Shown: in pieces, positions 1 to 64,000 of the stretch
Position numbering within the stretch: the first letter of the stretch is position 1
Layout of the letters: each line of letters begins with the position of its first letter
Source of the DNA: Mytilus edulis
Lineage: Eukaryota
Direction: 5' to 3'
DNA length: 64,000 nt
Assembly: GCF_963676685.1 (NCBI RefSeq)
Contig: NC_092354.1
Location: forward strand, 71,796,001 to 71,860,000
Notes under the pieces: generated by a model
What the model was told of the DNA's origin: nothing
Database searches by the model: none
The model's input: the letters and a program-made list of their open reading frames with translations, nothing else
Position numbers and translations under genes: made by a program

Positions 1-222
1 AATTATAAATCAAAGTTAAATTTTATAAAAAGTATGAACAATACCTAGATCTAAACAGTCAGACTTTATCAATTTTCAATGTCATTAAAAAATGTTGAGT
101 CAAACATTTATGAAAGTTTTGAATATCATTTGCATCAACTATACAGTCTTGTAATAATTATATATATTCATACTGTTTATATGTATACATGGTATAGCGA
201 AGAAATGTTTAACAAGTAAAAA

Positions 223-432
223 TAAGGGAAAACATTTCCTTAAGGGAAAACATTTCCTTAAGGGAAAACATTTCCTTTAGGGAAATTTGTTGTCTTGAAG
301 GAAATCTTTTTCCCTTGAAAAAACAATTTCCCTTGAGGAAAAAAACAATTTCCCTTTGAGGAAAAATCTTTTTCCTTTTAAATATGGAAATTTGATTTCC
401 CTTGAGGAAAACTACTTTCCCTTTAAGGAAAT
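223..432. repeat. 18-bp tandem repeat (TAAGGGAAAACATTTCCT x3) followed by degenerate copies
   Basis: Three exact units at 223-276; degenerate TTTCCCTT(G/T)A(A)GGAAA units continue to ~432. Confidence 0.8.
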
Positions 433-775
433 TGTTGAAAAAAGGGGCATAACTTTTTCAACAGTGGTGCTAGAGCCAAAAATTGTTAGGACAAATATCA
501 GGGAACCAATACCAACCAAGTTATCAACTTCATTTTGACTTAACTCCAAAAATTAAGGTGAACAACTTTTGCTCTCAGCGGAATTGCAAACTTGTCCCCG
601 AGACAAATCTGCTTTTCTGAGATGTTTTATAAGGTTCCAAAAATGTGTTATGCCCTACAGCTTTCCATCCAGCTAAGGCAGAAGTGTATTCTCTTTTATT
701 CTCATATATCCAGTATTTGCAACAAATTGTAATTTTTATGAAGAAAAAAATTTAAATGGAAAATAATGTTCGTAT

Positions 776-1196
776 TGTAATATAATATGTTCCCATGGGA
801 AGAAAAATTGTTCCTATGTGAAAAAAAATTGTTCCCATGGGAAGAAAAATTGTTCCCATGGGAAGAAGATTTGTTCCCATGGGAAGAAGATTTGTTCCCA
901 TGGGAAGAAATATTGTTCCCATGGGAAGAAAAATTGTTCCCATGGGAAGAAAAATTGTTCCCATGGGAAGAAAAATTGTTCCCATGGGAAGAAAAATTGT
1001 TCCCATGGGAAGAAAATTTGTTCCCATGGGAAGAATTAATTCCCATGGGAACTTTTTGTATTCATCTTTTCCCATGGGATCCTATGGGAACTCTAAACTT
1101 CCCATGGGAAAAGTAATTTTTCCCATGGGAACTTTCAATGTTCCCATGGGAAATTCTAATATTCCCATGGGAATTATCAAATTTCCCATGGGAAAT
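776..1196. repeat. 21-bp tandem array with palindromic core TTCCCATGGGAA; probably the subterminal array of a Ginger-like foldback element
   Basis: About 18 copies of TTCCCATGGGA at mostly 21-bp spacing. The array starts with TGTAATATAATATGTTCC (776), which resembles the terminus TGTAACAAAAAATATGTTCC of the TGT..ACA element at 59165. No matching right end seen. Confidence 0.8.
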
Positions 1197-1324
1197 GTAC
1201 TTTTAATCAGCTGCAGTGACAAGAGTGACAACAGTGACAAGTTGGGACATATGGCATTTTTTAAATTTTTCAATAATCTATCACTGGGCAAAATTTTGTT
1301 TTGATATCTTGTAAACCGACAAAG

Positions 1325-2500
1325 TCAGATTTGCCGATACCGGAATGGCAAATTTGTCCCGCACAGTGTTCCAAGGAACTTCCATTTAATTTCATTTGAT
1401 TAGTTTTATTGTCTCTTACAAGAAGATATATAATTTAGGGGTGGGGAGGTTGACCGTTTACAAGTTTTCAAACAAGAGGGGGTGGGCTGACCCCCCTATG
1501 GACTTTCCTTTTATTTCATTTCATTTGTTTTATTGTCCCCTACAAGAATATATATGGTTTAGGGGTGGGGATCTGGACCATTTACAAGATAATAGTACAT
1601 TCTCAAATTGAACGGGGTGGGGTGACCCCCAGGAACATCCATTTAATTTCATTTGATTAGTTTTATTGTCCCTTACAAGAATATATATAGTTTAGGGGTG
1701 GGGATGTTGACCGTTTATAAGTTTTCAAACAAGAGGGGGTGGGGTGAACCCCTAGGGACTTTCCTTTTATTTCATTTCATTTGTTTTATTGTCCTCTACA
1801 AGAAATTATATGGTTTAGGGGTGGGGATCTGGACCGTTTACAAGATAATAGCACATTCTAAAATTGAACGGGGTGGGGATGACCCCCGGGGACTTCTATT
1901 TAATTTCATTTGATTTGTTTTATCGTCCTATTCAAGAACATATATGGTTTAGGGGTGGGGATCTGGACCGTTTACAAGATAATAGTACATTTTCAAATTG
2001 AACGGGGTGGGGGTGACCCCCAGGAACTTTTATTTAATTTCATTGGATTAGTTTTATTGCCCCATACAAGAATATATATGGTTTAGGGGTGGGGATCTGG
2101 ACCGTTTACAGTTAAAAGCATATTCTTGAATTGAAGGGGGTAGGGATGACCCCCAAGGGACTCCCCTATATTTCATATGATTTGTTTTATTGTCTTTTAA
2201 TCATTTCTGAAAACTGCATGTATCTATCACTTACAGTTTTCAAGTTATATTCATTTGAAAATTTTAGAAAATAAAATCCCATAGGGTTCTATAGTAAACC
2301 CCTCCCTCTTTCTGCCCCCCAAAATACCCCTTAATAGACCCCAATGCACAAATGAGCGATTGATGGCTCACCTAGACATATTAGTCTAACATTTTATGAA
2401 ACCCTAAGTAAATCTGACAAGTAGTTTTGGAGAAATGCTGCGGACAAGTTCATTTTTAAAGTGGCGGAAGAAGAAGAGGAAGAAAAGGAAGAAGAAGAAT
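1325..2500 (-). mobile_element. HINE/Helentron-like non-autonomous element with G-rich ~126-131-bp subrepeats (257-bp dimer)
   Basis: Short hairpin ATTTGCC..GGCAAAT near 1330-1352; about six monomers containing TTAGGGGTGGGGA, with 257-bp periodicity (1374 vs 1631); terminal (GAA)n tract ~2467-2499 interrupted by the next element. Confidence 0.55.
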
Positions 2501-3589
2501 AACTAGAATTGCCATTGCAAGCAATAGCGGATGTCACCCTTCCCCCTATTGCCACTAAGCGGCAGCCATTTCACACTTGTTTAACAGTAAACGCACAAAT
2601 ATGCATGGCTATTCATCTTTTTGTAAATTTTCAGTATATTCAGAGCATTTTAAAGTATTTCACATTTATACCGTTTCCATGGCAACGGCAGCCATTTTGA
2701 AAATTTCAAAGTCAAAAGTCTCATCTAAACTTGTCAGTTACCAATAATATCAAATTTCCTTAAGTTAAAACCATTTTGAGAATTTTTGACATTTTTGCAG
2801 TTTCCATGGCAACCGTGGCCATTTTGGAAATTCCAACTTCAAAAGTCATATCTAGACTTGACAGTTAACAATCATATCAAATTTCTTCAATTTTGAAGCA
2901 TTCTGAAATTTTTGCTCCTGTATAATCCATGGTAACATAGTAGTTCCAATGATTATCAAAATCATTTAAAACCTGTATATAGTGGATAACTATATTGCAT
3001 AAAAATTTGATGATTTTAAGTTCAAGCATACCAAAGTTATTCACCAAACCCGGAAGTTTTTGGAGCATTTTGACCTTTTTGCATTGTTTCCATGGAAACG
3101 GCAGACATTTTGGAAATTCCAACGCCAAATTCCACATCTACCAAAGTTGCTCATCGTTATGCTAAAGTTTCAAAAAAATTGGCGCATTTCCATATTTTTG
3201 AAATTTTTGGTGTAGTTTCCATGGCAACATAGCAGTTCCAAAATGTGCCAAAATCATCCAAAACCAGTATATAGTGGGCACCTACATTGTATTAAAATCT
3301 AAAGGTTTTAAGCTTAAGCATTCTCAAATAATTCAAGGAACTCCAAAATTATATTTTTTCACCATTTTTCCGTTTCCATGGTGATGGCAGCCATTTTTTA
3401 GTTCCAAAGTTGCACAGACTCTAGGGAGTCAGGGTTCCTTGTTATAGTGCACCATCATTCGGATTGGTACTTTTGGCTCTGAGAAAACAGGCGTACAAAA
3501 TTAGGTGGAAGTATAATAATAATAATACAGAAAAAGAAACAGAGGAAAAGCAATATGTCACCCGACATTGTCGATCGGGTGACATAATA
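2501..3589 (-). mobile_element. HINE/DINE-1-like (Helentron-derived) non-autonomous element
   Basis: On the minus strand: 5' subTIR plus inverted repeat TATGTCACCCGA..TCGGGTGACATA (~3554-3586), then an (ATT)n microsatellite, ~130-bp internal repeats, a 3' subTIR GGGTGACAT (~2532-2540) and a short palindrome ending TTCTAGTT. This is the canonical HINE layout. Confidence 0.7.
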
Positions 3590-3622
3590 ATTAATTAAAA
3601 AGGGGGAAGGATATTAAAAATC

Positions 3623-3881
3623 GAATAAGTAACGAATAGGTAACGATAGGGAATAGGGAATAAGTAACGAATAGCGAATAGGGAATAGGTAACGAATAGG
3701 GAATAGGGAATAGGTAACGAATAGGTAACGAATAGGGAATAGGGAATAGGTAACGAATAGGGAATAGGGAATAGGTAACGAATAGGTAACGAATAGGGAA
3801 TAGGGAATAGGTAACGAATAGGGAATAGGGAATAGGTAACGAATAGGGAATAGGGAATAGGTAACCAACTTGACGTCCATA
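3623..3881. repeat. Compound GAATAGG / GAATAGGTAAC array ending in a ..GACGTCCATA terminus (likely one end of an IS3EU-type foldback element)
   Basis: Mixed 7- and 11-bp units at 3623-3865. The reverse complement of the end reads TATGGACGTCAAGTTGG, the same TATGG terminus type as the element at 55177-56377. Confidence 0.65.
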
Positions 3882-3887
3882 AATTAA

Positions 3888-6297
3888 TTTGGTATTGGTA
3901 ACGAGAGACAGATGCGTATTCCGAATGAAGTTACTTTGGATGATGGAACTATATCTAACAATTTAGAAACTGTTTTAAATAAATGGAAAAGTAGTTTTCA
4001 TAGTTTATTAAACCCAAATGTAGATGCAACAGATTATAATAAGGTTGAAAATTGTATTCTAAAAGAAAATATTATTTGTATTGATTTAGATAAGGAAATT
4101 ACTATTGATGAGGTTCATAAAGTTGTAATGAATGCAAAAAATTGTAAAAGTGCAGGAATTGACCTTATTCAAGCTGAATTTTGTAAAAATATCTCTATTA
4201 TTTCTATTTTACATAAATTATTTAACTTATGTTTCAGTTCTGGTAATGTACCAAATATATGGAATAAGGGAATTATAACCCCAATACCAAAATGTTCTAC
4301 ATCAGATCCTAGAGACCCCTTATCTTATAGGGGCATAACTCTAGCCCCATTCACATACAAGATGTATTGTAGTATTTTAAATGAAAGATTAGTCAAATGG
4401 TTAGATGAAAGGGAAATAATTAACGACGAGCAAAACGGTTTTATGAAAGGCAAAAGTACAATTGATCATATAAGCACTATAACATCAATAATAGAAACCA
4501 GGAAAAAGTGTAAATTGTCAACATATGTAGCTTTTATAGACTTTAAGAAAGCATATGAATCAATTAATAGAGTTTTTTTGTTTAACAAACTGGAAAATTT
4601 AGGTATTAGTTCAAAATTTATGTATTCTTTAAAAGCTTTATACTCTAATGTAGAATGTAGTGTACGTACTAATGGTAATATGACTGAATGGTTTAATGTT
4701 GATTCTGGATTGAAACAAGGTTGTGTTTTATCATCTATAATGTTTAATATATATATAAATAATTTGGTTGAGGATATTAATGCTTTGAATATTGGTATTA
4801 ACATAGATGAAGAAAAATTAGCTATATTGTTATATGCTGATGATGTTATTTTAATGGCAGAGAATGAAGAAGATTTGCAAAAAATGTTGAATGTGCTTAA
4901 TACATGGTGTCTCAACAATGAGTTGACAGTTAATATAAATAAATCTAAGATCATGCATTTTAGAAATCCAGCTGTTTTACAAACTAAATGTACTTTTTCT
5001 ATTGGTGGTAATGGTTTGGAATGTGTAAAAAGTTACCAATATTTAGGCTTATTACTGACTGAATTTTTAGATTATCAGTTAATGGCTAAGGCAGTAGCGA
5101 AGTCAGCCAGTAGAGCATTAGGATTATTAATTGTAAAGAGTAAAACGCATGGTGGTTTCCAGCACAAAATTTTTTTCAAAACTGTATGATACAATGGTAT
5201 GGTCAGTTATTAGTTATGGTGCAGGTATTTGGGGAACCAGAGACTTTTCCTGCATAAATGCAGTCCAAAACAGGGCCATGAGATTTTTCATGGGGGTTGG
5301 CAAATACACTCCAAATGATGCCATAGCAGATGATATGGGCTGGAAACCTCCATGCGTTAAACAATGGTCAAGTGTCTTGAGACATTGGGCTAGGTGTTCC
5401 ATAATGGACCCACACAGGATAAATTTTAAAATTTTTAAGTGGTCTATACGAAAGTGTAATACTAGAATTAAAAACTGGAGTTTTAGAGTTATAGAAATGT
5501 TAAAATTGTATAATTATGAGCAATATTGTAATTTTGAATTAAATGTATTGAACAAAAATTGTATTAAACAAATTGAAGAAGATGTATTTGATAATTTTAA
5601 ATCAAATTGGTGTACAAGAGTTGCTGCATATGCAGAGGGAAGTAAATTGAGGACTTACAAATTGTTTAAAAATAACTATTGTACTGAAAATTATTTGCAA
5701 AATATTTTGTCATTAAAAAACAGAAGTTCATTTGCTAAATTTAGATGTGGGGTAGCTCCACTAAAAATAGAAACTCGAAGATATGAAAGGAAAGAAGTAC
5801 ACGAGAGGACATGTTTTAACTGTAGCTCTATTGTTGAAGATGAACTACATGTCATTTTAAAATGCCCATTGTATGTGGATCTAAGACAAATCATGATACA
5901 TGAAGCGATACATTTTAATGAACATTTTAACCTTTTATCAGATAATGAAAAATTTATATTTTTATTTAGTAATGGCAATGTTGCTGCTATAGTTGCCAAA
6001 ACCTGCAACAATATTTTATTAAGAAGAAATAGTATTTTATTTCACTAGTTCTTAATGAAACAAATGTTTTACTATCATTTAGTAAAAATGTATATTGTGA
6101 ATTTTAATTATAAATTGTAAATTTTTTTTTTATATGTATATAATACAATGTATATCTTAAAAGTCTTTCATAAATCTTTTTAAGATTGGTACATGCAATG
6201 CAAATGTTTTAATGTTTTAAATCTATGTATGTGAATATCATTTTATGTTTGTATGTGGTGAGACTATAATAAAATATTGAATCTGAATCTGAATCTG
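3888..6297 (+). mobile_element. 5'-truncated non-LTR retrotransposon (LINE; RTE-X/CR1-group-like ORF2) with one frameshift
   Basis: RT motifs YRGITL, QNGF, FIDFKKAY, GLKQGCVLS and LLYADD in 3912-5189. Frameshift in a T-run at ~5170 continues into 5149-6048 with KLRTY and a C-terminal CxxC..EDExH..C domain. AATAAA and a (GAATCT)n tail at ~6268-6297. Confidence 0.92.
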
Positions 6298-6910
6298 TAA
6301 ACAAGCAATGACATAACAAATTAAATGTGCCGCTTTAATAACGATTGATAACCTTAAAATTAATCATGCATGCAATTTTAGCAGACATAACAAGATCGAC
6401 GTTAAGATATCAAATGTTTTTTTATAGACACCGAGTGATGATAGATGTAGACAGAGATAACCAATAATAATTTCTATCATATATGGTCAGGGAACAGATT
6501 ATCTAACTATATGTTCCTATTGTAATTTTAAAGGCTCTTCAAAATGTTCGTAAAAATAAAAATAAATAATTATTATTTCTTGAAGACGATCAGATGATGA
6601 ATTTTCGGTTTAATATATATTAAGTACGACAATGTAAAATAGTGCAAGGGGATTTTGAGCCATCTCACTGATCAGTGTAGGCTACACAGTACCCCCAAAT
6701 GAACAGTATAAAACTATCCAGCAAGAGAGAAAAAGATGGGTCAATATAGAAAAATTAACAAGGCAACTTCAGTTCAATTTCAATATATACATGTATTATT
6801 ATATAGATTATTCTAATGAATAAGTCAAATGTCAGAGGGAATATCTTTTTAAATATGGCAGGAAAAACAATTAGACAACTCTCAATGAAGTGTTAGACAC
6901 AGTGTAGTCA

Positions 6911-6953
6911 AAGTTAGCAGTTACATGTATACTATACATGTAACTGCTAACTT
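6911..6953. repeat. Perfect 21-bp inverted repeat with 1-nt spacer
   Basis: AAGTTAGCAGTTACATGTATA-C-TATACATGTAACTGCTAACTT. Confidence 0.9.
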
Positions 6954-7394
6954 CAAACCAGAAACAAAAAGCAAATATGAACTGCACCAAAAAAAGACAA
7001 CCACCAAACAACATGCTTCTTACTTGGAACATTCAGAAAATATCTTCAAAGCGAGTTAAAATTTTTAATAAGTTTTTGTTTTTAACAAAAGCGTTTTGCC
7101 ATCTAAAACTTTTAAGAGCAGAAAGCACACAACTTAAAATTGCCAATGCTTACTACCCTAAGCATCACAAAAATTTTGCAGAGCAGGTGTAAAGATATTA
7201 ATAATGATCAATATCAAGCCATTGTTCAAATAACCATGAACATATCAAATTTTATTAAAAAAAAACCACCACAGCTATTTACAGGTTCACGTACTGCATT
7301 TCTTGAACACAAGTAATCATCAATTAATTACATTTCTTCACATTTGTAATTGAACGTTAGCCTAAAAATATAACTCTTATAAAAAACCAGCACC

Positions 7395-8464
7395 TTAAAA
7401 TGGAACATCCAGTGGTTGGCTCAGCATATTGTCTTTCGGGAGAGAGAAGAAACAAATATTCCTTGGTCGTGGGCAATGATTCCTTAATGCGGGAATCACA
7501 CATTGCCGATTATTGCTCCCGTTTGAGATCAGACAGCAATAAGACACGAAAAGTGAAAAAAGTCGGATTACTATACTCAATTATCTGGAATGTCCTATCA
7601 TTTTCTGAACGCAGTAGTTTAAATTCGTAACAGATAGGCTACGGGTCGGGAATGGTCTTGATAGTTCGGCGAAGCACCCCGACATTTAGGTGCGTCCCGT
7701 AACATTCGTGGACTCAGCCGACTTTGTCTAGCCGGATGACATGCGTGACTATGTCGTGGCAGATTCTGCTGTATCGGATAAAAATTCTAACATTGTTCTG
7801 TGTTTTCTGGACGGTGTCCTGTGGAACGGGAATGATCTGGAGAAATTTTTCATTGATGTTTTTCTGCCGATTGAGTCCAGATTGCATCCAGATCTAGTCG
7901 ATTTCAAACCGTCTTTGCCGAAATCGTTCCGGAACAGTCCTGTTATTAATACGAAATTCGCCAATGACACCCACCTCAGAGTCCCGACAATTACAGAATA
8001 CAATACGACTGAGACCAGACAAAGACGTTTGCAATGAGATAGAGAGGATCGTGATAGAATTCCGTTCCGACAGTAACTGATCATCCCGAGTATGTCGACA
8101 GTTTTCGAACGGATAACTTCTGTCAGCGTCGGTTCACTGTCTGGTCACTGTCTGATCTCTGTCGGATTACATTCGGTAGAATCGGGATGCAGTTGTGACC
8201 AATTCGGTCGAATTTTACTTTGCGAAAGATATAAATCGGATTAGAAGCGGATTGAGAACGGGATTATCGTGAAAAAAATCTCTTGGAAACGGTTGAATAT
8301 CGACGCTTCCTGAACAATATCTGATTGTTGTCGTGATTAATTAATTAAAGTTTGAATTTCCTTCCACGATTCACAGGATCTTGATCAGACTTTTGACTAA
8401 TTTTAATTGGGAATGGTCCTGTCAAGGACGGCAGTAAAAATCGTGAATGTGTGATCACAGCTTT
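7395..8464. mobile_element. CpG-rich non-autonomous DNA transposon remnant, PIF/Harbinger-like right end
   Basis: Abrupt ~1-kb CpG-rich block ending AAAAATCGTGAATGTGTGATCACAGCT followed by TTA (Harbinger-type terminus and TWA target). No matching left TIR and no credible protein. Confidence 0.4.
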
Positions 8465-10444
8465 AGCGAAAATATATCAACCCACATTGAATTGTAATTT
8501 CATTAATAAACAATCAATGTCAGTTTTTAATTCTTATACCACAATAATTATATAAAACAATACATCTTAAGTAAACACTTATCTAATATTTAATACCAAA
8601 CAAGCATTTGGGTTTACGATTGCATTTCTTTTTTTAAAGAAAGCAACTTGTTATTTAATATCTCTGTGACAATATATGATTCTCACTTGCAACATATAAA
8701 TTTTGCCGAAGCATGCATAAACGGTCAAGGACCAAACCCGTAGGTACTACAGTATTACATGGGATCCCAAGAAAATAAGCACAATTTTTTAAGGATCTCA
8801 TTTTGATTTTAGTGGTTAGTGGCCAATTTTTTTTTTTACAGTATTGTAAAAAGTCTAGCACGACCTCCGAAAATAGAACAAAAATAAAAACACGTATTAT
8901 GAATTGACAAATAAATTGTACCAGTTATAATTTTTGTTTTCAAAATCTTATATTGGTCAGTCCCGTTTTCTGGTAAATATACAGAGGTAGTCAATGAACA
9001 GATTTTTTTGTTAATTATGGTTAATGTAAATTGTCATTTAAATTATGCGGTTTTAGATTGAAACTTTTAATTTCTCGCTCATTTTACCACAAATGTTTCT
9101 CGCCACACTTTGCTTGGCAAGATATTTATCTACATTGCACCCACTCTAGAAGAATATTTCAATAACTTTGATTATTTTAACCTCAAAAATTTTTGTATAC
9201 GCCCCTGCTTACACATGAAATTACAGATATTTCTATATACATGTAATGACAATAATCGAATGATCTTGATGAATATTTACTGTTAAGTTTTGTTATCAAT
9301 AACGATTCAATGGATTTTAACGAAAGAATATAAGAATAAGTTTCAAATCTATACTTACCAGTGTGCAGCTGACATCCTTTTCGAAAACTTGGATAATATA
9401 TTAAGATCCCACGCTTTATTATGAGAAAAACACACACACTTATTTAAGTTATGTCCACAAGAACAAAATTTGCGCACAGGTAATTCCACTAACTATTCGG
9501 TGTGTTTGTGTCGTATTTATACTGTAAAAGGATGCACTCGATTAAAATCCATTGATTCGCTTCAAAAAGTTTCCTTTTGTTTTCATGTCTTTATTCTTAA
9601 ATTATTTGTTAGTATGAAATATTTGATGTGTTCATTAATTAATGTGTATATTTTGTATTTGTTATGGAGAAGACGTTACTAAGTTGTAAAACTTGTGTCT
9701 GATCCTTTTGTCATTTTGAACAATAAAATATGTTTAAACTAATGCAACGATGATCAGGATGCTCATTAAAATCGCTTTTTGACTATAAGACAGTAGTTTT
9801 ATCCAGCTTCTCTGTTTGTGTATAAAAACAAATAAAAAATTAAAAATAATTAACTAAAATGTGAAAGCATTGGTATTTTTACACTGTCATAAAACTATCA
9901 AGAACTAACCAATTATTAGTTTTATTTGACAGGAGAAGAACTAACTTTCAATGAACTGCTTCTATGACTTTTTTCAAATATCCCTCCAAATCTAGTGGTC
10001 CATCGAATTAAATGAAAAATGACAGGATTAATCCTGAACATTCATGAAATATTTCCTACTGGACGTTAAGCAATCAATCAACTATTGATATTAAAGGGGT
10101 ATCTAGACTACCGTTTGGTAGTTATATTCTTGTCAATGAACCAATATGGCCCGTATGTCTAGTAATAGAACATACTAGGTAATGTAAGTCAACTATCTTG
10201 AAAACCATACATATAATTCACAAAAGAAATTATGACCTGGCATAAATTCTTCAAATAACAGGATCTATCTTCTCTTCTTGAATGTAACTCAATTCTATCA
10301 GACGGCACCTTATCAGAGATCTACAATGAGATCTTGCCTTGATTATTTTCTTTTACCAATTCCACTATTTTTTAAAACCATGAACATACATATTTAACAA
10401 TGAAAATATCTATAAATATACAAGCTATGTAATTTATACGTGAT

Positions 10445-10700
10445 TCTCTTTCTCATTTTTTTAATATAGATTAGACCGTTGATTTCCCCGTTTGAATGGT
10501 TTTACACTTATAATTTTGGGGCCTTTATAGCTTGTTGTTCGGTGTGAGCCAAGGCTCCGTGTTGAAGGCCGTACATTGACCTATAATGGCTAACTTTTAT
10601 GAGTTGCTTTTTGGATGGAAAGTTGCCTCATTGACACTCATACCACAGCTACCTATATCTGTGATTGATAGTTGTCTCATAAGTAATGATACCACATCAA
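10445..10700 (+). repeat. Dispersed repeat family (..GGCTCCGTGTTGAAGGCCGTAC..CATTGGCACTCATACCACATC)
   Basis: Homologous copies at ~12085-12300, ~21770-21880 and ~51155-51203 (plus), and ~23295-23355 and ~34170-34230 (minus). Two copies lie next to hammerhead-like sequence, suggesting a Penelope-associated family. Confidence 0.7.
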
Positions 10701-11108
10701 CTCATCTTTATTTCACAAAGGAGTAACGGTCATTTTACTTAATCAGTACAATGAAAACAGAAATTGATATGCCAAATTTGTAATTCATGATCAACAGTAC
10801 AAAATATACAAAAATAGCAATTTGACTGAAGCAATATATGAAATTCATATGTATGTCGTTGTCCTTTTAATAAAAGCACACAAATAAAGAAAAACAGTTA
10901 ATTTTTTTATTACGTTAATATCGTCATTTCGAGATAATAAAAACACTTTTATATGATATTGTTTATGATCACAGAACCAACTGCTAAAAAACACCAAACA
11001 AACACAAACAATCCACTGACAGTGAGCACTACCCTTGGTAACCTTACCGTCTTTTACTGTTTTGGATCGTTTGTAATAAAATAAATGCAATGTATAATTA
11101 TCATTGTT

Positions 11109-11342
11109 TTATTTACAACAGAAGAATATGACATCATTCAAGGCTGCATCATCCCCTCTTCGACCTTGTCGCCCGTCTACCCTCGTCTGCATGCCACATA
11201 TTGCAGTCCCACGGGGACAAGTACTCCAGCCACTAAAGTGTCCCCAGAAACTACTTCCGCCGATTTCATATCCAGGCCAATTGCATGTTAAAGCTTTACA
11301 CCGGAATCTCACATAGTTGGCTGTGGTGTCATTTCCTCTACC
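11109..11342 (-). CDS. VMO1: Terminal exon of a vitelline membrane outer layer protein 1 (VOMI domain) family gene; upstream exons not found
   Basis: ttttag acceptor, phase 0, then GRGNDTTANYVRFRCKALTCNWPGYEIGGSSFWGHFSGWSTCPRGTAICGMQTRVDGRQGRRGDDAALNDVIFFCCK*. This matches the VMO1 C-terminal pattern (WGxFxxWSxCP..AICG.QT.V...QG..DD.ALNDV.FFCC). AATAAA on the minus strand at ~10905. Confidence 0.85.
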   Translation of the reverse strand, partial: GRGNDTTANYVRFRCKALTCNWPGYEIGGSSFWGHFSGWSTCPRGTAICGMQTRVDGRQGRRGDDAALNDVIFFCCK

Positions 11343-11856
11343 CTAAAATATAATTTGATCTTAAACTTATAGATCTTTTACAAAGGTCCTATAACATGGT
11401 TAATTAAGATAATAATTCTTATATTGATTATCATAATCCATCAAATAAATGATTCATTTTTTTTCTTAATGCCAAAACTTGTGCATAATGGACGTTGGTT
11501 CTATTAAAAATGTACACTTAGTAGTATTAGAAAGAAAAACTATATGAAAGCTTAGTTTGGACAATTGTATAGCAATTCAAAATAAACAGTTCCTCTTCAG
11601 CATGGAAATGACTATAATATAATTATACAAACTGATAAACTAATTTTGTCACAACATCTTTAAAGAGGAGTTGAGTCTTAGAGGATTGTAAGTATATATT
11701 ATTTTATCACCTTGCACTTTCACATTTTGACTGAACAATTTGTTCAATATTCTGACCAGTTGAACAATTTGGTTTAATAAAACAAATTGCAATTTGGTCA
11801 AAATTTTGAATGAGTTGCAATTGGTGGAAAGCAACACTAACAGTCAAGTCACTGTA

Positions 11857-11985
11857 AAGGGACATTAGCTACGAGATATGAAATAAAATCAAAATATGAT
11901 ATAGTTAGGTAAATTGAAATTATGAAATAATAATTCGCGTTAATTGAGAAGCCACTTTGGTTCAATTTTGTCAAAATAAGCAAAT
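11857..11985. mobile_element. Left-end fragment of the Kolobok-like MITE family
   Basis: AAAGGGGACATTAGCTACGAGATAT matches the left ends of the full copies at 14426 and 31211. Confidence 0.6.
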
Positions 11986-12904
11986 AAACATCGCTGATGA
12001 TACCTCTGTCTAGATAAACGTTTTGGCATCTATGTATGTTTTGAAATCTGATGTTCAATAGTTGTTGATTTGGTTCATAAGTGTTTCTCGTTTCTCGTTT
12101 TATATAGATTAAACCGTTGATTTTCCAGTTTGAATGGTTTTACACTAGTAAATGATTTCGGCTCTTTATAACTTGATGTCGGTGAGCAAAGGCTCCGTGT
12201 TAAAGACCGTAACTTGACCTATGAGGATTTACTTTTATAAATTATTACTTGGATGGAGAGATGTCTCATTGGCACTCATACCACATCTTCCTTTATCTAT
12301 ATATTAATGATTAATCAAGGTCAACACATCGATTTTTTGGTAATTTCTCAACTATAAACTGTCTGCAAATAAAATTTCTCATATTAAATATATCATCGAA
12401 AATTACTTAGTGACCATAGATGATATTAAAAGAATAAACAACTTTTCTTTGTTTTTCTTCTTTTCAGCAATCACTTCTAATTCTTTTAAACATTTCAAAC
12501 AGTTATTATGATAATAATAATAAACAGACACAACATACCTGTTACGCGATGTTATTGTAATTTTAAATAATTATAATACTAGTTTTATTTCACGATTGGC
12601 TTTTCTAAGAAAATTGTGAATATGTAAAACAATATGTAGGATCAATTACAAATGTTGCATTCAAGTTTCAAGTATCAGGAACAATACATAGAAATTTAAC
12701 CGAAAAAAAAAACCAGTTGAAAATTGATTTTCGAAAAGGTAATTGTCGTGTAAGACATCACTGTCTGCTCTCTATAACAAAATGATAAGAAACCAAGTTT
12801 ACCATGATCATGATGAATTTTTACTGCTATCAACTAATCGGAAATTTCTAACAACCATTGACGGCTATTAAAATCGCCATCGGATGCTGTATTTTCTGGC
12901 GGTG

Positions 12905-13000
12905 TAGAAGACCCATTGGTGGCTTTGGGCTGTTTTCTGCTCTTTGGTTGGGTTGTTGTCTCTTTGACGCATTCCCCATTTCTATTTTCAATTTTAGATT
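12905..13000 (-). repeat. Dispersed repeat fragment (GAAATGGGGAATGCGTCAAAGAGACAACAACC..)
   Basis: Homologous to plus-strand copies at ~16705-16770 and ~29560-29625. Confidence 0.6.
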
Positions 13001-14076
13001 GAAAATCTGATATAATGGCATGACATTTATATACGAAAAAAAAAAGATATACATAAAAAAAAACCAACTCACTATTAATAATCTAAAGGACTAGTTTACA
13101 AGCCGGTAATCTTTGTTGAGATTTGAAACCATTAGTCTTGTCACTTCATACTTTTCACGCAGTTTTTTTTAATTATTATAAACATTATAATGAGAGTTTT
13201 TTTTCTAAAAGAAACGACTGGGCTGAACATGTCTTTTATAACTGTTCAATACAGTTCGAATGGATACGGTATATAGTTTAAATTACATGTCATTTATCTT
13301 CCAAATGTAAAACGTATCTTTCTAGCTTATCTCGTAGACTTCTTTAACATATTTAACCTAGGTATTTATTTAATTCTTTAATTCCCTTTTTTTCGAAATA
13401 AAAACTAACCATTTAAAATAAAAGGCCAAAAATATGAAGTTGAATGGTGCTAATTGAAAGAATAAAGGCCCCGCGTGCATTATCGGTTAACTGTGAACAT
13501 AGATTACATCCCTAATTTGGCATACAATTGGCACATGGACGTACATGTTTGGCTATACAAAAATGAACCTGATTTCTTTTAAAATACAAATTCTAACATG
13601 ACGTCCTTCAAACGCTTTGAGTACACATCCGTGGTAAAATATGAATATATTGCATTGACTGTGTCGATCGTACTCCCACGTCATATGTTTTTTGTTTTAT
13701 GAATGAAGTACCCGACGTATGATGACGTAATAATTAAAGCATTTTACGGGAAAATACACGCTTCTGATACCGAAAATGATCACTGCAAGGAACGTAAACA
13801 AGCGATGCTGAAATGTGGTATAAGCCCATTTTTTATACATAGAAAACATATAAGAAAATTATCATCAAAATTCATCCAAATCTATCTAAATACGTTATTG
13901 TAAAAAGTTTGGGCATTTCGCTTATTCTGTTCGATCCGTTATTTTACGCCAATCTAAAAGTGCGTTAATTTATGGGAACGGCAAATATTTGCCTCCACCT
14001 AGAGCGCTTCGATTCAAAAGAATTGCCGTATTTGTCCAATTAATTAATCGAACTAATTTATGGGGGAATATATCTA

Positions 14077-14174
14077 GATTTTACCACGGGTTGTCCCTTC
14101 ATGCCGATATTTTATCCCTCGTTATCGCTCAGGGTAATATATTTGTCATAAAGGGCCAAACCGTGGTAAAATCA
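14077..14174. repeat. Imperfect palindrome (GATTTTACCACGG..CCGTGGTAAAATC), possibly the core of a Crypton-like non-autonomous element
   Basis: ~27-bp imperfect arms around a ~45-nt spacer; a third arm copy CCGTGGTAAAAT at ~13629. Lies ~55 bp upstream of the ATG of the plus-strand LDLa gene A. Confidence 0.5.
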
Positions 14175-14227
14175 TGATAATTCCAGCCCGCATGAGGTGG
14201 ACGATTCGTTTTGTAGATTTGAAAGTC

Positions 14228-17200
14228 ATGTGGAATAGTTTGTACATATTGGTTTGCATAAGTTTGACACTTTGGACAGGAAAAGGTATGGATACCAGAG
14301 ATTTTTGTTTGTTTTTGAATCTGTACGTTTACACCACATAAAGATTCTTTCATTAAACATTCAATAAATCCTTTCGTATACCATCAGGTAATGGAGGAAC
14401 ACGCTGATATTTTGTCTTCGTTTAAAGGGGCACTAGCTTAGAGATATATACAAAATATTAGATAGGATTTGTTTTGTTAAATCATTAATAAAAGTGAAAT
14501 AGTGAAATATTATATAGCTTTTAGCAGCCAGCATGGTTAATGGTTCAATTTTGCCACAATAAGCTAAGAAACATTGATGATGAATTATGCACTTGCAAGT
14601 GGCTTATTCGACCTCATTGAATCCGTATCCATATAAACTTCAATGTAACCCCTTAGCTAGAGATGGATATTGCATGCATTGCTCGTGTTCAATTATATAA
14701 AGAAAAATAATGTCAACATTGAAAGTGAATCGAAGGAATCATCTGATTGACTGTTTCGACCCACAAAAAAAATCATTCTTATACAGGAAAACACGATGAT
14801 TAACATATTTTTAAAACTTATCGGCCATAGAAAAATCCAAATGCACGAGTTTGATACTATCTGTTTTCCTTTATATCAATATTTATGTTTATATCGTTAT
14901 TAGGCAATCGGAGGTCTTAGGAATCAACTCGACAGTTAATCATATGACGTCTAGACTAAAATACACACTAAATAAATTAACCGATTATTGTAGACTTTAT
15001 AATTTGAATAAATGTTTTGCATTGTCATAAATCAAATATGAAAATTAGAGTCAAATCGGTAAACATAAATTTGACAAATAGTGCCCCTTTGATTATTTTG
15101 AATATATACGTATTATTTCAACGTTATTCAACTCGAAATAAAAGTCCCTATGATACAGTGATTAGGTTTGGCAATACAATAGTAGTGTAATCCTAAAAGT
15201 TTGACACGCAAGTTGCTTTTAATGATTGTACATTCATTTGTAAAGAATGATTCACAGACAAGATCAAAGGTTACCTTACAGTTCCGTTTCTATACTGCAA
15301 TTATGACAACGTTTAAACATTATTTCTCGACTTTTCAAGGCTTGGGTTGATTTAGAGCTTGAAGTATTGCGTTGAATTACACCGGTTGTTGTAGAATGTA
15401 TAATATATTGTCTTCCACATGTATTTATTGTTAGTGTTGATTTCGTTGCTGCCTCATTCACGTATACCCAATATCATTTTATTCATTTTGATTTGCACTA
15501 AGGTGAGGAATGTCCTACACGTGGTACGACAAAACAGATGCGATGTATGAATCGGAACTGTATACCAATAGAGTGGAAATGTGACGGAGAAAGAGATTGT
15601 GGACCACATGATAATACGGATGAAGCTAATTGTAAACTTTTAGGTGAGTTAATATTACCTACTTGGAACACTTTTCCCTAATCCCGAATTTCTACCTTAG
15701 CAAGATCGTTTAATCAAATGAACCTTCTTAAACTATTGTAAGACAAAACATCAAGAAGCGGTATTTTTGCAGTTAACATTTTGTCATACGAATGTTTGCA
15801 ATTAAATTGAACTCCGAGGCATACATTGTCGTGAGCAACCCATGCTTGAATTGTAATGAGCTTTATTTTGAAAATTCTTTCATACCCATTACTTAACAAT
15901 TCAAATCAGATGAAACAAAATAACAGTTTTAAATTAATTAAACTATGATATCTGGACGAACAGGCACAGTTAGACAACACAATAACATGCATATGTATGC
16001 CAACTGATTAAAACGTTCTGATACATTTCTAATTGTATTGCTTATGGTTAAGTTGTACATGTTAAGAACTAGAACCTGGTTAGTTATTTACCATTCTTTA
16101 GGTTTTTCATCTTGGGATTGATATACAAACGGTTACTAGACAATAGGCTCAATTAAACATATACTAGTGGTAAGTAAATGACAACTCCAGGAAATCACTG
16201 CTGTATTGTGTTTGATACGTGGCAAATAATTATAACTTTCATATATCTCATCCAGATGATAACTGTGCAAAGAATCCCGATAAATATTTTCGGTGTGAGC
16301 TATCTGGTTCCTGTATTCCTAAGCAATGGCGATGTGATGGAAACAGTGACTGTGGACCAGGTGATAGCACAGATGAAAACAGTTGTAGTGAATTATTAGG
16401 TAGGAGTTGGTTCAAATTTGCTTTTTCAGCCTATTGTACCAAAGCTTGACATATGACGCCGGTTCATATTCATATCAGTTCTTACATGAATACTGTCGTT
16501 TGGTGTGTTTGAGCTTTTGATTTTGCCAACGTTTGCAGTTAGGTATTTTTGTTATAAATTTTGATGAACACGACTGTTTCGTTGAAGGTAAGCATGTTAC
16601 TATTGCATCAATACACGTTCTATCGGAAATATGACAGAGAAAATGTACGTATCATGCACTACAGAATCAACTTTTCGTTATCACATATTTCGTAAAATAT
16701 AGAACTGAAATGGGGAATATGTCAAACAGTCAAAAACCCTACAAAATAGCAGATAACAGCCGAAGATTACATATATAAGGAAATGAAACTAAAAATCACA
16801 CAAGATAAACAAATGACAGAGGATTTGTCTTCGGACAGGAGTGAAAATGCTGCGGGGTTAACATGTTTATTGAGATCTCAACCCTCATCCTATATCTCTT
16901 TATTATTTCGATTTTTTTTAACAATAGACACAAGTAGCAGATAAATTATTTAGATAATCAGAAATGATTTCTATATCTTAGTTACCCTGGACTTGTGAGA
17001 TATAACACATCAACATTCATGTTGCTCATATCGAATATAAAAAGTAACTTACAAGTTGGTTTCATTCATAGCGAAAGATGCGTGCGACGCTAAAACCAGC
17101 TTCCGTTGTTCTGTCAGTAATGATTGCATATACAAAGGATGGAAGTGTGATGGTGAATTTGATTGTGGAGCAGACGATACGTCAGATGAGAATGATTGTG

Positions 17201-19231
17201 AAGCAGGTTAGATTCACAACAGCATTTCAAATTCAAAGTTTCATTCTATGTTATCATTTCAAAAGCTTACACCAAAACGTTATGAATGGTTTAAAAGAGG
17301 GACGAAATATACCAAAGGGAGAGTCAAACTCGCAGATAGAAAATAAACTGACAACGCCATTGCTAAAAATAAAAAAGATAAACAGAAAAATAATAGTACA
17401 GAAGACACAACATAGAAAACTGAAGAATAAGCAACACAAACCACACCAAAAACTTGGGGTGATCTCATGTGCTCTGGAAAACGTACTAAACAATGGACTT
17501 TCCACCAATGACGTAATGTTATTTTCATTATGGTGTAAGATAATTGAGAATACCCATATTTTTTATATTATAAAAAATGCGAGTTGAATATGCTTTTTTT
17601 TCTTTCTATCGCAATGATTTTCAACCCTTATCTCCTTTTATAAACCCAAAGGAAAGAAAATACCAAACTATTGTGCGGTTTAAATATTTGAAATTTGAAA
17701 AGATTCTTTTAAAAAGCCGACAGTAGGTATTCACAACTACTTTTCAAATGCGATCTAGAAATATAACGGCAATTGTAAGGTTATTTTTTGCCTTAATGAC
17801 ATTTTGTTAGGGTGACAGAAGAACTGACGATTCTCTGTTTTTAAATCAGTCATCTGTATCTATTGTCCATTCCATATCATTTTGTTAAATTGTCTTCTAT
17901 TTGTGAATAGATACGAACACAATAGAATAGCCTATCGAAAAACATCAGTAGCAGTAGATGACACCCAAACTCTTTTTACACAAAAATTAGTAGATTATAG
18001 TCTTTATATCAGTTCACATGCCTTTTTCAAAATCAATCTACACTTAAGCTTGTTTGAACTAGAAGTATTTTTAACACATACATTTCAAAATCAAGGGTCT
18101 ATTTTGATATTAATAAAATAACAAAAAAATGATATCAACTTTTAACTTTGAATCAGGGATTTTATAAAAATTTTAGCACTTATTTCAGTGAATTTGTAAC
18201 ATCCTAACCTATATTTTGAGGGCTTTTACTACATCCATGAGATTTAAATTTCACTGTTGCATGTTGTATACACCAGTACAAAATCACTTTAACTGTTAGT
18301 GATTTTACAAAACCGCTAATTATTCCAGGGAATTTTACATAATCACTGGTTTTACAAATTCATCGTAAAATATACACGAATCGAACCTATATACTATCTA
18401 ACCCATGCTCTGTAAACTGTTTAATTTAGACTTCGGATAGTTTGGATAAATGTTTTACATTGTTATAAAGAAATATGAGAATTTGAGTCAAATCGGTGAC
18501 CATGAATTTTACAGCTAATGCCCCTTTGATAAATGATTAAAACGTAACACACAAGTGTATACTTGTCTAAACAAAACCATGAATGTATTCACTGTAATTC
18601 GAACAACTCAAACCTGAACACATTCTCAGAAAAGACATGACCAGAGAGAGAGGTCTATCAAGTAATAAAAGCAGGATTTATTCACATTTTCATACATGAC
18701 GAATGTATGTTTCAAGCCAAGAGTTCGACAGCTGTTTTAGATTAAAATGCTCTAGACTAGATTTTTTTTTTTTATTTTCCATTTTTCTTTATCGACTTTT
18801 CTATTATTATTTTTATTGAGTTTCGGTATTTTATTAATAAGCGTTTTTTAATCATTGCTTTTTTGAACAAATTGAATATTTTTGTGATACAATAAGATTA
18901 TTACAAATGTATGAACCAAACAAGAGTGTTTTATAGCAATATATTGCAATACACATTTTGTAAGCCTGTATCAGTTCTCGAGCTAAAGCCTCAAGACCGA
19001 TATATGGGAGTCTCAGGATGATGCCAGGGTCAATATGGAAAAGGGCATGTTGAAATCTATACGTATATGTTATGCACTTGATATATTATTTGTTTTTCAT
19101 TGGTAGATTTTTGCAGTTATAAAGAATATGAATGTAAGTCGGGAGAATGCATTCCTTTAAATTGGACATGTGATAAGGAATACGACTGTTCTGATGGGTC
19201 AGATGAAAGCGAGGCTTTCTGCACACTCTAA
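14228..19231 (+). CDS. Secreted protein: signal peptide plus 4 LDLa modules, ~200 aa, no TM (plus gene A)
   Basis: Exons 14228-14285 ([19 protein letters not shown]), 15503-15643 ([38 protein letters not shown]), 16256-16399 ([42 protein letters not shown]), 17072-17206 ([40 protein letters not shown]), 19107-19231 ([40 protein letters not shown]). All introns GT-AG, phase 1, frame intact; AATAAA at ~19258. Confidence 0.88.
14426..15088. mobile_element. Kolobok-like MITE in intron 1 of LDLa plus gene A
   Basis: TIR AGGGGCACTA..TAGTGCCCCT, flanked by TTAA / TTGA; homologous to 31211-31883. Confidence 0.75.
17292..17482 (-). mobile_element. Penelope-like element 3' fragment (also ~30146-30332)
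   Basis: Reverse complement of the 3' part of the element at 52125-52624. Confidence 0.65.
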
Positions 19232-21305
19232 ATTGACTCTTTTCTTACACATAATTTAATAAAAAGGAATATAATGTATTACATGTATAATTGATATTCA
19301 ATATTGATTTGTGACATAATAGCCTTATTCATCAAGTTTAGTATAGACAATGAAATAAAACTATGATTAAGTGAAACTCATTATTCCTATTGCGAAACAC
19401 CTATATTTAGTGTCCTTAAAAGAACATATCCACTGGGTACGATTGAAATAGCATGCCCTCTGTTCTTCGAAAAACTAGTCCCTGAGTGATATAAGTAGTC
19501 AAAATACATAATAAGCCAAAGTTTGATGTTTTCCTACTAAAGTTCAGTGTTTATATAAAGGCACTCTGGCCTTCTACTTACAAAACGGACAACATGGACA
19601 ACGAATGTAGGAAATGCATGCAATCTATACTTAAAGTACTACACATGTGGTGTTAAATTGACTATACAGTTTTTGATTTGCTGAAAAATATGTAAATTTT
19701 GCTGGAACTTTTTTTGACGATATTCTGTTGAGGTGCATGGCATATGGCTTATGTGTTATACTGCTTGTAACGACATATAACATATGGGCCTCTATCTAGC
19801 AGAGTGACTTTCTGTATCGCTGGTTGAAATCCCAAAAGAAAAAGAAACACCAATAAAAAAAGACGTGTAGTATTTGCCCATGAGACAGCCACCTACGCAT
19901 AGTATTCTTCAACAAACGCGTGCTTATTCATTCTGTTTTGTTCTTGATTCTTGATTGTGTATAGTACCTTACGATAAACTATCGGAATATATAATTGACG
20001 CCCGACAAGCAAAAACGACCCTTATGGCAAAAATTATGAATTATCAGATTTTTTATTAACTAAACAGAAAATACTTATGCCAACTCAATGTAAAAAAATT
20101 GAAAACGATCGGTGAAAAATTAGTTAAGAAATTTCAATTTTGGTAACACATGTGTTCTAACGTAAAATTCAACGTAACGTTGGAATCATACACTTTGACG
20201 TCGATTTAAGTTTGCAGCAATTTACTACTTTACTTTTCTCCTGGTACTTGACAAAATGTAGCCTGATAATCCTTCCTAGCATATGGACGTTTTTGTTTTA
20301 ATATAGATGTTCCTACCTAACACGTGCAGTTCTGGCTGCAGGAATAACTACAGGACGAGCCAACTTATCGAACTATTATAAAGGACGATGAAGAGTATCT
20401 ATTTCTTTTTTTTTTTCTTTTTTTTTTTGTAAAATTAATTTCTGATTTATCATGAGCAACGATGAAATAATGGTACTTTCTGATACCATAGAATAGGTTT
20501 AATCAAAACAGATAAAATTGGTTTCTAATCTCTCCATTGCTAAGTAGTTTCATCGTTCTCTTGCTTACAATATTAACCGACTTATCTTATTGATGATGAT
20601 TTTTGGAAGAATTCTGCCACATGCAATACAGTATCACAGTTTGATCGTCAATATTTTCTTTAGCTTGACAAAATCTACCAAACGTTTAGTATGACCAAAG
20701 GCTTATTTTTCTAATATTGTCCAGTTACATGTAGCACACACAAAGCAAGATAGTCAGTCATATACCGATTTTTTTTCTCCTACAATAACAGAACAATAAA
20801 GACTTTCATTTGTTGGATTTCAAATATAAAAGAATTCTTTTTATTTTGGTAGCGGTTTCAGTGTTATCTTAAATGTAATAAAACAAAAACACACTGAAGT
20901 GTGAACTCCTGATTCTTCCAGGGCACTATCTGTTTTTCATGGGGTTCGTGTTGCTCAATATTTAAATTTCTGTGTTATTTTTTGTTTCACTCGTTTGATT
21001 TTAAGACATGGTCATCTGAGTTTTCTGTTTATGATTTATGATTTCACGTGTGGTGTCTGTTTGTATTTATTTGATATTAAGGATCAACTTGACTAATTTT
21101 TACTCTTATTTGATATTTCTAAGGTTCAGTTTGAATCAATTCACATTGCCAGTTAAAACAGTTTGGCCATTCAAAATCAAATTGACAATAAAATTAGAAA
21201 TGAAATATTGATTAAAGGAGCTTAATGTGGGAATTTGTCGTGGAAGGTCAGTGTTTTGAACATTTAATCTAAAGGAGCGGAATATATTTTGCCAATAGGG
21301 CGTTA

Positions 21306-21541
21306 CAGCCGATTCTATTGAGTGTGAAGGCAAAGGTAATATCTTTGGTTAGCTTGATTCGCAGCTAGCTTAACCGTGAAGTCATTTTTAATTCAGGTAA
21401 ACTACACTTCTTTAAAAGTAGACTCATCCGACATGTAACCAATCTATCTGTCTGTAAGACCAGGCTACTCCGAAAGGATGGTCGTATACCTTAGCTAACC
21501 AAAGATATTACCTTTGCCTACACACTCAATGGAATCGGCTG
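21306..21541. mobile_element. Tc1/mariner-type MITE
   Basis: ~50-bp TIRs CAGCCGATTC(T/C)ATTGAGTGTG(A/T)AGGCAAAGGTAATATCTTTGGTTAGCT, with TA on both sides. Confidence 0.8.
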
Positions 21542-23018
21542 TAATTAATTTAATTGTTTCAAATTTTTCATATCGGGGTCTTTTATAGCCGATGATACGG
21601 TATGTTTTATCTCAATGTTGAAGGCCTATAACTACGACCTGGGACTATTGTAATAGTATAAGAGTCCCATCTACGACACACATCAGAATATATAAATGCA
21701 AATATTATGTGCGGACAGCAAAGCGACCAGACATTTGTCCATTATGTTCAGTGGACACATCTAGTCTATAGATGCTCCGTGTTGAAGACCGTACTTTGAC
21801 CTATAAGGGTTTCGTTTTTAAAATTATGACATGGATGGTGAGTTTTTTCATTGGCACTCATACTCATCTTCTTACATCTACATCCAGTTCCATTTGTCTG
21901 AAATGCTGATACATATGTGTCAAAACCCGACTATTTTGATTCACAAGAAGATAACACAACCTGAGGTTCAGAGTCATGTCTGTTATGAGGTACTGTTTGT
22001 GGTAAACCATGCAGACTAGAATAATTTTTCAAATATTGTACCAATGAAAATGTATTTTTTGGACGTCTATTAAAATTTTGATATTTTCTTGGTATTTCTT
22101 TTACTGTTGATGTGTTTAATCAAAGATTTTAAACGGGACTCTCGAATACTATAGGTTACAGAAATGTATCTCGACAAACTTACCTGTCGTCGAAAGTTTA
22201 TGTAAAATTTTGTTCGCTTTCGCTCTCCGTATCTAGAACGGGATTTATCTACGCCGTTTTATTTTAATTTACCCAATAAATACATATCTTTGCCTTCTTT
22301 GAATAGTTCATTTCTACATGTATTATCTTCAATGTTATCGTTAAATGAGAACTGCAGCTGCAATTTCATTCGTTTCAGATATATTTCTTGCAATAAATAT
22401 ATATGCATGTCAATGTTTACAAAACGAACTAAAATGCACGTAAAAATAAAAATAAAAGTGATTTAAACGAAAAATAACATTTGAAAACTTTATCAAATAA
22501 CATTAAAAATAATAATATATAATAAAAAAACTAACATTAATAGTAAGCTCAAAGTACATAAGATATATCTTGTTGGTCTTCACTCTAATATCGGTTGCTG
22601 AACCTGATTGATTTATATAAAATCGAAAGGTCTTTCGTTAAAAGATTTTAAGTTAGTTGTAATCAATCCAGTTGAAATCTTTTGGCTCTATTGACTAGTC
22701 ATCAATCCAACAAGAACAGTACACAAACCATTACCAAAAACAAAATACCAAAAAAGCAAGTGCTGCTGTAATGGTATACACCAATTGCCAATCGCAAAAT
22801 ATAAATCAATACTTAAAGCAGAACTAGCTATATTTATTTTTTCGTGGTATTATTCACATCATGTATAATGGTATGAATATGATAATGCTATAATTATCCA
22901 AATAATATATAAGAACATTTACTAATACAAACTTAAAAAAATGCAAGTAGTTGTACTTCCAAATCAATGTATTTTAAGACAGTGTTCTTCAATGATATAA
23001 GTATTCATTAAAGCATCT

Positions 23019-25981
23019 TCATGAATTTGCGCATTCTTCTTCATCTGACTGATCACCAGTCCCGCAATCAAACTCTTCATCACATTTCCATTTCAATATT
23101 ATACACCTTCCACTTGCTGTACACCGGAAGTGATTATCTGGATCAAGATCACAGTAGTCTGCAAATATGAAAAATAAAACTATAAAATATAACATACTTA
23201 ATGCTATAACGATTTATGGATAAAGGACTTAATGGTCGGCAATGATCATACCAAAACAAACAAGTTCCCACAGCGTTCAACTACCAACACTGCGGGTGGT
23301 ATGAGTGCCAATGAGACAACTCTCCATCCAAATAACAATTTATAAAAGTAAACCAGTTTGCTATACCATGACTATCGATGTTGCAGTAACGTATTCGACT
23401 TGGTACAATAATTAGAATCATAATTGCGGTCATCCAGTAATAAACTTAAAATTTATAAATATTTTTTAGAAATGAAAATAGATAACATGAATAAGTTACA
23501 AAACGTTTGTACCCGAAACGAATTTTGGGATTAAGATTCAACAGGAATGTTTCACAAAGTTTAAACCAATTATATGTAACTAAATAAATGCTCCAGAGGG
23601 TAAGCAGATCCTGCTCTACCTGTGTCACAGATCGCACTGTACATGTTCAAACAAACAAAATCCCAGTAATGAATCGATTTCGTTAATGTCACAGTCGGGA
23701 GATGATAACAATTTCGAGTAGATAAAAGAGCACACAATGATACATGAGCTATGATAGATTCACACTTTCGTTTAAAAAATCAAGTTTTTATATTTGAGTA
23801 ATATTTTATTTGTTAACACTATTAAACTAAAGATATATTGTTAACTTATACCTTACCTTTGCCTTCACATTGGATCTCGTCAGAGTTATCAGAGCAGTCT
23901 GGAACTCCATCACACAACCATCTTTGAGGAATGCACCTCCCACATTCACACCTAAATCCGGAGCATTGACCTATAGATGATAAATGGATGAATAATGTTT
24001 GCCATTGCTTTAATATAGAAAAACATGTTTTATAAAGTAACTACATTATTACTAAACTTTCTTATTTTAAACACAATCTCAAAATATTTAATACTAATGA
24101 AATTTCGAATACGAATTATATAAACCATCTCTGTGGTTGATCCAAGGTATCGGGTCGGGCAATTGGTTCCGGGAGTTAGATCAACCTTTTATTTTAAAAT
24201 CAATTTTGGATGGGGACATTTGGTTTTAGAATTGCGGGATTTGGCACTGGATCTTTTATGTTTGGTAATACATATCTATCAGTTCCCCGTAGAGTATATT
24301 TTAGACAAGTTTCCTTTTGACCAAAAACAATAGTCTGTAACTAACATTACAATTTAAACTAAATGCAGAAGATAGTAGGAAAGAACATTATAGATGTCAA
24401 AGGATTGGTACATGAACCGGCTAATGTATTTGGTCTACACAATCAAGAATAAAGTTCCTCTAGAAAGTTTAAAGAAGCAACTAAATAATCAGTACGCACG
24501 ATATACCATCCCTACTAAATTATATAGAGTATATCATTATTAATAAACAAAATTACCACAGAGATGCCTATTGTCCTCGTCTGAAGTATCATCTAAGCCG
24601 CAGTCTTTATCACCGTCACATCGCCAACTCGATGGTATACATCTACAGTTTGTGCATTGAAAATATCCACTTGGACATGATGTACATATCGTTTCGTCTG
24701 TTATGTCTGCAAACATATACATACAGTTGTTTTATTTTAAATTCTTACCTCTGCTGCCCCATCAACTTTCGAACATATATTCAATATATCAGTGATAAAA
24801 ATTATTAAGAGGAACTCAAAAACAAATATGTCAATAGACAGAAAGAGACAGAAAAACAAAGAATATGTCAATAGACAGAAAGAGACAGAAGAACGAACAT
24901 AAAAAAACTGTTCACAGAAAACTAAAGATTGAGACGCAAGGACCCCATCCAAGATGAGGGACAACATTAATGTTCATATTATCATGATCACAGAAAACTA
25001 AAGATTGAGACGCAAGGACCCCATCAATGATGAGGGACAACATCAATGTTCATATTATCATGATCACGGAAAACTAAAGATTCAGACGCAAGGACCCCAT
25101 CCAAGATGAGGGACAACATCAATGTTCATTTTATCATGATCACGGAAAACTAGAAATTCAGACGCAAGGACCCCATCCAAGATGAGGGACAACATCAATG
25201 TTCATATTATCATGATTACAGAAAACTAAAGATTAGGACACAAGGACCCCATCCAAGATGAGGGACAACATCAATGTTCATCATGATCACAGAAAACCAA
25301 CATTAGTTGATAATGACAATGAAAAGGAAACAGGGCTCTGGTAAAAGAACATATGCATGGTAATCAGGTAATCCATATTGGTCATCAAAATCATGTCGGC
25401 ATCACCAGTAGTGTATAACCATGTATAATGTATGTATAATGAGCCGAGCTCTATTTGTCCTTGATCAAATGACGTTGGTTATAAATCTTCTAAAACAATA
25501 CTGATTTTGCAGTGCATCACATCATCTGAATTCCTTATTGCCAAAGATATCAAGTCATACACGAATATTTGAACATCGTAATGTCCGACGGGGTATATAA
25601 TCTTGCACAGGCACATTCAGATGTTTACATTTTAAGACGTCAGGATTAAATGAGGCCGAAATCCATCTGCAAAATTAAAGTTCCAATTAAAGTTAACCCT
25701 CTGTTTTTTCTAGTTCAGATGGAAAGTAAATGTCACAAGTTTTTGCTCAGCTGAGTTTATTCGGGTACATGGTCGGCCTTTATAATTTGCATCATTTAAA
25801 AGAAGTGGGCTGCATGATTTGTTCAAGCCCAAGTCTTATGAGTAACGCTTGCTGTTATTGTGTAGGTTTTTTCTTACGAAATACGAATTAAAGTTAAGAA
25901 TCACTTACCTTGCATCACAACTGAACAATGAAGCGGTATGCCAAAATGGAATACTAAAATGAAAATCGAATGATAGTTCAT
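23019..25981 (-). CDS. Secreted protein: signal peptide plus 3 LDLa modules, ~158 aa, no TM (minus gene A)
   Basis: Exons 25981-25909 ([30 protein letters not shown] donor), 24706-24557 ([44 protein letters not shown]), 23970-23857 ([34 protein letters not shown]), 23158-23019 ([45 protein letters not shown]). All introns GT-AG, phase 1. Confidence 0.88.
24913..25297. repeat. 76-bp minisatellite, 5 copies, in intron 1 of minus gene A
   Basis: Unit CACAGAAAACTAAAGATTGAGACGCAAGGACCCCATCCAAGATGAGGGACAACATCAATGTTCATATTATCATGAT at 24913, 24989, 25065, 25141 and 25217; a single copy in the paralogue (~35667-35751). Confidence 0.9.
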
Positions 25982-27313
25982 TTCTCATTTACTTTATAAC
26001 TATGTGTAGTTAAAAACAGTATCAAAACTGTCTCCATGACAAATTCATTGTTTATTATCACATGTTGGTTACTATTTAGCTTGGCGTACAATATTAATCA
26101 ATGTTTAATCTGAAAAAGCTACTTTCAGAATCCAAATTAAAACGTTGAAATATTTTTTCACCTTATCATATGTAAATATTATTCACTTAAATGGGAGAAA
26201 ATGTCAATTCTAACATTGTTATTGACTATTCTTCTAATGTACATTTAGTTACATCCATATTATTTATATAATGGTAGTAGGTAATAATAACAATATAAAT
26301 AAGTGGAAGTGGTTTGACATTTCATGTTGAAGAATCTTTGTTTAGAATTATTGCTAAAATGTCAATTATTGCCGTCCCAATATTAGATACAGCAAACAAT
26401 TTCAAAACCGATTAAACTTTAACATGTCTAAAAAAATTAATGGTGATAGACATGAAAGAGACAATGAAGATACGTAGGAGATAATCAAATTCGTTCTTAT
26501 GGTGTACTGTTATACCACTGTATGAACTGATTTTGACATAAATACATACTTTTTTCTGCAAGATAGCAATGTGCATTTAATATATTAAAGATGTAAATTA
26601 TAAAATTAAGAAAATAATAATTGTTATATGCATATTCCAAAATATACAATACTTAACGTTAAACACGCGTCACGTCGAAATGAAATAGTCGACGAAGTCT
26701 GATATATCAAAGTTGATATTGGTATTCAAAATATTTTGTTGACATGCGCTAAAATAAACTTTCAAAAAATGATAGTATCGCCCTTTACCAAAATTTTGTT
26801 GTTTTGTCATTGATAAAGCATGGTGGAAAATGAGCAAGACGGAAAAATAGTGAAATACAGTGTGCCTCTATCTGCAGATACATAAGATTGTAAGGCTTTA
26901 TAAAGAATTTAGGACTAAACTCCTGGTCTTTGAAGTTTTTGTTTTTTAACATTGTTGAGCTGGAGTATGTCATGGTATTACTTTACTTTGAGCATTTTCC
27001 TTTTATATATTGATTAGTATGTAATGCAAATTTCAAATGTCGTGGAGTAAATATTCAGCAATAAATTCTCCTTAATGCCCGTTATCAAAATCTAAAATTG
27101 TGATTTTATTCGAATTATTGCTCATCAAGACTAATGATGCATAGACAGAATTGATAGGATAGATGATTTGTATCATTTAACCTTTATGAAAATTGTATGA
27201 GATGATCTGAATTGGTCATTTAACAACAAAATAGAGTAATTGAAATTTGACTTTAATGTTAGTATTTTATCATATCAATGCGCTGGATAACTCGTTGGAC
27301 AGATTCGAAAATC

Positions 27314-30300
27314 ATGTTGAATATTTGGTACCTATTGGTTTGCATTGGTTTGCAGTTTGGGATAGGAAAAGGTATAGATACTTAATAAGGTTTTATTTCT
27401 GTTTTTGAACTTTCACTTATACTTCATGTTATATTTAACAAGTGTTTAATATATACATCCTAAAGGTCATTCTCCTGTCGTTTACCATACAGTAGGGAAA
27501 GAAGACATTGATAATTTTCTCGATGTTAAATATAATAAGTATATGAACTTATCGTTTCAATGAGAATCATTTAAAAATGAAATATAGTTTTACGGGTTGG
27601 CAAAGTAATCGATGGGTAGTACCGACATGTTTACACGATAGTTGCTATATACATTTTAATGCATATTATAAACAAATTAAACATTTTCGAAGTTAACCTA
27701 CAAGTTCAGTTATTGTACTGAAAAACGTATTTCAATGACTCAGGTAAAAGTAGAGCTTAAAAATACAAAGACTGACACTTGTTGTTGGAAAATGTATATT
27801 CACTTCTTGATGTTTTTATTAGTTGGAGTCTATTTTTTTTGCTATGACGTATATCCATTATCCTTTTATTCATTTTGATTTGCACTAAGGTGAGGAATGT
27901 CCTACACGTGGTACGACAAAACAGATGCGATGTAAGAATGGTAACTGTATACCAATAGAGTGGAAATGTGACGGAGAACGAGACTGTGGACCACATGATA
28001 ATACGGATGAAGCTAATTGTAAACTTTTAGGTGAGTTAATATAACCTACTTGGAACACTTTTCCCTAATCCCGAATTTCTAGCTTAGTAAGATCGTTTAA
28101 TCAAATGAACCTACTAAAACTATTGTAAGACAAAACATCGAGAAGGTTACCTTACAGTTCAGTTTCTATACTGCAATTATGACAACGTTTAAACATTATT
28201 TCTCGACTTTTCAAGGCTCGGGTTGATTTAGAGCTTGAAATATTGCGTTGAATTACACCTGTTGTTGTAGAATGTATATTGTCTTCCATATGTATTTATT
28301 GTTAGTGTTGATTTCGTTGCTGTCTCATTCACGTATACCCTATATCATTTAATCATTTTGATTTGCACTAAGGTGAGGAATGTCCTACACGTGGTACGAC
28401 AAAACAGATGCGATGTAAGAATCGTAACTGTATACCAATAGAGTGGACATGTGACGGAGAACGAGACTGTGGACCACATGATAATACGGATGAAGCAAAT
28501 TGTAAACTTTTAGGTGAGTTAATATTACCTATTTGGAACACTTTTCCCTAATCCGAATTTCTAGCTTAGTAAGATCATTTAATCAAACTATTGTTAGACA
28601 AAACATCAAGAAGCGGTATTTTTGCAGTTAACATTTTGTCATACGAATGTTTGCAATTAAATTGAACTCCGAGTCATACATTGTCGTGAGCAACCCAAGC
28701 TTGAATTGTAATGAGCTTTATTTTGAAAATTCTTTCATACCCATTACTTAACAATTCAAATCAGATGAAACAAAATAACAGTTTTGAATTAATTAAACCA
28801 TGGTATCCGGACGAACAGGCACAGTAAAACAACACAATAACATGCATATGTATGCCGACTGATTAAAACGTTCTGATACATTTCTAATTGTATTGCTTAT
28901 GGTTAAGTTGTACATGTTAAGAACTAGAACCTGGTTAGTTATTTGCCATTCTTTAGGTTTTTTATCTTGGGATTGATATACAAACGGTTACTAGACAATA
29001 GGCTCAATAAAACATATACTAGTTGTAAGTAAATGTCAACTCCAGGAAATCACTGCTGTATTATGTTTGATACGTGGCACATACTTATAACTTTCATATA
29101 TCTCATCCAGATGATAACTGTGCAAAGAATCCCGGTAGATATTTTCGGTGTGAGCTATCTGGTTCCTGTATTCCTAAGCAATGGCGATGTGATGGAAACA
29201 GTGACTGTGGACCAGGTGATAGCACAGATGAAAACAGTTGTAGTGAATTATTAGGTAGGAGTTGGTTCAAATTTGCTCTTTCAGCCTATTGTACCAAAGC
29301 TTGACATATGACGCCGATTCATATGCATATCAGTTCTTACATAAATACTGTCGTTTGGTGTGTTTGAGCTTTTGATTTTGCCAACTTTGGCAGTTAGGTA
29401 TTTTTGTTATAAATTTTGATGAACACGACTGTTTCGTTGAAGGTAAGCATGTTACTATTGCATCAATACACGTTCGATCGGAAATATGACAGAGAAAATG
29501 TACGTATCATGCACTACGGAATCAACTTTTCGTAACCAAATATTACGTAAAATATAGAGATGAAATGGGGAATATGTCAAACAGTCAAAAACCCTACAAA
29601 ATAGCAGATAACAGCCGAAGATTACATATATAAGGAAATGAAACTAAAAATCACACAAGATAAACAAATGACAGAGGATTTGGCTTCGGACAGGAGTGAA
29701 AATGCTGCGGGGTTAACATGTTTATTGAGATCTCAACCCTCACCCTATACCTCTTTATAATTTCGGATTTTTTTTAACAATAGACACAAGTAGCTGATAA
29801 ATTATTTTGATAATCAGAAATGATTTCTATATCTTAGTTACCCTGGACTTGTGAGATATAACACATCAACATTCATGTTGCTCATATCGAATATAAAAAG
29901 TAACTTACAAGTTGGTTTCATTCATAGCGAAAGATGCGTGCGACGCTAAAACCAGCTTCCGTTGTTCTGTCAGTAATGATTGCATATACAAAGGATGGAA
30001 GTGTGATGGTGAATTTGATTGTGGAGCAGACGATACGTCAGATGAGAATGATTGTGATGCAGGTTAGATTCACAACAGCATTTCAAATTCAAAGTTTCAT
30101 TCTATGTTATCATTTCAAAAGTATACAAAACGTTATGAATGATTTAAAAGAGGGACGAAATATACCAAAGGGAGAGTCAAACTCATAGATAGAAAATAAA
30201 CTGACAACGCCATTGCTAAAAATAAAAAAGACAAACAGAAAAATAATAGTACAGAAGACACAACATAGAAAACTGAAGAATAAGCAACACAAACCACCAA

Positions 30301-32577
30301 AATCTTGGGGGGATTTCATGTGCTCCGGAAAACGTACTAAACAATGGACTTTCCACCAATGACGTAACGTTATTTTCATCATGGTGTAGGATCATTGAGA
30401 ATACCCATATTTTTTATATTATAAAAAATGCGAGTTGAATTTTCAACCCTTATCTCCTTTTATAAACCTAAAGGAAAGAAAATACCAAACTATTGTGTGG
30501 TTTAAATATTTGAAATTTGAAAAGATTCTTTTAAAAAGCTGACAGTAGTTATTCACAACTACTTTTCAAATGCGATCTAGAAATATAACGGCAATTGTAA
30601 GGTTATTTTTTGCCTTAATGACATTTTTTTTTAGGGTGACAGAAGAACTGACGATTCTCTGTTTTTAAATCAGTCATCTGTATCTATTGTCCATTCCATA
30701 TCAGTTTGACAAGTAGTTAAATTGTCTTCCATTTGTGAATAGATACGAACACAATAGAATAGACTATCGAAAAACATCAGTAGCAATAGATGACACCCAA
30801 ACTCTTTTTACACAAAAATTAGTAGATTATAGTCTTTATATCAGTTCATATGCCTATTTCAAAATCAATTTACACTTAAGCTTGTTTGAACTAAAAGTAT
30901 TTTTTAACACATACATTTCAAAAGCAAGGGTCCATTTTGATATTAATAAAATAACAAAAAAAATTGATATCAACTTTTAACTTTGAATCAGGGATTTTAT
31001 AAAATTTTTAGCACTTATTTCAGTGAATTTATAACATCCTAACCTATTTGAGGGCTTTTACTACATCCATGAGATTTAAATTTCACTGTTGTATACACCA
31101 GTACAAAATCACTATAACTGTTAGTGATTTTACAAAACCGCTAATTATTCCAGGGAATTTTACATAATCACTGGTTTACAAATTCATCGTAAAATGTACA
31201 CATATGTTAAAGGGCCACTAGCTACGAGATATATACAAAATCTAAAGTGTTTTTTTTTGTTCAATCAATAATGAATGTGAAATAGTGAAATAACAATTCG
31301 CTTTTTGCAGTCAAAAAGGTTCAATCTTGTCAAATTACGCTAAGAAACATTGATAATTAGTTATTACCTTGCAAGTGAATGAGTCAACCTCTTTAAATCC
31401 GTATTCATGTGAAATTCAATTTAACCCCTAGCTAGAGATTGACAACGCATGCATTGTACGTGTACTGATTATTTAAAGATAAAGAATGTCATCAATGAAA
31501 GTGAAACTACAGTAATTCATTTGATTACTAGTTCGATGCACATAAAATCATTCTTATACGGTTAAAAGCAATGAGAAACATCAATTTTTAATATATAAAA
31601 TAAAATCAAACAGACCTATAAAAATCCAATTCCACGTGCTGGTTTAATATCTTTATTTAGGTTTACATCGCCTATATGGTCATTAGAGGACAAATCGATA
31701 GTTAATTAGATGGCGTCTGGACTAAAAAACACACGAAACGAACCTATATAGTATCTACCCCATGCTCTGTACACTGTTTATTTTAGACTTCGGATAGTTT
31801 TGATAAATGTTTTACATAGTTATAAATGAAATATGAGAATTTGAGTCAAATCGGTGACCATGAATTTGACAGTTAGTGCCCCTTTAATAAATTATTAAAA
31901 CGTAACACACAAGTTTATATTCGTCTAAACAAAACCATGAATGTATTCGCTGTAATTCGAATAACTCAAATCTGAACACATTCTCAGAAAAGACATGACC
32001 AGTGAGAGGTCTATCAAGTAATAAAAGCAGGATTTATTCACATGTTTATACATGACGAATGTATGTTTCAAGCCAAGAGTTCGCCAGCTGTTTTAAATTA
32101 AAATGCTCTAGACTAAAAGTTTTTTTTATTTTCCATTTTTCTTAAACGACTTTTCTATTTTTATTTTTATTGAGTTTCGGTATTTTATAAATATGCGTTT
32201 TTTAATCATTGCTTTTTTGAACAAATTGAATATTTTTTTGATACAATAAGATTATTACAAATGTATGAACCAAACAAGAGTGTTTTATAGCAATATATTG
32301 CAATAAACATTTTGTTAGCCTGTATCAGTTAAAACCTGAAGGCCGATATATGGGAGTCTCAGGATGATACCAGGGTCAATATGGAAAAGGGCATGTTGAA
32401 ATCTATACGTATATGTTATGCACTTGATATATTATTTGTTTTTCATTGGTAGATTTTTGCAGTTATAAAGAATATGAATGTAAGTCTGGAGAATGCATTC
32501 CTTTAAATTGGACATGTGATAAGGAATACGACTGTTCTGATGGGTCAGATGAAAGCAAGGCTATCTGCACACTCTAA
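27314..32577 (+). CDS. Secreted protein: signal peptide plus 5 LDLa modules (module 1 duplicated), ~247 aa (plus gene B)
   Basis: Exons 27314-27371 ([19 protein letters not shown]), 27890-28030, 28373-28513, 29111-29254, 29928-30062, 32453-32577 (..DESKAICTL*). All introns GT-AG, phase 1, no stops. Confidence 0.85.
31211..31883. mobile_element. Kolobok-like MITE
   Basis: TIR AGGG(C/G)CACTA..TAGTGCCCCT with a perfect TTAA target duplication (31207-31210 and 31884-31887). Confidence 0.8.
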
Positions 32578-33894
32578 ATTGACTCTTTTCTTACACATAA
32601 TTTAATAAAAAGGAATATAATGTAGTACATGTATAATTGATATTCAATATTGATTTGTGACATAATAGCCTTATTCATCAAGTTTAGTATAGACAATGAA
32701 ATAAAACTATGATTAAGTGAAACTCATTATTCCCATTGCGAAACACCTATATTTAGTGTCCTTAAAAGAACATATCCACTTGGTACGATTGAAAAAGCAT
32801 GCCCTCTGTTCTTCGAAAAACTAGTCCCTGAGTGATATAAGTAGTCAAAATACATAATAAGCGCCAAAGTTTGATGCTTTCCTACTAAAGTTCAGTGTTT
32901 ATCTACAGGCAATCTGGCCTTCTACTTACAAAACGAACAACATGACAACGAATGTAGTAAATGCATGCAATCTATACTTGAAGTACTACACATGTGGTGT
33001 TAAATTGACTATACATTTTTTGATTTGCTGAAAAATATGTAATTTTGCTGGATCTGTTTTTGTCGATATTCTGTGGAGGTGCATGGCATATGGTTTATGT
33101 GTTATACTGCTTGTAACGACACATAACATATGGGCCTCTATCTAGCAGAGTGACTTTCTGTATCGCTGGTTGAAACACCAAAAGAAAAAGAAACACCAAT
33201 AAAAAAAGACGTGTAGTATTTGCCCGTAAGACAGCCACCTACAGGCACATAGTATTCTTCAACAAACGCGTGCTTATTCATTCTGTTTTGTTCTTGATTC
33301 TTGATTGTGTATAGTACCTTACGGTAAACTATCGGAATATATATAATATATAACAAAAAACTAATATTAATAGTAAGCTCAAAGTACATAGTATGTTCTA
33401 GATATATCTTGTTGGTCTGCACTCTAATATCGGTTGTTGAACCTGATTGATTTATATAAAATCGAAAGGTCTTTCGTTAAAAGATTTCGAGTTGTAATCA
33501 ATCCAGTTGAAATCTTTTGGGTCTAATGACTAGTCATCAATCCAACAAGAACAGTACACAAACCATTACCAAAAACAAAATACAAAAAAAAAAGCAAGTG
33601 CTGCTGTAATGGTATTAGATATAATTTCTTTTGCCGTTATGTTTAGTTCTTATACACCAATTGTTAATCGCAAAACATAAATCAATACTTAAAGCAGAAC
33701 TAGCTATATTTATTTTTTCGTGGTATTATTCACATCATGTATAATGGTATGAATATGATAATGCTATAATTATCCAAATAATATATTAGAACATTTACTA
33801 ATACAAACTTAAAAAAAGGCAAGTAGTTGTACTTCCAAAGAAATGTATTTTATGACAGTGTTCTTCAATGATATAAGTATTCATTAAAGCATCT

Positions 33895-36437
33895 TCATGA
33901 ATTTGAGCATCCTTCTTCATCTGACTGATCACCAGCCCCGCAATCTAACTCTCCATCACATTTCCATTTCAATATTATACACCTTCCACTTGCTGTACAC
34001 CGGAAGTGATTATCTGGATCAAGATCACAGTAGTCTGCAAATATGAAAAATAAAACTATAAAATATAACATACTTAATGCTATAACGATTTATGGATAAA
34101 GGACTTAATGGTCGGTAATGATCATACCAAAAAGCAAGTTCCCACAGTGTTCAACTACCAACACTGCGGGTGGTATGAGTGCCAATGAGACAACTCTCCA
34201 TCCAAATAACAATTTATAAAAGTAAACCAGTTTGCTATACCATGACTATCGATGTTGCAGTAACGTATTCGACTTGGTACAATAATTAGAATCATAATTG
34301 CGGTCATCCAGTAATAAACATAAAATTTATAAATATTTTTTAGAAATGAAAATAGATAACATGAATAAGTTACAAAACGTTAGTACCTGAAACGAATTTC
34401 GGGATTAAGATTCAACAGGAATGTTTCACAAAGTTTAAACCAATTATATGTAACTAAATAAATGCTCCAGAGGGTAAGCAGATCCTGCTCTACCTGTGTC
34501 ACAGATCGCACTGTACATGTTCAAACAAACAAAATCGCAGTAATGAATCGCTTTCGTTAATGTCACAGTCAGGAGATGATAACAATTTCGAGTAGATAAA
34601 AGAGCACACAATGATACATGAGCTATGATAGATTCACACTTTCGTTTAAAACATCAAGTTTTTATATTTGAGTAATATTTTATTTGTTAACACTATAAAT
34701 CTAAAGATATATTGTTAACTTGTACCTTACCTTTGCCTTCACATTGGATCTCGTCAGAGTTATCAGAGCAGTCTGGAACTCCATCACACAACCATCTTTG
34801 AGGAATGCACCTCCCACATTCACACCTAAATCCGGAGCATTGACCTATAGATGATAAATTGATGAATAATGTATGTCATTGCTATAATATGGATAAACAT
34901 GGATTATAAAGTAACTACACTATTACTAAACTTTCTTATTTTATACAAAATCTCAAAATATTTCATACTAATGAAATTTAGAATACGAATTTTGTAAACC
35001 ATCTCTGTGGTGGATCCAAGATATCGGGTCAAGCAATTGGTTCTTCAATCAATTTTGGATTGGGACACTCGTTTTTAAAATTGCTGGATTTGGCACTGGA
35101 TCTTTTATGTTTGGTAATACATATCTATCAGTTCATCGTAGAGTATATTTTAAACAAGTTTCCTTTTGACAAAAAAAATAGTCTGTAACTAACATTACAA
35201 TTTAAACCAAATGCAGAAGATAGTAGATAGAACATTATAGATGTAAAAGGATCGGTTTAAACAAACAACTAAATAATCAGTACGCACGATATGCCATCCC
35301 TACTACATTATATAGAATAAATCATTATTAATGAACAAAATTACCACAGAGATGTCTATTGTCCTCGTCTGAAGTATCATCTAAGCCGCAGTCTTTATCA
35401 CCGTCACATCTCCAACTCGATGGTATACATCTACAGTTTTTGCATTGAAAATACCCACTTGGACATGATGTACATATAGTTTCGTCTGTTATGTCTGCAA
35501 ACATATACATATACATACATTTTTTTTTTAAATTCTGACCTCTGCTGTCCAACAGCTTTCGAACATTTATTCAATATATTAGTGATACAAATTATTAAGA
35601 GGAACACAAAAACAAATATGCCAATAGACAGAAAGAGACAGAAAAACAAACATAAACAAAAGTGTTCAAAGAAAACTACAGATTAAGACGCAAGGACCCC
35701 ATCCAAGATGAGGGACAACATAAATGTTCATATTATCATGATCACGGAAAACAAACATTCGTTGATACTTACAATGAAAAGGGAACAGGACTCTGGTAAA
35801 AGAACATATGCATGGTTATCAGGTAATCCATATTGGTCATCAAAATCATGTTGGTATCACCAGTAGTGTATAACCATATATAATGTATGTATAATGAGCC
35901 GAGCTCTATATTGTCCTTGTTCAAGTGAAGTTGGTTATAAATCTTCTAAAACAATACTGATTTTGCAGTGCATCACATCATCTGAATTCCTTATTGCCAA
36001 AGATATCAACTCATACACGAAGATTTGATCATCGTAATGTCCGACGGGGTATATAGTCTTGCACAGGCACATTCAGATGTTTACATTTTAAGACGTCAGG
36101 ATTGAATGAGGCAGAAATCCATCTGCAAAATTAAACTTTCAATTAAAGTTACCCCTCCGTTTTTTCTAGTTCAGATGGAAAGTAAATGTCACAAGTTTTT
36201 GATCAGTTGAGTTTATTCGGGTACATGGTCGGCCTTTATAATTTGCATCAATTAAAAGAAGTGGGCTGCATGATTTGTTCAAGCCCAAGTCTTATGAGTA
36301 ACGCTTGCTATTATTGTTTAGGTTTTTTCTGACGAAATACGAATTAAAGTTAAGAATCACTTACCTTGCACCACAACTGAACAATGAAGCGGTATGCCAA
36401 AATGGAATACTAAAATGAAAATCGAATGATAGTTCAT
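33895..36437 (-). CDS. Secreted protein: signal peptide plus 3 LDLa modules, ~158 aa (minus gene B)
   Basis: Exons 36437-36365, 35494-35345, 34844-34731, 34034-33895 (..[22 protein letters not shown]). Same exon lengths and phases as minus gene A. Confidence 0.88.
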
Positions 36438-37591
36438 TTCTCATATACTTTGTAACTACGTGTAGTTAAAAACAGTATCAAAACTTTCTCCATGACAAAT
36501 TCATTGTTTATTATCACATGCTGGTTACTAGTTAGCTTGGCGTACACTATTAATCAATGTTTAATTTGAAAAGCTACTTTCAGAATTCAAAATAAAACGT
36601 TGAATTATTTGTTCACCTTATCATATGTAAATGTTATTCACTTAAATGGGAGAAAATGTCAATTCTAACATTGTTATTGACTATTCTTCTAATGTACATT
36701 TAGTAACATCCATATTATTAATATAATGGTAGTAGGTAATAATAACAATATAAATATGTGGAAGTGGTTTGACATTTCATGTTGAAGAATCTTTGTTTAG
36801 AATTATTGCTAAAATGTCAATTATTGCCGTCCCAATATTAGATACAGCAAACAATTTCAAAACCCATTAAACTTTAACATGTTTAAAATAATTGATGACC
36901 TGAAAGAGACAATGAAGATAGCGTTTATAGCATCAGTGATAGTTGAGGTAATATGGGTCGCTGTTTATAAAAAAAATAAAAAAATTGATTATTATGTTCA
37001 ATATTACTTTGATATATAACTAGTATATTACTTTTATATATTATTGTTATAGAAAAAAAACCATCCTCAATTAATGTTGGATGCACTCGGTTATTCTAAT
37101 AAATTTGTATAATATATGCCATTTATCAATAAAATGTTATCATGATTGGAAATCCTTTTGGTTATCCTAAAGTAACTGTATACTGTGTTTTGGTCTTAAG
37201 AGTGTCCATAACTTAACACTAACTCTGTTATTGTCTCAACCAAACATTCAATTCTTTAAGTGGACTGTTTTGAACACATATTTTATACCACAATTTAGTC
37301 AGCATGAAATGAATTTGTTTGTAATTGACAATTATAATTCATTTGATTACTTTGTTTAAATATTTGTGCAACTTCATGCAAATGTAAACACTATTTTGAT
37401 TATTTCTCAATCAAAGCAAAAATGCGTCAACTACTAAAAGCAAGTTTTTTCCCAAATGAAGCAAGTTAACTATATCTTTTCGTTTATCATGTTTATAGTC
37501 TTTTCATGAAAAGAATGCTAAATGTGAACAAAGATGTATTAAAAAAAAGTAATGGCCATTTGTAATCAGATAATAAACTTGTGACATTGTT

Positions 37592-37592
<1 letters not shown>

Positions 37593-37627
<35 letters not shown>
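37593..37627. repeat. (TA)n microsatellite
   Basis: Uninterrupted AT dinucleotide run. Confidence 0.95.
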
Positions 37628-37630
<3 letters not shown>

Positions 37631-38495
37631 ATTTGTTTCAGCTCTGTCGATTTACAAGACAACTCTTGAACGTGTACCGAAAACGTACTAAATAGTCTGC
37701 ATTAAAACAATTTAAACTCTGAATTGCTGAGTTGTGCTCAGTTTTCCATATTTTGCGGAGTCCTGTATGGAATTCGCTTGAATATGATTTAATAGGTATA
37801 TGCCTTGGTAAAATATAACCAAATACATTGAGAATATATATCACTTTTTTATTATTGTTAATATTTGTACGTTATGTAATTTATTTTTGTACATTATATA
37901 TTGAACTATATTCGGTTAATCATATCGATGCACTTTACTAGCCAGCAAAATGCCGCCTAATTAAATCTATGTCTATATTTCAATTATATCAAGGTCAATT
38001 ACTAATAACCTTATAAACATATTTGATAGACTTCACCTCGTTTTTGCTAACAAAACAGTTATACTCTACAAAAATTAAGGCGTGATATATCAGCTACACA
38101 GCATTTATGTTTAAGTGATAGCAGATTTTGGTATTTACAAATGTACCTAGATAATTTTGTCAATTTAGTTTCAGCAGCTATACGTTTGATCGATAACTTG
38201 TACTCTTTACATCGCCATAAAACATGACATCACCATTTTAATAAAAGGTTTTCTCAGTAAGAAACATGTAAATAGAGGAAAATATTTAGACATCAAGGGA
38301 ATAGTAGTACTGCAATAAGTGTTATGATATATTTTCCTAAGATCATTATCAAAATATGTAACTTTTATTCTTACAACATAACTTTGTAAACCATTCGTTA
38401 CCTATTTGAATGATTTGCTACAAGAGTAAAGGGAACCTGAAGCTGATAAAGTTTACATCCAGTGCATCGTGAATGAATAGGTGTTGAGTTTTAAC

Positions 38496-41400
38496 ATGCT
38501 TTTCTTAGGATTTATTTGTTTTGTGCTATTGTCAGGAGTAAAATCAAGAAATATCGGTGATGCTATGGTAGAAACGCCAATGGTCGATAACCAAAATGCC
38601 CCTTTAAGTGCAATGTTTGACATGACAAACGTAAATGAACGCATCAAGACATACATATCAGAGTATTTTGATAGTAAAATGTCAAAATTGGTTAATATGA
38701 AGTTAGAAGAGGTTTTGTTGTCATCAAAAATAGATGAGGACTTGAAGCAGAACATTGAAAAGATGAAGGAAAATTTAACACTGAAATTTGAAAAGGAAAT
38801 TAAAGGATATGTTGATGGCGTGCACCAGAATTTGACCGATGCTTTATCTGAAGGTAACTACATTGTTTTATTCATTTAAGAGCGGTCCTACTTATTATAG
38901 TCAATATTAATATTATTATCATTATAGTTATTTTAATGGCATAGCAATATAGAAAAACAAAATTAAAAAAGACAAGTGCATTTTTTCTCGATTTGTAGTT
39001 GACATTTTCATTAAAATCTTTGACACAGTCCATTGTCCTTACCTTGACCTTAAATGACACTTTTTGGACAGCCATTGATTTTTACCTCATACCATGAAAA
39101 AATGAACTACTCACACATGTCATAGATACTCCTTTCTCAATCAATAATGTTGAAATCAGTTAGACTACATGAATGAAAAGCATAAGTTGAAAAAGATCTA
39201 GCGTTCATATGTGCTTTTAAAAGTTTTTGTTGGTTTTCTACTAAATGTACTGTAAAGTCTTCAAACTACGTTAGTTTCAAATTCTTTATTAGTATGCTTC
39301 ATCGTTGCAGATAAACTCATAACACATATAGTAAAAAGCTACAAATAGAAAAAATAAAAATCATAAACTAAAATGCCGTATTTCACCAAAAAATTACAAG
39401 AAAATAAACAATTGTCAAAATGACACTCATTGACCTCTATACATTTATTTTTAAGTATAAAAATTCCTTTAAATAATTATAAGTTCAAAACATAAACAAA
39501 CATGAACTAAAAAGCGAAATTAACGTAAACAAACTTTGGCATTAATTGCATTCCATAAAGTAAAAAATTATAAGCATAGAAATACAGGTGTAAATATGGC
39601 ACTAACGGCGTTCCATAGTCCCCGATAGCACTCTGTACTTCAAAAAAGTTAATAATCTTAAATTTAATAAGAAAATTAAACAATTGCAAGAATAATATTT
39701 TAACCTAAACGCTAAAATAATTAATTATTCTAAAATAAACGGTGTACATAATGCAAAACAAACAAAATGCTGATGTAAACAAACACGACCTGTGTGCACG
39801 TTAAGGTTCATCATAACATATGGACAGATATGGCCGTATTTTCATCTCAAAAACTACTCTGTGTACAGACTTACCTGTGCTGTTTGGAAAGTTTTAATGC
39901 CTAGCGTCTACTAGATATATAAAAGTTAAATTCATTTTGTGTTTAACATGTTTAAGAAAGATCTTTCTTGGTTTTTGATGGGCATTTTTTTTCCTTTCTG
40001 CAGAAGGTGTAAAAATAAATAAACACCTGAATTACTTTGATACTGTCAACTCACTGACTCAGATAAACTCTTTAACTCACTTATAGTTGTAAAGATACCT
40101 CTTGTCCATGTCAATTAAGGACAATCAAAACAATAAAAACAGTTTTTTTACCCGAGGGAGCATCTCATAGTTGTACCACAACTTAGTTAATTTTCACACC
40201 ATTTTGCATGAAGGAAAAAAAAATGCCCATCAAAATCCAAAAGAGATTTTATCTTTCTGAAACACAAAATGCATTTAACATGACTTTTTGTTTAACTTTA
40301 CAAAAATGTATTTTATCTAGTGGATGCCAGGCATTAAAACTTTTCCAACTTCGCAGGTAAGTCTGTACTCAGAGTAATTTTTGGCATGTAAATACAGCCA
40401 TATTTGTCCGTTTGTTATGATGAACCTTAATCGGCAGTTCAAACAAAGAAAACGTAGATAATTAATTGCTTAAACTTATCAAAAATATGAAATATTTACT
40501 TTAAGTTATAAAATAAAATAATATAAAAATTAACTCACAGTGTAGTTTACCGATTGCACGAAAATCGAAAAAATTCAAAGCGAAACACAATCTTTCTTCA
40601 CAATGCCATATGGGAATCTCAATGAAACTGATAAGAAATAGCACGTGTTTCAAACAGTAAAAGCACGTGCAAAAATGCGGGAATTTGAATTTATTTATCA
40701 AAAATAAGTATATCAATAAAATGTTGTGGTCACATGACATGTACCTGTTAGTAAATGCGGATACTCACCGATCTATACCTTTTTTTTGCGCTTTATTTTC
40801 AGTGATGTGATTTTGTTATAATATGTCTTTCTGCTTGGTATCGATGTGATAAGTTAAGCCCTCTCACTGTTTTTTTATAGGTAGTTTTCATGTAGTACTG
40901 TAACACCACTGTCTCAGGTTAGGGGAGAGTTTACGGCTTGAAACTACTTAAACCCCACCACATTACAAATCTCCAAAGTCAGGACCCTTTTATTTGATTA
41001 GTTACATTGAAATTGAAATCGGTACACTCCAGTATATTGTATTTGTTATTCGGGCTTCAAATGAGATATAAACACACATTCACTGTCAGTTCTCGATATT
41101 TCCATAGGTAATTGACCAGTTGACATAAACAACTGAGAAATATTAGGAGCCCATATCCTTTTGAACATCTGGATTAACATATGTATTCACCTTCAATGGT
41201 GCAATAGGAACGCAATTAGTCTAACTAAAGAGTGTTGAACTATACAGAGCTACCAAACAAATCAATAAAACTATGCTGATACACATTTTATAAGGTGTAA
41301 TTATACAACATAATTATATGTCAGCTATAAAAATGATAAAAAATGTATGATATTCTTACTCTTAAAATATATACTAAATCGATACAGATAGTAAAGGAAA

Positions 41401-44400
41401 TTTAAACAATTGGCGTGGAATTCTGTCATGATAGTATGCTTTGTCTTTCAATATAAGATTTGAGTCTATAGTTATAACTTAACATTTTATATTTTTCTTC
41501 AATATGTTTTCAGAGATGAACTCCTTTAAGACATCACTGGAAGATAGCAAACTAACCACAAAGAATCAAAATAAGGCAAATGGCAAGTCAATTCATAATA
41601 TGAAATCTTATTTTTCTCGCATGTTTTCAAACATGTTGCAAAAGTATAAATTATTCTAAATAATAGGGATATTCTTTTACCCTGCCATGGCCGTTTTTGG
41701 CACAACTTTTTAAATTTTGGTCCTCAATGCTGTTCAACTTTGTACTTGTTTCGGCTTTCAAATTTTTGTATCTGGGCGTCACTAGTACATTTAAGTATTG
41801 TGTGGACAAAATGCACTTCTGGCGTATTAAAATTTTAAACTTGTTACCTTTCGTTAGCTATTATTCGTGTGTTTCTTTGTCTATTGTGTTCTCCTATTTA
41901 TTTATATTGTAGTCCTGTACTGTTGTGTTGTCATTTTAATGTTATATTTCACATGGCCATAAAAGAGGGAGGTTTGGCATGCCACAAAACCAGGTTCAAC
42001 CCACCATTTTTTCCTTTAAAAATGTCCTGTACCAAGTCAGAAATATGGCCATTGTTATATTATAGTTCGTTTCTGTGTGTGTTACATTTTAACGTTGTTT
42101 CCGTTGTGTCGTTTGTTTTCTCTTATATTTGAGTGTGATTCACATTATCATAAGACGTCTCACGGTACTTATCTATCCCAAATTAATGTATTTGTTTTTG
42201 ATGTTATATTTGTTATTCTCATAGAATTTTGTCTAATGCTTAGTCCGTTTCTGTGTGTGTTACATTTTAATGTTGTGTCGTTGTTCTTCTTTTATATTTA
42301 ATGCGTTTCCCTCAGCTTTAGTTTGTTACCCCGATTTTGTTTTTTGTCCATGAATTTATGAGTTTTGAACAGCGGTATACTACTATTGTCGTTATTTATG
42401 ATGACACTCTTGCGTATTTAACATTGTTAATGTTTATTGTTTTAATGAATTTTCCAACAATTAGTGGCGGCTTGATGTGGGCATGTGGAGTGCAAGTTAT
42501 ATAAAAGGCAACAGTAGTATACTGTTGTTCGAAATTCATAAATCGATTGAGAGAAAAACAAATCCGGGTGTTACAAACTAACACTAAGGGAAACACATCA
42601 AATGACTTGGTACAGATAAGCCTTTATTGCATAAATTTTATTTAAATTTTCACCATGCTCCTTATTACGTTACGGACATTTACGCCTCTTTGTTCAAAAA
42701 CTCATATTTGGTTAACAGTTAGTCAATATTATGTGTATATGTGTAATAGAAAATATTTTTATAGGTTAATTTTGTATTTCAATTAGCGTGAGTTTGTTTC
42801 AATCTGTAACACATATATTAAACTTATTCAAGGCGACAAACCACCGAACACATGTGGAGGAGTATTACATGGTTGTGAGGATTTGAAAGGAACAATCTGT
42901 GGAAATGGTTTATACAGTCTTAATCCAAAAAGTTTACCACAGTTTCGTGGTTACTGTAATATGTGTTTTGCTGGTGGAGGCTGGACTGTAAGTTCATGAG
43001 TATTGATTTGAACGTAATACCTTTAAGCGGGTTATTTTCGTGGAGTGTACATCTTCGCTTATTTTCGCGGAGAGAAAAAAATCGCCAAAATAATTCCCAC
43101 CAATTTAAAGTGTACTTGCAAAGGTATTGATAAAAGTTTTGAATCCGCCAAAATAATAATCGCCAAAATATCTTGTATACCTTTTTCAGGGAAAATCGCG
43201 AAAGCATACACCCGCCAAAATAACCCGCTATACGGTATTACATTCTTTATTTTTGTTGCTTTTTCAAATTTTTGAACGGGGTGAGAAAAGTACTTCTCCT
43301 CAACAGTGACATTTAAGTTCTCTACAAATAAATCTTCTTAATTTCATTATGATATCAAATTCCCTTTGTTTCTTCTGAATTTCCTATGGAGTTTTCATGC
43401 AAAATGTGACCATGTATGATTACGTCACATAAAAATAACACACCTTTCTGCAAGTCTTTCAAAAGGAAGGATTTAAACCACTAAAAAAATAAAATCCACA
43501 ACAATAACTCGTGTATTACGATATTAAGCAACTCTCAACAGTTTCATTTGTTTTAATTAAAATATCAGCAAGCCTCGTACTTTAAATATCAAACTTTAAC
43601 TGTCTCGAGTGGAGAAATATAGTAACAATTGTTTCAGTTTGGGTTCTATATTGTTATTAATAATATTTAATAGAACATGTATTGTATGTGTACTAAAAAA
43701 TATTTATTTGTAGTAGTCAGGTTCTTTTGTATCACCTGAAAACGATATATCTATATTATAAAAATCTTGTTGATATTTTTCAATTTGCAATGGCAAATAA
43801 CGGCAATACAGCAAATAAATTTAAATACGGTTATGCAAATTTGAACCATATGGAATATCAATTCATGAAACGAAATTAGTACGCGCATATAAAAAACAAA
43901 AATACAAGTTGAACATTACTAAAAATAATACCGCTCTTATTGCCATTTGTTGTTTAATGGAATACGATACATACAACCTATATATGTTTTACCGAGACAA
44001 TTCAAATACGTATTCAATATGTACATATACCTTCATGTGCTGCTTTTAGAGATAACTTGGGTCAAATTTTTAAACAATTACTCACAATTTGGGTTTTCTG
44101 GACATTTCTATTATTTGGATCAGCAGTCTTTTAAGCTACTATATATTTATAAGTCTTAAGATTTGCACAGAGATACTATTATAGTTACATAGTGTGTTAA
44201 TGATCCCCATATGGAATTTACTGACCCCATATATATCGTACTAGGTCACTAGCACACTAGGTAACAAATTTATCTTACAGACTATCTTGACATGTGGTAT
44301 TTAGACTAGTGGCCTTTAAAACTGATCAAGTCCTTAATATCGTTTGTATTAGGAACATTCTTCCATTGGTCTATACAAAACAAATGGCAAAAATAACAAC

Positions 44401-47400
44401 TTGTTAGTTTTAAATGTGTTTTATGAATTTATTTTAATCGTTCATTACGTATTTCATTGTCTGTTGGAACCTTTAAGATTTTCCCTCAACACTGCATTGT
44501 TTGTATAAAGGAACATAATACTACTACTAACAGTGTATTGAAATAATATGGAATATACATGGTCTCCACGCGGTTGCTTTTAACCAATAATTTTCTTAAA
44601 AATGTGTAGGGGGTAGGAATATCCGAGGAAGATAATATAAAATCGTGTTGGCATATATTTCGGCTAAACATATAGCCTTAGTCGGTGTCAATGTGTTGAT
44701 TTTATCTTAATTTTTTCCCCCATAAATATAGCCTTAAAAATACATTAATGTCATATGAAACCTCAAATTAAAAAAAGAAAGATGCATATGTTTTTAATAA
44801 CAAAATAGATAGTTTTCATTATGAAAATTATGTACATATACTTTTTTCCGAAGAAAATTCTTTAATTTGTCCACATTAAGAAGAAGTTCACTTTTTTGAT
44901 TGCTTGCTTCCAGGAAGCAATTTGCCGACATATTTCCCGTATTCAAAGTGACCTTAGCGTGACCCTCTCGTAAAAATCCGGTGATCGCAATACGCATGGA
45001 TCTGTCACTGAAATAAACTATTATCTGATTGTACTAGTTTAACACGTGCTCAATATCCATGCTTCTTTGTTGATTGTTTACTATAAGGTGACAATCGGTA
45101 AACTTCGGCTTCAAACACGACAAGTAATGAGCAGCCATATTTTCACATCATAACAATCAGGGAGAGGAAAAAAATGACGATTATACGATACATTTGCGTA
45201 ATGAATGATAAAATTGTGCACAAAAGACTAAGTTAATGATATATACAAATGTACATGCATTGGTTCAAGAATTGGATAAAAATTATTTTTCACTCGTTTC
45301 ATAAGACTTTAATAATCGATTTTTTTTTATAGAAGTTGTTAATACCATACTTATGTCTTTCAAGGTTAAACATGTAACATGTTAATATCATACTGATGTC
45401 TTTCATGGTTAAACATGTAACATGTTAATATCATACTTATATGTGCTGGTGGTTGTACCACAGGATTGTGCATGCGTCTAGTGTGGTAGAGCCATATGCT
45501 TTTTATCACCGCTGGCTAGCCTGCTTCCAGGTGAAAAAGAAAGCCGAGTGAGTAAGTCTTTCTGCCAGTACATAGCCTCTGCACTATTCATGACTTCTGC
45601 AATGCCTCCACGCGACGGCACACGGTAACTAGGGTCTAGTACCCTAGGCATAATTGTATAGGATCTCGGAGCAGCAAGGGCCCCAGAGATGCAGTGTGTA
45701 GGCCCACCGGCCCCAGCTATGGGTAAATAGTTGGTTAGATGAAGATCATAGCTCTGTTAAAGCAGTTCATCTAAGAGAAGGACAACTTGATACAAAACCA
45801 ATGGCTAGATGGGAGTCATAAGCTCTGGTTAGCAGCTTATCTAGAGGAAGGAAACCTTGATTAATAAATCCCTGGCCCTCCTGGTAAGGGGGTTTGGCGT
45901 CAGGCTAATCACTTTGCCCTGTAAAAAAAGCTGATTACAGAAACTAATACAGTCGATAAACATGCGTGCCCTTCTAGGGTTGGAGCAGAAGTTGTTTTTA
46001 ATGCAACTGACCGCCATGCGATGCAGAGAATGACGTCTAATAAACCGATACCACTGTTTTCGCCCAAAAAAGTCACCAAAGTTGCGCAATGGAATGTACG
46101 CACAATGTATGAATGTGGAAAATGTGCTCAGATAGCAAAGGAGATGAGAAATTATGATATAAACATACTTGGCATAAGTGAGGCAAGATGGAACCAAAGT
46201 GGAGTTTTGACACTGGTAACAGGTGAGGAGATTCTATACTCGGGAAACCCAAATAAAAATGATTACCACACCAAAGGAGTAGCAATAATGCTTTCAAACA
46301 CATCAAAGAAGAGCCTGATGGAATGGGAACCAGTAAGTGAGAGAATAATGTGGGTGAGACTAAAAGCTTAATGCCAAAACATAACTATCATACAGTGTTA
46401 TGCACCAACCAATGATGCAGAAGATGATGTAAAGGAATGTTTTTATGAACAACTACAACATGTTTGGGACAACATCCCCAAAAGAGACATCAAAATAGTC
46501 ATGGGTGATATGAATGCTGAGATTGGAAAAGAGAACAAGGACAGAGAGAAAACACTAGAAAAACATGGTCTAGGAGAAATAAATGAGAATGGAGAAAAGC
46601 TAGTTGAATTCTGTGAGATGAATGAGCTTGTGATAGGAGGCAGTTTATTTCCACATAAGAACATACACAAGGAGACATGGGAATCACCTGATGGAAAAAC
46701 AAAAAATCAGATTGACCACATCATGATAAGCCAGAGATGGAGAAGCTCACTACAAGACGTTAGAGTTATGAGAGGAGCAGATATCAGCTCAGACCACCAT
46801 CTTATCATAGCCAAAGTAAAAACAAAACTTGCAAAAGGGACCAAAGTAGAACAAAAACGTATTAAGTATAATGTGGAGAAGCTCAAAGACCGACGTATAC
46901 ACCTCAAAGATCAATTCCAGATTAAGCTCAGAAACAGATTTGAAGTACTTAAAGATGGGCCAGACCTGGACATAAATAACGAATGGGAAGTGGGAAGAGA
47001 TATCATCAAGGAAGTGTGTGAAGATGTACTTGGTAGAAAAACTAACAAAAAGAAAGATTGGATGTCACTTGGAACGTGGGATAAAGTAGAAGAGAGGAGG
47101 AAAATGAAGGAAAATTTAAACAATGCAAGAACAAGGGCTAAAAAACAAGAAGCACAAAACAAACACCAGCTTCTCAACAAAGAAGTGAAAAACTGTTGTA
47201 GGAAAGACAAGAGAGAATATGTAAATGACCTAGCAACTGAAGCAGAATTTGCTGCATATAAGGGCGACATCAAAACCTTGTACAATATCACCAAAACCCT
47301 TAGTAGACGTAAAACAGCTAAGTCTAAACCAGTAAAGGATAAAGATGGAAAAGTCCTAACCAGTCTTAATGAACAGATGGAAAGATGGAATGAATACTTT

Positions 47401-50400
47401 GTCAATGTCCTGAATAGACCAGAACCAGACCAACCAGTAATAGTAGAGCCAGCTGGGGTAGATTTTAATATTAAAATAGATAACATCAAGAAATATGAAG
47501 TGAAAAAGGCCATCAAATCACTAAAAAATGGAAAATCTGCAGGCATAAGTGAAATACCACCTGAAGTTTTCAAATCTGGAGGCAATGACATAATCGAATA
47601 CATGTACAAACTCCTGAATAAGATCTGGCAGGAAGAAAAGATACAAACAGAATGGTTAAAGGGTTTGTTAGTGAAGCTGCCAAAGAAAGGTGATTTAGGG
47701 CTATGTGAGAATTGGAGAGGCACAACACTTCTATCAGTAGCTAGTAAAATACTGTGCAGAATTATACTCAGCCGAATTAAAGATGCAATTGATCAGGTAC
47801 TGAGAGACGAACAAGCAGGTTTCAGATCAAACAGAAGCTGCACTGACCAAATATCAACGCTACGTACCATCATTGAACAATCGGTAGAATGGCAATCATC
47901 CCTCTACATCAACTTTGTCGATTTTGAAAGGGCATTCGATATTGTCAACAGAGAAGGGCTGTGGCAACTGCTAAGGCATTATGGCATACCAACAAAAATT
48001 GTGAACATGATCAAGGCGTTGTATGAGGATTACACAGTACAGGTGATACATGAATCATCATTCACCAATCCTTTCCATGTAAATAGTGGTGTGAAACAAG
48101 GCTGCCTACTCTCCCTTACACTATTCTTGATAGCTATAGACTGGGTAACAAAGCAAGCACTAGACACTACACCAAGAGGTATACAGTGGAACTTCGCACA
48201 AAGGCTAGAAGACCTAGATTTTGCAGATGATCTGGCTCTGTTATCTTACCGTTTGAAAGACATGAGAGACAAAACCACCGAACTCCATGAAACAGGAAAG
48301 AAACTAGGGCTAAAAATCAACATCAAGAAGACAAAAATTATGAAAGTAAAGACCAGAAAAGGAGGAACAGTGTCAATTGAAGGTGAAAATATTAAAGAAG
48401 TAGATCAGTTTACTTATTTAGGAAGCATCATGGATAGAACTGGTGGGACAGATGCAGACATCAGGACAAGAATAAGTAAAGCTCGACAAGCTTTTGCTAT
48501 GCTGAAGCCAGTTTGGAAATTAACAGCATTTACAGAAAACACCAAAATTCGAATTTTTAACACAAATGTTAAATCAGTCCTTTTTTATAGTGCAGATACC
48601 TGGAGACTAACAGCAGGGGTACAACATAAAATCCAGGTTTTTATCAACAAATGCCTGCGCCAAATTTGTAAATTTTGGTGGCCAGAAACCATTAGTCACA
48701 AATGCCTATGGGAAAGAACCAACCAGGAACCAGCAACTAAACAGCTAAAGATGAGAACTTGGCAATAGATTGGGCATACTTTGAGGAAACCTGTAGGTAC
48801 CATCACTAGACAGGCATTAGAATGGAATCCCCAAGGACATCGGAGACCGGGAAGACCATTTCACAGCTGGAGAAGATCAAGGCACAAAGAGCTGGATGAA
48901 ATTGGATATACCTGGACCGAAGCAAAAAGGATAGCCCAAAATAGAGTAAGACAGAAAGCGACTGTAGCAGCCCTATGTTCCACAAGGAACGAAGAGGATT
49001 AAGTAAGTAAGTGAGTATGTCTTTCAAGGTTAAACATGTAACATGTTAATATCAATATCAGAATTTGCTGCATATTAGGGCGACATCAAAACCTTGTACA
49101 ATGTAACCAAAACCCTTAGTAGACATAAAACAGCTAAGACTAAACCAGTAAAGGATATAGATGGAAAAGTCCTAACCAATCTTAATGAACAGATGGAAAG
49201 ATGGAATGAATACTTTGTCAATGTCCCGAATAGACCAGAACCAGACCAGCCAATAATAGTAGAGCCAGCTGGGGTAGATTTGAAAATTAGAATAGATAAC
49301 ATAAAGAAATATAAAATGAAAAAGGCCATCAAATCACTCAAAAATGAAAAAAAACTGCAGGCATAGATGAAATACCACCTGAAGTTTTCAAATCTGGAGG
49401 CAATGACATAATAGAATAAATGTACAAACTTCTGAATAAGATCTTGCAGGAAGAAAAGATACCAACAGAATGGTTAAAGGGTTTGTAGTGAAGCTGCCAA
49501 AGAAAGGTGATTTAGGGCTATGTGAGAATTGGAGAGGCATAACACTTCTATCAGTAGCTAGTAAAATACTGTATAGAATTATTTTCAGCCGAATTAAAGA
49601 TGCAATTGATCAGGTACTGAGAGACGAACAAGAAGGTTTCAGATCAAACAGAAGCTGCACTGACCAAATATCAACACTACGTACCATCATTGAACAATCG
49701 GTAGAATGGCAATCATCCCTCTACATCAACTTTGTCGATTTTGAAAGGGCATTCGATAGTGTCAACAGAGAAGGGCTGTGGCAACTGCTAAGGCATTATG
49801 GCATACCAACAAAAATTGTTAACATGATCAATGCGTTGTATGAGAATTTCACAGTACGGGTGATACATAAATCATCATTCACCAATCCTTTCCATGTAAA
49901 TACTGGTGTGAAACAAGGCTGCGTACTCTCCCCTACACTATTCTTGATAGCTTATAGACTGGGTAACAAAGCAAGCACTAGACACTACACCAAGAGGTAC
50001 ACAGGTGAACTTCGCACAAAGGCTAGAAGACCTAGATTTTGCAGATGATCTGGTTCTGTTATCTCACCGTTTGAAAGACATGAGAGACAAAACCAACGAA
50101 CTCCATAAAACAGGAAAAAAACTAGGGCTAAAAATCAACATCAAGAAGACAAAAATTATGAAAGTAAAGACCAGAAAAGGAGGAACAGTGTCAATTGAAG
50201 GAGAAGATATTGAAGAAGAAGATCAGTTTACTTATTTAAGAAGCATCATGGATAGAACTGGTGGGACAGATGCAGACATCAGGACAAGAATAAGTAAAGC
50301 TCGACAAGCTTTTGCTATGCTGAAGCCAGTTTGGAAATTAACAGCATTTACAGAAAACACCAAAATTCGAATTTGTAACACAAATGTTAAATCAGTCCTT

Positions 50401-53400
50401 TTTTATAGTGCAGATACCTGGAGACTAACAGCAGGGGTACAACATAAAATCCAGGTTTTTATCAACAAATGCCTGCGCCAAATTTGTAAATTTTGGTGGC
50501 CAGAAACCATTAGTAACAAATGCTTATGGGAAAGAACCAACCAGGAACCAGCAACTAAACAGCTAAAGAGGAGAACTTGGCAATGGATTGGGCACACTTT
50601 GAGGAAACCTGTAGGTACCATCACTAGACAGGCATTATAATGTAATCCCCAAGGACATCAGAGACCGGGAAGACAATTTCACAGCTGGAGAAGATCAAGG
50701 CACAAGGAGCTAGAGGAAATTGGATATACCTGGACAGAAGCAAAAAGGATAGCCCAAAATAGAGTAAGATGGAAAGCGACTGTAGCAGCCCTATGTTCCA
50801 CAAGGAACGAAGAGGATTAAGTCAAGTAAGTCATGTTAATATCATACTTATGTCTTTCAAGGTTAAACATGTAACATGTTAATATCATACTTATGTCTTT
50901 CAAGGTTATACAAAGACGAAAGGAAGGGAATACAAATTTTTATCGAGGATGGCAAGACTATAAAATTGGTTTTGGTGACCAAACAGAAGAATTCTGGTTA
51001 GGTATATAATTGATACCGCTAATGCTAACATTAACAAATAAGCGGTACTGGTTTTTTTATAATTTAGATTGGAAGTTAAAAGTCATTCAATACTAAGTCA
51101 AAACAGTTTGCATGAAGCATTTTCATTATTTACAGACTAACTTACAGTTACTTGAATGGAGAGTTGTCTCATTGGCACTCATACCACATCTTCCTATATC
51201 TATATAATAGTAAATAGTTATCAAAGGTACCAGGATTATAATTTAGTACGCCAGACGCGCGTTTCGTCTACATAAGACTCATCAGTGACGCTCATATCAA
51301 AATATTTATAAAGCCAAATTTAGTGAATCATAAAATGATTAAAACATTATTCTTTTTTATAGCTTGTGATATATTGTTCAAATGTTTTCTAGGTAACGAG
51401 AAGATTCACAAACTAACGACAGGAGAACGATATCAGCTACGAATTGAACTACAGGACTGGAATAATGACACAAAATATGCTTTATATAATACTTTTAATT
51501 TGGGAAACGAAGCTTCAGGTTATAAACTGACAATCGGAGGTTACAGTGGTACTGCAGGTATGTAGGGAATTCATGGCAAAATTATTAAATGTAATTGTAC
51601 TTATTATCAAATTTGATGCGACTATCATATAAGTCAGAGGTTTAGCTAGCTATAAAACCAGGTTTAATCCACCATTTTCTTCATTAAAAAATGCCTGTAC
51701 CAAGTCAGGAATATGACAGTTGTTATCCATTTAATTAGGGATTTTCCTTTATGAATTTTCAATTGAACAGGAAGACGGGATTAAGTATTAGTGTGATTTT
51801 ACTTTTTCCAATATTGCAACTTGACATTTACTTAAACGCATCATTATATTAAATAGCATTTATTTCCGTGCTATTTTTGTTTTAGAATCTCTAATACTAA
51901 ATAAGACCACCTGTTTTAGCGTGTCGCCTTTCCAACCAAAAGATTGAATTACATGATTATTTGCCCTGATGCTATTGTGTACAGTATAATTTGTTATATG
52001 TACTTGTATTATCACGAATGAAATTGTTCGACTGTCCTGATTTAATGAGTCGTTTTTCAAGCTTCACCAGTAGTCTGTTTTATTAAGCTTTTCTGTTTGT
52101 CACGAATCTGTGTGTTAACTTTTACATACGGGGTAAATATCTCCCAATTGATACTTTATTCCCGTGCTTGTATTTTCTATCATGATTTGCTTGATAAAGT
52201 GTTGCTGCTCACAAGGAAGCTATTAAACCAAGAGTTCCAAATGGTGAAGTTGAAATCATCTCTTCGTATATTTTACGGACGCCATCACACATTCACAGTT
52301 GATATGTTCCTTACGTCGTAACTACAATCCCCTACCCTTTCATGAATGTGACCTACCGAATTAGACTATTTACCGGATCTGTCATAACATGAGCAACACG
52401 AAGGGTGCCCCTTGTGGAGCAGGATCTGCTTACCCTTCCGGAGGCCCTGAGATCACCTCCGGTTTTTGGTGGGGTTTGTGTTGCTTATTCTTTAGTTTTC
52501 TATGTTATGTCATCATGTACTATTGTGTGTCTGATTTGTCTTTTTCGTTTTTAGCCATGGCGTTGTGAGTTTATTTTCGATTTATGAGTTTGACTGTCCC
52601 TCTGGTATCTTTCGTCCCTCTTTTATTGTAAAGTTAAGATTAAATGAAATATTCTGCCGAACATATTACACCCGTCATGTTGTTTGTGGTAAATAATATT
52701 TAATGAAAAAAAAAAACCAGAGGTTTGTTTACGACCATTGGAACATATCCGAAATCGTCTCACCCTGCGACACAGGTAAACCAACTAGTGATGGTTTCAA
52801 TTTACATTGCTAAGAGATGACTTAAGCTTTGCCGCTTGTACTTCTTAGCTTTATTGATATCAGGAACCCTTTTACACATAGAAATCTCTCTTTTCGTAGG
52901 CTGAAATAATCCAGTGTGTTGTGAACTTTTGTTCATGGTCAAACGTGAAGATAAGTAATAATGACAGCATCTTTTCATTCTTCCTTAGAAGCTCCTTGAA
53001 GACGCAAACCTCATATGAATAAACGAAATATGGTTTGGCGAGTATCATGTCCTATAAGGTTAAAGTGACGCCATCAATAGGTGGCACGTTATAGAAATTC
53101 TGTGTCGCAAAATGTGTACTCACCATTATCAACAAACTTGGTGCCACATGTTGAGCGAAATGAGAGATTTATGGAATGAGTTATTTTTTATTTAAAGCTA
53201 AAATCATTATTATTTATTTACTAAATTAACTTTATTCTTGCATTTACATTAACATAATGTGTATTCTTTAGGAGATTCTATGATATACAGCAATGGTGCC
53301 ACATTCGGTACAAAAGATGAAAATGCTTGTGCAAAATCAAAATTTGGGGCTTGGTGGTACAAAGGCTGCACACACTCTAATCTGAATGGGGAGTATCTTC

Positions 53401-53507
53401 GCGGGAAGACAACTGGACTCGCCTCATATAGAGGTGTGACATGGTACCACTGGACAGGAGTTAACCATTCACTTAAAAAATCTGAAATGATGATCCGAAA
53501 AATTTAG
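38496..53507 (+). CDS. Secreted fibrinogen-related protein (signal peptide, helical/coiled-coil region, fibrinogen C domain; ficolin/angiopoietin-like), ~359 aa
   Basis: Exons 38496-38853 ([17 protein letters not shown] plus helical region), 41514-41582 (GC donor G|GCAAGT), 42833-42987 (..[13 protein letters not shown]), 50905-51001 ([32 protein letters not shown]), 51393-51557 ([27 protein letters not shown]), 53272-53507 ([33 protein letters not shown]). Phases are compatible. The FReD exons are secure; the linkage of exons 1-2 is inferred. Confidence 0.85.
39805..40426. mobile_element. Kolobok-like foldback MITE in intron 1 of the fibrinogen-domain gene
   Basis: TIR GGTTCATCATAACA..TGTTATGATGAACC with TTAA on both sides; imperfect inverted arms extend ~200 bp. 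Confidence 0.8.
41680..42400 (+). repeat. Composite dispersed repeat containing a decayed hammerhead (41776-41825)
   Basis: GCGTCACT..TCTGGCGT stem-I arms as in the 51248-51291 ribozyme, but with a disrupted core. The segment AAAACCAGGTT..CCTGTACCAAGTCAG recurs at ~51650-51730. Confidence 0.55.
43020..43235. mobile_element. Tc1/mariner (pogo-type) MITE
   Basis: Imperfect TIR CC..TA..GCGGGTTATTTT / AAAATAACCCGCTATACGG with TA flanks; internal ATCGCCAAAAT repeats. Confidence 0.7.
45345..45440 (+). repeat. 43-bp repeat containing copies of the exon-4 splice acceptor (further units at ~49017-49053 and 50832-50908)
   Basis: Unit TGTCTTTCAAGGTTAAACATGTAACATGTTAATATCATACTTA. The last partial unit supplies the real acceptor TTTCAAG|GTTATA at 50904/50905. 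Confidence 0.85.
45441..45658 (+). ncRNA. HDV-like self-cleaving ribozyme fold at the 5' end of the RTE (slightly degenerate)
   Basis: P1 ATGTGCT 45441-47 / GGCACAC 45617-23; P2 TGCAAT 45598-603 / ATTGTA 45653-58; P3 GCC / GAC (one mismatch); L3 TCCACGC; P1.1 GG 45624-25; P4 CTAGGGT / ACCCTAG; J4/2 GCATA with C45649. Confidence 0.65.
45441..49015 (+). mobile_element. Full-length RTE-clade LINE (APE plus RT single ORF ~46021-49002 with two in-frame stops)
   Basis: EN motifs WNVRT, ILGISE, QCYAPT, MGDMNA, NQIDHI and SDHH; RT motifs [20 protein letters not shown] and DLDFADD; RTE C-terminus [23 protein letters not shown]. Stops at 46369 and 48766, no frameshift; (GTAA)n tail. Confidence 0.95.
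49058..50831 (+). mobile_element. 5'-truncated, frameshifted second copy of the same RTE family
   Basis: Aligns to 47243-49010 of the first copy; broken ORFs 49094-49366, 49470-50048 and 50005-50640; its own GTCAAGTAAGT tail. Confidence 0.93.
51248..51291 (-). ncRNA. Minimal type I hammerhead ribozyme (Penelope/retrozyme type)
   Basis: Minus strand: GCGTCA-CTGATGA-GTCT-TATGT-AGAC-GAA-ACGCGCGT-C-TGGCGT. Complete CUGAUGA/GAAA/GUC core, stem I GCGTCA:TGGCGT, stem II GTCT:AGAC, palindromic stem III ACGCGCGT. Confidence 0.88.
52125..52624 (+). mobile_element. Penelope-like retroelement 3' fragment
   Basis: Translation [39 protein letters not shown] resembles the C-terminal RT region of Penelope-like elements. 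The downstream non-coding part recurs at 17292, 23590, 30146 and 34465. Confidence 0.65.
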
Positions 53508-54444
53508 GTATGCCTATTGAAAGCTTTTTGTTGTTTTCTCAATGCAAGTGAAAAATATTTCACATATATTCAGGAGAAGAATACATTAAAAAATATAAAA
53601 AACACTTGGAAAACAGTTTCCTTTGCAAATTTAAAATGTCAAATACGGTTTAATTCCCCATGATAAGATACGACTCGTACTTATACACCACCGAAATCAA
53701 AACTCTAAAGCACAAACGTGAAGGGGATACAACCTCTTGTCACTGGAGTACCCTCATCTAAATGTCTTTATTATATGGTTGATAATCTAATTTTGAATAT
53801 ACATGTATCAAGTTTCACCTGTTGCAACACCGTATTTACATTACTAAATTGGTTATTTCACAAAAAGTCACCTACAATTAGTAAAAATAACCTTTTTTAC
53901 ATAAAATTACTTGTTGAGTGACTTTAACACTAACACTAATATAATATTTATAATGCACCTATCTGTTTTTATTATCATCAGTTTCCAATAATCTTGCTTA
54001 ATTCTAACCAAGCATAATATCATAACAAGTCATACAGTTGCTTATATTACGGCCATCTGTGATACGATGTTCCAGAGCTTGCATTTACTTTCATGTTTTT
54101 TTTATAGAGGCTTGCTGCTGAAAAGAACGTCTCGTCCTTTTCTAAAAAGGAAGGTACCAAGACTGTCACAGTGATTATCTGCACAAACAATACACGATGG
54201 TCTTGAAATATAGATTCTCGGTACGGACGTTGTTTATAATCATAATACCGTGTTATTGTATCCTGTTATTTGTCTTAATGCATATTGCTTTTACTGTTTA
54301 GTCTATGTTTGGTGGTATGCATTTGACGTGGCATTGTACTTTTACATCCCGTTATTGTTCTATGACAATTTTTGTCTTTCATTTTTGTCAATATGTCTTT
54401 TTGTATTTCTTTGTTATATAAAACGATCGATTTAGATCGATACA

Positions 54445-55022
54445 TGATATCAAATTTAAAAAAATTAGAATAAGCAATAGACACTGTAAATTACCTTTGG
54501 AAAAGAGATTATGTCCCCCTCTGTAAAATGGAGGTAAAAGATGAATATAATTTTGCTTTAAAATGTTAAATTTTAGAAGAATGTAGGCAAAAACGTTTTC
54601 AGGAAGTAGAGAGTATAGTTCCAGATTTCATTAAAATGTCTGATGAGCAAAAATTTGCAATTATGTTTACATTTAATCAGTATGACGAAACAATAATTAT
54701 TTTCAAGGTCGTTAATAATTTATATGTTTTAAGAAATAGCGCTAGCCTAGCTGATAAGAAATGTCAACGTAGCAAAGTTATGACAATTTTTTCGTATATT
54801 ATTTGTTATGGTATATTTTATGACAATTGCATTATGAATGTTTGTACTTGTACTTTCAAATTTGCAAAAGTATCACCTCCTCCAAAACATCTAAATATAG
54901 TCTTATAGAATATGAATGTTGTTTAAATTGAGATATTGTATGTTTGTAATGATTGTCATGTTTGTCTTGGTAACAATCCAATATTTGGATTTTACACCAA
55001 TAAAATGATTTGATTTGATTTA
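54445..55022 (+). mobile_element. Degraded 3' end of a LINE
   Basis: Remnant of the C-terminal Cys domain (PLCKMEVKDEYNFALKC); AATAAA followed by an (ATTTG)n tail at ~54999-55021. Confidence 0.6.
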
Positions 55023-55176
55023 TAACGTGTACTGAACTTATATGTCGTGTCATTGTGTTATCTATGATAATATTGGTATTATTGGGGGTGGGGAAGGGGC
55101 AGAGTGGGGTTGGGGTTGTTTCATTCTTATGTTTCAGAAAATTGGATAGTACAAGAACCAGTAAAAGGCTTGTTGT

Positions 55177-56377
55177 TATTGCAAGCCGTTCTCGTCAAAA
55201 CTATGTTTAAACCCTTTTTTCGAAAAAAATACACACTGAGATTTAAAAACCTAAAATAACACACAGAGAAATCGAAATTACACACTGAGATTTAAAAAAA
55301 TAAAAAACACACACTGAGAATTCAAAATTACACACTGAGATTTAATAAAACACACTGAGATGAAATAAATTGAAAAACACACACTGAGAATTGTTAATTA
55401 CACACTGAAATTTCAAAAATACACACTGAGATTAATATGTAAATTACTAATGAATATTCATGAGATGAATAATTCAACAGATTAATATCTTGATCTCAAG
55501 AACTCTTGTCATTATAATGAAATGCGATTCCTTCAACCAACATTCGTAATAAATTTCAAGACTTAACATTGTCATATTCATAAGTTTGTTGCCTATAATT
55601 CAGATCATTACTACCAGTAATTAAACATGTGTCCCTTTTCTGATTTCGCTAGTTAATCTTTTATATTTTTGTTACGTTTATATGCTATAATAGACACTTG
55701 AGTAAAAATTTCACTGCATTTTTTTGCAGATTGTTCCAATGTTTTCTTATAATTTTAATAAAGTTTTTCACCATTTGGTTATATTTTGTAATAAGAGTAA
55801 GTGGGTATTTTTCTTGTTCTTGTATTTCTAAAGTTTTTTTATTAATAATTTGGAACTAAATCGAAAGACTAACGAGTTCTGTCCCCTTGTTGTTTTAAGC
55901 TTGTAATAGATTCAGATTAAGTATGCTAATTAGATATGTGCGCTTAAAAAGTGCGCACAAATCTCAGTGTGTAATTTTAAATTCTCAGTGTGTAATTTTA
56001 AATTCTCAATGTGTAATTTCAAATTCTCAGTGTGTGTTTTCAGTTTATTTATTCTCAGTGTGTCTTTTTGAAATCTCAGTGTGTAATTTTCAATTCTCAG
56101 TGTGTTATTTTCCAATTCTCAGTGTGTAATTTTCAATTCTCAGTGTGTAATTTTCAATTCTCAGTGTGCGTTTTTCATTTTTGTAATCTCAGTGCGTCTT
56201 TATGAAATCTCAGTGTGTAATTCTCAGTGTGTAATTTTCAATTCTCAGTGTGTAATTTTCAATTCTCAGTGTGCGTTTTGAAGTTTTTAAATCTCAGTGT
56301 CCTTTGTTGTAATTCTCAGTGTGTAAATTTTTCGAAAAATAGTTTAAACATAGTTTTGACGAGAACGGCTTGCCATA
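55177..56377. mobile_element. IS3EU-type non-autonomous foldback element
   Basis: TIR TAT(T/G)GCAAGCCGTTCTCGTCAAAACTATGTTTAAAC; 6-bp target duplication TGTTGT (55171-76 and 56378-83); inverted subterminal arrays of ~21-bp ACACACTGAGA units. TAY..RTA termini with a 6-bp TSD fit IS3EU. Confidence 0.8.
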
Positions 56378-57229
56378 TGTTGTTTAATTATCGCAAAATG
56401 TTTGACCTTTGATTTTGATTTCACGGAATATCTTTTACGATCAAGCAAAACAGTAAGAAGGGATTTAAGCTTAAGCTTTCAAATTATATACAATACTGCC
56501 GTGTGCTAGATGAGATCATTAAATCCTTAATAAAGAGGCTTTTCGAAAAACGTCACAGTACCCAAATTGCACCTATTTAGATTTTTTTTTATAATATTAC
56601 ACGTTTTTTTCAGAGACTAAACAATTTGTATTTTTATGATGATTATGCACGTCTTTCAACAAACTTTCGCAGTGTATATCAACACATGCATATTCGCTGA
56701 AAAAGGTAGAGTCTATTGAAACGTGTCCAAGCGACGCACACAAAAAGTCATCTTTTATAAATGAGCAAATGAAATATGTTACAAGCAATAATTTCTTAAA
56801 AAACCAAATAGTAAGCATTGATTAATATCAAATTGTTCTGAAAAGCGATGTTTATGGATTTGAATTTAAGCATGGATGCAATTTGGTCTTCTCCTCATTA
56901 CAAAATCATGGTTTGTTAAGATGTCGGTTTAAAACCATTTTTCAATTGTTAAGTTTGGATTTTTAAATACAAAGGCGGAATTATATATTAAAAAAGAAAT
57001 AAAGAAAATAGGTACTATTTGGGTATACCCTCACGTTAGTTACTGTAGTCAATGAACTTGATTTGTGACCAGAAAGAAAGATACCGTCCGATAGGGTTGA
57101 TGTTTAATACCATAAGCATGATAAGAAAAGTATATTAAATTGTGAAAACACCACCATAGTACTTTATGACAAAGGCACTTTAGTAATCTTTATTTGAGTA
57201 TAATTTGGGTTTGTTATTTTAATTTATTA

Positions 57230-60200
57230 GCAGTCGCAGACAAGGACGAGTAAATCAATTCGTTCCAATTAAGAAGATAAGATTTTGATCGATATGCGCA
57301 TGTGTGAACAGTATGGACGTTATTTTTTTTTGGCTCGTTAAAAATTAACGAAATTAATAGAAATGAACTTTAAAATTATATTGTGAGATTTTATTCTTGT
57401 GAATATACGAATGAACTGACTTGTGATACTGTATGAATCAAAAAAAGGATGGATTTGGGACTCGAAAAAGGAAGAATTCGAAGGATCAAAATATCAGCGG
57501 TGAGAAACCTCAAAAACAAAAACAAACAAAAAAGAGTAGTACTCACAAAGTTAAAAATGTAAATAAACAATCGGCAGCAGTACAAAACAAAATAGATCCT
57601 ATATTACCTTCTGCTTCTACTATGACCTCTTATGACTCTTGTCAAATGATACAGGGAAAACAAAACATGCAGCACTTTATTCAGCCTCAACAAAATTTCG
57701 CATCTCCAGTTTTTCAACAGATGTCTCCTATGTCAGGATATTATCCCGTACCCTCTCAGAGCCCGAGTCACTCGATGCCCCCGCCAATTATGCAATCCAC
57801 TTTAAATCAAGGCAGCGAATCCGGTGATAAAATAGACTTTTTGGTTCAGAAAGTTGAAGAAATATTTAAAAAACTGTCAAGTATTGATGAATTAACCAAA
57901 AAGATTGGAAATTTTGAGATCAGTGTTAAAAGTTTGACAAAAACTGTTGAGAAAGGTTCAAAACGAATTGATGAAGTTTAAAAAAGTATGGAGTTTATGA
58001 ACCAAAATTTTGAAAGTAGTAAATCTGAAAGTGAATATCTTAAAACAACAATCACAGAAATTAAAAGTGAACACGGTGAAATGATTAACGGTTTCGATTG
58101 TCTGAGGGCTGATATGGACGAATTACATGAGCGACATGTAGACTTACAAATAAGGTCTATGAGGGAAAACCTTGTGTTCTCGGGTATACCAGAACTTTCC
58201 GAAAATGAACCATCAGAGCAAACTGAAGACATTATAAAAGACTTTATGAAAACAAATATGAAAATGGATATTGTAATGGACTTTCAGCGCGCACATAGAT
58301 TTGGAAAAAAAAAATACAAATTAAAATAGACGACAGAGACACTTATATGACCAGACCAATAGTGTGCAGATTTAAAAATTTCAAAGATCGCGAATTAGTC
58401 AGATCTTTTGCGCGAAACCTCAAAGATACCAAATTTGGGGTGAATGAACAGTTCCCGAAAGAGGTTAATGACCGCCGCAAACTTCTCTGGCCATATTATA
58501 AGGAGGCAAAAAAACAAGGACAGAAGACGCACTTCAAACGAGACAAGCTGTTTATTAACGGCAAAGAAATTGGACCACCTACCGATCGTCACATGGAAAC
58601 AGACAACAGACAAAAAGAAACAGAAGGCGCACGACAGAAAGAACCATCCCACAGTGGTCCTCAACAGAACAACGACCGTCCCCGTGGAGCCCCTCGTAGA
58701 CGCGGAAAACATAGCTAGGTAAACCGTGGAGGTTTAACGGACACTTTTATTGACAGTTTAAATCATTCAGATGGAACTAACTCTCACATTAACACTAGTA
58801 TTAATTATAATCATGTAAATAAAGATATTGTTCATCTATTGTCATTAAATGTTTGTGGATTAAAACGGAAACTACTGTATCAAGAATTTAGAGATTTATT
58901 AAAATGTAATGATTTATTATGTCTTACTGAAACAAAATTGGACGATTTAGATGAAATTAATTTTGAAGATTTTACATTTCATTATAAAAACAGGAAAAAA
59001 AAAATTTACTAGCTTTAGATCAGGTGGGATAGCTTTAGGCTATAGATCACAGTATGCAAAATTTATTCATTGTATAGAAACCGATTGTCCTTTTGTTTTA
59101 TGGTTTAGAGTAGATAGAATATTATTTAGAACTGAAGATGATATAATAATGGGTATAGTGTATATGTAACAAAAAATATGTTCCGGCGTGACATTTGTTC
59201 CGCTGGAACAAATTTCATAGGAAATATGTTCCGCCGGAACTTATATCACAGAAAATATGTTCCAGCACTGTAAAATTTGTTCCGGAACTAATTTTTTAGA
59301 CCAAATATGAAATAAGTTCCTGAACAAATATCATAGCTCCATGAATTTTGTTCCAGTTAATATTAAACGTTTTAAATAAGTTCCTGTGATATTAGTTTAA
59401 GACCAATATGTGCATATTTCAAAGAAATCAATGAATAAGTTCTTCTCAAACCTATTTTCACTGAAATAAGTACCTTTGCAACGTATTGCACAGCGAAACA
59501 TTTTCTTGTTACACTTAAATTATAAAGCAAGCTAAATGCTGTACTGAGTGTGCTGGCATGGGATACATGTGCCGTGAATTGTAGGCATGACTACAAAGTT
59601 CTACAGGATAAAGTGATGGTAATTTATCATAATTTGTATCTATGTTTTATGTAGTATTCCTCCTTGGTTCCTGTTAACTGTCATGGCCCTGTTTCTAGTC
59701 ATACATGTACTTGTCATGGAACAGTTTCAAAAGAGTGTGTCTTTTGTTTCTTCATGTCTTTTGGAATCATTAATCAGTTATTTTGTCCTTTTTAAATTAG
59801 TTCATATGTTCATGTTCATCTTTGACTTTATTTTTTTCTGAAAGATTTTTCTTATCCTTATACTCTTTTCTGGCTCAAAGTGGGACTGTCATTTTGATAT
59901 TTTTTTACGTTTATAATTAAACATTTGCTATAGTCCACAAGATTCTTATTGGATGATTTACATTTTTCATTTATTATACATGTATTATCAATATATTATA
60001 CTTATTTTTATAATGCACTTGAATGATAACTTTAAACTCATTGATGACAAATGTTCAGTATATAAGATAACCTGTTTAACCAGTGGAACATATTTCACAG
60101 ACTAGGAACTTATTTTACCAGGTGAGGAACAAATTTCACAAACCCAGAACTTATTTCACCAGGTAAGGAACAAATCTCATAAACCTGGAACCTATTTCAC

Positions 60201-61767
60201 TAGGTAAGGAACAAATTTCACCAACCCGGTACTTATTTCACCAGGTAAAGTGTGGAACTTATTTCATAGAGATGGAACAAATTATATTGAAATTATCTAT
60301 GAAAAAAGTTCTCCCAGAACATATTTCCTGTGATATTAGTTCCACTGGAACTTTTTTCACAGGAACAAATTTTGGCTCACATATATCCCGCCTGAAAATA
60401 CTCGTTATACGTCTGAAAATGCGATGTCAGAAATTGAAATTGAATTTCTTGAATTACAAAAGAATAGTAACTGTATTTTTCTTCTTGGTGATTTCAATAG
60501 TCGTACTGCAAATGAACAAGATTTTTTTAATACATCTGATTTCGAAGAACATTTAACCGAATTTATAGATGTAAATGAGTTTAATGACATTCATGTCTTA
60601 GACGATCTTAAGATACCAAGAATACGTAATAGTTCTGATACTGTTGTCAATTCATATGGAAGAAAATTAATTCAATTTTGTAAAAATAATAACATGTATA
60701 TTTTAAACGGAAGAGTCGGTAAAGACCGAGTACTTGGTAAACCAACAAGTCGAAGTATTAGTGTAGTAGATTATATTTTATGTACTGCTAATATTTTATG
60801 TAAAGTAGATGATTTTAAAGTTTCTGATTTTTGTAATTTATTCTCAGATATACACGCTCCTTTGTGCTTGTCTTTAACTGTAAATGGTTGTAATGCTACA
60901 CAAGGTGAAAGCGAAGTAATTACTGACAAAAATGTACACATTGGTAAATGGAAACACGAAAAGACAATTGAATACAAAAACAACATTGATGTTGATAAAG
61001 TAAACGAATTATTGTTAAATGTAATGTCTAAATATGATGATATAAGTTCAGTTGATCAAGCTACTGTAGATAGTATTGTAAGTGATATTACGACTGTATT
61101 ATTGAGTGCAGCAAAAGACACTTTTGGGGTATTTACTAAAAATTCAAAAAACATTGGCGGGGAAGGGAATTTTTCAAACAAAGATTGGTTTAATAAAGAC
61201 TGTAAAAAGGTTAGACAAGAATTTCGAAAAAGCAGAAGACTTTATAAACACTATGGCTCGAATTTATTTAAAGAAAGACTTCGACAGTCAGAAAAACATT
61301 ACAAAAAGGTCATGGACGAGAATATTAAAAAATATAACGAAAACTTGCGCACTAAGATGAGAAATATGCGATTCAAAAACCCCAGGGAATTTTGGAAAAT
61401 TTGGAATAAAGTCAAACATAAAAACAATTGTAATATCACCACTGAGTCATTGTTTACTTTTTTTAAAGATATAAACAAAAATAAGTATGAAGGAGATACT
61501 TATGATATTAACAATGATGTTGGTCAAGAATCTTCAAATTCTATGTTAAATGAAAGTATTACAGCTGAAGAAATATTAAAAGCTATAAAACATATAAAAA
61601 ATAATAAATCGTCGGGTGACGATATGATTGTTAATGAATACATTTCCTCGTCTATTGATTGTATGATTGATATTTATGTGTATATTTTTAATATTATTTT
61701 TGATTCGGGTATTTTACCCGAGGCATGGATTATAGGTAATGTCATACCAGTCTTTAAGAACAAAGGT
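57230..61767 (+). mobile_element. Disrupted two-ORF LINE (L1-type coiled-coil/RRM ORF1; APE plus start of RT), interrupted by two insertions
   Basis: ORF1 57433-58718 with a stop at 57979 and a frameshift at ~58310 (RSMRENLVFSGIPE, RAHRFG, RPIVCRF, VNEQFP, DKLFING). ORF2 motifs LSLNVCG, CLTETK, SGGIA, VYIPP, GDFNSR and VVDY, up to IPVFKNKG. 5' boundary approximate. Confidence 0.88.
59165..60381. mobile_element. Ginger-type non-autonomous foldback element inserted in the LINE endonuclease
   Basis: TGT..ACA termini, 4-bp TATA target duplication (59161-64 and 60382-85), inverted subterminal ~21-bp GGAAC/GTTCC arrays. Removing it restores GTG TAT ATC CCG CCT (VYIPP) in frame with ORF 60424. Confidence 0.85.
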
Positions 61768-62106
61768 AGATATAGGAGAGGAATACGAATGTAAGATGGA
61801 GGCGTAAAATTTTTCGCTCCTCAGATAAGTCAATTATTTGCTATATATGATGTATAATTATGGATAATTCGTAGATGCTTCAATTTATGCTTAGTTGTGG
61901 GACCTTCCGCCCGGATAATTTATCTGATTTAATAATAGAAAATGACATTTTCAGATCTATTTTTTTAAACTTGTGTGATATTATCTTCCATTCATAACAT
62001 ACGTAAAATCTAGAGACCATACCTGTAACCCGGGGGTATTGAATATCAAACTGAACTGTAGTCAAGTGTCGCAAAGCAATTTGAGGCTCTATACGAGTGG
62101 ATAAAA

Positions 62107-63198
62107 ATGGAAGAAGAAAATGTCAATACCTCCCAAATGTTAAATACCAGCAGAGATGTTCTATACGGGCAACCCGAACAAAGCGTAACTTTAGATAATG
62201 TCTATCAATTAATGCTAGGTATAAATGAAAGACTTACAACTATCGAAAAGGGAATGTCACAAGTTAATCAAATGAACAGAACTTTGACAAATTTAGTAAC
62301 AAAATTCACTGAAATAAACTCAAAAGTTGCAGAAGCTGAAGGGCAAATTAAAAATTTAAAAAGTAGATGTGATAGCAACGATGGAAAAATGTCCCAGATA
62401 AAACATGATCACACTGAACTAAATAAAGAAGTTAAAAATATGAAAAAAATCCCAACTGATGCTAATAATAACTTACAGGGAATTAGCGACTTCATGGACG
62501 ATTTCAAGGTAAATCACGAAAACAACGTAAAAGATGTAAAATCGGCTAAATCATCCATTAGTAAAGTAGCAAATGACCTTGCAGATAACACTTTGGAGCT
62601 GAGAAATGAAATTAAAGCAGTCGTCAAAAACGCAAAACAAGAAAATGAAATTCTACAAAGCACCGATATTGACCTTCAATGCAGATCAATGAAGAATAAC
62701 TTGGTTTTTACTGGTTTGACGGAAACCGAAGGAGAAAACACTGAAGAAGTTATTAGAACATTTATACAACAGTTCTTACATATAACACACAGAATAGAAT
62801 TCGGCAATGTTCACAGATTTGGATATGGTGCCAAACCAGGCAGACGCGGACGCCCTAGACCGATTGTGGCCAGATTCTTATATTACAAAGATTTGGCACG
62901 ATCGCTCTCAAATACATACAGGCTTAAAGGAAAACCGTTTGGGGTTAATCAACAGTTCCCTGAAATAATTGAACAAGCACGCAAAAGCCTATACCCAGTC
63001 ATGAAACAGAAACGCATAGAAGGACACACAGTTAAGCTAGTTAGAGACATTTTGTACGTGGATGGTGAAATGTATAACGACCAAATTTCGGACATAGAAC
63101 CTACTGACAGTCTCGCATCTCAAATGCGCACACCGGACCACCATCAAAACCGGAAACGACGTCGACGCATATCTTCGACTCCTAACCCAGACAGCTAG
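62107..63198 (+). CDS. LINE ORF1 protein (coiled coil plus RRM/CTD, L1/Transposase_22-like), 363 aa
   Basis: Heptad-rich N-terminal half, then RSMKNNLVFTGL, VHRFG, RPIVARF, VNQQFP and DILYVDG. Confidence 0.85.
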   Translation: MEEENVNTSQMLNTSRDVLYGQPEQSVTLDNVYQLMLGINERLTTIEKGMSQVNQMNRTLTNLVTKFTEINSKVAEAEGQIKNLKSRCDSNDGKMSQIKHDHTELNKEVKNMKKIPTDANNNLQGISDFMDDFKVNHENNVKDVKSAKSSISKVANDLADNTLELRNEIKAVVKNAKQENEILQSTDIDLQCRSMKNNLVFTGLTETEGENTEEVIRTFIQQFLHITHRIEFGNVHRFGYGAKPGRRGRPRPIVARFLYYKDLARSLSNTYRLKGKPFGVNQQFPEIIEQARKSLYPVMKQKRIEGHTVKLVRDILYVDGEMYNDQISDIEPTDSLASQMRTPDHHQNRKRRRRISSTPNPDS

Positions 63199-64000
63199 GA
63201 TTCCAATGGAGATTTTAATATGTTGAAGAAACAAGGATGTGCAAATAACAGAAAAACAAGTTATGACAAAAATATCTGTAAAAATGTCAACAGTTCATTA
63301 GACTTAAAAATATTGTCGCTCAATTGTTGTGGGATAATGACCAGAATGCAATATCCCGAATTTATAGAACTCGTTAAATGTTATGACTTTATCTGCTTGA
63401 CAGAAACAAAAACTGATGATTTTGATAATGTTGATATACCAGGTTATACTTTTAAATTGAAAAATAGAAAAACTAAATCAAAAGTCAAATCAGGTGGTAT
63501 TGCATTTGGATATAAAAATGAATTAGAAAATTATGTGCAAACAATAGAAACAGAGAGTAATTTAGTATTTTGGGTTAAAATTTCAGCCAATTATTTAAAA
63601 ACAGAACCAGATGTTATGATTGGTACAGTGTATATACCACCCGAAAATTCTACCTATAAGGTACCAGATTCAATAAATATACTTGAACAAGAATTTCTAA
63701 AATTTTCAGTAAACCATGAGTCTATTTTGCTTACTGGTGATTTTAACAGCAGAACTGCTGCCAATTTAGACTTCTATGAAATAACAAATACCAATCATGA
63801 CACATCAGATAATTTTAATATTGATTTTTCAAACAATTTACACAAGTTTCATATGTCACGTTTTAGAAATAGTTGCGACAAGACAAAAAACCACTATGGC
63901 AATCTACTTTTAGAAATGTGTAGAAATAACAATCTGTTTATTTTAAACGGTAGGGTTGAAGGTGATAAAGAAGGCTTATTTACATGTCGCCAGTCAAGTG
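63199..64000 (+). CDS. LINE ORF2 N-terminus (AP-like endonuclease), partial; absent from the ORF track because it has no stop in the window
   Basis: LKILSLNCCG, FICLTETK, SGGIAFGY, VYIPPENS, LTGDFNSRT and NLFILNGR, in the same frame as ORF1; first ATG at 63220. Confidence 0.88.

Follow-up and report, generated by a model that had tools for sequence, protein, structure and literature searches.

Two linked types of LDLa-only gene, each present twice, in a genomic window of Mytilus edulis

A 64,000 nt stretch of the Mytilus edulis genome (GCF_963676685.1, NC_092354.1:71796001-71860000), referred to throughout as the window, contains four gene models that likely represent free-standing genes made up only of LDLa modules behind a putative N-terminal signal peptide. 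They fall into two types, A and B. Comparison of their sequences indicates that A and B are two old linked paralogues, and that the second pair arose via a recent 11-12 kb duplication.

Gene models and domain content

In a six-frame scan of the whole window, 15 LDLa motifs were found, all within 15,503-35,494, and the strict form of the motif was found 15 times versus 0 in 100 shuffles. Each module occupies its own AG..GT exon with phase-1 borders (Table 1), and all 15 exons score 29.6-48.9 bits against PF00057, for which the gathering cut-off is 24.1. The four spliced models include no internal stop codons. Hence, the initial annotation of four intact spliced genes holds at the DNA level (stop-free, phase-1 exons), but no spliced reads were seen. 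The number four is likewise correct for the models, which are two types, each duplicated. The order A1(+) B1(-) A2(+) B2(-) corresponds to the two convergent pairs described previously.

All four chains end 6-7 residues past the last D-E, in agreement with the earlier statement that the stop falls right after the last module. None of the last exons offers an in-frame phase-1 donor downstream of the module. A check of polyA sites had been proposed and, at the sequence level, AATAAA follows the stop codon by 27 nt in the A genes and by 181 nt in the B genes. PF00057 is the only domain, with neither EGF repeats nor a YWTD propeller in the models or their orthologues, and no receptor exons were found in the window. 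By hydropathy, and because the chains end just after the last module, the four models include no transmembrane helix or NPxY tail. The Kyte-Doolittle maximum past residue 25 is -0.05 to 0.31, with no hydrophobic 19-mer, and the hydrophobic C-terminal stretch of a membrane or GPI anchor is absent by this measure. The absence of EGF/YWTD and transmembrane segments noted initially was thus confirmed. A hydrophobic stretch is present at the N-terminus in 4/4 models (11-mers with hydropathy of 2.3-2.55). No candidate exons passing the filter were found on either strand in 19,232-23,000.

B1 and B2 are letter for letter the RefSeq proteins P0018 and P0017, respectively, and RefSeq P0015 is A2 minus the second copy of the module 1 exon, starting at the upstream ATG (27278), to which the ATG at 14192 in A1 corresponds. 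M. edulis RefSeq proteins are therefore identical to 3/4 models, one only when the duplicated exon is left out. As the RefSeq records possibly derive from the same assembly, they support the gene model and not the sequence.

Table 1. Features of the A and B genes and of the duplicated cassette
Feature	Position	Strand	Basis or remark
A1 exon 1, signal-peptide exon, 'alpha' type	14192..14285	+	In-frame ATGs 14192 and 14228 both candidates
Duplication unit copy 1 (A body, B gene, B upstream region)	15267..26472	.	Sequence comparison
A1 LDLa module 1 exon, phase 1-1	15503..15643	+	Spliced model, Pfam
A1 LDLa module 2 exon	16256..16399	+	Spliced model, Pfam
A1 relic of ancestral module-3 exon	16563..16587	+	Last 8 codons DEHDCFVE + donor site; remainder lost
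A1 LDLa exon, ancestral module 4	17072..17206	+	Spliced model, Pfam
A1 last exon, ancestral module 5 with stop	19107..19231	+	Spliced model, Pfam
B1 last exon, module 3 with stop	23019..23158	-	Spliced model, Pfam
B1 module 2 exon	23857..23970	-	Extra Cys in beta-hairpin
B1 module 1 exon	24557..24706	-	Two extra Cys
B1 signal-peptide exon	25909..25981	-	Head-to-head with A2, gap 1.3 kb
A2 exon 1, signal-peptide exon, 'beta' type	27278..27371	+	79% identical to A1 exon 1
A2 module 1 exon, first copy	27890..28030	+	Used by RefSeq P0015
A2 chimeric junction, 3-base AAG overlap	28143..28145	.	Sequence comparison with A1
Duplication unit copy 2	28143..36920	.	Blocks 86-95% identical, gaps counted
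A2 module 1 exon, second copy	28373..28513	+	Splice sites and frame intact; skipped by RefSeq P0015
A2 module 2 exon	29111..29254	+	Spliced model, Pfam
A2 relic of lost module-3 exon	29418..29442	+	Counterpart of A1 relic
A2 exon, ancestral module 4	29928..30062	+	Spliced model, Pfam
A2 last exon, ancestral module 5 with stop	32453..32577	+	Spliced model, Pfam
B2 last exon, module 3 with stop	33895..34034	-	Spliced model
B2 module 2 exon	34731..34844	-	Extra Cys
B2 module 1 exon	35345..35494	-	Extra Cys
B2 signal-peptide exon	36365..36437	-	Spliced model

Module loss, exon doubling and cassette duplication

Type A in M. trossulus, M. galloprovincialis and M. coruscus has five different modules. 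Judging from the relic that remains in each, A1 and A2 have both lost module 3; the A1 relic matches module 3 of M. trossulus P0023 at 9/10 residues (E 2e-5, tblastn). The initial annotation assigned 3, 4 or 5 modules to the genes, and 15 exons were indeed found. However, the fifth module of A2 comes from a doubled module-1 exon, which RefSeq P0015 skips. Leftward of the junction in Table 1 the intron after module 1 continues, and rightward of it an A1-type intron 1 restarts. This comparison identifies the 'five-module' A2 as a chimera with a doubled first-module exon, and the net history of the window A genes is read from it as one module lost plus chimeric exon doubling. A1 exon 1 is 81% identical to the N-terminus of P0023, and A2 exon 1 resembles M. 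galloprovincialis P0133/P0135. In A1 module 2, an acidic ligand-site residue that is kept by most orthologues is replaced by Asn.

The canonical six-Cys spacing is found in 11/15 modules, the exceptions being the module-1 and module-2 exons of both B genes. The B module-1 exons have two extra Cys and the sixth is off place (in B1 the canonical sixth Cys is replaced and there is one Cys three residues later), and the B module-2 exons have one extra Cys each. The total is odd in the window B genes, at 21 cysteines, and is 22 in the M. coruscus form. An extra-Cys module was found in all 9 B-type proteins, compared with 1/2,665 other modules examined. Loss of an exon, doubling of another at a chimeric junction, duplication of the cassette, and both gain and loss of cysteines are thus brought together at one locus.

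Approximately 2.5 kb (19994-22511) of the first copy of the duplication unit is missing from the second. Between the cassettes, the six intron pairs are 92-98% identical (gaps excluded) and dS is 0.04-0.05. In mussels, which are very heterozygous, allelic divergence is high, and these values are little above it. The second cassette could then be an uncollapsed haplotype, with one A and one B as the true genome content, and for M. trossulus and M. galloprovincialis the searches of RefSeq recovered one A and one B each. However, the chimeric junction is clean, with its short overlap, and a different type of signal-peptide exon (79%) is joined to the copied body. In addition, the flanking genes are present only once in the window, and one 28-kb M. 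galloprovincialis contig models two A-like and two B-like genes (VDI11440-VDI11444). We therefore consider a haplotype an unlikely explanation. Faster evolution of cassette 1 was also considered but was rejected, as the derived changes in an outgroup comparison (9 vs 4) were too few.

Conservation, relatives and transcription

The layout and chain end are common to the orthologues in four other Mytilus species, the exception being the M. californianus A model, which is truncated and runs into the intron after module 3. The stop position is shared by A in four species and by B in five (counting the M. trossulus B' paralogue). The A and B accessions are adjacent in M. edulis, M. galloprovincialis, M. 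trossulus and M. coruscus, and the M. californianus A and B models are each on a contig of the same size. Across Mytilus, the mature regions are 82-91% identical for A and 85-94% for B. Between the window copies, the mature-region dN/dS is 0.34-0.44, from 11-12 differences per pair, and positive selection on these regions was rejected. The A signal-peptide exon has a ratio of 1.5 (3.5 synonymous and 19.5 non-synonymous changes), which we take to reflect an older split between paralogues where constraint is loose.

When the genes were assessed as a fast-diversifying immune family, two types and the low mature ratios were found, on small counts. The initial annotation had envisaged an expanding family of pathogen traps. 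Such a family is unsupported given the low dN/dS and the few copies, and type A has lost a module.

A and B are 50-52% identical to one another over ~130 residues. In a module tree built from 33 columns, module 4 of A and module 3 of B form a group (support 95/88, rough), but 35/73 inner branches are open and a parent receptor cannot therefore be named. One further relative, P0236, lies on a 791-bp contig with its four modules in one unbroken run. It shares 53% identity with A and 64% with B and has an A-like end; the contiguous layout suggests a spliced transcript of a relative. A profile search of 1.84 billion representatives returned best matches of >300 aa in 148/150 cases, the short ones being P0058 and P0236. 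Searches with exon-sized homologues were insensitive (18 and 2 candidates only).

Read mapping was limited to 4/24 runs and to the region 13,900-33,800, with B2 outside it, and included two RNA runs of unlabelled tissue, of which 6% and 18% were read. In these two partly read runs, RNA depth was ≤0.03 in 10/16 exon-bearing bins and the remaining 6 bins overlap repeats. Junctions in RNA-seq data had been proposed as a check, and in the same runs none of the 15 joints listed, out of 52, links exons. The mapping is dominated by intronic repeats, with 90-94% of raw reads continuing unlike the window sequence. In run X2, one 152-nt contig (depth 2.6) covers the B1 last exon and 3' region, but it was not taken as expression because intron pieces appear too.

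Defence or mucus-type neighbours had also been cited. A fibrinogen-domain gene does start 2 kb past B2, but VMO1 is represented by its last exon only (11111-11341), with upstream exons not found anywhere in the window, and the argument is weak. Fibrinogen-domain genes are very numerous in Mytilus.

Possible roles and comparison with known LDLa proteins

The residues of the Ca2+-cage set (Trp, Asp, Asp, Asp, Asp-Glu) are invariant in 15/15 modules. A Trp-Asp-Asp/Glu-Asp ligand site is predicted in 3/4 A modules and 2/3 B modules, and this per-module pattern is conserved between species. In the LDLR family, each module cages one Ca2+ and an acidic site grips a lysine of the ligand. An AlphaFold model of B2 from a 44-row alignment (mean pLDDT 71, pTM 0.39; pLDDT 36 with an 8-row alignment) fits modules that fold separately along a flexible chain, and its fold matches are LDLR-family repeats.

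The reading that we favour, tentatively and at somewhat less than an even chance, is that the A and B proteins are probably secreted LDLa strings that act in an exocrine secretion or the extracellular matrix as soluble, multivalent, Ca2+-dependent clamps on lysine-presenting proteins. The N-terminal hydrophobic stretch would be a cleaved signal peptide and the protein would be exported. By analogy with LDLR-family chemistry, each module would cage one Ca2+ and the site-bearing modules would grip a ligand lysine, and avidity would come from having at least two such sites on one flexible chain. The site-less middle module, which is the module lost by the window A genes, may be a spacer. The extra cysteines of B could form a fourth disulfide in modules 1 and 2, and in the 21-cysteine B forms one leftover thiol could make a B dimer or tether B to a matrix protein. 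Our best guess for the site of action is a gland secretion, foot/byssus or mucus, and there the proteins would retain basic partners or act as bridges between them. A more elaborate version, which we regard as distinctly unlikely, would place A/B in the foot/mucus secretome as soluble LDLa clamps of a bivalve class that has not been described before. An eight-Cys LDLa variant and a leftover thiol, arisen twice independently, would dimerise or tether B, and lysine-rich adhesive or antimicrobial proteins would be bound under Ca2+ and pH control, kept soluble in the gland and released or bridged at secretion. If the partners were lysine-rich adhesive proteins, A/B would be relevant to the storage and deployment of wet adhesives by mussels.

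Two other roles are each unlikely. As immune decoys, the free LDLa strings would absorb viruses or toxins that dock on mussel LDLR/LRP repeats. The predicted ligand sites are intact, solved alphavirus-VLDLR repeat structures are among the matches, the fibrinogen-domain gene is close by, and the mimic of a conserved receptor could itself be conserved. However, there are only two gene types, with mature dN/dS <0.5 and 82-94% identity across Mytilus, and no particular receptor is closer, the best other matches being 42-51%; matches to receptors are due to the fold alone.

As carriers or signalling modulators in body fluids or eggs, the proteins would bind lipoprotein/vitellogenin, protease-inhibitor complexes or a growth-factor-type ligand, all of them usual LDLa ligands, and would either compete with LRP-family receptors or deliver the ligand to them. 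Secreted LDLa-only receptor splice forms such as LGR7-truncate are antagonists, and the conservation of A/B suits a host ligand. However, the uptake tail is absent, the extra or unpaired B cysteines are left unexplained, and tolerated module loss and cassette duplication would be less expected of a dosage-sensitive modulator. We note that a soluble Lys-binder fits a decoy or a carrier role equally.

It is highly improbable that the models are either parts of a larger receptor gene or silent remnants, since the stops are conserved, the last exons have no onward phase-1 donor and are followed by polyA signals, dN/dS is <0.5, and opposing strands and the fibrinogen-domain gene enclose the genes, even though the exons were without reads in two RNA runs, the M. 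californianus A model enters an intron, and many LDLa-only database entries resemble truncated receptor models (36/112 matches pass a crude 'signal peptide + LDLa only' filter, several from vertebrate receptor genes).

In the databases, the Mytilus A/B genes are named 'VLDLR-like', 'LRP1/CD91', 'LRP1B', 'LRP4-like' or 'sortilin-related receptor-like' (records include XP_071140761.1, XP_071140763.1, XP_071139198.1, XP_063438603.1, CAC5391812.1 and CAC5391813.1). These automatic names are misleading because none of the records carries receptor domains, and the present analysis corrects such 'VLDLR/LRP' labels in mussel annotations. A full-text literature search by six family accessions found no paper, and none on the A/B family was found in the literature searched, which excluded supplements and most subscription journals.

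LDLa modules have been studied almost solely within receptors and mosaic proteins, and a conserved gene pair making only free LDLa strings represents a natural mini-receptor that is small and directly testable for ligands. A/B share the module, Ca2+-cage and ligand-site residues with LDLR, VLDLR, ApoER2, LRP1 and LRP2, which provide the best sequence and fold matches. However, identity to these repeats is 42-51%, B has extra cysteines, and A/B lack EGF repeats, the YWTD propeller, the membrane segment and the NPxY tail. The extracellular parts of CD320, Tva and LDLRAD3 likewise consist mostly of a small number of LDLa modules, but these receptors are membrane-anchored, whereas A/B have no anchor by hydropathy. 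Soluble LDLR, secreted ApoER2 and LGR7-truncate are free LDLa modules that compete for ligand; these arise from receptor genes, whereas A/B are dedicated genes with their own stop exons.

The layout itself is already known, in that it recurs in predictions from many animals and a scallop analogue is listed in a secretome. This protein, CF4213.5 of Chlamys farreri, is described as having a signal peptide (0.97), 3 exons, 122 aa, 13 kDa, two LDLa modules and a Cys-rich composition, and as rising, when the scallop begins to secrete byssus, from ~0.5-0.6 to 137-199 in each of the three regions of the foot (PMC9168380). It resembles A/B in LDLa as the sole domain, in being Cys-rich and in coming from a byssus-forming bivalve (PMC9168380), and A/B have the same kind of layout (putative signal peptide, LDLa only, one exon per module). 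However, it has two modules versus 3-5 in A/B, the comparison is by description, and the foot induction is the scallop's. An LDLa gene has been reported from the mantle of M. galloprovincialis; it encodes another protein (VDI74324.1), and no VDI1144x entry occurs in the mantle supplement.

In the accounts available, centipede LDLA proteins and the Nasonia 'LDL receptor-like venom protein' are secreted and gland-derived, with an obscure role (PMC4379518, PMC5577568, PMC4776022, PMC3153221). They are from another phylum and context, an LDLa-only layout is not evident in these accounts, and remipede forms have a protease domain. Short predictions from Sinanodonta (P0252), Styela (P0055), Aplysia (P0110) and Nematostella (P0096) also have a hydrophobic N-terminus and LDLa strings with no evident membrane segment (judged by eye for P0252); however, they are uncharacterised, some have extra tails, and where tested they showed no kinship to A/B in the module tree. 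An ESM Atlas cluster (632 members, 169 aa, score 0.92) is mostly from Mollusca, with PF00057 at 99%.

Gene models and their support

A six-frame scan of the 64-kb window found 15 LDLa motifs, none of them beyond the span of the cluster, and the strict motif, matched 15 times in the window, had no match in 100 shuffles. All 15 LDLa exons exceed the Pfam cut-off for PF00057. Each module is encoded by one exon that is bounded by AG and GT and has phase-1 borders, and none of the four spliced models, two of type A and two of type B, contains an internal stop. In hydropathy plots all four models have a hydrophobic N-terminus and no further hydrophobic segment. Their mature pI is 4.1-4.4, and an AATAAA lies downstream of each stop codon. 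The gene structure proposed in the initial annotation, a spliced signal exon followed by LDLa exons, free of stops and without a membrane segment, was largely right.

The closest relatives of A and B found in the homologue search are Mytilus proteins. The M. edulis RefSeq proteins P0018 and P0017 are identical to B1 and B2, respectively, and P0015 corresponds to A2 without the exon at 28,373-28,513, starting at the ATG at 27,278. As these records may come from the same assembly, the identities support the gene models and not the sequence. We conclude that A and B are a real, conserved pair of free-standing LDLa-only genes. B1 and A2 are arranged head-to-head (starts 25981 and 27278, 1,297 bases between), and a common promoter is conceivable.

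Features of the window (window-relative positions)
Feature	Position	Strand	Remarks
VMO1 last exon	11111-11341	-	Pfam VOMI 98-167 of 167
A1	14,228 or 14,192 to 19,231	+	Spliced model, two possible ATGs
B1	25,981 to 23,019	-	Spliced model
A2	27,314 or 27,278 to 32,577	+	Spliced model, two possible ATGs
B2	36,437 to 33,895	-	Spliced model
Fibrinogen-domain gene	38481-53507	+	Signal and coiled-coil exon at 38481
Fibrinogen_C exons of this gene	near 50.9-51.6 kb and 53.25-53.5 kb	+	
Tandem repeat arrays	761-2194, 2646-3868, 24909-25300, 55177-56377		Self-alignment
Non-LTR retroelements (several)	3888-6048, 57427-58718, 59.0-61.8 kb, 62062-63198		From translations

Cassette duplication and history in Mytilus

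Judged from the alignments, the A/B pair was duplicated recently in the window. Self-alignment shows 15,267-26,472 repeated as 28,143-36,920 in blocks that are 86-95 % identical; six intron pairs are 92-98 % identical (gaps left out), and dS between the copies is 0.04-0.05. However, A1 and A2 are only 79 % alike in intron 1 and the signal exons, and at 28,143-28,145, with a 3-base overlap, the intron after A2 module 1 meets an A1-type intron 1. This junction and the divergent 5' ends indicate that A2 is a chimera, in which a 5' end of a second type, also present in the M. galloprovincialis proteins P0133/P0135, is joined to a duplicate of the A1 body. The doubling of LDLa module 1 in A2 results from this fusion. 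Both module-1 exons retain intact splice sites and a five-module A2 product is therefore possible; RefSeq does not model this form. The second cassette may instead be an uncollapsed haplotype, but the clean chimeric joint and a single M. galloprovincialis contig with two A-like and two B-like models both argue against this. Between A1 and B1, copy 1 has 2.5 kb that are missing from copy 2; they contain an inverted-repeat element (21296-21545), MITE-like as judged by eye, with an end that mimics a short exon by chance. B1 and B2 have different numbers of repeat copies in the tandem array of B intron 1.

The A proteins of M. trossulus, M. galloprovincialis and M. coruscus contain five different LDLa modules, the third of which is missing from A1 and A2. 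What remains of its exon is the final eight codons plus the donor site, at 16,563-16,587 and 29,418-29,442; since both copies carry this relic, the module was lost before the duplication. Together with an AG located 45 bases upstream of it (16543-16587, +; counterpart ending 29442), the relic donor could delimit an in-frame mini-exon that, from its sequence, would carry the final part of the lost module, including one cysteine; it is unused in P0015. The third module of P0024 (VDI11443.1), a second A-like model of M. galloprovincialis, reads as if frameshifted, which suggests that decay of module 3 is not confined to a single lineage.

The A and B models lie next to each other in four Mytilus species; in M. 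californianus, where the A model is truncated, both come from a contig of the same length. Across Mytilus, mature A proteins share 82-91 % identity and mature B proteins 85-94 %. A and B are 50-52 % identical when B modules 1-3 are aligned with A modules 2-4, compared with 42-51 % for the best unrelated receptors. In a module tree of 33 columns, which did not identify the parent receptor, A module 4 and B module 3 cluster together (support 95/88). P0236, a database sequence that shares 53 % of its residues with A and 64 % with B and ends as A ends, has four contiguous LDLa modules on a 791-bp contig and is probably the spliced transcript of a relative.

Module features and possible role

The Trp and acidic Ca2+-cage residues are kept in all 15 modules. 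From LDLR-RAP structures, the ligand-site pattern of LDLa modules is Trp-Asp-Asp/Glu-Asp. Complete predicted sites are found in 3/4 A and 2/3 B modules; a middle module lacks the pattern in both lineages, and this is the module that A has lost in the window. B modules 1 and 2 have an extra cysteine in the beta-hairpin and another three residues N-terminal to the first canonical one, a pattern found in 9/9 B-type proteins vs 1 of 2,665 other modules examined. The pair includes a rare cysteine-rich LDLa variant. The one exception, the first module (residues ~17-52) of P0142, an LRP2-like protein of the gastropod Gigantopelta aegis, may reflect convergence with B module 1 or hint at its origin. 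Assuming that Cys19 lies within the signal peptide, the presumed mature B chain has 22 cysteines in M. californianus and M. coruscus, including two at the module 1-2 junction, and 21 both in M. edulis and M. galloprovincialis, which lack the first of these, and in the paralogue P0137/P0058, which lacks the second. We infer two independent losses, each leaving a free thiol. AlphaFold with a 44-row alignment gave pLDDT 71 and pTM 0.39, in keeping with separate modules strung flexibly together, and the fold and sequence matches are LDLR-family repeats.

We tentatively favour a role for A and B as a clamp in a secretion or matrix. After export by a putative signal peptide, the Ca2+-stabilised modules would, given the chemistry of the family, grip lysines of partner proteins, two to four ligand sites together providing avidity, and the spare thiol of B could add a covalent link. 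By analogy, the best lead on the place of action is scallop CF4213.5, listed in PMC9168380 as a structural byssus-related protein of 122 residues (signal peptide, three exons, two LDLa modules) whose level rises from ~0.5-0.6 to 137-199 across the foot at the start of byssus secretion. LDLa repeats are also reported from a multidomain limpet mucus protein (PMC7333891) and from a single shell protein of Perna (PMC6641155). In M. galloprovincialis, the mantle-enriched LDLa gene encodes a protein other than A or B (PMC11464482).

The initial annotation had proposed a four-member expanding family of decoys. This was overstated, as there are two gene types, recently duplicated, and mature dN/dS between the copies is 0.34-0.44 (from 4-5 synonymous and 7 non-synonymous differences in each pair), which, for such small numbers, points to constraint and not to an arms race. 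A pathogen or toxin decoy is unlikely, and we consider a carrier or signalling modulator just as improbable. That the models are receptor fragments or relics is very doubtful; the window gives no indication that they are splice forms of a receptor gene.

In function A and B would correspond to the ligand-binding arm of LDLR-family receptors, but they lack the EGF, propeller, membrane and tail features of that family and, unlike CD320, Tva and LDLRAD3, are not anchored. Secreted LDLa proteins without an assigned role are described from arthropod venoms (PMC5577568, PMC4776022, PMC3153221 and PMC4379518). The LDLa-only layout is not unique to A and B, as 36 of 112 homologue matches pass a crude filter (hydrophobic N-terminus, no membrane segment); three of the 36 are the Mytilus genes themselves and many are probably truncated receptor models. 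P0252, from a freshwater mussel, has seven LDLa modules and no evident anchor, and the ESM Atlas cluster nearest A (632 members, mostly from molluscs, 169-aa representative) is a lead only. Our literature search found no paper on the family, which is apparently unstudied, though mussel proteome supplements may list it under automatic names.

Expression and neighbouring features

In two raw RNA runs (tissue unlabelled, 6 % and 18 % read), depth was ≤0.03 in 10 of 16 exon-bearing bins, the other six overlapping repeats, and no exon-exon links were seen among the 15 joints listed of 52. These data argue against high ubiquitous expression of the LDLa genes and would fit use restricted to certain tissues or stages.

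Upstream VMO1 exons were not found anywhere in the window, leaving either an orphan exon or a very long intron spanning the LDLa cluster. The exon of the fibrinogen-domain gene near 42.8 kb appears degenerate, and an intron of this gene holds a LINE-like element (~45.9-50.9 kb) with an internal 1.8-kb duplication (47243-49054 / 49059-50887, self-alignment). The translated non-LTR elements contain reverse-transcriptase-like ORFs and coiled-coil ORF1-like frames.

Follow-up and report, generated by a model that had tools for sequence, protein, structure and literature searches.

An in-frame amber codon between ORF1 and ORF2 of two putative RTE-X-type LINEs of Mytilus edulis: candidate programmed readthrough

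The analyzed DNA was a stretch of 64,000 nucleotides from Mytilus edulis, referred to below as the window. In two LINEs of the window, and in relatives of these elements, ORF1 ended in a single TAG and the same reading frame continued into the endonuclease of ORF2. Frame, identity of the stop codon and a downstream G/purine motif were shared between the elements, and a conserved AUG for ORF2 was absent. Based on these sequence comparisons, these RTE-X-type LINEs probably express ORF2 by programmed amber readthrough, which would yield an ORF1p-ORF2p fusion. Translation of ORF2 of LINEs is a long-standing open question; in the available parts of the literature, experiments were mainly done with L1 and SART1, both of which use reinitiation (PMC5972666, PMC2881922, PMC10760644). 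Readthrough would be a second, retrovirus-like solution, operating with a short signal in deeply split lineages of a clade that is abundant in bivalves.

Elements in the window and their classification

The features of both elements were located as follows.

57295..61775, + strand: element 1, decayed, probable RTE-X-type LINE (tblastn map; 5' end approximate)
57433..58718, + strand: element 1 ORF1, ending at TAG (ORF1 profile, E 1e-19 and 3e-29)
58716..58718, + strand: element 1 junction TAG, in frame with the endonuclease
58719..61775, + strand: element 1 ORF2 (AP-endonuclease and start of RT), split by an insert
58727..58732, + strand: element 1 G/purine run, +9 to +14 past the stop
59165..60381, strand (.): non-coding insert of 1217 nt in element 1
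61776..64000, + strand: element 2, young, probable RTE-X-type LINE nested in element 1 (start approximate; continues beyond the window)
62107..63198, + strand: element 2 ORF1, 363 aa, intact
63196..63198, + strand: element 2 junction TAG, in frame with the endonuclease
63199..64000, + strand: element 2 ORF2 start, linker and AP-endonuclease, open to the window end (PF03372, E 4e-6)
63207..63212, + strand: element 2 G/purine run, +9 to +14 past the stop

A stop codon (57979-81) interrupted ORF1 of element 1, which was also frameshifted within an A10 run at about 58305-14; in ORF2, the frame was lost in a second A10 run (about 58995-59004). The insert, bounded by imperfect 20-nt inverted repeats (TGT...ACA) and a duplicated TATA, split the endonuclease V-Y-I-P motif and lay outside the junction. 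According to the tblastn map, element 2 had inserted into the RT region of element 1. Compared with P0011, which is assigned to Mytilus galloprovincialis by its source, its ORF1 product carried 4 differences in 363 residues; it consisted of an N-terminal coiled coil, a conserved C-terminal half of RNA-binding type and a basic low-complexity tail.

Both elements matched PF03372/PF14529, and their relatives carried a full-length ORF2 with AP-endonuclease followed by RT. The full upstream ORF1 of the window LINEs (363 aa, 177 homologues) is a feature that sets RTEX apart from RTE/BovB; some RTEX elements encode an esterase in ORF1, unlike the window LINEs (PMC3905857, available part). Bivalve RTE-X elements likewise have two ORFs with AP-endonuclease and RT, and the entries C.gigas_6, M.edulis_178 and M.edulis_212, labelled RTE-X in the accessible part of PMC10294476, had by eye the same type of ORF1; M.edulis_212 also resembled element 1 in its 5' end and ORF1 start. 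Both window elements were therefore classified as probable RTE-X-type LINEs, a label taken from this resemblance, judged by eye, in 5' ends and ORF1. In a quick tree, built without a labelled reference RT, the window LINEs were split from the RTE-type element of the window. Some discordance between Proto2 and RTE-X is noted in the same source (PMC10294476). Elements 1 and 2 fell into one subclade (SH-aLRT 99) and are thus not independent; they shared 41% identity over 73 aa of ORF1 and 50% over 58 aa of the endonuclease.

The ORF1-ORF2 junction in related elements

Related loci were fetched (n=23), and the junction was visible in 15, which came from two assemblies and included seven members of one subfamily, so that kinship makes them non-independent. 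The upstream frame ended in TAG at all 15. At 13, a single TAG was followed by the same frame into ORF2; the other two, L002 and L016, were decayed copies formally out of frame, with the frameshift later. The upstream ORF1 was recognized by profile at 10 of the 13 in-frame loci, the remaining three being open for 156-183 codons to the contig edge. Two sets were defined: 17 junctions (13 in-frame loci, L002, L016 and both window elements) and, excluding L002 and L016, 15 in-frame junctions. An earlier note had placed both window TAGs in frame with the endonuclease, which was confirmed, and the random frame offsets that would have spoken against a fusion were not seen among the relatives.

In the 17 junctions, TAG was invariant, G was present at +1 in 14, at +9 in 14 and at +10 in all, and +11 and +12 were purines throughout, with the purine run spanning +9 to +14. 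A stricter GGR hexamer was found in 3 of 17. The conserved sequence comprises TAG, the G at +1 and the G/purine run of +9 to +14. The longer context AGCTAGG-N7-TGGAG-N-TTT, proposed earlier from the two elements, was indeed confined to these two places in the window (0.08 matches expected, two reached in 1 of 100 shuffles, for a pattern drawn from both sites themselves), but its AGC occurred in 2 of 17 junctions. AGC was rejected as a signal; the last ORF1 residue was Ser in 18 of 120 homologues against a background of 11%.

Among the stop triplets of the window, TAG made up 19.5%, and the stops of ORF2 itself varied (TAA 6, TGA 4, TAG 2; n=12). Rough odds of (1/3)^7 for the frame and 0.195^9 for TAG both ignore common descent. 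A single ancestor behind all junctions, together with the dead state of element 1, would fit a chance or inherited neutral arrangement without function. This is very improbable in our estimate: ORF2 identity between lineages was mostly 33-54%, the distance from the stop to the endonuclease Asn varied from 13 to 550 codons and the surroundings were unalignable between lineages, yet TAG and +10 G remained invariant, and the best of 300 4-nt windows tested for G began at +9.

Up to the first in-frame Met or the Asn, the 693 codons that follow the stop in 13 loci contained no in-frame stop, whereas the other two frames held 33 and 87. An in-frame ATG ahead of the conserved Asn was missing in 11 of the 15 in-frame junctions and stood at unrelated positions (codons 8, 10, 15 and 442) in the other four. 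As had been noted before, element 1 lacked an in-frame ATG over the 43 codons from TAG to the LNVCG Asn, and element 2 had one at 63220, which is codon +8. A conserved AUG overlapping or just past the ORF1 stop, as in SART1 or L1, was absent from the junction set.

The main rival is in-frame reinitiation, in which ORF1p is released at the UAG and the same ribosome, held by the G-run, begins anew a few codons downstream, at an AUG or near-cognate codon, to make free ORF2p. L1 and SART1 provide the established precedent, being bicistronic LINE RNAs with ORF2 dependent on ORF1 translation; L1 has a 63-nt spacer with an AUG and SART1 an overlapping UAAUG, as opposed to the fixed in-frame UAG, mostly without AUG, found here (PMC5972666, PMC2881922, PMC10760644, available parts). 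An ATG within 15 codons of the stop in L003, L004 and element 2, and an ACG at codon +7 in element 1, would suit a restart. To look for an AUG-independent restart, which has been reported for L1, codon +3 was inspected: at 9 of 15 loci it was a near-cognate start (GTG, CTG or ACG) with G as the next base, but these loci represented 3 of 9 lineages, about the expectation for any codon ending in G, and ATG occurred there in 0 of 17. L006 had neither start (codon +3 GGG, first Met at codon 131), and its residues 2-83 past the stop weakly matched the start of an AP endonuclease (E 0.023). The tether of caliciviruses, UGGGA, sits upstream of the stop, whereas the G-run lies downstream. Reinitiation also leaves the constant UAG and constant frame unexplained, and we regard it as rather unlikely.

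Published consensuses agreed with the loci. In the supplement of PMC10294476 (by eye, first ~400 nt), an in-frame TAG was seen in all four RTE-X entries with both junction sides visible, with +1 G in three, the exception being M.edulis_90; the first endonuclease strand of S.grandis_10 and M.edulis_90 began right past the stop, which again speaks against reinitiation. The consensus of D.rostriformis_73 is ambiguous and could be a counter-example with overlapping frames. In its available text, the same source makes no statement on ORF2 translation, and its mentions of stop codons concern ORF filters. Motif searches of supplements 24 and 25 did not reveal the junction, nor was it seen in the first 13 of 54 Proto2 entries. 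A genome scan by ORF1 alignment gave 168 pattern matches, none confirmed, and a plasmid collection gave no match.

In two database proteins, P0029 and P0146, ORF1 and the endonuclease were joined in one chain; the stop position was occupied by Tyr in P0029 and by Gln in P0146, and the next residue was Gly in each. Either could be a mutated copy or an artefact of gene modelling. A search for longer proteins with ORF1 found ten, most of which were either spliced gene models or long ORF1s; a separate search with the endonuclease alignment, which took in only proteins >2072 aa, was uninformative. Gene callers place introns near the junction (P0004). This would fit splicing, in which TAG/G would serve as the 3' splice site, with an exonic splicing enhancer in the purine run, and an upstream AUG would be joined to ORF2. 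TAG/G agrees with the consensus of acceptor sites, and runs of GGAG type resemble enhancers. However, a pyrimidine tract was missing (upstream T fraction 0.17 vs 0.29, pyrimidines 0.44 vs 0.48; 15 junctions against 978 other TAGs as controls), a CAG acceptor occurred in 0 of 17 junctions, and splicing requires neither that the acceptor be the ORF1 stop nor that both ORFs share a frame. Splicing is considered highly unlikely. Amber readthrough, if correct, explains the false introns and truncated ORF2 proteins that gene callers produce in these elements.

RNA structure around the stop codon

The hairpins proposed earlier, TAAACC/GGTTTA in element 1 and TTCC/GGAG in element 2, can form but were neither shared nor more stable than shuffles (z 0.02 to 1.23, six windows). 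The proposed fusion by UAG suppression kept its core, namely the frame and the lack of a conserved AUG in relatives, and lost its AGC and hairpin details. Local stability from +4 over 40, 80 and 150 nt gave z below -2 in 2, 1 and 0 of 17 junctions. Partners for +7 to +18 within 90, 180 and 600 nt, compared with synonymous resampling, gave combined z of -0.58, 0.16 and 1.56. The consensus fold of the seven-member subfamily was weak (-4.8 kcal/mol, two-sided change at 3 of 12 pairs), and Rfam gave no match for the window and three loci. A short hairpin register, +9:+18, was paired in 15 of 17 junctions (nominal p 0.004-0.021, chosen among 21 registers).

A-to-I editing of UAG to UIG (Trp) in part of the transcripts would give the same fusion protein and account for the strict UAG. 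Such editing is known from the amber/W site of hepatitis delta virus, and UAG is the preferred ADAR triplet. When the best duplex spanning the stop was compared with those of 12 control TAGs, 3 of 17 junctions exceeded every control; the other 14 did not, and the partners lay at unrelated places in short duplexes. Reverse-copied edited RNA would carry TGG, yet TGG was found in 0 of 17 junctions and the fused proteins show Tyr and Gln. With the G-run also left unexplained, editing is assigned a small probability.

Long-range pairing is known from type III readthrough in the tombusvirus CIRV, which shares UAG-G and has its partner >3.5 kb away (PMC13517186, available part). Here, the best G-run partner was near the ORF2 stop in 4 of 11 loci. 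Of 13 loci, 11 could be used to rank pairing between the G-run and the putative 3' end; with three query windows, the pairing came first in 4, 4 and 2 of these 11, which was not significant when cognate and non-cognate ends were permuted (p 0.10, 0.10 and 0.48). A wider reading would extend a Gag-Pol-like fusion, made by amber readthrough, to the whole RTE-X clade. In it, the G-run would be a new signal at the mRNA entrance of the ribosome, working either through its sequence or through a tiny hairpin; in some lineages it would also pair with the 3' end of the same element, 3.5 kb away, which would restrict the production of reverse transcriptase to full-length RNAs. This extension is regarded as speculative and on balance doubtful.

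Proposed mechanism and comparison with known systems

Under amber readthrough, most ribosomes would terminate at the UAG and release ORF1p. A minority would place an amino acid at the UAG and continue via the variable low-complexity linker into endonuclease and RT. Suppression of UAG inserts Gln, Tyr or Lys. By analogy with Gag and Gag-Pol of gammaretroviruses, the product would be an ORF1p-ORF2p fusion. The putative signal is UAG-G with the G/purine run 9-14 nt downstream, at the mRNA entry of the ribosome; a weak short hairpin at about +7 to +20 might contribute. The fusion could join ORF1p trimers through its coiled coil, which would simply account for a fixed ORF1p:ORF2p ratio and for loading of the enzyme on its own RNA.

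In the LINE literature searched, a readthrough proposal was found for one group of Paramecium elements only; UGA is the sole stop codon of Paramecium. These group 3 non-LTR elements also have ORF1 and ORF2 in one frame, and readthrough of the ORF1 stop was proposed from consensuses; they differ in forming a clade of their own, in ciliates whose genetic code is another one, and the available text describes no signal (PMC5405496).

Type III readthrough in the Beier-Grimm scheme, as in gag-pol of gammaretroviruses and epsilonretroviruses, likewise uses a single in-frame UAG-G between a structural and an enzyme ORF, and usually requires downstream structure (PMC13517186, available part). Such a stimulatory structure is expected to begin about 8-9 nt past the stop. 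The single in-frame UAG between coding regions was present at 13 of 15 loci and in both window elements. In contrast to retroviral gag-pol, the elements are LINEs, have no protease to cut the fusion and showed no strong downstream structure in pseudoknot-free folds of the junctions; they would add a readthrough signal without an obvious pseudoknot. In the same source, the pseudoknot of MoMLV begins at the ninth base past the stop, which is the position of the G-run, and the UAG GAU of WDSV is identical to the context of element 2 (PMC13517186).

Conservation of the ORF1-TAG-ORF2 junction

The window contains two RTE-X-type LINEs with an ORF1-ORF2 junction:
~57295..61775, element 1, junction TAG at 58716-18
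~61776..64000, element 2, junction TAG at 63196-98

Both TAGs were confirmed to be in frame with the AP-endonuclease, as had been claimed in an earlier note. The 23-nt pattern described there as shared was unique to these two sites in the window, but had been derived from the same sites. Element 1 is decayed: a stop codon lies at 57979-81, two A10 runs carry frameshifts, and the endonuclease contains a 1217-nt insert. Element 2 is young, nested in the RT region of element 1 near 61776, and continues beyond the window end; its ORF1 shows 4 mismatches over 363 residues to a protein labelled Mytilus galloprovincialis at source. Since both elements fall into one subclade of the tree, they are weak proof by themselves.

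Related loci were collected by searching genome contigs with an alignment of ORF2. The resulting 23 loci, which we infer to be animal DNA within bacterial assemblies, included eight (L012, L015, L017-L019, L021-L023) that were set aside because the junction region was absent. The 15 junction loci (L001-L011, L013, L014, L016, L020) are near full-length animal-type LINEs on contigs of JBEVXV01 and JBEVXT01, two bacterial genome assemblies serving as species representatives, and are likely host contamination.

The proposed frame continuity extended to these relatives: in 13 of the 15 loci the upstream frame led into ORF2 over a single TAG. An ORF1 profile match was obtained for 10 of the 13, and the other three were open for 156-183 codons up to the contig edge. 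In L002 and L016, ORF1 ends with TAG and the in-frame opening continues to a frameshift just 5' of the endonuclease; further lesions were present in both ORF2 sequences. The junction stop was TAG in 17/17 cases (15 loci plus the window elements), compared with 19.5% of the window stop triplets, and ORF2's own stops (n=12) were TAA (6), TGA (4) and TAG (2). ORF2 identity was mostly 33-54% between lineages and 64-77% inside one 7-member subfamily. In a quick tree, the junction was present in three of four top-level branches, the fourth having no row with a visible junction. Rough odds overstate the independence of the 15 loci because they derive from only two assemblies and have common ancestry. 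The junction is real and widely conserved.

The conserved Asn of the endonuclease (LNVCG motif) lay 13 to 550 codons beyond the stop. Long open linkers between junction TAG and endonuclease, cysteine/histidine-rich and partly repeated, were observed in L004 (1546-2470, ~300 codons) and L014 (1560-3200, ~540 codons).

Published consensuses and database proteins

RTE-X entries from the supplement of PMC10294476 (83 of 84, first ~400 nt each) were translated by eye. Within this portion, S.grandis_24, S.constricta_60, P.maximus_101 and M.edulis_90 showed a long open ORF1-side frame, a single in-frame TAG (4/4; next base G in three, A in one) and the endonuclease start; the sole ATG before Asn was that of P.maximus_101, within the first strand. 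S.grandis_10 and S.grandis_37 have TAG-G in frame with the endonuclease, no ATG, and short upstream sequence. ORF1 of S.grandis_126 ends with TAG-G, its endonuclease lying outside the first ~400 nt, and M.edulis_68 starts with AG-G. D.rostriformis_73, an ambiguous case, is a potential counter-example. The junction was absent from the first ~400 nt of the other 74 entries. Three adjacent entries not labelled RTE-X carry an ATG a few codons 5' of the endonuclease motif.

The database protein P0029 runs beyond the stop point of its relative P0020 through Tyr and Gly into the endonuclease, and P0146 likewise crosses the stop position with Gln and Gly. The Tyr and Gln codons are one base away from TAG. 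If the gene models are unspliced there, both proteins would confirm the common ORF1/ORF2 frame.

Route to ORF2 expression

No conserved ORF2 AUG was found. Of the 15 in-frame junctions, only element 2, L003, L004 and L014 have an in-frame ATG 5' of Asn (at codons 8, 10, 15 and 442, respectively); the remaining 11 have their first Met within the endonuclease, as late as codon 131 (L006) or 212 (L005). Across the 693 codons (13 loci) between the stop and either the first Met or Asn, 0 in-frame stops were counted, and the two other frames had 33 and 87. The fixed frame, the fixed amber codon, the open linker of free length and the lack of a conserved AUG are predictions of stop-codon readthrough, by which ORF2 is probably expressed, as judged from sequence. 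Readthrough would yield an ORF1p-ORF2p fusion at a few percent, and this fusion may join ORF1p trimers. Codon +3 after the TAG is GTG, CTG or ACG followed by G at 9 of 15 loci, of which seven belong to one subfamily (hence 3/9 lineages); this near-cognate codon counts against readthrough. In-frame reinitiation after the ORF1 stop is a less probable alternative, given that restart in L1 is reported to be AUG-independent (PMC5009743).

Neither the AGC before the stop nor the hairpins that the earlier note regarded as signals generalised to relatives. The context that did generalise was TAG, G at +1 and a G/purine run from +9 to +14. Among 17 junctions, G was found at +1 in 14, at +9 in 14 and at +10 in all; +11 and +12 were always purines. 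In lineage representatives, +10 was G in 11/11, vs 17% G downstream. At +9, the third base of a codon, G occurs among these 11 representatives in codons for five different amino acids, which points to selection at the RNA level. According to PMC13517186, the MoMLV pseudoknot starts at the position that the G-run occupies in these LINEs.

No downstream stability excess was found at the junctions, and no pairing partner for the post-stop region within 600 nt. In 15/17 junctions, +9 and +18 could pair in a short hairpin, with an A-U exchange in one case and a U-A exchange in another; with p 0.004-0.021 against column shuffles for a register picked from 21, this hairpin is a lead. In 4/11 loci the ORF2-stop region ranked first as pairing partner of the G-run, which was not significant overall. 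In L007, a 10-nt complementarity links one arm of a 3' hairpin (~5585-5620) to the locus's own post-stop sequence 3.4 kb upstream, which could be a switch or chance. A-to-I editing of the UAG is very improbable, with no consistent duplex over the stop and no TGG copies. Splicing at a TAG|G acceptor, where the pyrimidine tract is absent, is hardly credible.

A full-text search of openly available papers returned no report of readthrough for RTE-X elements or other LINEs of molluscs. The single LINE precedent in these papers is readthrough proposed for Paramecium group 3 (PMC5405496). The RTE-X-type junction would be a variation on a known recoding mechanism.

ORF1, element class and other features of the window

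In ORF1, a coiled coil at the N-terminus is accompanied by a conserved C-terminal half that 177 proteins share; those with names come from molluscs or an invertebrate metagenome. By eye, RTE-X-labelled entries of a curated bivalve library (PMC10294476 supplement) share this ORF1 type, and one of them is similar to element 1 at its 5' end; from this likeness elements 1 and 2 are provisionally termed RTE-X-type. Directly upstream of the ORF1 stop, a basic K-R-x-R patch and, after it, S-T-P recur (window 63150-63195 and many ORF1 homologues); together they may represent a nuclear import signal and its phosphorylation site.

The non-coding endonuclease insert of element 1 (59165-60381) is bounded by imperfect 20-nt inverted ends (TGT...ACA), shows a TATA duplication and contains 79-nt repeats. 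Ginger-type DNA transposons have inverted ends of this kind. A 5'-truncated LINE at 3888-6048 (RT and C-terminal region, one frameshift, no junction) is less closely related to elements 1 and 2 (~35% identity). RTE-type LINE pieces at 46162-50640 include a partial 1.8-kb tandem duplication (94-96% identical). Large segmental duplications at 15460-36868 (offsets ~10.5-13.3 kb, 95-99% identical) contain repeated cysteine-rich, LDL-receptor-like exons. Tandem repeat arrays were located as follows:
719-1218, unit of 21 nt
1354-2199, unit of ~130 nt
3626-3900, unit of 25 nt
24833-25288, unit of 76 nt
55951-56331, unit of 21 nt
Both 21-nt arrays are partly palindromic.
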